A stretch of DNA of 64,000 nucleotides from Amphiscolops sp. MND2022 (taxonomy: Eukaryota), in assembly GCA_964187785.1 (NCBI GenBank), contig OZ076410.1, positions 41,044,001 through 41,108,000 on the forward strand, given 5' to 3'. This document shows, piece by piece, positions 1-64,000 of this stretch. The translations under genes and the position numbers were made by a program. The notes under the pieces were generated by a model. That model saw only the letters and a list, made by a program, of their open reading frames with translations, did no database searches and had not been told where the DNA came from. Positions within the stretch are counted from its first letter, which is position 1, and the number at the start of each line of letters is the position of its first letter.

Positions 1-427
1 CTACATATCTGGTAGCAGACCAGTCTCATTCCCATGAAGACTAAAAAAGTGATCAAATTGATGGAGTTGAAAACAAATACCAATCAAACTAATGAAAGCA
101 AGCTGTACTTAACTGCCTCAAACTTTAAACTCATGTGCAGTTTTTGTTTATTAGTGCTACAGGAGAATCCTCGGTAGATGCCATATTTTGTTACCAGCAT
201 GACATTTAGTTGCCACCACCTGCTAGGTGGATCCCATCTTGGTGTCCTTCTATATAGGATCACGAAAGAGTTCAATTAAAAGCTTCGAATGCTGAAATTT
301 TCGTAGTTTTTGCGAATTTTTGCCCACGTAAGTAACCAGCCAGAAAACCAAAAATGTGCAAGTCAAGTTGGCCGACCTGGCAGGCTTTGAAATACAAAAA
401 AGAGACATCCCGAACACACTGAGAAAC

Positions 428-544
428 CTATAGTCAGACATCCGAAGACATACAGAAGCTGAAGAGACAAGACCCCAGTGTTGTGCCATCTTTTCCAGAA
501 AATGTCTTGGAGGGACAACCTAACAATGGGTTGGTCAAGAAACC
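428..544 (-). CDS. candidate downstream exon of the DCST1-like gene (hydrophobic segment)
   Basis: ttttcag acceptor and G|GTTTCT donor bound a 117-nt phase1-phase1 open segment, GFLDQPIVRLSLQDIFWKRWHNTGVLSLQLLYVFGCLTI. Homology to DCST1 is only suggestive. Confidence 0.3.
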
Positions 545-3537
545 CTGAAAATCTCCATGAAAGTGCAGAATGTGCTAATTTCAATTAGTTTCATGGTTGT
601 GAGTGTTATTTTGAAGATCGTGATGGCACATGATCTGGTAGATCCTTTTATTTGCAATTTTAGATCTTATTCATGGAATTGAATGTACTTTAGCTAAACC
701 CCTGTTTTTGGACTTCGGGAGTATATAGGTGCACGCAGGAACCTTTAGGAACGTTTTTACGTGCCTGTGGGTCGTGTCCGGACTTTGAGTGTGCCGGCGC
801 GTCGCCTCGGAGCTCTCATTCGAGGGATCTCCTTAGACCAATGGAAAGTCCCCTAGGAGACCTTTTCGGGACTAAAGACTAGTGTCTAGGATTATAGTAG
901 GACATTGGTATCCTGTTCAAGTAATCTAGGCATTGTCCCAGTTCTAGAATGTAGCTTGACGTTACACTGCTACTCTGCCGAGCTCTCGTTGGTGACGTTC
1001 TGGGAAGGATGGCACAAGACTGGTTATCCGAGGGTATTTGGTCAGTCTCTTATTGCTTTTTATCTCTCTTCTCGGTCGGCGTGTGCGTGTCTTCGTCGAT
1101 CACCGTCTTCTCAACTGATTTTTGATTCCTTCTAAGTCGATTATCCCACATTTGGAATTTTCCAAAATTTCGAACAGGTCAACCAAACTGGTAGACGTTA
1201 GAACGTAGCGTTTCGAAAGTCGATGTCCCGCTCGAAGTTGAACGAAAAAAGTTTTTTAAATATGCAAAATATTGCACCTAAGACTCGAATAGCGGTTTTC
1301 TCCTACTAGAAACCACAAGTCACCCCAGTTTTTGAATGCCAAACGCATGATTTTGCTGAAAACCGAAGGAGGGTGTTTCGGTTTTGAAAATTTCGGAAAA
1401 CAAAATGCATGAATCCACAACTCACAGGGATTTAGTCTCACCTTTACTGTTGCAAGCAATAAAATACTTTTGGCATAGTGCGAGACTGAAACCCACTAAC
1501 TCTTTGTTTCTCAGACCTCCTCTCTCAGACTTCTTCTCAGGAATCTGGGTTGAAACATAGACCACCAAGTTTTTTTTTACTTTAGCCCTTATTTCTTGTC
1601 TTTTATAGTTGGTAGGCGTTTTGTGTCTGCAAAACAATTTGACAAGGTTCTTGGTTACCTTCCAGTAGAAACTTTGTGTCGACCGATGTTCCAGCAAAAA
1701 CGTTCCTGTTAGATTACTTGACAGGTCGAATCTGAACAACATTTTCTAATCTGTTGGCATCTATCATCTATTATCAATTTTTTTCCGCTTTCGTTGCTAC
1801 TTGATGCATTTTTGGACGGAAAAAACTCCTTGAACATAGGCGGAACTTTAGGTTATATGGTTTTCTAAGCCTCTTTCCTTCGATAATGTGTGTGATGCAG
1901 TAAAATGTGTTCCTCCGAGTGATGACCGAGGAAAGTTCCCATATTCTAGTGCTCGAGTGATCAACAAGAGCCAGCTCCATCATAGTCGTATTTTGTGAGC
2001 AATTTCGGTCGGTTTGAAAAATCCCTTCACTAAAGGCACCGAAAGCATTCAAACAACTGACATTTTGGGTCAACGTTTTTTGTAATACAAGCCCGAGACT
2101 TTTTTGTGTGGAACTTCCGTCTCACTGACGACGCTTCTTAGTGATTGTTTGATAAAAATTTTTTAGTGATCAATTACAACGTTTCAGCCTGTTTGGTTTT
2201 CCAAGACCTATATCTTCGAGAGTGTTCGTGATGCAGTAAGAGTTCTTCCTCTAAAACAAGTCCGAGACAAGGACTCTTGTACTCGTGCTAAAACTTTGAA
2301 CGAGACCATGTTTCTTTTTTTTTGTTTGGGAAATAGTTCGGTAGGCTGATCTTATAATCCCATTTCATTTCAGAAGGCAAATAAAATCTCCGGGACAGTT
2401 CGAGACACATAGTGCATTTGTGCCAAAAATTGTTGATTGATCAATTGAATCTTTTTGTCAATCTAGTTTTCTAATACCTATAAATTCGAGACTATTTGCA
2501 ATGCACTGGAAAAAATTGCACCCAGACAGACTATTGTCCATGTTCTAACGTTAGATTAGTCAGCAAGAACGGGCTCTATCATTTTTGGTTTGTGACAGGA
2601 TATTGTAGGCCGACTTTGGAACTTTCCAGCCACCTGGCTATTAATACCCCGAGAACTATTTGTTTGTTGGTTAGATGGGTGCACACATTTCATGAAAAGT
2701 TTTTTGCGCTTTCTTGAAGAATAACTTTCATCTGGCGAATCTAGCTAATCATTGCGTTTTTCGAAAAAAACCATTTGTCATTGATCAAATGAGATATTCA
2801 GCCTTCTGAGAATCAGTCTTCTGAGAATTTCAATTTCAATATTTTCTGCTATACAATCCCACACTGGCCACTAAAGGGCGACGTTTTAGTGTTTCTGTCA
2901 CAACCAGGCACGATACGGACACCACAGTGTCCATACGGTTTACAGTTCGCGCATTTATCGACGAAAAATATGTCCTATTAAATTCGATAACGGTTCACTT
3001 TCGATTTGAACGTTTTCCGTTATCGAGCGTTTTAGCCGTTTCCAGGTTTTGGTCATGGATTTGAGAAACTTCTTCTCTTTTCCTCATTAATTCTAGTTGT
3101 CTGCATGGGATTCTCAAATTCAGTTTTTCAGATTCTCTACTAGTCGAAAGTATTTTCCGGCATTGTGTTACATCATCAAGCTCTCTTTTTTTCCTTTTCA
3201 AGTGACATGTATCCCGAGTTCATTTGGTGTCGAGCGAGTATCTTTCGCATGCGTTGCATTAAGCCCCTTAGATCCTATTTTGTTTCTGGTTTGACGATTG
3301 CAGTATTGACAAATACGGTATATTCGATTTTTAAAACTTTGTTACCGAATTTTATTAGATTCAGGGTTGATCAAGGCGGGGTTCGAATTACACCGTCGTC
3401 AAACGTTTGCATCTTTTTCTGTTGAAAATATAATAAACTGATTTTTGACAAATCGTGCATAACGTTGAATAAAAACGGTGAGTGTTTCAAACTTTATGAT
3501 TTTTTTTTCGATTGGAGATTCGCCTAGAAGATGTCGT

Positions 3538-3715
3538 TGTATCATGATGTATTCATATGCGATTCTCAAAGTACCATGATATATCTATGCGTAAACATAA
3601 ATAGGTCAGCACTGAATGAAGTTAATTAGAGTTTGTTGTAGCTAAGTACTAGACAACTCTCAGACTATGACGGTTTCTCAGTTTGTGATTGGCAGTCTGA
3701 CCTCTGCATCTCAGA
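3538..3715 (-). repeat. E0 3' LTR (about 178 bp)
   Basis: About 90% similar by eye to 7520-7686; preceded on the minus strand by the PPT at 3716-3725. Confidence 0.75.
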
Positions 3716-4599
3716 TTCCCCCTCCGGATAAGATCGGTTGTATGAGGCTGTTTTGGGTAGTAGTTCCGTATTTCACGGTTTGCATGCTTCTCCTTCAGTA
3801 TTGCCAGTATTTTACGGTTTGTTGTTTTCTCATCGTTGTTCGTTTCCGTCTGGCTGTTTTTGCTTTCCTGCAAAACACAGTGGTTACTCGTTTCCTTTTT
3901 GTTATTTTCGGTATGGTACAACGCCTAATTTTTTCGTTTGTTTTGCAAACGGTAATCTATGCGATCTTCTCAACGTTTGGTGTGGTTCAATAGAATTATT
4001 TTTTTCTGTTTTTACACCTGTATCCGGTGTTAGTTTGGTCTGTTTCAGCATCAATATTTGCATGGACCGGTTATCCTTCGGCGGTGTTGTAACACTGGAA
4101 GTCGTTGTCTGAGACCATGCTTAGATCAAGTTTCATTTGTTTTCCTGCCGACTTGTCGGGACTCGTGATTTGCCCTTTTCTGTTTCTTGGTTGCTCTTTG
4201 CGCTTCAGCCAGTCCGCGCTACATTCAGTGTTCGGTGGCCATGGGGGCCCTTTTGTTCGGTATGAGCAGGATGGTTTCTCCGCAATTGTTACCGTCCTCG
4301 TGTTAATTCGTTTTGTGGGGGAACTGCACTCTGAAAGGTTAACGGGTTAGAAATCAGTTTTCTCTGTATAACTTTGTTTTTGCCGGTGGTTACTGTATGG
4401 TTGGTGCCAGAAACTGCATTTTGCGGTTTGTTATCACATTAACTACCAAGAGAGCATTTCTTTTGTGCTTTTTGAAAGAAGGTAAAAGGATAAGTTGCGT
4501 TTTTTTTCATACTCACCGTTTTGTCGATTTTTATTCTGGGTAAATGCCTTTACCCTGTGGTATTTCTTCTTTGACAATACAACGTGGTCGGTGATCTCC

Positions 4600-7480
4600 C
4601 CGTCTGAGTTACGGGTGATTTATAACGACAATTCTTTGGCGTCAACAGAAACAGTTTTTTCAGGTTAGATAGTTTTGTATTGGACTTTTGTCCGAAATGT
4701 AGTTCGAACGGGGTTTTCTTTGTTTCCGAATGGGTGATAAAACGGAGGGCGTATAGTGCTCCATTTAAACGCTTGCGCAGATTTTAGTTCATTTCTAAAA
4801 TTGCTTTTATCACATTTTTCATTGATTGGATGGTTTCTTCGACCAATTCCGTTCCAGTATTTAGACTTAGCGTCCCGTATCCACGGTTTATTTTGTTTTC
4901 AATGCAAAATTGTTTGTGCTCTTTCGAGATAAAATCACTACTTTTACCGGATTTAATTACTTTCGGTTCACCGTAGATTTTGATGCAACCCCGCAAAAAT
5001 GTTATGAGCGTATCGTGGCTCGCATTTTTTAAATTTTCGCCGCTAGCCAACGGCTACTTTTATTTCGGGTAAATGGCAAAAAAAGAGATGAATTTAGGGA
5101 TTTACTGTTTAGGTTTCCTGTGAAATCAATTCGGATTTCTTCTCCGGGATTTTTGGGCGGTTCAGTTTTTGACTTTTTGGTACTTGGAATTTGTGGTTAC
5201 AAAATGTTACCGGCATTTAGGCAGGCTAAGCAAGTTTTTGTTTTTTTTCTTGGTGTCAGCTTGCATATTTGGCCACCAGAAGATCGTTGCGTCACTGCAG
5301 ATCCTATTTATTTGAGGTGACCGAAGTGTAGAGCGTTCAATGCCGCGTAGGGCAGGCTTTTCGGGATGCTGATTCTTTCATCGGCCATTGTTATGCCCCA
5401 GAGGTGGGTCAGGCGTTTGGCTACCTGTTTGTAGTCTTCTGGTATTTGCTGCAGTTTATTGTCATCCAAGCAGCACTGCATTTCAATCAGGTCTTGGTCT
5501 GCCGCTGTTTCTTTTATGAAAGTTTCGAGGTCGAGCATAACTCCAGTTCTGCTGAACGCACGCTTTTCTCTTGTTGTCGGTTTCGCACTGCTTTATTCTC
5601 TATTATGCGGTTTATCCGGACTTAGTAGACAGCACTTTCTTCAATTGGCCCGTCGCGGTATTCTTGTACGGAAAAAGCTGGGTAGGCCCCCGGTTCTTGT
5701 GTTGTGACCGGTTCTTCGGGTGATGATGGAGTCGTCGTTTCTGTATCCGTGGCAGGATTCGTCGTGATGATGTCCGGTTTTGTTTCGACGGTAGGAGTGG
5801 CCCGTGGTGGGATTTCATCTCCTAAATGTTTGAATTATCCGTCGCCGAGATATGTGTCGCATCATTCTTCTTTTCTTCGTTGCTGCATGTCAATTCTTTT
5901 GATTTTTTTCTATCTGCATCGGCGGGTCTTTTGAGTAATTAAATTTCTGTCCACTTTTGTAACCTGTGGTAGCGCATGTGTCCGGGTCAAGTGAGTTCAA
6001 TTCTCCTTTCCACGAGCTCTCTTGTTCCTGGTGAATGGTCCCGTCTGTTGCTGATATTCATGATTTCATCGTCGGCGCCAGTGGTATCTTAGCGTAGATT
6101 CAGGTTTTGCTGGTTGTTATTGTCATCATTGTCCATGTTTGCTTACAAATGAGTGGTATAATATGTTTTAATGGCGGTCTGATTAGCGGTCGAGATTGAA
6201 TGACAAGGGTTTTTGTTTTGTGTCAGCGCGTACCAGTTTGCACGTGCGTATCAAGCATGGCAACCGTCTTTTCTGTTTTCGCGCTTTCTGATTGGCTGAA
6301 TACCCGTCCAATGCGGCTATATACCAGTTGCGGAATGGCGTTGATGACAAATTTTTCTTGGTATTTTTCCTCAGGTTCCGCGTTTTCTATAGGATCACTG
6401 CTAATAAAATCGGTGAAATTGATTTTTTCCCCAGTGTATTTCAGGGTTATGTCGAATTGATTCAGTTTCTTTAGCCATTGTTTCTTGGCGGGTGCTATTT
6501 TGTTTATTTGTTTTGTTTTTCTTTACTAATGGTTCCAAAGCCTGGTGGTCAGAGATTAGCAGGACTTGTTTTCCGTATAAGTGAAGTCTAAAACGTTCAA
6601 GTCCCCAGACTACGGCCATTAATTCCATCTTACCGGTTGAGTATTTCTTTTCAGCGTCATTTAAATATCGGCTGGCGAAAGCAATGAGTTTCAAGTCGCC
6701 GTTGTTTGTTTTGTCAAAGTGCTATTCCGAGGCCGTTCTAGCTAGCATCCGCTGTGACTATGTTTTTTTTATTGCCGTTATAGTTTGCTAGGCACGGTTG
6801 TGTGGCAAAATCTTTCTTTAGATTGCTGAAGACCGTGCTGCGTTCTATCGTCCATTTCCATTTTGTTCCTTTCTTCAGTAGTTTTTTCGTAGTATCCTTC
6901 TTTTCGGATAGATTTGGAATAAATTTTGCAGAGTATTGTATCGCTCCGAGGATTTCAATGATTTTGTGTTTGTTGGTGATTTTAGGTTGTTGATTGCTTC
7001 CGTCTTCTGTTCATTCGGTCTGAAACCGTCTTGTGAGATCGTGTGTCCCTGCCATGTTGTTAATTTTTGGTAAAAATTTGATTTCATTTTGCTGGCCCTG
7101 TAGCCTTCTTTTCCAATTTTGTTAGGACTGACTCTAGGTTATGGGTGCGTTGTTCCTTTGCTCCGCGTGTTACGACTATTATGTCCTCTAACCATACTGA
7201 CGTTTGATGACCAATTGTTCGGTCTATTTTCTCCTTAAAGATAGTCAAGATGTCGGCTGTTTCGTAAAATCCCTACTCCCGTGATTGCGAAGTTGCAACG
7301 TTTACTGGTTAATTTCATCTGCCCGTAACCGTAGTCTAGATCTATCACCGATATCCAAATCGGTTTTAGGTCGTTTCTTGACAGTGCGGCGGAGTTATGG
7401 TGTAATAATTCGTCTATATTGGGCATGCGTGACCTCTTTTATATGCAACTCTCATTTAATTTCCGGGCATCTAGGGCTGT
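4600..7480 (-). pseudogene. pol: E0 pol fragments (RT - RNase H - integrase)
   Basis: MPNIDELL..IWISVIDLDYGYGQM (RT); LIAFASRYLNDAEKKYS..ELMAVVWGLERFRLHLYGK..LISDHQAL (RH); ALNALHFGH and YGEPKVIKSG..SDF (IN). Many stops and frameshifts. Confidence 0.85.
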
Positions 7481-7519
7481 CTTGACTGATTTCTTTTTAA
7501 CCGTAATCTTTTATTCAAC

Positions 7520-7686
7520 TGTATCGTATGCGATTCTCAAAGTACAATGATATATCTTTACGTAAACATAAATAGGTCAGCACTGAATGAAGTTAATTAG
7601 AGTTTGTTTGTAGCTAAGTACTAGGCAACTCCCAGACTATGACAGTTTTTTGTTTGTGATTGGCACTCTGACCTCTGCTTCTCACA
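7520..7686 (-). repeat. E0 5' LTR (about 167 bp)
   Basis: Begins TGTGAGAAGC and ends GATACA on the minus strand; direct repeat of 3538-3715. Confidence 0.75.
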
Positions 7687-7981
7687 CAGTTGAAGTTAAT
7701 CGATTACTTTTTTTTTTACAGAAAATGAATTTTGAAAGTGTCCAATGTTTCTCCTACTGGCGTCTGGTAACAGCTTCCAAACAATATTGCAGTGCTCTGC
7801 GCCTCTTAGGTATGTTGTTCACGGGCATTTTCTGAAAACTTAAAAACACAACTGAGGTCTTGTATATTCAACCAGGTGTAAGAGTGACTTCCAAAGCTTT
7901 TTCGAAATTGTAAAAAGTGTTGCAAAACACAGGTAAGCTGTAAATTGAGAAATCAAAAAATTGCCATTTCCAAGAAGTAAC

Positions 7982-10199
7982 CTCAATTAATGATTGAACC
8001 TCAGCATCGATTGTGTTGTACTTCTTTTCAAACTGAGCTCCAACTTCTTGAATGGAAGTTTTGCTAAACACAACATAGTACACACCATTTTCGGCCATTA
8101 GAATGATATTATACCTTAGTTTTCAGCTTGAAATAGAACCATATGAAAAATTCCTCAACTTTTTATCTTTTTATGATCAAGTAAGCTCGAATTTTTTGCC
8201 TGAAGCGTATTTTTCATGAAACAACCAACGTGAAAATTGTCTAAAGACTCCATTTACTAACGACTGTGCCATGCCCTCAACAGTGGAGTTTGCTGGACTG
8301 ACTACAATCCCCTGGATTCGGCCGTAGTTGTCCGATGCTACCCGACTGCAACAACCTAAAGTGCATTTCAAACCAGTCAGAAGCTTGAAAAAGTGGATTC
8401 CATTCGAAACGATTATAAGCATACGTATTTTCGTGAGAACCCGTGAGAGAAACACCATGCGAAAATTTTGTAGTTTCAAGAAAAAAACGATTTCAAAAAG
8501 AATGACGAAAGTGATATAGAGTTTAATATTTCTCCGGAAAAAGCTTCTACGCATTAAAAGAATATGTATTTCAACAGAGAAACCACTATATTATCCGGTT
8601 GCTATTTTTGCTTTCTAAGTCTAAGGTTTGCAACTAACCAATAGCATCCACCATTTTTTCTGCATTGAGGACGATGTTAGCAACTGGTCCCTTCATAACG
8701 ATAATGGTTTGATAGGCAACCAAGAAACCAACAGCACCCTTTCCCAGCAGCGAACTGGGCAGAATGATGGAATAGACACAGCGCCACGTTGTTGAGAGCC
8801 CAGTTATTAACCCAGAACTTACTAATGAAAAAACATAAGTGTAAACTCAATCCTTGAAACTGCCAGTCTTCCAAAACAAAGACCACCCACGAATCTACAA
8901 CTCAAAAAACCTGCAGGTTGTTAAAAGTGGGTGATGTTGGAATAACGAACCCATGGCCATGATGAAACCAAAGCAAAAGTTTTTCTTTGTTAATTTGGGT
9001 TGTCGGTGCTTTTGTTACAAATAGTGCTCGACTTTTAAAGTGGCATGTTTTTTGTCAAGACCGCAGACCTAACTCTGAATGTTCAAATTTTTGAACAGCT
9101 TGGTCGTGACGCTGGGCCGTCATTTGGTCTAGTGGTTAGGATGTATGTTTCCCAACCGAGGCACGGCGGGTTCGAATACAAGTCAGGACTGAATTTTTTT
9201 TGTTTTCGCGAATCTTGGCGGCATCAAAGAATGCGACTTTTTTCGTAATTTTATTTCATCAAAGTTTTCCCGAGTTTTCGAGCAAGAAAATACGTTTTTT
9301 TGAGCGTGAAGGATCGAGCCTGAAGAATTGAACCCCTTTGAGTTGTTTGGCAATATGCGAATTTTTCAAGGGAAATATTCGACTCTTTACTGTTTCCACT
9401 CCACCATCAAAATTTTTGAAATGAGAACTAGAAAATATTTTCCGTAACATGAATATAAGGAGAAATAGTGTAAACAAAGAACATATCTGGATCTTGAATT
9501 AACAGTTTGGCTTTTAGTCTCTTATAATATTTTACTAATTTTCCATTGACATTTGGCAGTGTGAGGAGCAGAACCTTTTTCTACTATTTTGTGTTTTTTG
9601 ATGTTCTTTTTCCTTTGAAATCATAAAATTTTTCATTTACTATGGTAAAAGAAAAGTTTTATGAGTTCAAAGGCCGCCTTTCCAATTTTTTGCTGTTCTG
9701 AGGATTCTATGATAATTTCATGAAAGCCATCTTGATGATGAGACTTTGAGCCTTCTGAGCCATAAGCGGGCGCCGACTTGAGACGTTCTCATCGTGTTTT
9801 CATTGAAATATCGGAAAAATACAAGTTAAGTTTTCGAAAAAGATAACTTCCTGAAAGATGTATAATTTCATGCGAATCAAGATGTCAAACACCGTTATCG
9901 GGGCATTAGGCGTGATACCTAGTTAGCTGGGACGCTTCCATGGTGCATATATGATTGTGAATTGACTCACTTGTTGTCTGCGCGATGAGCATGTTTTTCC
10001 TGTCATTGAGGACCCCCCAGTCCATGGCGGAGATCATGCAGCTGTAGAGGTAGAACCCCATGAAAGCCCCGAACGCAAACCCAAACACGAACTTGGCCGC
10101 TTGGTGCTGTTCCGGGGGACTTTTGAAGAGAACCCAGAGAAGCTTATCTTGGTAGCTGGATGGCTTTGATTTGCTGCTATTAACTGTCTCAACATCCAT
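7982..10199 (-). CDS. DCST1: host DC-STAMP domain-containing protein, DCST1/sneaky-like, 5' exons 10199-9971, 8821-8639, 8355-8262, 8063-7982
   Basis: Phase-compatible GT-AG exons (donors GTGAGT, GTTAGT, GTTAGT) join to give LFKSPPEQHQAAKFVFGFAFGAFMG...GLSTTWRCVYSIILPSSLLGKGAVGFLVAYQTIIVMKGPVANIVLNAEKMVDAIGCCSRV...KTSIQEVGAQFEKKYNTIDAEVQS. This matches the RC-x6-P-x-LGK...GPVAN-x-N...LGC pattern I recall from DCST1. The end of the last exon is less certain. Confidence 0.72.
9119..9190 (+). pseudogene. degenerate tRNA-like sequence or tRNA-derived SINE head
   Basis: A-box TGGTCTAGTGGTTAGG and B-box GGGTTCGAAT at tRNA spacing, followed by a T-run. Acceptor and anticodon stems no longer pair well. 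Confidence 0.5.
9746..9790 (+). repeat. short dispersed repeat fragment (second copy about 30906-30940)
   Basis: TTGAGCCTTC..AGCGGGCRCCGACTT occurs in both places. Confidence 0.4.
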
Positions 10200-10455
10200 T
10201 TTGTCATCACACAATTATGCAATCGACAAGTTTTAGCGTTATTGTTCGAATGACGTCACCAATGGGCTGAAGAAATCTCAGTATTGTTATTTGTGATAGA
10301 GCTACACTAGGTTTAGTCAACCAAAAACGAAACGCACAAAAAAGTTTCTCTTTTGACATAAGTAAACAAAAAAAGAATGCATAAAGATTTTTGAGCTTTT
10401 AAATATTCAAAATGTGTCAGAGGAACTTTTACAACTGTAATTCATCTGGTCTATC

Positions 10456-12367
10456 TGTCACAGCCCCGCCTGAGCTGCGAGCACTGCAACAAACACAACC
10501 CAGTCTTCGAAGAATAAATTGGGAAAAGAACAAAAGAAGAGGAAATAGACAACTGACAAACAATCAGAAACAAAGGAGGTAAACAATATAAATTTGAAGT
10601 AATTAAATAAATAAATATATGCATATTAGTGTTATTATCATAATAATGTACACTTATATAAATACGTACTTACGGAATAACGGAGCTACTCGTGCAGTTA
10701 ATAATAATACAATACTATGTAATAATAATAATTGAATTGCACCGCTCAGTGAATGAACCGAGAAATTAAAGGCGGAACTGAGGCCTGGCAGCCGGCCTCA
10801 AATACTCGCACTAAAGCGGCGGCCTGGCAGGCAGCCCGAGAATTGTAAACTCAGCGAACTAATATGCAAGTGCGCGCTATAGTGAATACATGTAAATGAA
10901 CTAATGTCTAGTGCAGTGATTTATTAACAATACGAGTGCAAATATACCAACAATTGAGATTTCTGTGCTAACATAATAGAACATCACGTACCGCGGCCTG
11001 GGATGCGGCCTGAGAATTACTTACGATAAATCAATCACGAAAGTGAAAGATGATGATGCTACCATGTAACTTTGTCTGGAAATGAATCTAGAGATTATTA
11101 TCTATGATCTTAAACTATATTGTCGTTTAAAATATCGCATATAACGTTCTTTTACATGTAAATATTAATTAATCTATAAACAGGCCTGAACCGCAGCCTG
11201 GACCAAAGATTTAGTACCGAATATCAAACCAAGTGTTAATAACATGTATATCCTGTTCCCTGAATCTGTTGTCGTTTAATTGCATTAAATACCTTTCTGA
11301 ACAAGGTATCTGATGCTGTTTATAATTAATAGTTGCTTTACCCATTGAACATGTTTGTCCGTCCCGGACTATGGCCTGGGACCAGGCTTCGTGATATTAA
11401 CCAAAATCAGAGCCGTAAAAACTGTAGAAGCAATTCTACTCTTTCATTTGAAACCTAATGTGTGATTTGTGTTAAATTTCATTCAAATTGTTGCTGATTT
11501 ATTTAATTTAGGGAAATATTTGTAAAGGAAAATTGGTTGTCATCATTTTTTCCCAAATTTGTGAAGTTAATCAATCTTATTCAGTGACTCATTGCGCGTA
11601 TCTTTGACAATTTTTTCAGTTCGGCGTCCTGAAGAGGCGGGAAATTGGAGGCGCAGGGAAGCGGAGTTGCAACTCAGGCCGGAAGTGGACGCGTGCTTTT
11701 CTATGGAAAGCATGAACAAGCTGAAAGCCTGAGTTCGACAAAGCGGAACTGAACTTCCTGTTTCCCTGCCTCGGACGGACGCCGGACTGAACAAAATGTG
11801 AAGTATGTTCGTGTCTTTTCCCCGATTTCCGGGATGGAAAGTATAAATACAATGCGAGCTAGAAGCCATTTTTAGTTGAATTTTGTTACCTTTGCGAAAC
11901 AATTGTTTTCCGTTTAACGATAATTAAAAATCTTGAAACATCACACTTTGTTACTTGAGAACTTGCTCTAATTTCCTTAAAAAGAGATCGAGAATCATCA
12001 AGCCTAAGTAAGATGCCAGAACGTAGCTCCAAAAGAAAAGCAAGAAGGGATTCCCCTGTAAACTCCTTAGACGAACCCGAATCTTCTAGCATGAGGACTG
12101 AAAACACTCCTAGTTTGTCAGATAAAGATTTTACGGAATTGTCTGAAAAGATAGAAAAATCTGTAAGTAAAAGAATCAAAGACACAGAAGTCGGACAGCG
12201 TGAGATTCTTAAGATGATAGAGAATCTGACCTCTAAAATTGATACTCTGGCAGAAAGACCGCGTAACAACGTGCGTCATGACTCCGATGATGAGGATGCA
12301 GAAAACATGGATTACAGAATTAGAACAGTTGAATCAAATGATTCACTCCCGAATCACGGTCAACACA
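10456..12367 (+). repeat. E1 5' LTR (1912 bp)
   Basis: TGTCACAGCC...GGTCAACACA; about 98-99% identical by eye to 28580-30476. Confidence 0.96.
11842..11878 (+). promoter_or_regulatory. E1 LTR core promoter: TATAAA plus TTAGTTG initiator-like motif
   Basis: AAAGTATAAATAC...TTAGTTGA has the same sequence and the same 32-nt TATA-to-A spacing in the E2 LTR (61567 to 61535). Confidence 0.7.
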
Positions 12368-13499
12368 TGGTGACAGGAGTTACCACAACCCAGGACATAC
12401 CCACCCGATCATCCAGCCTACCCCCGCCCAACATGAGATATCCAGACGATTTCGTGGACAAATTGCTCGAATCCCTGAAGAATGCCACACAACAGAGCGC
12501 GGGACTGCCCAGACTCCCGAAGGCACTCTCAACAACCATGCCCACATTTGATGGCCGCAATGACAAATTCGAGCACTTCGAGGACCTGTTTATGACGAGC
12601 CTCAAAGTATATCCAAATATCTCAGAGGAAGAGCAAATTCACTACTTCCACTCCCTCCTGAGAGGCGATGCCCTACAGACGTATCGCAATATGACAGACG
12701 CAAACCGCGCCAGTTTAGACGACATCATTACCACATTCCGAAGACGATACGTTCGCCCACAATCTATAGCCACCGCAAGATGTAAGTGGGAACAGCTTTA
12801 CTTCGACCCGACTCGCCAAACCTTCCAAGACTTCCTGGAGCAATACCAGAAATTGGCACAGGAGGCATATGGCGACGACGCCCCAAAGTTCATAGAAACC
12901 TCATTCTATGCAAAAATGCCAGCGCACTTAAAAGGAGTCCTTAACCAGGCATGACTCGAGACAGAGTCGTACGACCTGATGGTCCAGCACCTGGAACGCG
13001 AGATGGAGTTAAACGGACTCCTGGCCCCAAGCGAAACAAGTATAACAGGAGTACACCAAATCGATGTACAAGATGCCCCACAACAAACCGTCAATCCACC
13101 CAAACCAGCAGGCCCGTGTTTCGGATGTGGCAACCCAGGACATGTAATAAAGAACTGCCGGAAAACTGCTCGAGAAGCCCGCAACCGAGGCAACAGGGCA
13201 CCGACTAAGATAACAAACCCATGTGAAACCTGCGGCAAAAAGAGCCATACGACACAGGAATGTTATTCTGGCGCCAACTGGGCAAACAGACCCCAATGGT
13301 GGAAGACCCCTAAAGCAACTTCACCGAATAACATCCCGCTGCCACAGAATACACAAGGTCAGTACCCCCCAGACAACACACCAGTACATCAGCAGCCATA
13401 TAACAATCAAACAAATAGCCAAACGGGCTACCAACCCATGCTCCCGCAGACCAATCAACCTCAAAACCAAACCCACGAACTCAGCCAATCAAAAACTAA
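12013..13499 (+). pseudogene. gag: E1 gag (starts inside the LTR; in-frame TGA at 12952-12954)
   Basis: MPTFDGRNDKFEHFEDLF capsid-like region; two CCHC knuckles CFGCGNPGHVIKNC and CETCGKKSHTTQEC; colinear with the intact E2 gag. Confidence 0.92.
12368..12380 (+). promoter_or_regulatory. E1 primer-binding site TGGTGACAGGAGT
   Basis: Directly follows the LTR terminal CA; same sequence in E2 (13 nt) and E3 (12 nt). Confidence 0.9.
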
Positions 13500-16400
13500 A
13501 TATGCCACATCTTCGATTTGGGGAAACTGTCGAAACCCGACAGTACACAACATCCGAACCCCCAAATTCCTATGACCACGAAAGGAACACCGAGCGACAC
13601 GAAGAACCATCTCTCGACTGGCAGCGAAGATGGCAGATTCACAAGCTCCACAAATATAATCGCCAAAACACTGCAAAGAAAGACTACCCTCAGTGGTACC
13701 TTGACAACCCGACTGCTTACAATACTCTTAAACGACCCCTACCAGAAAACACTTCCCCTGAAACCTACTTCCACGACTCTGACTTCAACTGCGACCCATA
13801 CTATAACCCTCAACCGTATGACAAGACGACCCTAACGTTCAAACAGCAGGAATGCACGCCATTTGAAGAGTACATCAGAAAAACAGGGATGAATATTTCC
13901 ACCGAACCACGTCACAGGTCCAAAACCGTCCAACCTATCCCAGACTACAACCAGGACGCCGAACACGTGACAGAAATCCTAGTTGATATCTCACAGAACA
14001 ACGCCAAACCAATACTCAAGAAACAGGGATTCTATACCACGGCTCCCCATTCTCCACCAAAAGACCAGCCAATAAACCCTATCGTAGCCGGTATCATACG
14101 ATCCCCAACAATGGACGTGGCACCAGACAGCCACCAACATAGAAACCTCACCGACAGGACCACGATCGAAGCCGTGGACCTGGCCCCACCTACACCCAAT
14201 TCAAAGACCAACATCTCCAAACCAAAAACCAAACGAATCAAGAGATCTCTTCTCCTAGAACCCTCCGTTCAAAACGAGACACAGCTCTCACCCACTACCC
14301 TCAATAGTCAGCTAGAAGATGAAATCGACACCGATCGACACATCACAGCTGACGCAACCAACATTCAGTCTGAATTCCCATCAGGTGCTGCAAACGGCAC
14401 ACCGCAACAGGACGTTCCCAGGTCCTACCCCCCTGAGCAGACTGCAGAATATCTGAGGAACAACAAAAGTCCAGTCAGAGAAATCAACGTTGCCACCTCT
14501 CTCTCCAGTAGGCAGACCGAAAACGAAGTCGAGGACCCTCGACCCCTCAACCCGCAACTAATACACAATCTGGATCCCCCACCGGTGTTGTAAACGACAC
14601 ACCACCCCAGGACGAACCCCAGTCCTACCCCCTGGCCCAGATTGCGGAATACCTCACGAGAGACCCCATAACAAAAAAAGAGTGCATACCAATCTTTTCA
14701 GCAGTATCCCTCACAAAGAAGAAGAAAATGCTCTTCGCCCCCATGGACTTCCAGGACTTGACCCTGGACGCCCTTATTGACTCTGGCGCCCTTGTAAACT
14801 GCATCTCCGAAACCGATTACAAGAAAATCCTCCAAATGTCCCCCAAAGACATTGTTAAAGAATTGGAACCACCCCCTTTCAAACTCCAAGTCGCAAATGG
14901 CGACATTGAAACGCCCACCAAAACAATCATCCTCCAATTCGAAATCGGAGACTGGAATTTTAAGGAAACATTTATCGTGGCCAAACGACTGACAGGCCCA
15001 ATACTTGGCCTTACGTTCCTTAAAAATAACAGCGCCATCCTGGACGTGAGCCAGGGCCTGCTACATTTCCCCCACCTCACATATTCAATCGAAATCGATG
15101 AATATACCCGTAACAGGAAACTGTACAAAGTACAAATAAAGAATCCACTCACTATTCCCCCTGAAACGACACAAACAATAACAGGCTCCACAGATATACC
15201 ATCCAACGTCGACACAACCGGTGTCATCAACCCAGCCACCAACCACTGCAGTGGCGACCCCCTCGTGGTAGCCAGTTCAATCTCAACAGCCTCAAACCGA
15301 AAAATCGACATCAGAGTAACAAATACCACCCCTACACCCTATACCATCAAACGAAACACAACAATAGCAGAATTCAAAATCCTGTCCCCCGAAGAGGCAA
15401 AAGAACTCAAACCACTCAACACAGCAGCACTCAAAGTGCTCGCCGAAGACGACTCCGAAGATGCGATGGTGTACATCAACGAGCGCCTGAAAACCTCAGA
15501 AAAACCATCTCACAATCAAAACTTTTGGTTTCCTACACCAGACCACCCCGGAGACCCTGCTACCCACACCCCGATCCAGAGCCGAATTCTCCGAGAAATC
15601 AAAGAACTGGAAGAAATCCAGAAACTCGACCCAAACAACAGCGAAGAGGAACGAAAAACATTCCTCCAAAGCTTCAAATGGGACGATTCACAACTCTCCG
15701 AAGATGACAAGAAAGACATCGAAGAAATACTCATAGAGTTCAACGACATCTTTGCAAGACATCGACTGGACATTGGAATCAACCATGATTTCAAAATCAA
15801 ACTCACACCGAAAACAGACGACCCCGTCTACTCACAGAGTTTGCCCTGCCCCATTAACCTGAAAGGAGATCTGACGGTCGAATTGGCCCTAAAGCATTAC
15901 TTCGGGATTATAACCACGCTCCCGTTCAGCAAGTATGCCAGCCCATTTTCGCCCAAAGGAAGCCAAACGGCCGCCTGCGCCTACTAGTCGACCTCAGGAA
16001 AATCAACAATCTGATATCTGATGATTACATTAACAACAATCATCCAGTGAGCACACTAACAGACGCGGCGCAACACCTCGCCGGCAAGAAGTTGTTTTGC
16101 AAGCTTGATTGTTCACAAGCCTACCACGTGCTGCAAATGGCAGACCAGAAGTCCGTTCAACTTCTAGCATTCAACTTCGCCAGCAGGACATTCGCGTACC
16201 TCAGGCTAGCCCAAGGCCTGAGCCGCTCATTGTCGTCCTTTTCAAGTTTCATGAGGGAATACCTCGACAAGGCCATAAAGGCGGACAAATGCGCTCAGTA
16301 CGTGGATGACATTGGAATTGCCACCAACACTCCCGAGGAGTTAAAGAACAACTTGAGAGAGGTTTTCCAATGCATCCGCGCAGCAGGACTCCGGCTCTCC

Positions 16401-19226
16401 ATGGCCAAATGTCAGTTCGGCGCCAAGGAAGTCGAATTCCTTGGGCGAACAATTTCCCCAGCAGGGGTGGCACCCCAGAGCCACAAGATCCAGAAACACC
16501 TTCAGACCATCAAATTCCCCCGGACGAAGAAGGGACTTCAAAGATACATCGGCTTCGTAAATTACTACAGAAACTACATTCCCCGATTATCAGAGAAGAT
16601 TGCCCCATTTCATGAACTCATCAAATCAGACAAGCCAGTCAAGGTAGATCAGGAACTCATATCCAATTTTGAAGCTATCAACAAATCGTTAGACAACGCA
16701 TGCGGCCTTTGGCTCAAACAGCCACTGCCAAACCGGCAGTACGTACTAATGACAGACGCAAGCTTCAGGATTGCCGGATATGCCTTGATGACTGAGGAAG
16801 ACACGGAGCAAAAGATCACCTCCACCAGGAAGACTTACGCTCCAGTGGCATTTGGCTCTAAAACTTTTTCACCATCCCAGTTGAAGATGTCAATCTATGC
16901 CAAAGAATTCTTAGCCATCTATTTCGCTTTCATGGAATATAGTCACATCTTGTGGGGTTCATCCAAACCGACTATTGTCTTAACCGACAATAAATCAGTC
17001 ACCAGGTTTTTCCAAACCAAGATGATACCACCCTCCCTCTGGAATGCCTGCGATTTTGTTCTGCAATTTCACTTTAAAATCGCCCATGTGCCGGGAAGGA
17101 TGAATACAGCAGCTGATTTCCTCTCCCGATTAGACATTAGCCCCAAAGAAAAAGTCCTTCTCCAAATCAGAGAAGACATTCAAACAACGCCGATCCAGGT
17201 AAACATACAATCCTCCGACATCCATGAAGAAGATCAGTTCTATTTTTTACCAGAGGACGACACTGAGACCGAAGAAGACATTTGGGAGTGTAAACAACAA
17301 GCCAGGAAACAGATCTACACACCCCATGACCAGAACTCCGACCCCAAGAGTGAAACTGTCCAAACCATCTCCCAACCCGAGAACCTACCCTTGGTCTGCA
17401 ACAACATCCAAGACCCAGAGCAAGAACAGCGGCGCCAACTTCACAGTGACACAAGCTTCCCGCGCAGTCTGAGACCGTACCAAGACCAGGACCCCGTCCT
17501 CAGAAACCTCAAACTGAAAATCCTAAAAGAACCGTACGACACCCAACTTCTGAACGACGACCCCAGAGCGGCCAAATACCTCACACAAGATGACCGCATC
17601 ATCATAAAAGATGGACTCCTGTATCGACAATATTTTGGCGATACAGGGAAAGTCAAGTACTTGCAAGTACTACTCCCCCAGCAACTGGTTGATGAATTCA
17701 TACAACACCACCATGGCAAATTCGGGAAACATCCAGGTATAGCTAAAACCATCCAGCATTGCCGCGAAAAGTACTACTTCCCGGGGCTAGCCGCCCGAAT
17801 AGCCACCCACATTGCACAATGCCCAGAATGCGCTCAGACGAAAAGGATACCAAATGCAATGGGTCCAGAAGACGCACTACAAATGGACATCGTCCTCTTT
17901 GACGACCCTTCGGGAGGATACACTGCAGTCATCACAGCGATGGATGTATTCTCCCGTTATCTATTCGCGTATAGCGTCGCCAGAATCGACACCAAGACTG
18001 TCACACGGGTCCTTACAGATATCATCACAAAACACTGCTATCTCCCAACAACGATAATCACGGACAAAGGATCCCAGTTCATATCGGAGGCAATGCAACA
18101 AACAACAGCCATTCTCGGAATCCAACTGAAACATGCCACCACCAAACATGCCCAGACGATAGGCATCCTAGAAAGGACACACGCCTCGCTCAAAGAAAGC
18201 CTAAAAATCATGACGGGAGAGAGGCGAACGATGTGGCACCAATTCTTACCAATGGCAGTATTAAATTACAACACTTCCTACCACACATCATTAGGCTGCG
18301 AACCCAGCCGAGTTTTCCATGGAAGAGTGCCCTACAACGTACTCGACCTAAAGTACGGTCTTAAACCCCAGGCCACTGCCCCAACTAACCACGAAATAGC
18401 TGAGGGAGTGTTACAACAAACACAAGAAATCCTCAACCAGAGCCAACAAGCCCTGATGCAAGCCTACGTCCGACATAAGCGTTAGTATGACCGGAAAGCA
18501 TCAGCACACCCCTTGGTAGTAAACGACTACTGCTATGCTTTGCATCCAAAGGCGCATAGCCAAGCGACGAAATTGCCGTTTCGGGAATACCTTTGGACGG
18601 GACCATATATCGTGGTCGAAACCCTACCCAACAACAACTATCTGATACGCAAACTCCAGACCAATTTCACACAGATCCTGCACAGAATCAGGCTACGCCC
18701 CTTCGCAAGCAGCCACAAGCTGCCTGACATTACAGTCCCACCCAAGGATTTCCAGCAGGATACAGAGGTAGCCATACAGCACGACGACCTCTTCGCAATG
18801 GCGTGGGAAAAACTTTACAAAGAATGCCCTAACCAACCCGAAAATAAACAATTACCCGAACTTGAAGTGATCCAACCAACCCCAGAAACAATCAATGACC
18901 CCACCCACCCCGGCCCCCCAAGCCCTAACCTAGTATACGACCCCGAAATCATTTCTAACCACCCAAGTGACCAGACACAGGACCCACCAATCGATATCGA
19001 TGATGAACCCGAAAATAATACACCCGCACCTCAATCCCCCCGGAAATCCCACTACAACCTTCGAAAAAACCCGACGTCAAATTGGAAACCAGATTATGCC
19101 TATTACAATGCCCTAACAGCCAATTCAACAAACTTGGCATATTCTTCCGACGGACTGGACAACGGCCCAGAATTACAGGTTTTAGCGGACCTCGGCCCAG
19201 ACGGCAGTCCGAGATCAGAAAATTAA
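13490..19226 (+). pseudogene. pol: E1 pol (extra N-terminal domain - PR - RT - RH - IN), broken by frameshifts near 13495, 14550 and 15945 and a TAG at 18483
   Basis: LIDSGA (PR), QYVDD (RT), TDASF and AKEFLAI (RH), HHGKFGKHPG..CPEC, TDKGSQF and WTGPY (IN). Confidence 0.95.
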
Positions 19227-19571
19227 TCAGGCCCAGGCACTGGCCTGGACCACAATCCTATGACCTGACTTCAAATCTTTTCAAATTACAATGGCTTTCA
19301 CTCACTCTACTGTACTCTACGACTTGGATGAAAACAATACAGAGGCAAAATACTAAATTCACAGACCCACAAGGATCATGGAGCCGCCTCATCTTTTATT
19401 TTTTCCTCTAATTTTTCTTCTTTGCCCTACTCAGACAGAGAGCAATTTTAAAAATTACATTTGAAATGGAAAATGGAACCATAGAACGTTCTACAAAGAA
19501 AAACAGCCAACAATATACACAAGGCAGATAATACAAAGTTCATCAACAAGAAGCATATACAACAAAAGTTT

Positions 19572-22029
19572 TCAACCAGATTTGCCGGAACGACAAGGTT
19601 TCTTCCCACCAGGCTTCGACGAAGATACGGTCGCTGACACACCTTGACTAATATCTGAACCACCATGGGAACAGACATCAATAACTGCAGCAGGGCCAGA
19701 AACCATCCGAGAAGTCCTTTGGACCGAAGACATCCGAGCCCTCCACTCATCAACCTGCCCAGAATAGTAGGCAGTATAACACTGGAATAAACTGTTGTAA
19801 ACGTCTTCCACAGGATGACGATTTACATCAACCCAAGGATCAAACGAATCCCGAGCAAGAAAATGGTGACCAACGGGCAGGTTGATCTTCAATTCTTCCA
19901 CGCAATCCAAAGTTAGAAGATCCGATGACATAAACTTTGGGTGCAGAACAAAGGACTGAACGGCATAAAGACCGGACCGAATCACACTGGCTGGCAAGTT
20001 GGTCCCACTAACAGATATATCCACAGCCGGCATAACACTAGACACGGGACACACAATGACCCGTACAAGACGAACCACCTGTCGGACATGGGATCGGCAC
20101 TGGTAACTCCCAATGGTCTCTAAATATTCAAAAACGTCAGCAATCTGAGATGAATCCACCGACAACTGGCTCAAATCCACAACCAGCGATTTAAACTCAT
20201 TAACAGAGGACTCCCGATCCAGATCATCCAGATACCCAGTCTCTTGCAGACAAACAACGAGATCCTCAAACAGTCTGATGACATAATCAGCATCGCCCCC
20301 AACAACATATCCACACTGAGGCAGCTCAGAGAACGGGCAATACGAGAATTGGCATAGGCAGAAGAACTCAATTGCTTGAGAAGCTCCAATAAATAACTTT
20401 GACACTCCCGTAGAAAGGACCGACGCGGAGACTCCTCGAATCCTCGCAGAGCTTTCTGGATGCTCAGCTCACCTTGGAGACACTCACCCACGGGTACATT
20501 AGCCCAGCTATTGAGCGGCTTGTCAATGTAGTCGAACCAATCATCGACGGACGGCAGCTGACTCACCTTCTTGACTTTACTCAGCAAGCTCCAGTAAAAG
20601 AAGCAGAAGTCTGTGAAACTCCTACATGCATAATCCCGGACATTGGCGTCAAAGAACTTCTTACAGTTTGCACGAAAACACAACAGGACAACATGCAACA
20701 GTGCCAGTCGCGGAAGACCTAACCAATCTGAACACAGCAAGGAGTCCAAATCCACTACATTGGCAGACTTCTTCATCACAGACACGTCATTAGACAGACA
20801 CAGCTTCACATCTGCCCAATGGTCCAACAGCTCCTGCAACACCTCACAAAAGACACTGACAGGCACGTCACCGGACTCCAAACAGAGACGCAGTTGAGGC
20901 AATTCCAGCAACCACGCTTGCTGACAAACTCTCTTGAGACGCTGCACGAGGTACTCGATGGTGGCAAAAGGATCCACGGAGCCCACGCACGAAAAGCTAG
21001 CATCGTTCACGAGCCGGCGCAAAAGCTCGATACTGAAGGTCACGGAGACGAGGGGCACAGGACGCCTCACTAGCCGGCACCAATCAACATAAGCATTGAA
21101 GAGGACCGGAGAACAATTTTCAATTGCAACATGACCACGACGAGTAGAAACCAGTGACAGGACCCGGGACAGACAACGAATGTAGGCCTCAATTGAGACA
21201 GTGCCATAATCCTCTTCCACAATACAGATCTCGCGTACGGAATCACCAGAACAGCAGCGGACCGTACACTTCACCCCGGAGGATGAAGACTGCAAAGCCA
21301 AACTGGAAGAGCTGTCTCCTAGCCATGATTTCACACGCCGAAGAACACGAGGATATAAGGTCTGCACTAACACGACCACAGTCTCCGTCTTGCTCCACGT
21401 GACTGACGCATATGGGCTTTCCACAGGCAGAGTAGTTCGGAATTGATTCCACAAGCGGCGTAGAAAGGCCTGGGAACCACCGCTCCTTAGCAGCTCCAAC
21501 AAGCAACCGACGAGAGTAGTAGGAGGGACGTTGGACGGGACGCCAACCAACGCATCCACCTCATCCTCCAAGAACTTGTTCATTCGCCCCAGAACAACGG
21601 GGGGAGTCTTCTCAATCTCAGCCCGCAGGTCAGCCGAGATTTCTGCAACCGGAATGGCATCGAGTTTATCTGTATAAATAAAGTCCTCATGGTCATGCCG
21701 ATACCTCTGGTCCTTTGCTAGGTGCCCCTTGCATTTGAAATGACGCCATATACCACGGGGCCCTCGTGACAGAAATGAGACGTCCTTGCGGCAAATGGCA
21801 CAATTAAAACCATTCGGACTTTTATCATTGCGCCGGCTTACAAATAATCGAGGCACAGGATGGTTACTCATAGCCTTTGTCAGCACGTGTCGCTCAGTTT
21901 TCTTCTTGGTTTTTTCTTCGTCTCGAGCGAGCAGCTTCTCTTTCTTCAACTCAACTGGATCCAAGAAACGACCGGGATCACTAGCATCGATACCTTTAGA
22001 CTTCAGCAACTGCGACAGCTCCTCAAACT
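19572..22029 (-). pseudogene. duplicated orphan last exon of the E1 antisense gene, frameshifted (G6 to G5 near 20298)
   Basis: ORFs 20171-22051 and 19572-20405 together reproduce ORF 23993-26473. Confidence 0.9.
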
Positions 22030-22200
22030 CTAAAACAAGAAACAACAACAACTCATAAAATAAACTCTACACAACACCAACCCAGAATGTACAAGCACAG
22101 TATAAAGCAGAAAAGACCACAGAACAAACAGATGAAACAACCAATGTACCGCGGAAGGAAACGGAAAATACAAAACTACAACACCGAAAATTTACTAACG

Positions 22201-23646
22201 ATGCCCAGAATGCGCTCAGACGAAAAGGATACCAAATGCCAACATCACACCCCCGCTCATCGAAATGTCCAAAATAGCAATGGGTCCAGAAGACGCACTA
22301 CAAATGGACATCGTCCTCTTTGACGACCCTTCGGGAGGATACACTGCAGTCATCACAGCGATGGATGTATTCTCCCGTTATCTATTCGCGTATAGCGTCG
22401 CCAGAATCGACACCAAGACTGTCACACGGGTCCTTACAGATATCATCACAAAACACTGCTATCTCCCAACAACGATAATCACGGACAAAGGATCCCAGTT
22501 CATATCGGAGGCAATGCAACAAACAACAGCCATTCTCGGAATCCAACTGAAACATGTCACCACCAAACATGCCCAGACGATAGGCATCCTAGAAAGGACA
22601 CACGCCTCGCTCAAAGAAAGCCTAAAAATCATGACGGGAGAGAGGCAAACGATGTGGCACCAATTCTTACCAATGGCAGTATTAAATTACAACACTTCCT
22701 ACCACACATCATTAGGCTGCGAACCCAGCCGAGTTTTCCATGGAAGAGTGCCATACAACGTACTCGACCTAAAGTACGGTCTTAAACCCCAGGCCACTGC
22801 CCCAACTAACCACGAAATAGCTGAGGGAGTGTTACAACAAACACAAGAAATCCTCAACCAGAGCCAACAAGCCCTGATGCAAGCCTACGTCCGACATAAG
22901 CGTTAGTATGACCGGAAAGCATCAGCACACCCCTTGGTAGTAAACGACTACTGCTATGCTTTGCATCCAAAGGCGCATAGCCAAGCGACGAAATTGCCGT
23001 TTCGGGAATACCTTTGGACGGGACCATATATCGTGGTCGAAACCCTACCCAACAACAACTATCTGATACGCAAACTCCAGACCAATTTCACACAGATCCT
23101 GCACAGAATCAGGCTACGCCCCTTCGCAAGCAGCCACAAGCTGCCTGACATTACAGTCCCACCCAAGGATTTCCAGCAGGATACAGAGGTAGCCATACAG
23201 CACGACGACCTCTCCGCAATGGCGTGGGAAAAACTTTACAAAGAATGCCCTAACCAACCCGAAAACAAACAATTACCCGAACCTGAAGTGATCCAACCAA
23301 CCCCAGAAACAATCAATGACCCCACCCACCCGGCCCCCCAAGCCCTTACCTAGTATACGACCCCGAAATCATTTCTAACCACCCAAGTGACCAGACACAG
23401 GACCCACCAATCGATATCGATGATGAACCCGAAAATAATACACCCGCACCTCAATCCCCCCGGAAATCCCACTACAACCTTCGAAAAAACCCGACGTCAA
23501 ATTGGAAACCAGATTATGCCTATTACAATGCCCTAACAGCCAATTCAACAAACTTGGCATATTCTTCCGACGGACTGGACAACGGCCCAGAATTACAGGT
23601 TTTAGCGGACCTCGGCCCAGACGGCAGTCCGAGATCAGAAAATTAA
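22201..23646 (+). pseudogene. pol: second copy of the integrase core and C-terminus
   Basis: Duplicate of about 17819-19226; retains 39 bp that are deleted in copy A. Confidence 0.92.
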
Positions 23647-23992
23647 TCAGGCCCAGGCACTGGCCTGGACCACAATCCTATGACCTGACTTCAAATCTCT
23701 TCAAATTACAATGGCTTTCACTCACTCTACTGTACTCTACGACTTGGATGAAAACAATACAGAGGCAAAATACTAAATTCACAGACCCACAAGGATCATG
23801 GAGCCGCCTCATCTTTTAATTTTTCCTCTAATTTTTTCTTCATTGCCCTACTCAGACAGAGAGCAATTCTAAAAATTACATTTGAAATGAAAAATGGAAC
23901 CATAGAACGTTCTACAAAGAAAAACAGCCAACAATATACACAAGGCAGATATTACAAAGTTCATCAACAAGAAGTATATACAACAAAAGTTT

Positions 23993-26900
23993 TCAACCAG
24001 ATTTGCCGGAACGACAAGGTTTCTTCCCACCAGGCTTCGATGAAGATACGGTCGCTGACACACCTTGACTAATATCTGAACCACCATGGGAACCGACATC
24101 AATAACTGCAGCAGGGCCAGAAACCATCCGAGAAGTCGTTTGGACCGAAGACATCCGAGCCCTCCACTCATCAACCTGCCCAGAATAGTAGGCAGTATAA
24201 CACTGGAGTAAACTGTTGTAAACGTCTTCCACAGGATGACGATTTACATCAACCCAAGGATCAAACGAATCCCGAGCAAGAAAATGGTGACCAACGGGCA
24301 GGTTGATCTTCAATTCTTCCACGCAATCCAAAGTTAGAAGATCCGATGACATAAACTTTGGGTGCAGAACAAAGGACTGAACGGCATAAAGACCGGACCG
24401 AATCACACTGGCTGGCAAGTTGGTCCCACTAACAGATATATCCACAGCCGGCATAACACTAGACACGGGGCACACAATGACCCGTACAAGACGAACCACC
24501 TGTCGGACATGGGATCGGCACTGGTAACTCCCAATGGTCTCTAAATATTCAAAAACGTCAGCAATCTGAGATGAATCCACCGACAACTGGCTCAAATCCA
24601 CAACCAGCGATTTAAACTCATTAACAGAGGACTCCCGATCCAGATCATCCAGATACCCAGTCTCTTGCAGACAAGCAACCAGATCCTCAAACAGTCTGAT
24701 GACATAATCAGCATCGCCCCCCAACAACATATCCACACTGAGGCAGCTCAGAGAACGGGCAATACGAGAATTGGCATAGGCAGGAGAACTCAATTGCTTG
24801 AGAAGCTCCAATAAATAACTTTGACACTCCCGTAGAAAGGACCGACGCGGAGACTCCTCGAATCCTCGCAGAGCTTTCTGGATGCTCAGCTCACCTTGGA
24901 GACACTCACCCACGGGTACATTAGCCCAGCTATTGAGCGGCTTGTCAATGTAGTCGAACCAATCATCGACGGACGGCAGCTGACTCACCTTCTTGACTTT
25001 ACTCAGCAAGCTCCAGTAAAAGAAGCAGAAGTCTGTGAAACTCCTACATGCATAATCCCGGACATTGGCGTCAAAGAACTTCTTACAGTTTGCACGAAAA
25101 CACAACAGGACAACATGCAACAGTGCCAGTCGCGGAAGACCTAACCAATCTGAACACAGCAAGGAGTCCAAATCCACTACATTGGCAGACTTCTTCATCA
25201 CAGACACGTCATTAGACAGACACAGCTTCACATCTGCCCAATGGTCCAACAGCTCCTGCAACACCTCACAAAAGACACTGACAGGCACGTCACCGGACTC
25301 CAAACAGAGACGCAGTTGAGGCAATTCCAGCAACCACGCTTGCTGACAAACTCTCTTGAGACGCTGCACGAGGTACTCGATGGTGGCAAAAGGATCCACG
25401 GAGCCCACGCACGAAAAGCTAGCATCGTTCACGAGCCGGCGCAAAAGCTCGATACTGAAGGTCACGGAGACGAGGGGCACAGGACGCCTCACTAGCCGGC
25501 ACCAATCAACATAAGCATTGAAGAGGACCGGAGAACAATTTTCAATTGCAACAGGACCACGACGAGTAGAAACCAGTGACAGGACCCGGGACAGACAACG
25601 AATGTAGGCCTCAATTGAGACAGTTCCATAATCCTCTTCCACAATACAGATCTCGCGTACGGAATCACCAGAACAGCAGCGGACCGTACACTTCACCCCG
25701 GAGGATGAAGACTGCAAAGCCAAACTGAAAGAGCTGTCTCCTAGCCATGATTTCACACGCCGAAGAACACGAGGATATAAGGTCTGCACTAACACGACCA
25801 CAGTCTCCGTCTTGCTCCACGTGACTGACGCATATGGGCTTTCCACAGGCAGAGTAGTTCTGAATTGATTCCACAAGCGGCGTAGAAAGGCCTGGGAACC
25901 ACCGCTCCTTAGCAGCTCCAACAAGCAACCGACGAGAGTAGTAGGAGGGACGTTGGACGGGACGCCAACCAACGCATCCACCTCATCCTCCAAGAACTTG
26001 TTCATTCTCCCCAGAACAACGGGGGGAGTCTTCTCAATCTCAGCCTGCAGGTCAGCCGAGATTTCTGCAACCGGAATGGCATCGAGTTTATCTGTATAAA
26101 TAAAGTCCTCATGGTCAAGCCGATACCTCTGGTCCTTTGCTAGGTGCCCCTTGCATTTGAAATGACGCCATATACCACGGGGCCCTCGTGACAGAAATGA
26201 GACGTCCTTGCGGCAAATGGCACAATTAAAACCATTCGGACTTTTATCATTGCGCCGGCTTACAAATAATCGAGGCACAGGATGGTTACTCATAGCCTTT
26301 GTCAGCACGTGTCGCTCAGTTTTCTTCTCGGTTTTTTCTTCGTCTCGAGCGAGCAGCTTCTCTTTCTTCAACTCAACTGGATCCAAGAAACGACCGGGAT
26401 CACTAGCATCGATACCTTTAGACTTCAGCAACTGCGACAGCTCCTCAAACTCTAAAACAAGAAACAACAACAACTCATAAAATAAACTCTACACAACACC
26501 AACCCAGAATGTACAAGCACAGTATAAAGCAGAAAAGACCACAGAACAAACAGATGAAACAACCAATGTACCGCGGAAGGAAACGGAAAATACAAAACTA
26601 CAACACCGAAAATTTACTAACGCTTAGCTAGCGACTCAGTCTCTTTCATGGTCTCAGTCCTTTCCGCCCGAGCAGCACTCCGAGCCAACAGCAAACATTG
26701 CGCTGCAGTCATCACCACAGGAGACTCAGGCGGTACGGCAGGCAAACCAACTGAAACAACACCTGTTTACCATACCGAAGTATTACACTCTTCGCGATAC
26801 TGCTAACACGACAACAGTGCAGGACACAATAATGACGCAAGAACATGAAACACCAAAAATGAAAAGAGCGAGGAAAGCAAACGTGCAAAACTATACCTTT

Positions 26901-27833
26901 GTCCCTGTCATTGTAGACCACTGACGCCTCGGTACCAAGGGCCGTCCGTCCGTGCTGAGTTCGGGTATGACGAAATAACCCCGCAGGAATCGTCGATGTG
27001 GCATCACTCTCTTGGGCAGGAGTGTCTTGTGCAGCCTCACATACAAAAACGTCGCTGCCGCCAGAAGACCCCAATCCAGGCTCAGAATCTAGTCCAGCGA
27101 CTATAAAACATGATGTAGATGTATATCACAAAGAGTATTGAAATTAACCCCCAAGCTACTCTCAACCAAAGTACACCGACAGCAACAAGAAAGATGGAGG
27201 TATACCTACTTTCAAGAGTCTTGGAGGCAGAAATCGTTGGAGGATCAATTTCCTCACCAGAACTGTCCACAGGTGAACGGGGCTTAGACACCGACCCCGG
27301 CAGAAGACTCGCCAGTCGGACTCGTTTCGTAGACCGGACACTACTGGTCGACAACTTTTGACTCGACCGCGATTTCTTCTTCGACGACTGTAACTCGGCA
27401 GTCGGACTGTAATCCTTATCAAGATTGTCATCAGTAGCTAAGAAAGTAGATGGAAAAAGAACGCGTTCACAACCAACTAGAAAGGGCCGGCCACCCATTT
27501 AATTTCTAGAGAAGACTTACCTTTCTTGCTCGCCAAATAATCTATATCGTGCCGATCGTCGCTGGTAGCTGAGTGAAAGGAGACAGTTTCAGCACAACTC
27601 CCATCTTCCACCTCGGGGTCCTTGTCAGAGCTATCTTTCTCGCCAAATCCATGTTGTCCGGCCCCAGCGATAACAGAAGTGACCTCAACATTCTCGTTTT
27701 CGACAGCAACAACTACACGCCCTTCTCCCTGCACAACTGACTCCACAACTGACTCTACCTCAGCCTCACTATCTTTCAACGCGACTTCCTGACTACGACG
27801 TAACAAGACACCATCCTCTTCTGTCGAACTCAT
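23993..27833 (-). CDS. E1 antisense 5-exon gene, about 1110 aa, acidic N-terminus + BED-like Zn finger + hAT-like body; exons 27833-27521, 27437-27210, 27100-26897, 26750-26622, 26451-23993
   Basis: Four GT-AG introns (83, 109, 146, 170 nt), all phase 1. Spliced CDS is 3333 nt with no internal stop. Every exon is homologous to the E2 counterpart. Confidence 0.85.
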
Positions 27834-27876
27834 ACTTCAAAACTTTCTGAAAAAACACCAAATACAGTAACACAAT

Positions 27877-27960
27877 GAAGATGTGGCGTAAAATCAATGG
27901 AAATAATAATACTAAAAGTTATCTACTATATAAGGAGAGTTGTTCAGTCTGCCCGCTGAA
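27877..27960. promoter_or_regulatory. conserved non-coding blocks between the divergent antisense gene and ORF-X
   Basis: GAAGAYGTGGCGTAAAA (27877-27893) and TTCAGTCTGCCMGCTGAA (27943-27960) are also present in E2 (50176-50192, 50107-50124). Confidence 0.65.
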
Positions 27961-28056
27961 CAATTCATGGAGTTGACACAAACCGTGTGAACAAATTTTC
28001 CAAGCGAAGCAAATCAGTTGTACTAAAAATTGACTGACGCTTAGTTTACTACTACA

Positions 28057-28641
28057 ATGAATCATCCAAATTCAAACAGCAAAATGGACGAAGACGTCTT
28101 CATTCTCGAACGAGATCAACAGCAGCAGACCGAACAAAGATCCGGTACACCGCCACCAGATTATAACCTAATTACCACGCGGCAAATTAACATTACTTAC
28201 GAAATCATTAAAACACAGGACTACCACGTAGTCCTAGTACATGAAGAAACGCCGGCCGATACTACGAACACAGAAAGCGAGACGGGAGTCATCAGACGTT
28301 TCACGCAAGACAACCCAGTGATCCCCGAAGACACATTTGTGAGCCCGGTCAGGCAATTCGACCGTGAAATTTACGATGATCCCGACAACAAAGTTGATAG
28401 CCCAATAAGTTTCTACAGTAGATCAGAAGGCTACTATTCGGGCAGCGATTGGGAGACAGACTCATCTTGGCGATCCTACAATTCATTAACTGACGATCTC
28501 CCAACGCTATTTGAGACCCCGATTCGATCAATTTCCCAATTTCTCCTTCCTGAGGGAACTGGGTACAGAAGCCGAGGACTGTCACAGCCCCGCCTGAGCT
28601 GCGAGCACTGCAACAAACACAACCCAGTCTTCGAAGAATAA
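28057..28641 (+). CDS. E1 ORF-X, 194 aa unknown protein running through the PPT into the 3' LTR
   Basis: ATG-initiated; shares FILxRDQ, YEII, NPxIPxDxFxSP, GYxSGSDWxTDSSW and SRGLSQP with the E2 ORF-X. Confidence 0.8.
   Translation: MNHPNSNSKMDEDVFILERDQQQQTEQRSGTPPPDYNLITTRQINITYEIIKTQDYHVVLVHEETPADTTNTESETGVIRRFTQDNPVIPEDTFVSPVRQFDREIYDDPDNKVDSPISFYSRSEGYYSGSDWETDSSWRSYNSLTDDLPTLFETPIRSISQFLLPEGTGYRSRGLSQPRLSCEHCNKHNPVFEE
28567..28579 (+). promoter_or_regulatory. E1 imperfect polypurine tract
   Basis: AGAAGCCGAGGAC directly before the 3' LTR TGTCA; E2 has AAAGCCGGGGAC. Confidence 0.6.
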
Positions 28642-30476
28642 ATTGGGAAAAGAACAAAAGAAGAGGAAATAGACAACTGACAAACAATCAGAAACAAAGG
28701 AGGTAAACAATATTAATTTGAAGTAATTAAATAAATAAATATATGCATATTAGTGTTATTATCATAATAATGTACACTTATATAAATACGTACTTACGGA
28801 ATAACGGAGCTACTCGTGCAGTTAATAATAATACAATACTATGTGATAATAATAATTGAATTGCACCGCTCAGTGAATGAACCGAGAAATTGAAGGCGGA
28901 ACTGAGGCCTGGCTCGGACTAAAGCGGCGGCCTGGCAGGCAGCCTGAGAATTGTAAACTCAGCGAACTAATATGCAAGTGCGCGCTATAGTGAATACATG
29001 TAAATGAACTAATGTCTAGTGCAGTGATTTATTAACAATACGAGTGCAAATATACCAACAATTGAGATTTCTGTGCTAACTTATTAGAACATCACGTACC
29101 GCGGCCTGGGATGCGGCCTGAGAATTACTTACGATAAATCAATCACGAAAGTGAAAGATGATGATGCTACCATGTAACTTTGTCTCGAAATGAATCTAGA
29201 GATTATTATCTATGATCCTAAACTATATTGTCGTTTAAAATATCGCATATAACGTTCTTTTACATGTAAATATTAATTAATCTATAAACAGGCCTGAACC
29301 GCAGCCTGGACCAAAGATTTAGTACCGAATATTAAACCAAGTGTTAATAACATGTATATCCTGTTCCCTGAATCTGTTGTCGTTTAATTGCATTAAATAC
29401 CTTTCTGAACAATGTATCTGATGCTGTTTATAATTAATAGTTGCTTTACCCATTGAACAAGTTTGTCCGTCCCGGACTATGGCCTGGGACCAGGCTTCGT
29501 GATATTAACCAAAATCAGAGCCGTAAATACTGTAGAAGCAATTCAACTCTTTCATTTAAAACCTAAAGTGTGATTTGTGTTAAATTTCATTCAAATTGTT
29601 GCTGATTTATTTAATTTAGGGAAATATTTGTAAAGGAAAATTGGTTGTCATCATTTTTTTCCCAAATTTGTGCAGTTAATCAATCTTATTCAGTGACTCA
29701 TTGCGCGTATCTTTGACAATTTTTTCAGTTCGGCGTCCTGAAGAGGCGGGAAATTGGAGGCGAAGGGAAGCGGAGTCGCAACTCAGGCCGGAAGTGGACG
29801 CGTGCTTTTCTCCGGAAAGCATGAACAAGCTGAAAGCCTGAGTTCGACAAAGCGGAACTGAACTTCCTGTTTCCCTGCCTCGGACGGACGCCGGACTGAA
29901 CAAAATGTGAAGTATGTTCGTGTCTTTTCCCCGATTTCCGGGATGGAAAGTATAAATACAATGCGAGCTAGAAGCCATTTTTAGTTGAATTTTGTTACCT
30001 TTGCGAAACAATTGTTTTCCGTTTAACGATAATTAAAAATCTTGAAACATCACACTTTGTTACTTGAGAACTTGCTCTAATTTCCTTAAAAAGAGATCGA
30101 GAATCATCAAGCCTAAGTAAGATGCCAGAACGTAGCTCCAAAAGAAAAGCAAGAAGGGATTCCCCTGTAAACTCCTTAGACGAACCCGAATCTTCTAGCA
30201 TGAGGACTGAAAACACTCCTAGTTTGTCAGATAAAGATTTTACGGAATTGTCTGAAAAGATAGAAAAATCTGTAAGTAAAAGAATCAAAGACACAGAAGT
30301 CGGACAGCGTGAGATTCTTAAGATGATAGAGAATCTGACCTCTAAAATTGATACTCTGGCAGAAAGACCGCCTAACAACGTGCGTCATGACTCCGATGAT
30401 GAGGATGCAGGAAACATGGATTACAGATTTAGAACAGTTGAATCAAGTGATTCACTCCCGAATCACGGTCAACACA
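28580..30476 (+). repeat. E1 3' LTR (1897 bp)
   Basis: Copy of 10456-12367 with a roughly 15-bp deletion and a few dozen substitutions. Confidence 0.96.
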
Positions 30477-31350
30477 CTATCATCCAAATAAAAACTTTTT
30501 TTCTGAGGTGAAGGTATTTTAAACATCAAAAGTGATAACGAAACGACCTAGAGAAGTTTAGACTTTTCTTGGAAGAATCATTCTTTTGTTGAAGGCGTGA
30601 TTACGTGTTGAGAACTTCATTTTGAAGAATAATTCCCAGTAAAATGAACTAGTACGGGGAGAATAATAAAAACGGAAAACGCAAAAAGGTGAGAAATCTC
30701 ACTATCGCAGCCGAAACTATTTGTCAACGAAACATCAAAACTTTTCCTATGTGACCAGCAAGAAACATCGCACGTAATTTTGTCCCATAAACGATAATTC
30801 AAATATTTGTCAATATAATTTTCAAAAGTCCATACGAAAGTGTCCCCCTTGGGTTTTTGGGTATTGTGAAAGACTAATTGACGTTTTGAACTACTTTTGC
30901 TATTATTGAGCCTTCAGCGGGCACCGACTTAGGCAGCTCCCGGGTTGCTAGAAACTCAAGAGTTTCATTTGATTTTTAGCAAGGAAAAACGTTTTCGCCA
31001 ACACATACGGTCACCTTAGAGTTTTCGGCATTAAGCCAATATTTTGGAGTTTTACGATGACAACTTTGGTTATTTGATGATGAGAGTTCCCTAAAATTGT
31101 GCTCAAGTAGATTGAAACGACCTACGCCTGTTTTCGGCTCTGTGTTCTGTGTGATTTCTTACTTTTTAAAACCTTTTCACTACAAGTTAGCTGCTTTGGT
31201 TTGGTTTTTTTAGAGATGTTTTCAGTAAAAAACTTGGGTTTTTCGACGCTAAAAGATGCCACCGTTGAGTTTTTGGCAGTGGAAAAAGTTTTTTGGCAGT
31301 GAGTTTTTTGAATAAAAATAAAAAAAATAAAGACGTTGGTTTTTTTTTGA

Positions 31351-32822
31351 TGTCGCAGGCTTCCGCCTGCGATGGGAATATTTACACGATAGACCACACA
31401 AAGCCTATCGCCTTACCCGGAACATTGCCTTTGTAAAACTAAAACTTTCGAATCTTTGATACTGTTTTGAACTTATGGTGTTGTTCGATGAATGTAATTA
31501 TATTTGTTTATCATGTAAAATAACATTTGACAGCAAGCTATACTGACAGGTAGAAAGGAAACGTGTTCAAATGCCTGCTTGTTCAGTATAGCTAACGTGG
31601 CCGTCACCGGCTAATCAGCCAATCACAGTGCAGCTGGTATTAGATGCTTATTTATCAATTATATAGCTGTGGTAATATTTACTCGGAAAGGACAAGTAAG
31701 GCCACGCGGACTAGCCGGCCTTACTTGTCAATCAATTCAGTTGAGGCTAGTTACCTTTTGAAAGGTGCTCTATTCATACACGGGACTTTTATTAATGAAA
31801 TACCAACGAAGGTGCTTGTAGCGCAATAAATATTCCCTTTCTGGTGCGAAAAGAGAAAGGCCTTGTTCGGCCATATGAACAGAGTGACGTAATTAGAAAT
31901 ACATGTAATGTCGGCATGTAAAGTGTTGCTTCATGTTGATATATATGAATGCGTTGCTAGACCGTATTAGGACTTGCGTCACCCCCCGCGGCACGCCTTT
32001 GATTTCGCCGCTCCCGCCGCAAATCATCTGTGACTGCATTTCCTATATTTAGATTGCGGTATTGATGTTATTTATAGCCGATAACTATTTTTAGTAACAA
32101 GACCATTAAAAATTTGCGTGTCACGCCCGTTTGGGTATATATACCCGGGCGGAGTCTTTGTAACACACAATCTTAGTTGAACCACTGTTATTCAGTTGCT
32201 TTGCATTTATACAAGTTTCTTGTAAAGCTCTCCGGAAAATCCGATTACAGAAACAATTTAAATATTTTCTCCTGTAGAATTATTTTATGCCTTCCACAAA
32301 AAAAACAAAAAGCTAAGGCCAGAAAGTCGAGAGAATTAGATATGTTGTCCGATTACGGCAACACAGATGTAATGTTAGGAGATGGAAATTCCAACTTCAT
32401 AAAAAGAGAGTTAGATAGTCTTATCAACGTCCCAGAAGGACAGCGAGATTTCATCTCAAGATAATGAGATCAGAGATATCGGCAATAGAAATGAGCCCGT
32501 CAGGGAAGAAAGAATAATAGAATTAATTAATACGCTTTCGGGTGAAATGAATGCTAGGATGTCCCGGGAAATGGAGTCAATGACGGACTTCATGCAGACT
32601 CAAATTAGTAGGGCTATTAGCTGTGCTATAAGCGACAGAATATTACTTGAAACACAAAATATAGTGGAAAATTTGCCTTTGAACCAACATGGCGTGAGCC
32701 GTGTGCGTCCACAATTGAGGATAGAATCGGAAAAATGTCGAAAAACGCAAATACGAAACTTACTAAGAAGGACTCCAGGTCCGCCTGTGATTTGAGGGAT
32801 CTTAAGGACTTTACTCCTTACA
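31351..32822 (+). repeat. E3 5' LTR (about 1472 bp)
   Basis: TGTCGCAGG...CCTTACA followed by the PBS; about 90% similar to 44935-45985. Confidence 0.85.
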
Positions 32823-33938
32823 TGGTGACAGGAGCTAACGAACTCCAACATCCGCTTCCCGAATTCCTCACAGGACAAATTCACTCTCAGCCAGACCTCC
32901 AGAGGCAAGAATCCGAGCATGATACAACCATGGACACAACTGTACCAGTGGTAGAGCCCGTTGCGGCTGAACAACCACAGGACTCTATCAATCGTCTGGC
33001 AGATGTCTTGGTAAATCTCCAAAACAAACCGCAGTAGATTACAATCAGACCAGTCACGACGAACCTTATGACTTTTGACGGAAAAATAGAGGAATTCGAA
33101 TTGTTCGAAGATCTTTTTCACACGGTGATAAAGATGCAGCCCGCCATAACTGAACAAATGAAAATCAACAACTTTCATTCACTACTCAGAAAGGGGGCCT
33201 TACGAACATTTCGAAACATAAACTCTACAAACCGTCAAACACTGGAGGACTTATTGGTCATATTCGGCAGGAAATACGTCAAACTTGAGTCTCAAGTCAC
33301 AGCAAAGCACAAGTGGCACCGACTTGTATTCGATCCTAACACAATGAAATTACCCGACTTTCTGGAGGATCTCAAACAGGGAGCTGAGAACGCCTTTGGA
33401 GAGAATGCTAAAAGCATGTCAAACAGCTTGTTATATGACAAATTACCACCCAAACTCAAACAATCGGTCAACATGGCCAGGTTAGAAAACGGAACATATG
33501 AGGAAATTGTGGCACACCTCGAAACGGGAATCTGATTATTTACCCATTTCCACAATGGCTTCATCATCAGATAAGGCGCGAAACCTGCCGTCTAACGGCA
33601 TTAAGACCGACAAAGACAATCAATGCTCATACTGCAATGCTGAAGACCACTTCGGGAAGAACTGACCAAAGCTTAAAAAGAAAAAGGAATTGGACGCCAA
33701 AAATGGTAAAAAGACCCAACGCTCGACTTATACAGAATGTCCCACCTGCAGCGAAACTAATCACCTACCCGAGAACTGTTGGCGTGATGCCGGAGATAAT
33801 CTTCGTCCCAAAAGAAATAGACAGTACTCTAAAAATACAGAGCCCTCCGAAGACGAAGGCACCCTCACTAAAATTGAAAAATCTGCAACATCTGCATCAT
33901 TCCAATCGAACTCAAAGAAACTTGATTCAAAAAACTAA
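32287..33938 (+). pseudogene. gag: E3 gag, LTR-initiated (MPST.KQKAKARKSRELDMLSD), frameshifted
   Basis: MTFDGKIEEFELFEDLF, knuckle remnants, ends GAT TCA AAA AAC TAA. Confidence 0.85.
32823..32834 (+). promoter_or_regulatory. E3 PBS TGGTGACAGGAG
   Basis: Same motif and same reading frame (MVTG) as E1 and E2. Confidence 0.88.
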
Positions 33939-36900
33939 TTTTGCCACAACTCCCAAATATGTGACCAAATGTCGATACGACAATATGTCATATCCGACCC
34001 ATCTAACGTAACTTACAAACAATACCATTGTAACATCAATGGAATACCATCAGTTGTCTGGCAGCATCAGATGGAAAAAGCCTACATTTAAACCTACAAA
34101 ATGGTCCACAACGACCGCCCAGACCAATACAACGACATGGACTACACTGCAGCCTTTGAAACACGATTCAGACCACTTCAACTAATCGAAGGTTATAACC
34201 CTCACTATATTGACCCTGAGTATGGAGTAGACCCATACTGGAATATTTCCCTCTATGACCAACGGATATTGCAATTTAAATGTGAAGATCACCCACCAAC
34301 AGACGATGAAGATGAACCCGAAATCCCAGACAACAAACTATCAAGGGCGCTCATCGAATTGTGGCAGCCTAATTCTGAAATCACCAATGTGGAAGAACTA
34401 GATTACCCAATCATTGAAAATGGGTCACTGACCGAACCCGGCCTACTAGATGAAACAGTGTTTTTACATGTCCTAGTAACCAAAGAAGGAGAACCGGACG
34501 TCGGACTCAAATACAAAAGACGGATGCTTCATTTTCCATTGGACTTGGGAGAATTAACCATAGACGGCCTAATTGACACTGGAGCACTATCCAGAGCAAT
34601 CCCAGAAGCGGACCTCAGGAAAATTCGCCTTCTGTCGCCTCAATCAATAGTTAAAGAGGGACCTGCTCCAACATTCCAATTTTTGGTCGCAAACGGACAA
34701 TTAGAAACTCCAAAAAGCACCGTTGAACTGAAGTTCGAAGTAGGAGACTTTGAATTCCACGAAATATTTATCGTATTGGAAAAATTGACCCAATAATTGG
34801 ATTGATGTTCCTTCAAAGGAATCATACAGTACGGAACATGCGCCAAGGCATCCTCAACTTTACATATTTTTCAATGCAACTCAAAACAGCTTACCACAAT
34901 TACTTTAATGTTATGGAACCAATAATCAACCCAGAAGATATAACCATTCCGCCCAATGATCGGACGACAGTTACGGTCAAATCGCAGATTTACCCTGAAA
35001 ACATAGTACCAGGAGTATTACAACCTAGTGACTTTTTGAACTAGGAAAGCGACATTACCTTCTGTGCCGCAATCGTAACTTTGGCGGAAGGAACAACAAG
35101 TTTCCATATCAACAATTTTACCGATCAACCATACAAACTCAAAAAAGGCTAACATATAGCAAATTTCTTGGTATTAACCCTGGAAAAAATGAAACATGTC
35201 AAGCCAATAGACACTGTGTCCACTTGGCACCTGCTGAACGAAAGTGAAGAAATGCGACCTATTACGTCAGCAACCTACTAAAGGCAAATAATTATAATGA
35301 CCAATACGAACATTATTGGTTACCAACACCGGAAAATCCAGGAGACGAAGAATCCCATACACCGATCCAGCCGCGAATCTTACGAGAACTACGCAACTTC
35401 GCAACTTACAAGAAGCAGCAAAACTTGACCCGCACGAAGATGAGGCATCTAGACAAAAACTCTCTGATAACTTTGACTGGAAAGATTCCATGTTACAACA
35501 ATAAGAAATTAAAAGAACAGAATCGTTACTAGTAGAGTTCCACAACATATTTGCCAGACACAGATTTGACATACGAATGATCGGGGAATTTACGGTCAAA
35601 TTAACACCAAAGGACGATTCGCTTGTATATAGCCAAAGTTTACCAACACCAGTCACTTTAACAGAGGACATATTAGTCGAACTGGCATTACTCCACAAGT
35701 ATGGCATAATTACATCCTTACAATTGTCAAAGTATGCCAGTCCCATCTTTGAGCAGAAAAAAACCTAAAAGGAAGCTACGACTTCTGGTTGACTTGCGGA
35801 AAATCAATAACCTCATCTCTGATGATTACATTACCAATAATCATCCAGTAAGCACTCTGGCGGATGCGGTGCAACAAATAGCAGGGAAGAAACTCTTATG
35901 CAAACTTGATTGTTCCCAGGCCTACCATTGTCTTCAGATGGCGGACCAAAGATCAATCGAAATGCTTGCATTTAACTTTGCCAGCAGAACTTTTGCATAC
36001 AGAAGACTTGCCCAAGGTCTCGGCCTTTTCAAGCCTTTTCATTAAGATCATTATCGGCTTTTTCAAGCTTCCTGCGCGAATATCTAGACAAATTCATTAA
36101 AACAGACCAATGTGCGCAGTGTGTAGACGATATAGGCATAGCTGCCGACCATCTACTCAAGAACCTCCGAGCAACATTTGATGCATTCGAAAAGTAGGAT
36201 TGAAACTAACAATGCATAAATGCCACTTTGGGGCAACTGAAATAGATTTCCTGGGAAGAACAATCACCCCTGAGGGAGTGAAACCACAGAAAAAAAGCAT
36301 AACTACCGTTTTGAAAAAAAAAACGAAATTCCCAAAATCCAAAAAGACCCTCCAAAGATACCTAGGCTTTCTGAATTACTACAGGAACTATATTCTCAGA
36401 TTATCCGAGAAATTAGCCCCGTTCTTCCAACTTCTCAAAAAAGGATGAGAAAGTCTTAGTAACAACTGAGCTAGTGCAAAAATTCAACGGAATCGATCGA
36501 GATTCAGACAGATACAGTCAATTAGCATTAAAACAACCGTTACCGAATACACAGTTGGTTCTAATGACAGATGCCAGTTTTATGGCAGCCGGATACGCAA
36601 TCCTCACAGAGGATTACCCGAACCAGAAATTCACCTCTGTCAGGAAATCATTCGCTCCAATAGCATACGGATCGAAGACTTTTACATCCTCACAGCTGAA
36701 AATGTCCATATATGCCAAGGAGTTCTTAGCTATCTTCTTCGCTTTCAGAGAATTTGGACAGATTTTCTGGGGGACGCCTAAGCCAATGACTATCGTTACG
36801 GACAACATATCGGCAACCAGATTCTTCCAGACAAAGATAATACCCTCGGCTTTTTGGAATGCTTGCGATCACGTTATACAATTCAACTTTGGTATAGCGC

Positions 36901-39014
36901 ACATTCCCGGCAGAAACAATACGGACCCTAAAGAGAAACTGGTCTTAACAATCCGCGCTGACGTAGAGACAAGGCCCATTGAGGTAAACGTCCAATCAGG
37001 AGGTGTGTCAGGAGAGGGACAAGACGTTTTTCGAGGAAGACGATGAGACAGAAGCGCAAAATTGGGAATGCAAGAAACAAAGCCGTAACAACCACTATAA
37101 CACAGAAGCCGTCATACACGTTGGCACAATGTCCGAAAATGTAGTTGACAAAATCACGAATTTCAGCCAGAGACTACGTAGGACCAACCAAATCCTACTA
37201 GAACAGTCCATGGACCCGATATTACAGCAACTCAAAGCCAAAATCCAAAACGAAGAATACTCAGAAGAAATACTATTGCAAGATTACAGATACAAACACT
37301 ACCTCGACAACTTGGACCGAATATTCCTTAAAGAAGAGATAGTCACAAGACTATATTATGATGATACCGGACAAATCAAATACCATCAATTTCTACTACT
37401 AAATCACTTATTGACGGAATTGCTACCAGCATTACATGGCACTGCCCACAAACATCCAGGTATATCTAAAGTGTTACAAGATATTCGCCAAAAATACTAC
37501 TACGCTGGTTTAGGCAAACGAGTCAAAAGGTGGGTAGAAGGATGCGAAGTTTGTGCGAATGACAAACGAGTACCGAATGATTCAATAACGCCCGAATTAC
37601 CTAACTTGCCTGAATGGGACCTTGGGCCGGAAGATGCCATGCAAAAAGACTTGTTACCAAACATACCAACTGGTTGTGTATATCAAAAAATGATGACAGC
37701 AATTAATGTTTTCTCAAGACACCTGTTCGCCTACCCGTTAGTTGAGGCCACAGCTGCCTGCCAACTTGGCAAAGGTGATAAGTGATATAATGACAAATAC
37801 TCATACTTCCCGACAACCCTCATTACTGATAAAGGATCAGCGTTTACTTCACTCATAATTGCCAAAACAACACGCATCTTGGGCATAACAGTCAAATGCG
37901 TCACTACAAAACACCCGCAAACAATTGGGAAACTCGAAAGGACGCATGCCTCACTCAAAACAATTTTGAAAATGGCCTCAGGGGAGTATCGCCGCCAATG
38001 GCACAAATACCTGTCGCTAGCTGTACTTAATTACAACACAACCTACCATTCAAGTATCGGTTGTGAGCCAAATAAAGTGTTCCACGACCGCATTTCCTAT
38101 ACTGTCCCAGATCAAAACTGGGAAACAATCCCAATCGAGAATTTGTACGTACTACGGAATTTGCGGAAGAATTACAACAAAGAACACAAGTTCTTATTGA
38201 TCAAACGAAAAAAAACATAATGCAGTCATACTTGAATTACAAAGAATATTATGACCGCAGAGCTAAAGCAGCCCCATGAACGAAAAAGACTTTTGTTTCA
38301 TACTGCAACCGAAAGCAGATAATCAAGGATCAAAGATACCGTTCACGGACTACAGATGGATCGGACCACATGTAACTGAAATGGTATCACCTAACGATAA
38401 TTATACAGTCCGGCGTTTGAACACAAATAAAACACAAAAACTACACCGCATCAGACTGAAAAAATTTGTCTCAAATACGCCCTTATAGAGGATTTTTGTT
38501 CTGAAGAGAAATTACAGACTGATGAGATAGTTATACCACAAGACGATTTATATACTATTTCACGGGAAGCCTTTCGTTAAAAGTCTTTGAGCCGAGACAG
38601 GACGATAATGCGAATACCGCAAATAGTGATGACATCATTAATGACAATGCTGATGGCGAAGAAGTAAGGCCGAGGCCGGCCACCAGCCGCGAAGGAATAA
38701 TTACACGAGATGAAAATGACGTCACCGAGTCTCCAGCAAGAAATAACAGCAAAATAAAAGCTAAAGACGGAATACGGCCACAAGCCGAAATAACCAAAAT
38801 TCAACTGATACGCCTAATCACTCAGAAAAAGATGACGTCACGAGTGAAGTAACCGACAAGCAAAATTTTCCGAATACGAGCGAGGATATTACCGTGCCCG
38901 GACTTTCGGAGGATTAAACGAATGAAAAAATGATGAAACTATCAGCCCTAGAGGAAGGAAATATAACCTTCGACCTAACCCCACCCCAACTATACTAATG
39001 AATACAGATTCTAG
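33929..39014 (+). pseudogene. pol: E3 pol (PR-RT-RH-IN), many stops and frameshifts
   Basis: LIDTGAL, KLDCSQAY, TDASF, AKEFLAI, HGTAHKHPG..CEVC, GKLERTHASLK, WIGP. Confidence 0.92.
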
Positions 39015-39249
39015 TCAGAAATTCAGAAATGTTGAATTGAGTCTCCTTTATTTTATCGGCCAAAAAGGCTTGTTTTTCACTGGGACTAATCTGACGTTCT
39101 TTACTGATAGACTAACTATATAAATGCAGAAATAGAACAAAAACTGAGAAATAAATTTACAAAAAGGAGAGTGTAGAATGGCAATTGTTTCTTATGTACA
39201 ATTAGTCTTTAGAAGTACCCTCTCGTAACTCCTGAACAGTCTTGGAAAG

Positions 39250-42200
39250 CTCACTAGCCGGTATATCGCAAAAATAGGCCAACTTCAGCTTGACCAGCAG
39301 CCCAACATATCCTACGCCCAGCAGATGTTGAAACAGAAGACCAACGAGATGTTGAACTGACACCGACCACAGGAGTTCCTTTCAAGTTCTTGAAAGCAGT
39401 TGTGAGATTTTTCAAAAATGTATCCCGTCCGACAACGTCCACTTGAGCACAAGGATCGCCAGCACGTTGTCCGGAAATAAACTGCACATCCAACGGCTTT
39501 TATCTAGCCAAAGCTGGTTCTGTGGTACAAACGGAAACTGCACATGGGCAATCAGACAAATAGGACTGTGCAGGCATTACCACTGCAGAAAGGCGGCAAC
39601 TGGAACTGGAAGTATCTACGTCTTGATATTTAACACCCGGAAGGGCGTGATGTTCCTCAGTTATACAGAGGCAGAAGAGTCTGAACAAATAAAACAACGT
39701 TGGTCGGGTACGAGAGGCAGGTATGGGGATAAGAAAATCCATTACATCAGTGATGGTTCCTGAGGAAGTCTTGATGGAGGAAGAAGCATTACGAAAATGA
39801 TCAATGCAATGAACTCGAAGTATTCGTCTTGACATTCGTCCTTGGAAGATTCATCCACCCAACCGTGAAGTCCGAAACTGTCAAACAAGGCATTGAAACA
39901 GAAATGTTAGCAGTACGTGAGGGTCAAAACAACCCATCCCATGTACAATGTTAGCGGTGAAGTGGATATTGCGAAGCAGAGAGTCCAACAAGTTGACGAC
40001 GTATCCACGAGCCTCTGTCTCAAAGTTTCTTTTTTCTTTTGCAACCAGATCGTCCATATTGACAGGTGCAATTTTTGCTGCCTGTGTCCGCTTCAGTTCG
40101 GCCTGACATGCTAGGTCGAGGTCGGACGTTAGTTTCAGCTGGTTTAATAAGTCGCGACTTGACAATTGCCTCAAATCATCAGGGCACAGATGGAGAAGAT
40201 CAGTCCAATCCGCATCATCTGGAATACATTTGGGCTATATGGCGCGGTGACACAATCGGCGAACAACCCTACAATATTGCTCACAGATAAACAGGTTGCA
40301 TCACGTCGCCCAGAAAAACTGCGTTCGAAACACTTGGTGTCTGAACAAGTAGAAAGTTAAAACGGAATCACTATAATCATTGGTCTAAGCTAAACCATAG
40401 CAAGTCTCATTCGTTGTTAAGTTCACTATCGGCAAATGAGATATCAGGTCAATTACAATGTTAATTCGGACGTGTGTAAAGAGAACAATCTCGGACTAGT
40501 AGAGAGGTAAATTCGAGTTCAATGGTGAAAAATTCGTCCTGGATGATGACCCACTCCAGACTCTGGAGCTGAAAAAGAAAACCACCTGATAGGAAAAGGT
40601 TAGAACTAGGTGCATGATGATACAATAAAACAAAGGACCAACTAGGCTCAAAATCCAATCAAGCAGAGTTTTGTATAACCACCTTGTTCTTGACTCCCTG
40701 CATCACTTGAGTTGGAGCAATTTCGGTAAGATAGTCCTTGATAGCCTTCCAGTTCTTAACGAGTTCCGCGCATATGGTTTGGAGTTTCTTCAACTCCATA
40801 TCACAAGCTACAATGGCGTATAAAAAAGGAACAATCAAGAGGAGGAGTACCAATCTGACTTTACGGATGCAACCAAAAATTGCATGACAGTGTTGAGGAC
40901 CAAAAGGGAATGCACAGTCGAAAGAGGAAAAGGAAAAGCATAATCAGAAGGTAAATAACCTTGCAAAGCCCAGGACACTGTAAGACCCACGGCTGGCTAG
41001 GACCGCCTCGAAAGAAGACATCCAAGAACTTGAGTTGCGAGAAGATGTCAATCCGACCGAAGACGTACCTTGTCTGCAAAGCTCCTGGGTGCATCAGTTC
41101 AGGGAGGGATAAAACCTCGAATCGGAACGGGTATTGTATTCCATGATCGAATAGTCCGCAAGTTTCTAAAGCTCTAAAGATCATGGAGGAACAGCCAGAG
41201 ATGCCGACGAGATTAGGTTTTGAGGACACAAACGATAACAAACACGAAATCGCTGTCGATAACATCCTGGATATGAGTCAGCCTGATGGTGTCGATGTAA
41301 CTCCTCTCGGACTAGCCAGTCACTTTTCCAGAATCGGACCGACATGTATCGGAAGACCCCATGTGTGGTGAACTCAATCGAATACATCTCTGTAGCCATG
41401 ATATGACTGGAAATGTCAGCGAGGCATGAAAATGTGATGGAACACTTTTCAGAACAAAGCGATCAGGTATGAAAGAAACATCTTGTCAAAAGACCAGAAT
41501 AGGGTTAGTTATGAGAATCACAAATTAAAAGATTACCTACTGTGAGAGTGACTGATCCCCAACCGATTGAGGAGAACAAAGCTTGATGGTTGGTGAATAC
41601 TCCAACTTGGGGCCACAAGCTCTGCAGTAAAGAAATATTGCCATCGTTTGGTATGAAAGTGCCAATTATGGAGATCAGGGTACTGGTCCGCAGGTCACCA
41701 GGATTGGTAATTCCCCTGATGCTGGCCATATAGTCATCGTAAAAGGGGAATCGGTCGCCTGTCTCAACTAGAGGGACGTCAATGAAGGAAGGCTTTCCGT
41801 TTCTAGTTCAATCGGCGTTAGGACATAACCGTACTTCCCTCTAACTTGATGGGTGGTGACCCGCGTCACGTCGTCAGTTTCCTGCAAGTGTATATATCGC
41901 CACTTTTCATCCTTTCGAAGATGCCCTTCAGTCTTGTTATGTCTCCATAATTCTCTTGCGCCTTCAGAGTAAATGGAGACATTACTTTTGCATATCATGC
42001 AATAGAACTTGAACTTGTTGTGGATGGGGTCTACGGGGCCGGACACAAAGTTACGAGTCCATTGAATGCCTTTAAAATAAGCGTCTTTCATCACCTTCCT
42101 GTGGTTTGCTGAGTTGTCTTCGCCTTTTACGGGGACGACTTCTAACCGGAGTTTCCACCTCTGGCAGACGTCCAAATACTGGGAGAGGCGGTTGGTCGTT

Positions 42201-42975
42201 ACTACTGTATCCGCTCCCAGAAATAGGGGTTGCAGTCTCAGCTTGAGACTTACCTTGGGCATTACCTGGGTCGGCTCTAACAACAAGTGTCACTGGATCA
42301 GTTTCGCTCAGGTAAGCTGTGCCAGAAATGGAACCAATTTGATAAGGATCCTCGTCTGAATTTAGAGCACCACAGATATTGCCAACAGTTGAATGTCCTC
42401 CAAAGATACTTTCATCACCGGAACTATCAGCAAGTTGTCGTGCTGGTGTCAGACAACGTCGGGGTATAGTCTCCTTTTTGTCTTGAGGGGAGGGTCACAT
42501 TTAGAGCAACTGGTGGACAAGTCCCAACTCCGGAACTGCCCATCAAGTCCCCGGCATCTGTGGTGTCACCATAAAATTCGAAAGCCTCTATCTGTGGCTC
42601 TGCCTCCCTACTGTCGTCTGGTCCTGCCTCCTTTTTGTTGTCTGGCTCTGCCTCAACCTGGGTCTGGTCATCCCCACAACAATGGGATCAGAAACTGACG
42701 CCATCAGGAAGACGGTGTTAGTAGTGGTCAAGCTGACAGTAGAGCCCTGTTGGGGCGGGAAAGTAATGGCAGACTCAACTTCAGGTTGAACCATCTCAGA
42801 AACAGTCCTCTCAATAAAAGCTGTCACACTCTCATCAGTAGACCTGCTGCATTCGCACGCACGAGAAGAAGGCCTAACTGGGACAGCTGTTTCATTAGAC
42901 TCCTGTCTCTCTAACTCTTCTCCACCAGCATTTTGGGGGGAAGTCGGTTGTGGTGATTCCTTCTCTGACGACATA
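39250..42975 (-). pseudogene. E3 antisense gene remnant (Zn finger + hAT-like body)
   Basis: FYCMICKSNVSIYSEGARELWRHNKTEGHLRKDEKWRY aligns to the E1/E2 finger. ELVKNWKAIKDYL and GYVVNLLDSLL..GMGCFDPHVLL align to later blocks. Confidence 0.75.
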
Positions 42976-44169
42976 CCTAAACAGAAGGAAATAATTTTCT
43001 TCGGGCAATTTCCCGAATATGAGTCCAGGAGTTCCGCAGTTAAACCCTTCCGGAAGTAAAAAGAAACAAAACAAGAGTGCTAAACTATCTTATTGAACAA
43101 AGGACAGGAAGTACGTTAACGAGAAGAAGAGTCCTGATCAAGCTCATTTCGGTTCAAAAATGGAAACCAATTAGCTTACCTATAGTTGTTGGTCAATTGA
43201 AGGCTAAATGGAGATGTGGAAATTGTTCTGAAAGAAACGATGATCTGCAGCAGCTCCAAAATTGAAAGCTTGCCAAGGATAGTGTCCGTATTGGGCAAAA
43301 CCAGAGAGGTGAAAGAAGATGGAATGAGGGAAAGCTGTATCCGAAGGGGAACAGGCCATGTCCGGCGTCCGGACAACTGACAAGGTTGAGGAGATAAATG
43401 GAGGATAAAAGGTTCGCTGATGAACTGGAAATAAAAAAAGAAATACAAACTAGAAGACTAACTACGAGACTAAACAAGCAATAAATAATACGTGATCTGG
43501 TATTGTAACGATTGGTAATTTGCAAATTAGAAGTTGATTGCAGAAGCAAAGTTGGAGTTCGTGGCAAACTGGATTTGATATCAAATATTCATACTATTAT
43601 GGATTTTATTTTGTGGTAGGATCTGCCAGAGAAATCCTTAGGAATCACGTTTTTCGAAACTTTTATTTTATAATGGATTTGGTATTTTTACAATTCTTAT
43701 TTTATTCTTTTATTTCCTTATTTGGATTATTATTACTCGATCCGCCATTTTGAAATGAAGGCGGAACAAACGATTTTATTGGTTATCAGGGTGACGAGCC
43801 GCGCGTGGCCTTAAGTCTTGACTATCCCCTCTTTATCTCTCAAGTGGATATCAGGAGTTGATAAACACTCAACAGTGTCATTGATGACTCCTTGCCGCGT
43901 TAGGCAAATGGCTAAAGTGAGGATGTAAACAAAGCGGCTTTTTGGATTCATCGAAGGGTGCTTGGAAACATTTATTAATGTAAATGGTTGCTAGGAAAGA
44001 CGAAAACCCGGGAAAAAAATCACGAACCTTGAAGAAAATTTCAAACGAATTCAGAAAGAAGAAATTATCATTCTCTCTCGTGAAATCTACAAAATCTACT
44101 AGTTCAGTTAGTTCATAAATCTAAAACTGTGAAAAGTTCAGTTCAATTTCTTACGAGAATGCGAAAAAA

Positions 44170-45041
44170 TTGATAAAAACAAGACACATGGCAGAACGAT
44201 TTCCTGAAGACTTCCAAGGCGCTGCGTCCGATGGAGTGAATACAACCTGCCTGTTTAGTGACGATGAAAACGGGATGTGCAATTTGAGCATGACGTCCGT
44301 CTTGGACCTTCAACTATCATCAGAAGAGGAGGAGATAGATGACGAAATCATGATGATGGCCCAGTGTGTCGAAATTGAGCTATCATCGCCAATCCCTGTT
44401 CCGGGTCCCTCTAGTACATTGAAAATCAGAAATAACGCCCCCAGTATGGTCCTTCTAGGTATGAAACTCCCAAACCATATTTCGCTTCGAGACCGACTCT
44501 TGACCAATCTTTCTTCTCGCTAGGAAGAAGAAATGGTCCTACACGTCGAGACGACCGAGTACGTAGTAACCACCCAGTAAAATTGTGTAAAGAAATTATC
44601 ACCATTGTAGATACACCCTGTCGCCCCCACCGGAAAAAAGATACCTACTTACAATCCTAGTCTAATGGACGTTCAAGCACAAGTACCCAGCAGTCCTTGG
44701 ACACAGGTACGAACCATTTCCAAGGAATGGAGATCGATACATACAATCCGATGGCGAATTACTGAGATTGTGTGATATGTGGAAAATTTGCCATGCAGAT
44801 TCAAAACGAGGCAGTTACAGATTACTTGCGCAGGACGGCTGTTTTGGGAGAAGCAGCGGATGAACTAGAAGCTCGGAAGAGGGCTTTTTTGGAAGGAATG
44901 CAGGTTGGCACTTTCCTATTGTTACCAGGGGGAGTGTCGCAGGCTGCAGCCTGCGTTGGCAAAATTTACACAATGCCTATCGCCTTACCCGGAACATTGC
45001 CTTTTAAAACTAAAATTTTCGAATCTTTGATACTGTTTTGA
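44170..45041 (+). pseudogene. E3 ORF at the ORF-X position, broken, crossing the PPT into the LTR
   Basis: GGA G|TG TCG CAG (GVSQ) crosses the LTR edge in the same phase as GGA C|TG TCA CAG (GLSQ) in E1/E2. No other clear homology. Confidence 0.4.
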
Positions 45042-45985
45042 ATATAATGGTATTTGAATATACTGGTATTGTTTAATGAATGTAATTATATTTGTTCATC
45101 ATGTAAAATAACATTTGAAAGAAAGCTATACTGACAGGCAGAAAGGAAACGTGTTCAAAAGCCTGCTTGTTCAGCATGGCTAACGTGGCCGTCACCGGCT
45201 AATCAGCCAATCACAGCGCAGCTGGTATTAGATGGTTATTCATCATTTATATAGCTTTGGTAATTTTTACTCGGAAAGGAGGAGTAAGGCCACGCGGACT
45301 AGCCATCCTTACTTGTCAATCAATTCAGTTGATGCTAGTTATTCATTGAAAGGTGCTCTATTCATACATGGGATTTTTATTGATGAAATACCAGCAAAGG
45401 TGCTTATAGCGCAATGAATATTCCTTTTCTGGTGCGAAAATAGAAAGACCCTGTTCAGCCATATAAACAGAGTGACCTAATTAGAAATACATGTAATGTT
45501 GGCAGTTAAAGTGTTGCTTCATGTTGATATATATGAATGCGTTGCTAGAGAGTATTAAGTCATGCGTCATCCCCCCTTTACGACTGCGGCACGCCTTTGA
45601 TTTCGCTGCTCCTGCAAAACACCTGCAACTGCATTTCCTATATTTAGAATGCGGTAATGTTGCTATTTATAGCTGATAACTATTTTTAGTAACATGACCG
45701 TTATTAAATTGAGTGTTACGCCCGTTTGGGTATATATACCCGGACCGGGTCTTTGTAACACACAATCTTAGTTGAACCACTGTTATTCAGTTGCTTTGCA
45801 TTTATACAAGTTTCTTGTAAAGCTCTCCTACAAAATCCGATTACAGGAACAATTTAAATAATTTCTCCTGTAGAAATATTTTATGGCTTCCACAAGAAAA
45901 CAAAAGGCTAAGGCCAGAAAGTTGAGAGAATTAGATATGTTGTCCGAAGAAAGGGAGTTAGATATTCTTATCAACGTCCCAGAAG
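44935..45985 (+). repeat. E3 3' LTR, truncated
   Basis: Preceded by PPT AGGGGGAG (44927-44934); matches 31351 to about 32438 and then stops. Confidence 0.85.
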
Positions 45986-47364
45986 TTTTCAGTTTTATAT
46001 AACGCCCATAATCTCACGATCATAGAGTATGTCCAAAATTTTTAAAATTGTAAAAGGGGGGACACGTTGAGCTTTTTGGAAGTCCAGTTGGTTGCAAAGT
46101 ATCAAAAAATTTGAAGAGGTGACCCTTTGGAGACAAAATTAATTTCAAAAAAACGTTGCACAGTGCCAAAAAATTCATAGGGGGACCTGTCCTGTCCGGT
46201 TTTGTATCTCATGTTGAAACCTGAGCGCCTGAAAGGGGATCCTTTGCACTAATATAGATGCGTTTCCGCTTGCCGGTCCAGAGTTTAGTAGTTTTGTAAA
46301 AAAGTGTCCACTACGCATACATACTGTTGTCTGTCGAAGCAAAACGAGTCACTGTAATAATTGGGCTGACTAAAAATAGCATCAAAGTGTTCGTGTACCT
46401 TACAGCCCTACTCAGCTCAGCCTAAAGGAATAAGCGGGAAAGACGATGTTCCCTTCATGTCGTCGTAGCACAAATCTATACGTACCAAGCAACAGTATTT
46501 CATGTGGAAAAATATACATGCGTAATATTTAATGCCTCTGGGTATTTAAGGGCGTTTGACTCCGAGGGCCACTTTATTCATAATAGTGAATATTATAGGC
46601 ATCAAGCACTTCTAAATTCGAAGCAATTGTTCCGGTTAGTTTAGAGAACGGGGATGGAAACGGATCAAATATCAGCCGCCTGGTCGAAGCACAATCTTTC
46701 TAGCTTTTATTTGTGGGAGTTTTAAACAGTAGGAGCAAGTTTTCATTAGGACAACACGTCCTTTTTTCAATGATTATTGCCAAGTATGGCCGGATACGGC
46801 GCATAGCCTTAGTTGGATGTACAATTATACGTTTAGGCAGCACCTTTAATTATGTTAATGCAGCACTGTGATGGGCCAATTATATTTTTGGTCCGGTAGT
46901 CCACCACGCCAGGCGAGAGGACATTAGAACTTCTCGCTTGTGCGTTTTGTGACTACTGCTAATATTTAAATATTGTATGTGTCAACGTAACTAATCGCTC
47001 ACAAAACACAAAAGATGTAAAATTCAAAAATCTAAAGGTTTAACGGACGTTCCAGTAGTTTTCATTTGCTGGGATTGTCTGCGGCAGCGCCCTCTGTTAA
47101 CAATGTTGTATTGAACAGACATTCCCGTCGCAGGCAGGAGCCTGCGAACATATCAAAGGAAAAATTGCCTCAGATCTGAAAACCATTTATTGCACGCATG
47201 CTTAGAGAGTGATTTCCCTTGCACTTGCCCTGGTAAGAGTTAAGAACTCGGTAATTACGGTAGTAGCAATTCGGCAGCTTTTGTTCTTTGAGTATAATTT
47301 TGATAGAACGGTAAAAATTTTCTTCAGTTTTAGGTTAGTGAGAGCCGAATTCAATCTTCCTAAC

Positions 47365-49416
47365 TGTTGGAACTCTCGTTCCTAGATAAACCAACTTCTT
47401 CTAGTTCTTCAGTGGGGTTTCCACTGTTCTCAGTCCTGGTCGTCAAGTAACCTTGTTCAGAATTGACGCTTGATAAGTTATCGACTTTGGACGATAGACT
47501 CTCAATCAATTTTAATATCTCGCGTTGGTTGAGTTCAGTGTCTCTGAGACGCTTAGAAATTTTATTCTCAATTTTATTGGATATGTCTTCAAAATCCCTT
47601 TCCGAAAGTACGGCGTTTTCGTCGTTGATCGAGCTTGCCGTCTCTATGTCGAACTGGCTGGTCGACTGGTCACTCCTCAACTTTCGTTTTTGAGATTTCT
47701 CAGGCATCTTGTAAAATAGTGGAGAGACAATATTTCAATTAAACTTGAGTCGTTACAAACGTAATGGAGACTTCAGTTCAGTGAATTGTCAGAGTTTTCG
47801 AAACAAAAGAATTATATTAAGCAAAGGTAATTAAAACAATTATTACAAAGGCAAAATTTCCGGAGAACGGTTAATCAAACGCACTTGGAAAAATCAAATT
47901 ATCAACTAACTTTTCCTAATCCCGCTTCAGGTATTTATACTTTACGCTAGACACACGGGGAAAACCCCGCGCGTGAATTCACACCTTGTTCACCTCGGCG
48001 TCCTTTCCAAAGCGGGGAAATCCAAATAAGGTATTCTTCCTCGGGACTCGGCGTTCGGTTCCAACCCACTTTAAAGAAAAGTGGGAATTCACTTCCTGCC
48101 GCTTCCCGATTCCGCGTCCCTTTCTTCTTCATTTCCCGCCTTTTCAAGACGCCGAAGGTGAAGTTGGCACTGAAATTCATGAACCTAGCTACTGAAGCGG
48201 GAAAAGGAAATGAATTTTCCTTTAAATAAAATAAGCAATTCAACATAAGAGAAAACTGCACTAATTTGTGAGTTGACAAAATTAGGGGTGATGATCACAA
48301 CTATCGACGCACTTTCACAAATTTAACATTAAACACGTGCCTGGTCGACGGACATAATACTCAAACGAGGTCAAACAACCAGGCTAACAGCCCAAATTAA
48401 TGCATGTGAAAAGGGGGGCAAGATTATTCAGTTAGGTAGCATCTGGGAGTAATTTCCATTCGGTCAACAAATATGGTATGTCGGACGATTGTCACTATCA
48501 TAACGTATTAATATTTCACTCAAATTTGATACATCATTAATTAATCAAACGGTTGTCCAGGCGGGAGTCCCAGCTCATACTAATATTATTCATCATTTCG
48601 CTTCGCTTGAATGATTTGTAACCTTCCATGTATAATTAAGATAGCACATTTACATGTATCAAGGCAGTTATTCATTATCTATTGGTGTTTTGGTTCTTTA
48701 CTGCTCCATCTAAGTTGGGCTGATTGTCCCGGCGGTCGTCCCAGTTTATAAATATAGACCGGTTGTCCCAGCGGTCGTCCCAGAACTCATGGTTGACAAA
48801 TTAACAATTGTACTTTGGTATATTATAAATATTACATATTCCAACTCTATTACTTAAAACTGCATATTTTAAGCTTCTTCTAAGCTCTGAATTTGAGTTT
48901 ATTTCACATTTAGCGTCGTTTGAGTACACTAGCATTTCAGATAATTCAGTCGAGCAGCCAGGCGTGCGTCCCAGCTTTGTCGACTGAATTGCTTGGCTAG
49001 CAGAGTAACTGAATTAATACTGCACATTCGCGCTTAGCGCTGATTGGTTAATTAAAGGGGCAGTGAGAATTAGTGTGTTTTGCTACGCAGATATTGGGAC
49101 GGTAGGCTGGTCAGTGCGCTGGTTGGAATAACTTCAATCAGCGTATTGGTCAAGCTACTGCAAACAAATCACATTTACAACAAGTTATTATTATTTAATT
49201 ATTTACATATTTATGTATTTCAGGTACTGCAGGGGGTTGATGATATTAATATTATGCACTTACAGGGTTGTTCAATATCAATGAGTGTTTGTTTGTTGAT
49301 TGTTTTCTTTCAGGTTTGTGATGGTTTATTAGCTTCTTCTTGGTTAATTTCTCCATTTCTTTCCTCTGGCGTTCTCTCTGTTCTTATTATTTCACGGCCC
49401 TGTGGCGGCTGTGACA
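47365..49416 (-). repeat. E2 3' LTR (2052 bp)
   Basis: TGTCACAGCC...TTCCAACA on the minus strand; near-identical to 60993-63044. Confidence 0.97.
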
Positions 49417-49960
49417 GTCCCCGGCTTTGATGAGAGACGTCCATTGTGGGAAGAAGTGGTGAAATTGGCCTGAATGGGGAAGAGATGGGGGGTTGAAATA
49501 TAGACTGTACCATTGAATCATAAGACATCCAGGACGAATCTGTTGACCAGTCACTTCCTGAGAAGTAACCTATCGAACTAGAGTTACTGGAGATGGGGCT
49601 GATTGTCCCATCGTGCGGCCCGTATAGCCAATTGTCCATATTCTCGTAGTTTCTTGGGGGGCTCATGAATTCGTCATCCGGGATAATTGGGTTGAAGTTT
49701 GTAAATTTCCTGGATGGTAATGTATCTGATTGGGCTGTTTCTAGGATAGATATCGGCGCCGACTCATGGTAAAGGACAATATGTTCTGTCCCAGTATTGA
49801 TAATCTCGTAAATATCCTCGATAATTGGTGTTTGAGTATTTTCGCAATTATCACGAAGCGCTTTAGGTGTTGAATGTGCGCAGGGGTTTACTGGGGCAGC
49901 GTCTTGGTCGCGGTCCAAAATGAAATAATCGGTTGAGGAATTGAGTGTCGATGAATTCAT
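49310..49960 (-). CDS. E2 ORF-X, 216 aa from the first ATG, crossing the PPT into the 3' LTR
   Basis: Homologous to 28057-28641; the last 35 or so codons are LTR-encoded. Confidence 0.8.
   Translation of the reverse strand: MNSSTLNSSTDYFILDRDQDAAPVNPCAHSTPKALRDNCENTQTPIIEDIYEIINTGTEHIVLYHESAPISILETAQSDTLPSRKFTNFNPIIPDDEFMSPPRNYENMDNWLYGPHDGTISPISSNSSSIGYFSGSDWSTDSSWMSYDSMVQSIFQPPISSPFRPISPLLPTMDVSHQSRGLSQPPQGREIIRTERTPEERNGEINQEEANKPSQT
49417..49428 (-). promoter_or_regulatory. E2 polypurine tract AAAGCCGGGGAC
   Basis: Abuts the 3' LTR start. Confidence 0.7.
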
Positions 49961-50239
49961 TTGATTCGATGAGTAGATAAATTGTATGCAATAAATAGTA
50001 ATAGTTGTAAGCAATGCTGAGCGGCTGTTCTGCGGAATGGTCGAGTAATTGAATGATAATTCCGTTCTTTTCTTCTGTTCACGTCGCTTGCATGAATGGG
50101 AAAGTTTTCAGCTGGCAGACTGAATGACTTCCATTACGTCATACTATTAGTTTGTAATATTAGTATTAGCGTTGGTTTTACGCCACGTCTTCGACTTTTG
50201 GTATCAGGTTTGAGTTTATTTCAGATTTGAGTGTTTATT

Positions 50240-53200
50240 ATGTCGCATTCGACTGATGAAGATGACCAGCGGATTTTGCGGTCTGGAAAAATTGGAGTTG
50301 TGGAGAGCGAGGGAGAAGGTGTCTTGTTACATGAGGCAGGTCAAGAGAGTCATGAGGGAGAGAGTGAACTGACGGGCGTTCTGCTGCAAGAGGCAGGTCA
50401 AGAGAGTCAGGAGGAAGAAAGTGCTGCTGAGTCCCGATTGATTATTGCTGAGTCAAGTGGTGAAGAAGAAGTTATGGAGTCGTCGGCTGGGTTGGAGTCC
50501 CAGTGTGCTAAACGTGGTAGTGGATTCGGGGAGATTGACAATGATGACTGTTCCGATGACACGGGTTCTGAGAGTGCGAGTAACAATGGCAGTTCAGATA
50601 GTGACGATGCTGGTTCAATGCATTCGACAGGAAGTGATGCACGCCACGATTTGGACTATTTATGTGATGTAGAGGGTAAGTTGCTTAGCGAAATGTTAGT
50701 GGCCAGCTAACTTTTCATGCTAGTATGCAGACGCGTCATTTCATCCACCTTTCTTGCTGTTTCAGGATTGTCCGATGATTCTCGTGATGATGATTATGTC
50801 CCTGGGTCTCGCTCTGCTGCGGCATCTGTTAGTGGTGCTAGTCCATCTAAGCGAGGCCGTTGGTCTCAGTCTGGAGGGTGTGCTGGGATGACCACTAGAT
50901 CAGCGGCGTCGCCTATTGCAGGTTTTGAAGGTGGGTATTTCTTTCTTCCTCTAGCATTATATAAGTACCTTGGCTGTGCTCGTTCGAATGATTGTTTCTG
51001 CTTATTGATGAGTACGAGTTGATTTCAGTTGGTTCTTCGCAAGTCCATGGAGAAGCTTCTATGGGAGTGGATTCGTCGTCTTCCGATGCAATGATTGTTC
51101 CCACTGTGGCCGACGAGGCTGTGTCGAGTGGTGATGGTGATGCGGGTTTTCGACCAAAGCGTGAGCGTACACAGCATTCACGACCAGTAGAGGGGTTGGA
51201 GCGGTCGGTCATCCACAATGAGTGGGCAAAAGGTTATTATCGTCTTCAATTATCTGTATCGTGTGTCTTTCGGTTGGTGCCTTGTTATGGGGGGGGGCGT
51301 TGTGTTTGTGCGTTGATTGTCCTTATGAATTCATTGTCTTTTAGCTGGACTAAAGGATGTGCCGGAGGGAGCGGTGTGCTTATCTGCTTCGCAAGTGTTG
51401 GCTTTCGGCCAGGCAGCTGTTCGCTTGGAGCGGACTCATAGTCGAGCGGAAGAACGTTCCCTTTCTCGTCGTAAGTTGTATATGTCTGTTGTTTGTTTGT
51501 TCGCAGTTGTGTCATGATCCCACTTATAGATGTTTAGGGGTACCATAAGTCTTCAGGGTTGTCTGGGGGTGGGTTTATGTCGAAGTAGTATTATCGGGAT
51601 GTGATTGTCCTTTTGTGTTGTAGAGTTAGACAAAATCATGCAGCTTCTCAAACAGAAGGGGATTCAGTTGGATCGGGCTCGTGGTCATTTGGACGCTGAG
51701 GAGGTGACTAAGAGCAAACTGTTTGCCAAATACGAGAGGAGGAAGAAACGGCAGACCGAGCGTCATGTTCTTCGAAGAAGCATGGCAATTCACCCTATTC
51801 CTCGTCTGTTCGTTAGCCAGAGGGCGGACAAGAATCCAAACGGGTTCAACTGTGCCATATGTCGGAAGGACATTTCATTCCTGTGGCGGGGGGAACTCGA
51901 GATCTGGCGGCACTTTGGCTGCAAAACTCACTTTGCCAAAGATCAGCGTTATCGTCTCGATCATGAGGATACCGTGTATACCGCTGGGTTTGATGAGATT
52001 GCTGTTGCCACTATTTCTCCTGAGTTGCGTGCAGAAATTGAAAAGACGCCGCCAGTAGTCCTTGGTAAGAAGAATGCCTTCGTGGAGGATGAAGTGGATG
52101 CTCTCGTTGGAGTAGTCTCAAACGTTCCCTCTTCGACGCTCGTGGGTGGTCTGTTTGAGTTGTTGCGGAGCGGGGGATCTCACAGCTTCCTTAGAAGACT
52201 CTGGAGCCAGTTCAGGACAACGATTCCAGTTGAGACTAGCTATGCCCAGGCCACCTGGAGTAAGACTGAATCGTTTGTGGTATTGAGTCAGACTCTGTAT
52301 CCTCGTATTCTGCGTCGAGTCCAAACTGGCTGCAACAACTCCGAATTCAGTTTGACATTTCGCGAGGATGACACCGGGTTGCGCTGTTTCGTCTGTTTCT
52401 TGGCTGATGATGTTATCCGTGAAGTATGTGTTCTCTGGGAGGAGTCTTCCGCGGGTTTGTGTGATGCTGAGATCAAGTGTTTGTCTCGAATTCTTGCCGT
52501 TCTTCCTGCTGAGCAGTCTCCTGTTGCAGTTCGTGGTTGTTCTTCCACATTATTCAATGTCTTCTCGAGCTGGTGCAAAACCGGAAGTCGTCCTGTGCCG
52601 TTGCCTGTCTTGGAGTATACGTCTGACACGTTCCGAGATCATGTTCGGGACGCTGGGCTGGTTGGAACAAATTTGCTGGATCCTTTTGCCATATTGGATT
52701 ATTTGTTATTGCGCTTGGTTAAAGCTGTTCGTCAACCATGGCTGATGGGTTTACCTGAGTTTCACAGGTGCGTTCGTCAGCGTCAAGTTCCTTTTGCTTC
52801 TTTGTGCGCCGTTATTTCCGAGTTGATCCATCATTGGGACGACGTGAGATTGTTCCTGAAGGAGACTGGGACTGTGATGCCTCCCAAAAGTAAACCTCCT
52901 CTTGACATAGGGCAGATGATACTTGCGGATACTCTGGTTTTGCCTCGGCTGAGTGTCCTGCATGTGCTCGTATCCTGTTTCCAGGCCAGCTTTGAGAAGC
53001 AGTTTGCAACTGAAGTCACCGATTACACGTGCCGTAATTATGCTGATTTCTGTTATTTTTATTGGGCGTTGCTTGGGAAGGTGAAGAAGTTGAGTGCGTT
53101 GCCTGAGATTGAAGCATGGAGCCAGTTTATCGGTCTACCTTTGACGACATGGGCCAACATTCCGTATACAGAGTGTCTTCGAGGTGAGCCCCTTGTTACT

Positions 53201-54223
53201 GTGGCTTTGTCGTCCTGCGGTGATGCTTTCCGGCGCGCTTTCCTTCGTGAATGTCAGGGTTTCCTGTTGGAATTCCTGAAGGTGCTCAATCAGTCTGCTT
53301 ATGCAAAGTCGGGTTTGGCATCTAGTCTGAGTTGCTTCTCTCCAGATATGATGTTATTAGGCGATGAGTCATATGCTGTTGTTCTGTTCAAGGATCTGAC
53401 CACCTATTTCTTGGACTGTGGGCGTCTATCCTCGTTGGATTGCGAGGCAGCTGCTAACGAGTTTAAATCTTTGCTCGTTGAATTACGGCGACGGAACAAA
53501 CGGGTGGTTTCTTCTATCACGAACAGTTTCACTTTCCTGCGTGATTCCGGGCTACTGGACTGTCGTCTGAATCTGGATCGAGTTGTGCAGTTAGCTGCAA
53601 TGGCCGTGGTTCCGCGTGAGATCTGTTATCCGGTCGTCGATATGTCGCTGAGTGGATCCAAAATTCCAAAGAAGGTTTTATTGTCCTCAATCTTTGCTTG
53701 TCAATCGTACGTTTCGTTCGATAAGTTCGTTTCCGGAGAGCTGTTGACGAAGGATTGTCTCGAGGAACTGAAGTGCAACTTGCCAAACGGGAAGAATTTT
53801 ATGGATAACGCTTCCTTCTCGCCGTGGGGTAATTTGTATTTGCATGCCCGAGGTGACCTCTATCGCGAATTGCGTGATGCGTTTGATTCCTATTATCTGG
53901 CCCAGGTGGCAGAGTGGCGTCGGCGAGCTGGTCTGGGTTTGTACTCTGTGTCCTCGTCTCCGGACAAGTTACAGCCTGTGTTGGATTCTCAGCAGGTGGA
54001 TGCCGTAGTTGGGCCTTCTTCCGGGAAGAGTTCCAAGGTTCCGTCAGTTGTCACTTTCTCACCAACAAAGATGTCTACTGTGTCAGTTTCGCAGTCCCGT
54101 GGGTCCAGCAGTGTAGCGGAAAAGGTGAGGGAGAAGAAGAACCAACGTCTTGGGAGTGTGCCCAGTTGTTCATCCAGTAAAGAAGCTTCCGGTGTGTCTA
54201 GGAAGCGTAGTTCCCAGAATTGA
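50240..54223 (+). CDS. E2 antisense 5-exon gene, about 1176 aa; exons 50240-50675, 50766-50930, 51029-51232, 51345-51470, 51624-54223
   Basis: Four phase-1 GT-AG introns (90, 98, 112, 153 nt; donors GTAAGT, GTGGGT, GTTATT, GTAAGT). Spliced CDS is 3531 nt and open. Exon 3 is 204 nt in both E1 and E2. Confidence 0.87.
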
Positions 54224-54556
54224 GTCGTGTGTTCGGCTTGTTGCAGACATACTTGATCAGATTTTAGTCTTTGTTTGTATTAGCAGTTTATATTTTATAG
54301 CTGATTATTGTGTATTTTGTTTCTGGCCCACGTGGTCTGATTGTGTTGTATTTGGCAAGAAAAGAAAATTGCATCGCCATTCTTAGAAAATGAGAGAAAA
54401 GGAGGGATGTCAGTTGGGGGGTTTTCAATAATTCACTCTTCTGCTCCTCGAATTCGTTTTCTGTTGAGTTTGTAGATGAGTAGTAGGGATTTGAGTCAGT
54501 TTCAGGTCAATTGAGTGAGTAGTAGGTGTACCATTTCATGAATTCATATTGAAAGT

Positions 54557-57500
54557 TTATTCGTTTGAGCTAACAACCATTGGGTTGTAGTAGGCGTAGT
54601 CCCTTTTCCAATTTGAAGGGGGGTTGCTGCGAAGGTTATATTTGCCTTTGCGGGGGGAACTAGGCTCTGGGTTTGGGTTGGGTTCTGGTTGAGATTCCTG
54701 TTGTTCGGGTTGGGGTTCCGTTAGGATATCGTGGGTGTCATCCTGGGCAATGTTTTCTAAGACGTCATGACTATCGGTCGGGTTGATTGCCGATTCGTTG
54801 TTGGAATCGTGGTTATGGGTCATCACGAAGTGTTCAAACCCTGATTGCCAGGCTAGGGCGTATAGGTCATCGTGTAGGATTTCAACTTCATCGTCTGGTT
54901 GAAAGTCCTTGGTTTGAACTTGTATATCGGGAAGGCGATTTTTCGTGGGGCATGGTTTCAGTCGTATCCTGTGTAGAATTTGGGTCTTGTTCGTTTGTAA
55001 TTTACGAACTAGGTAGTTGTTGTTGGGAAGGGTTTTAACTACTACGAATGGTCCTGTCCATAAATACTCGCGGAAAGGTAGTTTCGATCCCTGGTTGTTT
55101 GCCTGGGGGTGTAAGGCGTAGCAGTAGTCGTTTGCTGCTAGGGGGTGGGCAGAAGCTTTTTTATCGTAGTACTGTTTGTACCGTATGTAAGAGTGGAGGA
55201 GGTGTTTGGTTACTGATTGGTGTATCATCCGGGTCTTCTGGACGACTTCTTCGCCTATGTCTGTTTTTGGGTTTTGGGTTTGGTTCTGTTTGAGACCGAA
55301 CTTTAAGTCAAGCACATTGTATGGTATTCTGCCATGGAATACTCTACTGGGTTCGCACCCTAGTGCTGAGTGGTAGGTTGTGTTGTAGTTTAGTGTGGCG
55401 GTTGGTACGAACTGGTGCCACATTGTTCTCCTTTCTCCTGTTGATATTTTCAGGGCTTCTTTTAAGGATGCATGACAGCGTTCTAGGATACCAATTGTTT
55501 GGGCATGTTTTGTAGTTGCGTGTCTCAATTGGATGCCTAGAACGCGTGTGGTGTCAGCCATTACTTCGGACATGAATTGGGTTCCTTTGTCAGTTATGAT
55601 CGTTGTGGGCAGGTAAGCATGTCTTGTCATTATGTCTACCAGTACTCTTGCAATCGAGCGGGCATCTATTTTGGTGACACAATAGGTAAATAGATAGCGG
55701 GAAAAGACGTCCATGGCGGTGACTATCGCTGTGAATCCGTTGGATGGCTCGTCGAAGGGGACGATGTCCATTTGTAGGGCATCTTCCGGTCCCATTGCCA
55801 GTTTGGACGTGTCGATCATTGGTGGGGTTAGGAGGCGATTGTCTGTTCGTTTTGTTTGCATGCATTTCATGCATTGGTTGATATGTTTGGCTATCCTTGC
55901 TGCGAGACTTGGGTAGTAATACTTTTCTCTGCATTGTTGTATTACTTTCGTTATTCCCGGGTGTTTGTTGTGCATTCCATGGTGTGCCTCGATGAAGGAG
56001 TCGACCAGTTGCTCCGGGAGTAGTACTTGCAGGTGTTTGACTGTTCCGGTTTCTCCGAAGTACTGCCGGTATAGCAGTCCGTCTTTGAGTATGATTCTCG
56101 ATTCTTGCGCTGTGTAACGGAGTGCCCTGTGGTCTGTGGCCATCAGGTGTTCATCGTATGGTTCCTTGAGGAGGCGCAGTTTGTAGTTTCTGAGGACACT
56201 GTCTTGGTCCTGTTGGTGTCGCATGTCAGTTGGGAGAGTGTTTTCTTTGTCTTCGGTGGTTTTGTTGTGTCTTGTTATTTCCGTTTGAAATATGACTGTG
56301 GTGTCTTCTGTTTGGACTGTTTCATTATTTGCTTCTTCTCCTGGCGTTGGTGGGGTGTCGTTCCCTAGAATTTTCTTGCGGGCTCTTTGCTTCCTCTCCC
56401 AAATTTGTTCTTCGGTTTCAATGTCATCGTCGGGGAGGAAGTAGAACTGTTCCTCTTCTGCGACGTTGGAGGATTGAATGTGTACCTCTATTGGTGTTGT
56501 TTGAATGTCGTCTCGGATCAAGAGTTGGACTTTTTCCTTTGGGTCTAGGTCAAGTCGGGAGAGAAAATCAGCTGCAGTGTTCATGCGCCCTGGGACGTGG
56601 GCGATCGTAAAGTTGAATTGTAGGACGAAATCGCAGGCGTTCCACAAGGCTGGTGGTATTATTTTGGTTTGAAAAAACCGTGTGACGGACTTGTTGTCTG
56701 TTAGGACGATGACCGGTTTGGTCGATCCCCACAACATGTGGCTGTATTCCATGAAGGCGAAATATATAGCCAAGAATTCTTTGGCATATATTGACATTTT
56801 GATTTGGGACGGAGAGAATGTCTTGGAACCAAACGCTACCGGGGCGTAAGTCTTTTTAACTGAGGTCAGTTTTTCATCAGCGTTTTCTTCAATCATGAGG
56901 GCGTAGCCTGCATTTTTGAAGTTCGCGTCTGTCATGAGGACGTACTGTTTGTTGGGTAGTGGTTGTTTCAGCCATAGTCCACAAGCGTTGTCAAGTGCCT
57001 TGTTGATGTTGTCGAATGTCCCGATGATCTCGTTTGTGATCTTGATTGGTTTGTCTGCCTTGACTAATTCGTGGAAGGGTGCTATCTTTTCGGAGAGGCG
57101 AGGTATGTAGTTCCGATAATAATTGACGAAACCAATATACCTCTGTAGGCCCTTTTTGGTTTTTGGGAACGACAGTTTTTGGAGGTAGTTCTTGATCTTG
57201 TGACACTGTGGGGCGATTCCTTCGGGTGAGACTGTTCGTCCAAGGAATTCGACTTCCTTGGCACCGAACTGGCATTTAGCCATTGTCAGACGCAGACCTG
57301 CTTCTCTTATGCACTGAAAGACCTCACGCAGGTTGTTCTTCAGCTCCTCGGCAGTATGGGTAGCTATCCCGATGTCGTCGACGTACTGGGCGCACTTGTC
57401 GGCTTTGATGACTCGGTCAAGATACTCCCGCATAAAGCTCGAGAAGGAGGAGAGAGATCTGCTGAGCCCTTGTGCGAGTCGCAGGTAGGCGAATGTCCGA

Positions 57501-59932
57501 CTGGCAAAGTTGAACGCCAGGAGTTCCACTGATTTTTGGTCTGCCATTTGCAGGACGTGGTAGGCTTGAGAGCAGTCAAGCTTGCAAAACAGTTTCTTTC
57601 CGGCTAGATGCTGGGCTGCATCCGAGAGGGTGCTCACAGGGTGATTATTGTTTATATAATCGTCGGAAATGAGGTTGTTGATCTTTCGTAAGTCAACTAG
57701 CAATCGTAGGCGTCCGTTTGGTTTTCTTTGGGCAAATATTGGGCTTGCGTACTTGCTGAAAGGGAGCGTGGTGATTATGCCGTAGTAGTGCATTAACGCC
57801 AATTCGACTGTCAAGTCATCTTTCAGGTTGACTGGGCAGGGTAGGCTTTGAGTGTACGCTGGCTGTTCGGATTTGGGGGTGAGCTTTATTTTGAATTCGT
57901 TGTTAATTCCGATATGAAGACGGTGCCTTGCGAAGATATCGTTGTATTCTACAAGGATTGCTTCTATGTCCTTTTTGTCTTCATCACTGAGTTGTGAATC
58001 CGTCCACTTGAAATTGGATAGGAAAGTTGCTCTGTCCTCAGGGCTGTCATGAGGATTGAGTTTCTGGATGTTTTCCAGTTCTTCTATCTCTCTCAGTATC
58101 CTGCTCTGGATAGGTGTGTGTGTTGATGGGTCTCCTGGGTTTTCCGGTGTGGGGAACCAGAAATTTTGAACAGTCTGAGGCTTTTCAGACGATTTGAGGA
58201 GTTCGTTTACATATTCTAGCGCCTGTTCGGAATCGTCTTCTGCTAATACCTTTAGGGCTGCAGAGTTGATTGGGTGGAGTTGCTTGGCTTCCTGGGGGGA
58301 TAGAATGGTGAATTCTGCAAGATTTGTGTTCTTTTTGAGGGTGAATGGGTTTGGAGATGTGTTGGTAACCCTGATTTCGATTTTGGAGTTTGTGACTGTT
58401 GATAGAGAGCTGGCTACTACCAGTTGGTGTTCTCCGGAGTATGGTTCAGTAGGGTTGATGATTCCTGTGGTGTTTGTCAGGGTACGTAGGTTGATGCCGG
58501 CTTCAATTGTTACACACTGGTCGGGCATGATGGTGAGTTGGGTTTTGGTAGTGACTTTATGGTGTCTTGAGATTGTCTCGTTATCGTCTGCAGAAATTGC
58601 GTAAGTCAGGTGAGGGAAATGTAAGAGGGCCTGACTGACGTCGAGGATTGCGCTATTGTTTTTAAGAAAGGTGAGTCCGAGGATGGGCCCTGTCATCTTT
58701 GTGGCTACGATGAACGTCTCTTTGAACGTCCAGTCGCCTAGTTCAAATTGTAGTTGAACTGTTTTTGTGGGGGTTTCTATCTCGCCGTTTGCGACCTGCA
58801 ATTTAAATGTTGGTGGATCCATTTCTTTGAGGATGTTATCTGGGCTTACTGTTTTGATTTTCTGGAATTCACTTTCTGGTAAGCAGTTGACGAGTGCTCC
58901 GGAGTCAACAAGCGCGTCGACTGAAATGTTGTTGAAATCCATCGGGGCGAAGAGCATTTTCCTTTTCTTTTTCAGATTGATGGCCGAAAAAATTGGTATG
59001 CATTTTTCGCTTGTTTCTGGGTCTGTAATTGCAATTTCATGCAATTGTTTGTTGGTTTGAATCCATTCTTCATCTTGTTCTAGGTTGGTTGGCTCTTCTC
59101 TTGAGGTTTGGGTAGAGATGAGTGGGCTGTTTGTCGCTGTTTTAGCTTCTGTTTGCTGGTTGAATTCGCAGGTCAGAGTTCGTTTGACGCGGCGAGTTCT
59201 CGGTTGTGTTGTGGGTTGACTTGCAATTGTTTGGTCCCCGGCTTTTGTGTCGTCAACCAGGGTTTTAGGGGTGGAGTATTTATGTTCAGGACTCTCTGGA
59301 CTGGAGGGGGACGACGTCATAGCTGCCCGGATTTCATTGGGGGTGGCTGGGAGTTTCGTGGGTGACTGGAAGTCAACCAGTGGCGATTGATTGTTGTGTT
59401 TGAGGATTGACTTGAGGGAAGTCGTTGGAGGTGTTACGATCACGGTGATTTCTGTGTCGTATTCTTCTTCAGCCTGTGGTTCGGGAGTATGACTGAGGTC
59501 GTCTTTCCTTCTTGGGGTTGTCGAGATGTCCATGTTGGTTTTGGCTATGAATTCGTGAAATGGTACGTTGATTGACTGTCTGAAGACAAGGTTTGTTGAG
59601 TCATATAGAGTGTCGTTGTAGTATGGGTCGCATTCGAAGTCGGGGTCGTAGATGTAAGTTTCAGGTGTGGAGCTGGGAAGTAATGGTCTGCGTGTTGTGT
59701 TGTATTGGGTGGGGTTTTGGGTGTACCAGTCTGGGTAGGGGAGTTTGTCCAAGGTGTTTTTGTTGAATTTGATGATGCGTCTTATGAGCCATCGTCGCTG
59801 CCAGTCGATCGATGGTTCACCTGAGCATTCCATAAATAATTCCTTGTCGAAGTCCTTCGGGGGTTCAGATATGGTGTAGTATCTGAAGTCGGTGTAGTCC
59901 CCGAAGCGAAGACGTGGCTTTAGTAGTTTTTT
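54557..59932 (-). CDS. pol: E2 pol (novel N-terminal domain, aspartic protease, RT, RNase H, integrase), reached by a predicted -1 frameshift
   Basis: Open 1758-aa ORF, still open upstream to the slippery site. LVDSGA, QYVDD, TDANF, HHGMHNKHPG..CMKC, TDKGTQF, GILERCH, WTGPF; no chromodomain or env. Confidence 0.97.
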   Translation of the reverse strand, partial: KKLLKPRLRFGDYTDFRYYTISEPPKDFDKELFMECSGEPSIDWQRRWLIRRIIKFNKNTLDKLPYPDWYTQNPTQYNTTRRPLLPSSTPETYIYDPDFECDPYYNDTLYDSTNLVFRQSINVPFHEFIAKTNMDISTTPRRKDDLSHTPEPQAEEEYDTEITVIVTPPTTSLKSILKHNNQSPLVDFQSPTKLPATPNEIRAAMTSSPSSPESPEHKYSTPKTLVDDTKAGDQTIASQPTTQPRTRRVKRTLTCEFNQQTEAKTATNSPLISTQTSREEPTNLEQDEEWIQTNKQLHEIAITDPETSEKCIPIFSAINLKKKRKMLFAPMDFNNISVDALVDSGALVNCLPESEFQKIKTVSPDNILKEMDPPTFKLQVANGEIETPTKTVQLQFELGDWTFKETFIVATKMTGPILGLTFLKNNSAILDVSQALLHFPHLTYAISADDNETISRHHKVTTKTQLTIMPDQCVTIEAGINLRTLTNTTGIINPTEPYSGEHQLVVASSLSTVTNSKIEIRVTNTSPNPFTLKKNTNLAEFTILSPQEAKQLHPINSAALKVLAEDDSEQALEYVNELLKSSEKPQTVQNFWFPTPENPGDPSTHTPIQSRILREIEELENIQKLNPHDSPEDRATFLSNFKWTDSQLSDEDKKDIEAILVEYNDIFARHRLHIGINNEFKIKLTPKSEQPAYTQSLPCPVNLKDDLTVELALMHYYGIITTLPFSKYASPIFAQRKPNGRLRLLVDLRKINNLISDDYINNNHPVSTLSDAAQHLAGKKLFCKLDCSQAYHVLQMADQKSVELLAFNFASRTFAYLRLAQGLSRSLSSFSSFMREYLDRVIKADKCAQYVDDIGIATHTAEELKNNLREVFQCIREAGLRLTMAKCQFGAKEVEFLGRTVSPEGIAPQCHKIKNYLQKLSFPKTKKGLQRYIGFVNYYRNYIPRLSEKIAPFHELVKADKPIKITNEIIGTFDNINKALDNACGLWLKQPLPNKQYVLMTDANFKNAGYALMIEENADEKLTSVKKTYAPVAFGSKTFSPSQIKMSIYAKEFLAIYFAFMEYSHMLWGSTKPVIVLTDNKSVTRFFQTKIIPPALWNACDFVLQFNFTIAHVPGRMNTAADFLSRLDLDPKEKVQLLIRDDIQTTPIEVHIQSSNVAEEEQFYFLPDDDIETEEQIWERKQRARKKILGNDTPPTPGEEANNETVQTEDTTVIFQTEITRHNKTTEDKENTLPTDMRHQQDQDSVLRNYKLRLLKEPYDEHLMATDHRALRYTAQESRIILKDGLLYRQYFGETGTVKHLQVLLPEQLVDSFIEAHHGMHNKHPGITKVIQQCREKYYYPSLAARIAKHINQCMKCMQTKRTDNRLLTPPMIDTSKLAMGPEDALQMDIVPFDEPSNGFTAIVTAMDVFSRYLFTYCVTKIDARSIARVLVDIMTRHAYLPTTIITDKGTQFMSEVMADTTRVLGIQLRHATTKHAQTIGILERCHASLKEALKISTGERRTMWHQFVPTATLNYNTTYHSALGCEPSRVFHGRIPYNVLDLKFGLKQNQTQNPKTDIGEEVVQKTRMIHQSVTKHLLHSYIRYKQYYDKKASAHPLAANDYCYALHPQANNQGSKLPFREYLWTGPFVVVKTLPNNNYLVRKLQTNKTQILHRIRLKPCPTKNRLPDIQVQTKDFQPDDEVEILHDDLYALAWQSGFEHFVMTHNHDSNNESAINPTDSHDVLENIAQDDTHDILTEPQPEQQESQPEPNPNPEPSSPRKGKYNLRSNPPSNWKRDYAYYNPMVVSSNE

Positions 59933-61335
59933 GGCTGGTATTGTGGTTGTGCCACGGTTTGTGGCTGCTGATTTGCTGAAGGTTGTTGGATAGTTTCGGG
60001 TGCAGATTGTTGTGGTAGGGGTATACTGTTGGCGCCTGTTGATTTAGGCATTTTCCACCAGGTAGGGCGGTTTGCCCAGTTCGCCCCAGAATAGCAGTCT
60101 TTAGTCTCGTGGCTTAATTTGCCACATGTTTCGCAGGGGTCGGTGATGTTATTGCTGGGGGGTTTTTGGTTCCGTTTGTCTCGGTTTGTCTTCCTGCAGT
60201 TGCGGAGGAGGTGGCCCTGGTGTCCGCAGCCAAAGCACGTGCTTGCAGTTTTCGGGTGTCTCCCCTGATTGGATGTGTTGGCGGGTTCGACATTGTGTAT
60301 GCCGGTAAATGTAGTGGATTCTGGATTTGCCAATCCGTTGAGCTCCATCTCCCGCTCTAGGTGCTGGACCATCGTTTCATATGATGCTGTTTCAAGGCGT
60401 GCTTGATTTAACACTCTTTTGAGATGTATCGGCATTTTTGCGTAGAAGGAGGTTTCTATAAAACGGGGTGCATCGTCGGCGTATGCCTCTTGGGCAAGTT
60501 TCTGGTAGTTCTCCAAGAAATCTTGGAATGTTTGGTTCGCCGGGTCGAATGTGAGGTTTTCCCACTTACACCTGGCAGTGGCTATTGACTGGGTTTTTAC
60601 ATATCGTCGTCTGAATCCGGCGATGATGTCGTTCAGGTTGGTTTTGGTTGTTTCGGTCATGTTCCGAAAGGTTTGCAAGGCGTCTCCTCGCAGTAGGGAG
60701 TGGAAATAATGTATTTTCTCTTGCTCCGTTATTTGGGGATGGACCTTCAAGCTTGTTTGAAACAAATCTTCGAAGAGTTCAAACTTCTCGTTTTTACCGT
60801 CAAATGTTGGCATTGTCGTGGCAAGCGTTTTTGGTAGGCGGGGTAATTGTGCTGTCTGTTGTTGTGTTGCGTACAGAGATTCTAACAGCTTGTCGATGAT
60901 TTCGTCGGAGTGCCTCTGGTTTGGAGGCGGCAGGCTCGAAGACCGGGGGTGGGTGTTGCTGGAGGTCGGTTCGCTAATTACTCCTGTCACCATGTTGGAA
61001 CTCTCGTTCCTAGATAAACCAACTTCTTCTAGTTCTTCAGTGGGGTTTCCACTGTTCTCAGTCCTGGTCGTCAAGTAACCTTGTTCAGAATTGACGCTTG
61101 ATAAGTTATCGACTTTGGACGATAGACTCTCAATCAATTTTAATATCTCGCGTTGGTTGAGTTCAGTGTCTCTGAGACGCTTAGAAATTTTATTCTCAAT
61201 TTTATTGGATATGTCTTCAAAATCCCTTTCCGAAAGTACGGCGTTTTCGTCGTTGATCGAGCTTGCCGTCTCTATGTCGAACTGGCTGGTCGACTGGTCA
61301 CTCCTCAACTTTCGTTTTTGAGATTTCTCAGGCAT
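59920..61335 (-). CDS. gag: E2 Gag, 471 aa; the first 114 codons lie in the 5' LTR
   Basis: MPTFDGKNEKFELFEDLF; CFGCGHQGHLLRNC and CETCGKLSHETKDC knuckles. Confidence 0.96.
   Translation of the reverse strand: MPEKSQKRKLRSDQSTSQFDIETASSINDENAVLSERDFEDISNKIENKISKRLRDTELNQREILKLIESLSSKVDNLSSVNSEQGYLTTRTENSGNPTEELEEVGLSRNESSNMVTGVISEPTSSNTHPRSSSLPPPNQRHSDEIIDKLLESLYATQQQTAQLPRLPKTLATTMPTFDGKNEKFELFEDLFQTSLKVHPQITEQEKIHYFHSLLRGDALQTFRNMTETTKTNLNDIIAGFRRRYVKTQSIATARCKWENLTFDPANQTFQDFLENYQKLAQEAYADDAPRFIETSFYAKMPIHLKRVLNQARLETASYETMVQHLEREMELNGLANPESTTFTGIHNVEPANTSNQGRHPKTASTCFGCGHQGHLLRNCRKTNRDKRNQKPPSNNITDPCETCGKLSHETKDCYSGANWANRPTWWKMPKSTGANSIPLPQQSAPETIQQPSANQQPQTVAQPQYQPKNY
59926..59932 (-). 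promoter_or_regulatory. -1 ribosomal frameshift heptamer A AAA AAC
   Basis: One codon before the gag stop; pol is in the -1 frame. Same heptamer in E3 (33929-33935). Confidence 0.8.
60980..60992 (-). promoter_or_regulatory. E2 PBS TGGTGACAGGAGT
   Basis: Directly follows the LTR terminal CA. Confidence 0.9.
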
Positions 61336-63044
61336 CTTGTAAAATAGTGGAGAGACAATATTTCAATTAAACTTGAGTCGTTACAAACGTAATGGAGACT
61401 TCAGTTCAGTGAATTGTCAGAGTTTTCGAAACAAAAGAATTATATTAAGCAAAGGTAATTAAAACAATTATTACAAAGGCAAAATTTCCGGAGAACGGTT
61501 AATCAAACGCACTTGGAAAAATCAAATTATCAACTAACTTTTCCTAATCCCGCTTCAGGTATTTATACTTTACGCTAGACACGCGGGGAAAACCCCGCGC
61601 GTGAATTCACACCTTGTTCACCTCGGCGTCCTTTCCAAAGCGGGGAAATCCAAATAAGGTATTCTTCCTCGGGACTCGGCGTTCGGTTCCAACCCACTTT
61701 AAAGAAAAGTGGGAATTCACTTCCTGCCGCTTCCCGATTCCGCGTCCCTTTCTTCTTCATTTCCCGCCTTTTCAAGACGCCGAAGGTGAAGTTGGCACTG
61801 AAATTCATGAACCTAGCTACTGAAGCGGGAAAAGGAAATGAATTTTCCTTTAAATAAAATAAGCAATTCAACATAAGAGAAAACTGCACTAATTTCTGAG
61901 TTGACAAAATTAGGGGTGATGATCACAACTATCGACGCACTTTCACAAATTTAACATTAAACACGTGCCTGGTCGACGGACATAATACTCAAACGAGGTC
62001 AAACAACCAGGCTAACAGCCCAAATTAATGCATGTGAAAAGGGGGGCAAGATTATTCAGTTAGGTAGCATCTGGGAGTAATTTCCATTCGGTCAACAAAT
62101 ATGGTATGTCGGACGATTGTCACTATCATAACGTATTAATATTTCACTCAAATTTGATACATCATTAATTAATCAAACGGTTGTCCAGGCGGGAGTCCCA
62201 GCTCATACTAATATTATTCATCATTTCGCTTCGCTTGAATGATTTGTAACCTTCCATGTATAATTAAGATAGCACATTTACATGTATCAAGGCAGTTATT
62301 CATTATCTATTGGTGTTTTGGTTCTTTACTGCTCCATCTAAGTTGGGCTGATTGTCCCGGCGGTCGTCCCAGTTTATAAATATAGACCGGTTGTCCCAGC
62401 GGTCGTCCCAGAACTCATGGTTGACAAATTAACAATTGTACTTTGGTATATTATAAATATTACATATTCCAACTCTATTACTTAAAACTGCATATTTTAA
62501 GCTTCTTCTAAGCTCTGAATTTGAGTTTATTTCACATTTAGCGTCGTTTGAGTACACTAGCATTTCAGATAATTCAGTCGAGCAGCCAGGCGTGCGTCCC
62601 AGCTTTGTCGACTGAATTGCTTGGCTAGCAGAGTAACTGAATTAATACTGCACATTCGCGCTTAGCGCTGATTGGTTAATTAAAGGGGCAGTGAGAATTA
62701 GTGTGTTTTGCTACGCAGATATTGGGACGGTAGGCTGGTCAGTGCGCTGGTTGGAATAACTTCAATCAGCGTATTGGTCAAGCTACTGCAAACAAATCAC
62801 ATTTACAACAAGTTATTATTATTTAATTATTTACATATTTATGTATTTCAGGTACTGCAGGGGGTTGATGATATTAATATTATGCACTTACAGGGTTGTT
62901 CAATATCAATGAGTGTTTGTTTGTTGATTGTTTTCTTTCAGGTTTGTGATGGTTTATTAGCTTCTTCTTGGTTAATTTCTCCATTTCTTTCCTCTGGCGT
63001 TCTCTCTGTTCTTATTATTTCACGGCCCTGTGGCGGCTGTGACA
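60993..63044 (-). repeat. E2 5' LTR (2052 bp)
   Basis: Only two substitutions versus the 3' LTR were spotted by eye (not exhaustive). Confidence 0.97.
61531..61567 (-). promoter_or_regulatory. E2 LTR core promoter (TATAAA + TTAGTTG)
   Basis: Same motif pair and spacing as in E1. Confidence 0.7.
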
Positions 63045-64000
63045 CTAACCTGACCAGACCTCAAAACATGAGAATGTATTTTTAAAACTTTTTGGAATCT
63101 GTGTTTTTTCACTTTTTAAAATAAAATTTATCAGTGAACCGTTTTTAAAAAATGAAGTTTGAAAAGAAGCAAAATTTTCAACCTGTTCGACACCCGCTTT
63201 TCGTTGAAATTTGATTCCGTTTTGCACACTTGATTAACGAACGTTTTTTTATATTCGTCAGAAAATGGTAAAATTCATCAGAAAATGGTTTTTAAAAGTC
63301 AAGAATCTTCCTGTTAAGACTCAGAATACATCGAATGTAACGTCCACTATTCAAATCTAGCTCAATCGGTCACAATCGAAAAAGTTGTTTCATTAGGAAA
63401 CGGCGTTTTTATAGTTCAATTTGAAACCATTCGAAAGTTTGATACTGTTTGGATATATACATTTATTATCATCGAAAGGTGATGATTTGTTTGAGAAAAA
63501 TCGAACAAACTATCACCCTTTGGAGATGATAAATGTAACAAAATCACGGCGATTGTGCCGTTGCGGTTGACAGAATACTTCTTAGGACTAACGTTTTAGC
63601 TCACTAGAATCCCCATTGTGTTCGTGAATGCCCCCGATCGGCCTCAGTCTGTTACTGCTGAAAGTCACATAGACACATAGACGAATTCACAGACGTTCTG
63701 TCAAAATAGAAAAAACCAGGTAGAATTTGCAAAAAATGAAATCCGAGTCCTCCGTACAGAAATTGAATGGATGGGTCACAAGATAGACCAACACGATATC
63801 AAACGAAAAGAAAATCTTTTCCTGTGGGCAATTCAGTAATCGTTTAAATGCATAGAGAATTGTTTCAGTCCGAGCGGATAAACTGATACAAAGTTTGAAA
63901 AACGACAACGAGCTGATCTGAAGAGACGAACACACGGCAGCATTGGGAACTCAAGGCACGCAAGCACAAAGAGATTAGGCGCCACGCAAGGGCAAGGCCG

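Follow-up and report, generated by a model that had tools for sequence, protein, structure and literature searches.

The question raised by this locus is where the gag gene of its LTR retrotransposons begins. The window, the whole 64,000-nt stretch of DNA analyzed here, contains three LTR elements (E1, E2, and E3). The 5′ LTR of E1 occupies positions 10456–12367 of the forward strand, has TG...CA ends, and carries the target-site duplication CTATC. Within it, a reading frame opens at ATG 12013 and runs through 118 codons and the last A of the LTR, then in frame into MVTG and the capsid. The LTR-encoded part (12013–12367) comprises a basic tip, a predicted helix, and a variable linker. It is followed by a 12-nt primer binding site (PBS, 12368–12379), complementary to the 3′ end of host tRNA-Leu(CAG) including CCA and read in frame within MVTG, and by the gag body (12380–13575), with capsid and zinc knuckles, in which this copy has an in-frame stop at 12952–12954. 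The two LTRs of E1 are 97.8% identical; the 3′ LTR (28580–30476, forward) holds a second copy of the peptide with its ATG at 30122, whose frame enters the flanking DNA and stops at 30511. We propose that, in a Gypsy clade, the gag frame has its 5′ part in this LTR stretch, which is selected as protein; translation probably begins at the first AUG of the genomic RNA, so that the stretch would supply the N-terminal domain of Gag. Judged from the sequence, we consider this reading highly probable.

E2 lies on the reverse strand between LTRs that are 99.9% identical. Its 5′ LTR (60993–63044) carries a TATA-like box at 61568 and the target-site duplication GTTAG, and its 3′ LTR (47365–49416) contains the same LTR-encoded peptide, with the ATG at 47707. 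The gag frame (59920–61335, ATG 61335) has 471 stop-free codons, the first 114 of which, plus an A, are held by the LTR. In another frame, the pol frame (54557–60043, reverse; PR-RT-RH-IN) overlaps the end of gag, where an A-rich run is found that we take to be typical of a −1 frameshift site. About 360 residues of pol ahead of the protease (58900–60043, reverse) have no Pfam match. Upstream of about 61845, the E2 family has two alternative versions of the distal U3, and at 22 of 49 loci the match to the E2 copy begins only there.

E3 contains a degenerate LTR-encoded gag start (32287–32834, forward) that is frameshifted and interrupted by stops, with the PBS at 32823–32834. The distance from ATG 32287 to the junction A at 32822 is 536 nt, or about 178 codons, out of frame, and the 3′ LTR match stops at 45947, short of most of this region. 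E3 is therefore counted by homology only, through the intact relatives L131 (187 codons) and L044 (LTR boundary shown). The first-pass annotation had placed the start of gag 114–178 codons inside the LTR in all three elements. This stands for E1 (118) and E2 (114); for E3 it rests on the intact relatives. Its proposal that the PBS is part of the gag frame (CA|TGG read as ATG, MVTG) is confirmed in E1 and E2, where the frame runs through to the capsid. In both elements the 3′ LTR carries the peptide again, as far as the terminal CA. Under the standard scheme of reverse transcription, the LTR codons would be copied in minus strong-stop DNA and thus be present in both LTRs.

The same layout is widespread in the genome. 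Across the 1.07-Gb assembly there are 7,527 matches to the junction 14-mer, vs one for its reversed control. A junction sample was formed from the first 90 of 100 matches listed, chosen by DNA pattern and not by protein. In 68 of these 90, the gag frame is stop-free for at least 100 codons upstream of the junction; the other two sense frames reach this length in 0 of 90 each, and the three antisense frames in 0, 3, and 0 of 90, although copies within a family are kin and these counts are not independent events. Among copies with an intact gag body, the upstream frame is open in 49 of 53. The LTR-encoded part spans 103–216 codons in the 56 copies with family-typical starts, a range that leaves out one false match (L060). 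In ten of ten further elements, from different families, the region recurs in the 3′ LTR as far as the CA (two alignments overran it, by 1 and 4 bases), and the frame therefore truly lies within the LTR.

The layout recurs, with 129 codons, in a metagenome contig (L289) whose second LTR falls outside the locus. Since its best match in this genome, among 40 scored candidates, reaches 69% and covers the capsid only, these sequences suggest that the layout extends to another host. An MVTG-type motif is present in 20 of 32 protein relatives with a long N-terminus. The motif is repeated in the Gags P0154, P0204, P0136, and P0263 and at L289:3757–3810, which correspond to tandem LTR-end/PBS junctions in frame. 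Such tandem junctions are a possible route by which the PBS moves along gag.

Evidence for a coding role comes from selection within families. For the LTR part, pairwise counts over disjoint pairs of natural copies give a dN/dS of 0.18 in the E1 family (44 copies, after 6 loci that were short or of another subfamily had been dropped), 0.11 in the E2 family (49 copies after the removal of 1), and 0.14 in the MNPD family (39 copies). The E2-family copies were chosen by likeness to the LTR peptide itself, which lowers dN; the E1 and MNPD sets were chosen by capsid and are free of that bias. The predicted helix region is the most constrained (0.05–0.08 across the three families; 0.08 for E1 codons 36–82, at 12118–12258, which align with the long helix predicted for E2), and the linker ahead of the junction gives 0.13–0.40. 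As controls, shifted frames yield 1.3–1.9, the 150 nt before the ATG 0.7–0.9, and the gag body 0.08–0.15. Between subfamilies, the LTR part remains at 0.09–0.18 in six divergence bins (88 of 137 copies with intact frames, minus two duplicates). Shared indels number 1 in ~1.0 kb of LTR frame vs 66 in ~2.1 kb upstream, and third-position periodicity in E1 sets in at 12013. The earlier claim that the LTR peptide is conserved as protein is thus borne out, the family values of 0.11–0.18 being far from the neutral ratio that would have spoken against it.

The sequence plan of the peptide points in the same direction. In the AlphaFold2 model of the E2 Gag, built on a 33-sequence alignment, the tip is predicted to be disordered and to be followed by a single helix (residues 36–82), a disordered linker containing MVTG, and the capsid; block pLDDT is 75–92 over residues 31–70 and 64 over residues 71–80. 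Lysine and arginine exceed expectation in residues 1–15 of 16/16 representatives, marginally in the two MNPD ones, which agrees with the basic patch noted at first pass, and a 28-residue amphipathic window is found in 15 of 16 (shuffle p ≤ 0.05). A basic tip followed by an amphipathic helix is a plan common to families without clear sequence likeness. N-terminal coiled coils are common in Gypsy Gags. The LTR-encoded helix has no Pfam match above cut-off, and the LTR peptide alone scored at best 0.78 against the ESM Atlas, which is uninformative for homologues. The tip may serve in RNA binding or nuclear import, both putative roles, and the single long amphipathic helix is predicted to aid Gag self-association. 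For the capsid part of the model, the best Foldseek matches are PNMA2, dArc1, and dArc2, all weak (E 0.002–0.03; none ≤0.001).

The sequence ahead of the LTR ATG is consistent with its use as a start codon. In the 100 nt before it, 3 ATGs are observed vs 72 expected over 56 copies, the in-frame third of this test being partly true by construction. A TATA-like box lies mostly 115–300 nt upstream of the LTR ATG; in E1 it is at 11841–11849 (forward), and the same motif precedes the ATG in E2 and in most families. Transcription would start about 30 nt downstream of this box, giving E1 a putative AUG-free 5′ leader at 11875–12012 (forward), which ribosomes would scan to the LTR AUG. An AUG-free leader together with a TATA-like box thus fits, as far as sequence can tell, cap-dependent scanning to the first AUG. 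A poly(A) signal, ATTAAA, is found near 11,923 in E1 and has no clear equivalent in E2, so that the frame may lie in U5 or partly in R.

A different use of the junction would be the production of two Gags: initiation at the LTR AUG would give the long form, and initiation at the junction AUG, whether through leaky scanning, through internal entry, or on a second transcript, a short, capsid-first form. We regard this as unlikely. The junction ATG is retained in all copies (44/44, 49/49, and 39/39), and its context is nominally good, with a purine at −3 in 41 of 56 copies vs 26 of 56 at the first AUG and a G at +4 in every copy. The roughly 30–60 residues between it and the capsid region might also allow a short form to fold. 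However, this ATG is forced because the CA of the LTR end abuts the TGG of the PBS, a copy of the tRNA CCA, so that LTR end and PBS together dictate its sequence and context. An LTR terminating in ACA likewise leaves D, N, H, or Y as the residue just ahead of it in 89 of 90 copies. Between the LTR start and the junction, AUGs number a median of 9 per copy, and those out of frame show no depletion (267 observed vs 242 expected in 45 copies). Leaky scanning to the junction ATG was therefore rejected as a clade-wide mechanism. In favor of a short form, intervening AUGs are absent from 45 of 49 E2-family copies, but this absence has P = 0.24 under a synonymous shuffle. A tRNA bound to the PBS would, moreover, cover the junction codon. 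The second, shorter Gag suggested by the first-pass annotation is consequently not upheld, and the junction ATG probably just results from the ACA left at the integrase end meeting the TGG copied from the tRNA CCA.

The PBS itself would, with initiation at the LTR AUG, likely be translated as part of Gag. Over the first 12 nt past the LTR, the sequence pairs with host tRNA genes at their 3′ end, and base 13 varies; the length of 12 nt was set by the search pattern, shorter variants lying outside the sample. ARAGORN called tRNA-Leu(CAG) at 2 of 8 fetched matching loci. Self-priming instead of tRNA priming was considered and dropped, as matching tRNA-Leu genes are present. Genome-wide, tRNA-Leu-like 3′ ends give 991 matches, and most of the matches listed fall in a dense tandem array at G000:C8:35587000–35635000 and beyond, with a spacing of 180–500 nt.

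It could also be argued that selection acts on the LTR frame chiefly as a small protein in its own right, expressed from 3′ or solo LTRs or from a short transcript, for example as a dominant-negative regulator of copy number, with the fusion to the capsid being secondary. Every 3′ LTR does contain the promoter, the leader, and the frame; for one E1-type end motif, 209 LTR ends were counted, with the PBS next to only 99 of them; and the four-fold sites of the LTR frame (T 0.37, C 0.18 in 45 copies) are T-rich as in the upstream LTR and unlike the gag body (T 0.17, C 0.30). Nevertheless, we find this reading improbable. In no sampled family does a stop precede the PBS, the fusion to the capsid is kept in those 49 of the 53 intact copies, and frames in 3′ LTRs end randomly in flanking DNA, while a ratio of 209:99 allows for few solo LTRs. 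A further reading, in which RNA or DNA constraints on the LTR keep the frame open as an untranslated by-product, is very improbable: although translation is deduced from sequence, the frame-specific dN/dS of 0.05–0.18, the avoidance of indels, and the AUG-free leader recur in three families, and no part of the element varies more than these synonymous sites, the opposite of nucleotide-level constraint.

Taking the LTR frame as the N-terminal part of Gag, its synonymous diversity calls for comment. In all three families, dS of the LTR part is 3–6 times that of the gag body, and in 21 E1 copies third-position diversity is 0.146 in the LTR frame vs ~0.05 in U3, the gag body, and RT/RNase H. Intermolecular first strand transfer links R/U5 of one RNA with U3 of another, as excerpts of PMC6894440 describe. 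We tentatively suggest that the N-terminal domain of Gag is a mobile cassette in the strong-stop segment, re-paired with another capsid and polymerase at each intermolecular first strand transfer; the bounds of the cassette would then be R and a PBS common to all families. Such exchange would explain both the roughly 3-fold synonymous diversity and the linkage, in the E1 family, of U3 with the gag body across the LTR frame. In that family (44 copies), r2 between U3 and the gag body is 0.17 vs 0.08–0.09 for the LTR frame with either (bootstrap difference 0.043–0.128), and linkage to the body falls near 11,900, close to the inferred start site. Neither the E2 family (49 copies, −0.065 to 0.019) nor the MNPD family (39 copies, −0.032 to 0.033) showed this signal; a 27-copy E2 subset with a longer U3 runs in the opposite direction (−0.37 to −0.12), and in the pol linkage test on 21 E1 copies the interval spans zero. 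Swapping at first strand transfer thus fits one of three families. If the cassette reading is true, the element diversifies one protein domain through an obligatory replication step. With the synonymous excess falling precisely in the LTR frame, the role of first-strand-transfer recombination is testable from natural copies. The strand skew of the interior is missing from the LTRs.

Long antisense ORFs are located between pol and the 3′ LTR, at 51638–54223 (forward, antisense to E2) and at 23993–26293 and 20171–21871 (reverse, antisense to E1). The ORF is 50% identical between E1 and E2 and has antisense homologues in 6 of 10 other elements. It has no match in Pfam, scores 0.91–0.93 against hAT/ZBED/FAM200 clusters of the ESM Atlas, and gives Hermes transposase in the top 11 Foldseek rows (E at least 0.002), from a low-confidence model (pLDDT 39). 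The ORF is probably a hAT-transposase-like gene that was captured and that the clade carries. E1 also contains an internal tandem duplication of 4.35 kb (17852–22200 and 22272–26622, 99.2% identical) that spans the integrase end and the antisense ORF. Outside the three elements, a 167-nt direct repeat is present at 3548–3713 and 7520–7684 (92% identity, 4 kb apart).

The significance of the gag start lies in its departure from the working rule that the LTR is noncoding and gag follows the PBS, here for a whole high-copy Gypsy clade with clear selection. Gene callers that start at MVTG lose a quarter to a third of Gag, and LTR dating and neutral-rate estimates would be off because the LTR is partly coding. 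Every 3′ or solo LTR is, in addition, a ready promoter and leader with a 100–215-codon open exon leading into host DNA.

Several features place these elements among known systems. The two LTRs with TG...CA ends, the short target-site duplication, and the tRNA PBS are those of Ty3/Gypsy LTR retrotransposons, and the Pfam domains of E2 pol follow the Ty3/Gypsy order (PR 368–462, RT 773–937, RH 1008–1137, IN 1343–1697). Against solved structures, the best matches are foamy-type PR-RT (1e-30) and Ty3 RT/Gag-Pol (1e-28); 7ksf and 7kse are presumably foamy-type structures. BEL/Pao pol domains are Peptidase_A17, DUF1758, and DUF5641. BEL-type domains are missing among the 10 Pfam families matched in E2 pol, with only DUF1759 found, in gag. 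Membership of Ty1/copia was rejected, as the integrase-before-RT order and the tRNAi-Met primer are absent. PNMA2, dArc1, and dArc2, the weak fold matches of the capsid part, are Gypsy-derived Gags with solved capsids, but they are host genes.

Within Ty3/Gypsy, the Mag lineage is marked by a tRNA-Leu or tRNA-Ser PBS, and a tRNA-Leu PBS is what we find here. Mag-like mosquito elements commonly have a tRNA-Leu PBS, and both groups have 5-bp target duplications; however, LTRs in the table of PMC3286476 measure 119–304 bp vs ~2 kb here, and its excerpted parts do not mention a gag start in the LTR. By this comparison of the PBS, the elements may belong to the Mag lineage.

The closest parallels are copia-type. 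Tca5 of Candida albicans, a Ty5-like element, has an ORF from position 382 of a 685-bp LTR, an "unusually deep inset" whose real start is called unclear in the review excerpt (PMC4139406). By our arithmetic it lies ~100 codons inside the LTR, as here. Tca5 is, however, a single low-copy element, discussed in that excerpt without a selection test, whereas here the layout spans a whole Gypsy clade, junctions number in the thousands, and selection was measured. The first-pass view that so long an extension is unusual therefore needs qualification, since Tca5 starts ~300 bp inside its LTR (PMC4139406, in part); for Gypsy elements, a gag start deep in the LTR was not found in the full-text literature covered, a body of text that takes in few subscription journals or repeat-database entries. 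In Ty1 of Saccharomyces cerevisiae, the 5′ UTR is 53 nt, the PBS lies at nt 95–104, inside the coding sequence, and GAG starts upstream of it (excerpts of PMC5454406). The elements described here share this intragenic layout: their gag AUG precedes the LTR end, and the reading frame takes in the PBS. They differ from Ty1, which has ~14 codons before the PBS (computed from the excerpted figures of PMC5454406), tRNAi-Met, and the copia order, in having 103–216 codons, a constrained helix, tRNA-Leu, and the Gypsy order. As in Ty1, one stretch of RNA would serve both ribosomes and tRNA priming, here behind a domain predicted to be folded. The arrangement works like the intragenic PBS of Ty1 and is a much larger, clade-wide, and selected version of it in the Gypsy group.

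Follow-up and report, generated by a model that had tools for sequence, protein, structure and literature searches.

A four-intron antisense gene, probably accessory, carried between pol and the 3' LTR of Ty3/gypsy retrotransposons

Retroelements are expected to be intron-poor because their replication goes through RNA. Introns in reverse orientation are invisible to the splicing of the genomic RNA, which is the principle of the antisense-intron retrotransposition reporters, i.e., the his3AI and neo-AI cassettes, in which the reverse-oriented intron survives reverse transcription. In HTLV-1, the antisense gene HBZ, which codes for a small bZIP protein, has its start in the 3' LTR; its main mRNA is spliced, and its one intron lies antisense in the genomic RNA and is hence preserved. 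[quoted passage not shown] Neither of these two papers presents an intron-exon model, and the word "intron" is absent from both main texts. Finally, TART, the Drosophila telomeric non-LTR retrotransposon, possesses several short introns on its antisense strand only, which are kept through retrotransposition, and no significant ORF was found in its spliced antisense RNAs (PMC1636488).

We consider it likely that a Ty3/gypsy lineage carries, between pol and the 3' LTR, a genuine antisense accessory gene of five exons and four introns, whose product of ~1100-1180 aa would be hAT-like and non-catalytic and would act as a regulator or tethering factor. Its place and orientation are those of the plant aORF-3R; unlike the latter, it has four conserved spliceosomal introns and a ~1100-aa product, shows a hAT-like predicted fold instead of a TRP28/Transposase_28 match, and is accompanied by a gag of the DUF1759 type. 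Like HBZ, it codes for a protein on the antisense strand of a reverse-transcribing element, but it has four introns and a large transposase-like product. It differs from TART in that its exons code for a protein with strong conservation and its carrier is an LTR element. The antisense-intron principle is the same as in his3AI and neo-AI, except that the present case is natural and evolutionarily old whereas the reporters are engineered. Our literature search, with most subscription journals and Repbase Reports outside its coverage, returned the plant antisense ORFs and the TART antisense introns, and not this arrangement.

The window (i.e., the whole 64-kb stretch of DNA that was analysed) contains two complete, bona fide Ty3/gypsy LTR retrotransposons, E1 and E2, and in both of them the gene is opposite in strand to gag-pol. 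The preliminary description had placed it inside LTR retrotransposons, and we indeed found LTR pairs, TG..CA termini, 5-bp target-site duplications, a PBS, and, on the other strand, gag and PR-RT-RH-INT. The parts of the host elements, together with a third and older element, E3, are the following:

10456-12367, plus strand: 5' LTR of E1, target duplication CTATC at 10451-10455 and 30477-30481
12013-19226, plus strand: gag-pol of E1, degraded and split into five ORFs
17821-22200 (first copy) and 22202-26622 (second copy): internal duplication of E1, 99.2% identical
28580-30476, plus strand: 3' LTR of E1, 97.8% identity with the 5' LTR
41607-42055, minus strand: weak remnant of a homologous antisense gene in E3, an old element with LTRs at 31396-32352 and 44968-45947, 88.6% identical
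47365-49416, minus strand: 3' LTR of E2 (element on the minus strand), target duplication CTAAC
54560-59833, minus strand: pol of E2, an intact 1758-aa ORF with PR, RT, RNase H, and integrase
59923-60992, minus strand: gag of E2, DUF1759 / Retrotrans_gag matches; the listed ORF reaches 61335, inside the LTR
60993-63044, minus strand: 5' LTR of E2, 99.9% identity with the 3' LTR

The domains of the E2 pol are gag-asp_proteas (298-392), RVT_1 (703-867), RT_RNaseH (960-1067), Integrase_H2C2 (1273-1329), and rve (1349-1441). In E1, exon 5, frameshifted (19572-22051), and intron 4 are both repeated in the first copy of the internal duplication, whose junction is no more than 1 nt away from the donor of intron 4. 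E3 is linked to the family by weak matches with the E2 protein only, and the proteins of a related locus, L008, gave no match with it at E ≤ 1e-3. Outside these elements, positions 1-10454 hold short ORFs only (up to 125 aa); Rfam and tRNA scans of the window gave no matches.

The same architecture was present in 10 of the 10 related loci that were fetched from two ENA samples. L008 represents a distant lineage (28-31% aa identity) and has the antisense gene at the same place. The LTR pairs show 98.0-99.9% identity in the six tested loci and in E2, to be compared with the 97.8% of E1, and in all lineages examined the young insertions have an intact antisense gene.

The gene itself was modelled on both elements as follows:

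27521-27833, minus strand: exon 1 of E1, ATG at 27833
27438-27520, minus strand: intron 1 of E1, 83 nt, GTAAGT..TTAG, hyperconserved
27210-27437, minus strand: exon 2 of E1
27101-27209, minus strand: intron 2 of E1, 109 nt
26897-27100, minus strand: exon 3 of E1
26751-26896, minus strand: intron 3 of E1, 146 nt, precisely missing in L003 and L004
26622-26750, minus strand: exon 4 of E1
26452-26621, minus strand: intron 4 of E1, 170 nt, GTTAGT..TTTTAG
23993-26451, minus strand: exon 5 of E1, zinc finger and predicted hAT-transposase-like core, stop included
50240-50675, plus strand: exon 1 of E2
50676-50765, plus strand: intron 1 of E2, 90 nt
50766-50930, plus strand: exon 2 of E2
50931-51028, plus strand: intron 2 of E2, 98 nt
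51029-51232, plus strand: exon 3 of E2
51233-51344, plus strand: intron 3 of E2, 112 nt
51345-51470, plus strand: exon 4 of E2
51471-51623, plus strand: intron 4 of E2, 153 nt
51624-54223, plus strand: exon 5 of E2, zinc finger and predicted hAT-like core

The joining of short ORF fragments through four phase-1 GT-AG introns into open CDSs of 1110 and 1176 aa had been proposed in the preliminary description; it was recomputed and confirmed, and the exon peptides given there were found in the translated models. The spliced CDSs of E1 (27833-23993, minus strand) and E2 (50240-54223, plus strand) are stop-free over 1110 and 1176 codons, respectively, and each of their four introns, 83-170 nt long and all in phase 1, starts with GT and ends with a pyrimidine-rich tract and AG. 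Taken by itself, an open splice model is a weak argument, as there are dozens of other GT-AG chains that are open too (36 for E2 and 60 for E1 in a permissive search). These differ mostly in introns 2 and 3, whose exact boundaries are ambiguous from one sequence. Choosing among the models by E1-E2 alignment score was unreliable in the low-complexity exons 2-3, and this procedure was replaced: in the final models, the junctions were transferred across multiple alignments. A poly(A) signal (AATAAA/ATTAAA) is missing within 600 nt of the stop in 6 of 7 copies, a TATA box is likewise missing in 6 of 7, and a protein of the spliced length (~1100-1180 aa) was absent from the protein collection searched.

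We then compared E1 and E2 with five full-length elements (L001, L002, L005, L006, and L007), among which the core of the antisense gene is 47-78% identical in amino acids. The GT donors are aligned at all four positions in the seven copies, and open five-exon, all-phase-1 models were recovered at homologous sites in all of them, with weak recovered intron 4 acceptors in L005 and L007. Every copy with a recovered exon 1 keeps the start MS(H)STDED/MSSTEED. Among copies, dN/dS ranges from 0.04 to 0.5 per exon, with dS saturated; it amounts to 0.12-0.35 for exons 1-4 pooled and to 0.04-0.11 for exon 5 where computable. Gap lengths are divisible by 3 in 70 of 94 cases in exons versus 23 of 89 in introns. 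GT-AG boundaries at homologous positions, and a reading frame restored only by intron removal, are what characterizes a protein-coding gene with spliceosomal introns, and both are seen here. As judged from the sequences, it is this comparison across copies, and not the open model alone, that puts the gene structure beyond chance. The earlier view that introns keep their positions while their sequence diverges, so that exons should be the better conserved parts, stands for positions and for introns 2-4, whose mean conservation (0.42-0.44) is below that of the exons (0.50-0.68). It does not stand for intron 1, which at 0.76 is the best-conserved segment of the gene. The family is large: relatives of the antisense protein form 36 protein clusters, whose members number in the hundreds, and an exhaustive search returned 832 representatives at E ≤ 1e-3; a JGI metagenome scan with the family profile returned no relatives. 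The homologues of the antisense protein, like those of pol, all belong to ENA assemblies, among them ERZ25074608 and ERZ1742291.

The idea that antisense introns let a retroelement transport an intron-containing gene, also put forward in the preliminary description, is supported by two observations. One is L010, a member of the E2 subfamily that inserted independently: it has a target duplication of its own (GTATT), shows 98.4% identity from one LTR through to the other, and keeps all four introns and an open spliced CDS of 1176 aa; the introns therefore survived at least one retrotransposition cycle. On the other hand, L003 and L004, from the other sample, precisely lack intron 3, and their genomic DNA follows the predicted spliced junction of exons 3 and 4 nucleotide for nucleotide. 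In the mechanism that we propose, the introns, which are reverse-complemented in the genomic RNA of the element, would for this reason escape recognition during its production, and would be copied into each new insertion. Their removal would take place only from a separate antisense mRNA. We infer that the antisense gene is indeed transcribed and spliced.

The gene also moves between elements, and it has a neighbor on the sense strand:

50180-54450, plus strand: block swapped between E2 and L005 (approximate breakpoints), whose gag-pol are ~97% identical
28057-28641, plus strand: ORF3 of E1, a sense-strand accessory ORF of 194 aa that enters the 3' LTR
49313-50014, minus strand: ORF3 of E2, a sense-strand accessory ORF, conserved Met near 49960
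49961-50239: candidate internal bidirectional promoter of E2, ~280 nt between divergent start codons

Elements with ~97% identical gag-pol carry gene alleles that are only ~60% identical; the antisense gene is swapped as an intact cassette between near-identical gag-pol backbones. Lineages that share its position and orientation have pol sequences ~65-70% identical in nucleotides. ORF3 is conserved, under selection, and head-to-head with the antisense gene. Since ORF3 separates the gene from the LTR, the promoter of the antisense gene is probably internal, unlike that of HBZ, and the antisense mRNA would start in the ~280 nt that separate the gene from the divergent ORF3.

Three regions follow one another in the product: exons 1-3 give an acidic N-terminus rich in Ser, which evolves fast and is probably disordered; exon 4 shows good conservation; and exon 5 opens with an invariant C-x2-C-x16-H-x5-H zinc finger (C76, C79, H96, H102). 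The AlphaFold (AF2) model reached a pLDDT of 73.5 and a pTM of 0.64, and in a structure search with it the top 12 PDB matches were all Hermes transposase (E 2e-4 to 3e-3, probability 1.00), with TM scores of 0.46-0.59 normalised to the target versus ~0.1 for the next matches. According to this model, the exon-5 core has the hAT-transposase fold, i.e., an RNase H-like domain with a large all-alpha insertion. A PDB sequence-profile search gave nothing meaningful, and Pfam gave no match at E ≤ 10 for 15 of 15 exon-5 proteins, including zf-BED, hAT dimerisation, and Transposase_28 (PF04195), so that the hAT relationship depends on a single predicted structure. Across residues 216-341 (predicted beta1-beta4), no alignment column is all D/E as a DDE triad would be, and the first two catalytic positions, placed by secondary structure rather than by superposition, show no conserved acidic residue. 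Instead, S242 in beta1 is invariant, as are L309 and N311 after beta4, with F310 in 14 of 15 sequences, and QS occupies what we take to be the place of the hAT-motif glutamate. The lack of conserved acidic residues at these two positions makes a non-catalytic protein most likely. The predicted core thus recalls the ZBED and other domesticated hAT transposases, with an N-terminal Cys2-His2 finger of BED-like spacing, an RNase H-like core with alpha-helical insertion, and catalytic carboxylates apparently lost. Unlike ZBED, it is carried by a retrotransposon in hundreds of copies rather than being a host gene, and it has no sequence match to the zf-BED and hAT dimerisation models. We propose that, like the products of domesticated ZBED genes, the protein is most likely DNA-binding, multimerising, and non-catalytic, and that it most likely functions, going by the selection pattern, as a regulator or tethering factor aiding the propagation of the element itself. 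The gene likely has an ancient origin in a hAT element.

The conservation of intron 1 is accompanied by short motifs in both elements:

~27484-27496, minus strand: inverted repeat in intron 1 of E1, loop TGGCCGG
27459-27468, minus strand: palindrome GAACGCGTTC in intron 1 of E1
50695-50711, plus strand: inverted repeat GTTAG-TGGCCAG-CTAAC in intron 1 of E2
50730-50737, plus strand: palindrome GACGCGTC in intron 1 of E2

The inverted repeat shows covariation. A mirtron-like reading of the intron was rejected because covariation is limited to this short repeat, the thermodynamic stability of either strand is the same as that of shuffles (z -0.9 to +0.6), and RNAalifold predicts no structure on the whole intron 1 alignment. 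The palindromes were also weighed as binding sites present in several places; the window has a single occurrence of each, hence there is no sign of repeated LTR sites. The conserved inverted-repeat motifs are possibly the target of the protein. A broader scheme, which we advance only tentatively and regard as rather doubtful, is that of a complex gypsy lineage in which an internal bidirectional promoter would serve two accessory genes. The antisense gene would be an exchangeable specificity module, recombined at its borders, and the intron 1 hairpin, with a palindrome in its loop, would be either a cis element for the sense genomic RNA (e.g., for dimerisation or co-packaging) or the sequence that the encoded protein binds. 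A signal for dimerisation or co-packaging, if real, would account for the rampant recombination too, and introns would then offer a coding-free space for opposite-strand signals.

Could the gene be of no use to its carrier? A host or hAT-derived gene might have been transduced once in antisense orientation and play no role in the element life cycle: LTR retrotransposons are known to capture genes, neither gag nor pol is related to the protein, and the role that we propose is deduced. We judge this improbable. Indeed, the neutral cargo of a fast-turnover element is expected to decay, whereas here dN/dS remains at 0.04-0.35 despite saturated synonymous sites between lineages, young insertions carry an intact gene in all lineages examined (LTRs 97.8-99.9% identical), its position is constant, and exchange involves the gene as an undamaged whole. 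Codon-level purifying selection, together with indels of 3n length, many invariant residues including the zinc ligands, and a confident folded protein model, also makes it very improbable that the antisense transcript itself is functional, as a regulatory or silencing-related RNA, with the coding capacity of exons 1-4 being incidental. This last view can invoke intron 1, more conserved than the exons, and TART, whose multi-intron antisense transcripts have no long ORF (PMC1636488).

We give still less credit to the idea that no splicing occurs and that the exon-5 ORF alone is translated, the upstream "exons" being conserved for other reasons. The splice models do rest on sequence comparison, and many alternative GT-AG chains are open; however, in the predicted frame the dN/dS of each small exon stays under 1, the GT and AG dinucleotides are kept at homologous sites, exons 3 and 4 are fused in frame at the predicted junction in L003 and L004, and the MS(H)STDED/MSSTEED start is found in all copies with a recovered exon 1. 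The least credible of the alternatives is a hAT DNA transposon nested in a gypsy element and then co-amplified, outside the retroelement's own gene set. The hAT-transposase-like fold would fit such an origin, but there are no terminal inverted repeats at the cassette ends, the first two catalytic positions are without a conserved acidic residue, and the gene occupies the same position and orientation across lineages whose pol are ~65-70% identical in nucleotides, being in the same place even in the distant L008 (28-31% aa identity).

An antisense accessory gene of the retroelement itself, which we prefer, would mean that reverse-transcribing elements are able to carry multi-intron genes. This natural, old, and highly successful family, with its backward four-intron gene, would be the natural counterpart of the engineered antisense-intron reporters. 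Its transposase-derived cargo suggests that one class of transposon has apparently recruited the former enzyme of another as an accessory factor. Moreover, cassette exchange and the presence or absence of introns between lineages provide a tractable system, suited to the study of recombination between co-packaged retroelement RNAs, of intron gain and loss free of host-gene constraints, and of the benefit that retrotransposons may draw from an accessory gene, a question shared with the plant antisense ORFs.

Three LTR retrotransposons, nested or adjacent, were delimited in the window by self-comparison together with ORF and domain scans.

LTR pairs of the three elements in the window
10456-12367 and 28580-30476: E1, element on the plus strand, LTRs 97.8% identical by self-comparison
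47365-49416 and 60993-63044: E2, element on the minus strand, LTRs 99.9% identical by self-comparison
31396-32352 and 44968-45947: E3, LTRs 88.6% identical, older than E1 and E2

E1 and E2 are gypsy elements with LTR ends TG..CA, 5-bp target duplications (CTATC for E1, CTAAC for E2) and a common PBS beginning TGGTGACAGGAG. In both, the stretch from pol to the 3' LTR contains the antisense gene (27833-23993, minus strand, in E1; 50240-54223, plus strand, in E2), which reads in the direction opposite to gag-pol. In E2, the domain scan recovers an intact pol of 1758 aa in gypsy order (i.e., protease, RT, RNase H, integrase) and a gag of the DUF1759 type; the gag-pol of E1 is split over five ORFs. 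E3 spans 31396-45947, with a degraded gag-pol on the plus strand; it keeps nothing more of a homologous antisense gene than a weak minus-strand remnant at 41607-42055.

The preliminary description had joined short ORF fragments of E1 and E2 into a spliced gene. The joined exons are indeed stop-free CDSs of 1110 (E1) and 1176 codons (E2), they contain the peptides quoted there, and four GT-AG introns of 83-170 nt, all in phase 1, interrupt them in both elements alike. An open model is by itself weak evidence, because a permissive enumeration gave other GT-AG chains that are likewise open, 36 for E2 and 60 for E1; these differ mostly in introns 2 and 3, where the sequence is of low complexity. 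We therefore turned to other copies for comparison. A search with the exon-5 protein returned 36 clusters at 44-99% identity, with member sequences in the hundreds and every one of them from ENA assemblies, and an exhaustive profile search returned 832 representatives at E<=1e-3, mainly fragments. Ten loci (L001-L010) were fetched from two samples. Nine of them carry a large ORF convergent with gypsy pol, the tenth (L004) being a 4-kb contig that stops short of pol, and self-comparison of six loci showed each to be a complete element, with 98.0-99.8% identity within the LTR pairs.

Two multiple alignments were built, one of E2, L006, L005 and L002, the other of E1, L001 and L007. Across these seven copies, all four GT donors and nearly all AG acceptors align at the sites first proposed, and junction transfer yields open five-exon, all-phase-1 models of 1099-1176 aa in 7/7 copies. 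dS exceeds 1 (saturated) between lineages; dN/dS is 0.12-0.35 for exons 1-4 combined, below 1 for each exon singly, and 0.04-0.11 for exon 5 where computable. In nine within-group pairs, gap length is a multiple of three for 70 of 94 exon gaps and for 23 of 89 intron gaps. The divergence announced for the introns holds for introns 2, 3 and 4, whose mean identities in these pairs (0.44, 0.43 and 0.42) are below those of exons 1 to 5 (0.52, 0.50, 0.54, 0.68 and 0.64), but not for intron 1, which is above all of them. Two loci of the second sample, L003 (~299-345) and L004 (~742-790), lack intron 3 and still possess intron 4; their genomic sequence is, to the nucleotide, the predicted spliced exon 3-4 junction. 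Conversely, L008, from a distant lineage (28-31% aa identity), shows an extra 120-nt intron (GTAAGT..TTTTAG, 9000-9119) and at least one further interruption (9700-10030) in the part corresponding to exon 5 of E1 and E2. Thus, intron content varies between element lineages. We consider the observation of a five-exon, four-intron antisense gene confirmed.

We also found that the introns persist through transposition. L010, with different flanks and its own target duplication (GTATT), represents a separate insertion of the E2 subfamily. Its whole length, LTRs included (15,680 nt), is 98.4% identical to E2; it keeps the four introns and encodes an open spliced CDS of 1176 aa. This insertion fits the logic proposed at the outset, by which a retroelement can transport an intron-bearing antisense gene: introns lying in reverse complement in the element's genomic RNA are not spliced out of it and travel with it. 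At the level of sequence, that interpretation is supported. E1 contains an internal duplication in which 17821-22200 recurs at 22202-26622 (4.4 kb, 99.2% identical), with a 1-nt frameshift in the first exon-5 copy (20295 versus 24717). Its junction lies at most 1 nt from the intron-4 donor of the antisense gene; by a rough estimate, the chance of it falling at any of the eight splice junctions is ~0.002. If an antisense RNA were cleaved at this donor, reverse transcriptase could run off the 5' end and switch template, and the junction would then be an indirect, speculative sign that the donor is used. Separately, L009 is E2's own genomic locus in the ENA assembly (flanks 99.8% identical); within the antisense gene of L009 (2508-21706, compared with window 47065-63344), the sequence of window 50337-53258 is duplicated in tandem, a discrepancy reflecting structural polymorphism or a haplotype difference.

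Pfam and PDB sequence searches with the antisense protein gave zero matches. A family alignment of 15 sequences contains many invariant residues, among them C76, C79, H96 and H102, which form a C-x2-C-x16-H-x5-H finger. The AlphaFold2 model made from this alignment (pLDDT 73.5, pTM 0.64) is ordered as three strands, a helix, a strand and a helix, then a long all-alpha region. Searched against the PDB with Foldseek, its top 12 matches are all the Hermes hAT transposase (E 2e-4 to 3e-3, probability 1.00, target-normalised TM 0.46-0.59), all others having a TM of ~0.1. Among the 15 sequences, no conserved D/E column occurs in residues 216-341, which cover predicted strands beta1-beta4; S242 is invariant within beta1, and L309 and N311 follow just after beta4, with F310 in 14/15 sequences. 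Further on, Q693 and S694 are invariant, and this QS would occupy the place of the catalytic glutamate in the hAT motif. Judged on predicted secondary structure rather than superposition, the protein is probably hAT-derived and non-catalytic, and DNA binding and multimerisation are its predicted activities. In these respects it would resemble the ZBED-type domesticated transposases. We also considered a nested hAT element; since no inverted repeats flank the block, it is not recognisable as one.

The gag-pol regions of E2, L005 and L002 are 95-97% identical in nucleotides, whereas their antisense genes are merely 58-61% identical (57-63% in aa, dS saturated). On the contrary, the closest antisense genes, those of E2 and L006 (78% aa identity in the core), accompany pol regions just 70% identical. 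The antisense-protein and pol trees conflict, and AU tests reject each other's clades (p = 2.6e-6 and 1.4e-5); the groups were picked after the identity matrices had been seen, but the effect is a very large one. The diverged block, as delimited between E2 and L005, starts at ~50180, ~60 nt ahead of the antisense ATG, and ends at ~54450, ~100 nt before the pol stop. Hence, from this mismatch, the tree conflict and the block borders, the gene behaves as an exchangeable module. The simplest route would be a template switch when RNAs of different families are packaged together. Within the LTR, a block at ~48200-48900 is ~32-53% identical between E2 and L005, with mostly ~90-98% on either side; it is a second exchanged module, presumably of U3 regulatory sequence.

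The apparently non-coding stretch from the antisense ATG to the 3' LTR is strongly conserved because it encodes a second accessory ORF, ORF3, on the sense strand. This Ser/Pro-rich ORF of 175-236 aa extends into the LTR, is present in 8/8 aligned elements, L008 among them, has a dN/dS of 0.15-0.25 and gives no Pfam match.

ORF3 in the eight aligned elements (L loci in their own numbering)
49313-50014, minus strand: E2
28057-28641, plus strand: E1
7821-8417, minus strand: L001
7730-8365, minus strand: L002
7701-8348, minus strand: L005
7720-8352, minus strand: L006
4228-4755, minus strand: L007
6064-6774, minus strand: L008

The start of ORF3 and the antisense ATG are ~280 nt apart in divergent orientation, and this interval (E2 49961-50239) could act as an internal bidirectional promoter, although no TATA box was found in 6/7 copies. 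E1, E2, L001, L002, L005, L006 and L007 were screened past the antisense stop: in 6/7 copies, the first 600 nt (window 54224-54823 for E2) contain neither AATAAA nor ATTAAA, and the putative antisense mRNA may end inside the antisense of pol.

The highest conservation in the gene is that of intron 1 (50676-50765, plus strand, in E2; 27438-27520, minus strand, in E1), with a mean identity of 0.76 that reaches 0.89 where the neighbouring exons are at 0.50-0.55. It contains an inverted repeat around an almost invariant 7-nt centre, TGGCC(A/G)G, with compensatory changes in the arms (GTTAG/CTAAC, GTTAA/TTAAC, GTTAT/ATAAC, GGG/CCC, AGG/CCT). Cells of the repeat are paired in 82% of cases versus 56% in shuffles (0/500 shuffles as high; slid controls far below), in a small sample of related sequences from which the structure itself was read. 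A second palindrome, without spacer, differs between lineages and stays palindromic (GACGCGTC, GAACGCGTTC, CGACCGGTCG); the first two forms occur once each in the window. Folded whole as RNA, intron 1 is not unusually stable. Intron 1 could contain an intronic enhancer, be bound by the encoded protein, or supply a signal to the sense genomic RNA, for instance a loop-palindrome dimerisation site.

An antisense accessory gene in an LTR retrotransposon is of a known kind, here with several unusual properties. A retroviral antisense gene, HBZ of HTLV-1, is spliced. Plant Tat/Retand/Grande/RIRE2 elements are well known to have additional antisense ORFs between pol and the 3' LTR; most of these encode TRP28 proteins, whose function is unknown (PMC7264820, PMC11963269). 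The non-LTR element TART has introns on the antisense strand only, and its spliced RNAs hold no significant ORF (PMC1636488). In the literature covered, which is incomplete, we found neither a hAT-like antisense gene of several exons in gypsy elements nor the exchange of such a gene as a cassette. The cassette exchange, ORF3 and the conservation of intron 1 are new here, and the unusual properties of this antisense gene make experimental follow-up worthwhile.
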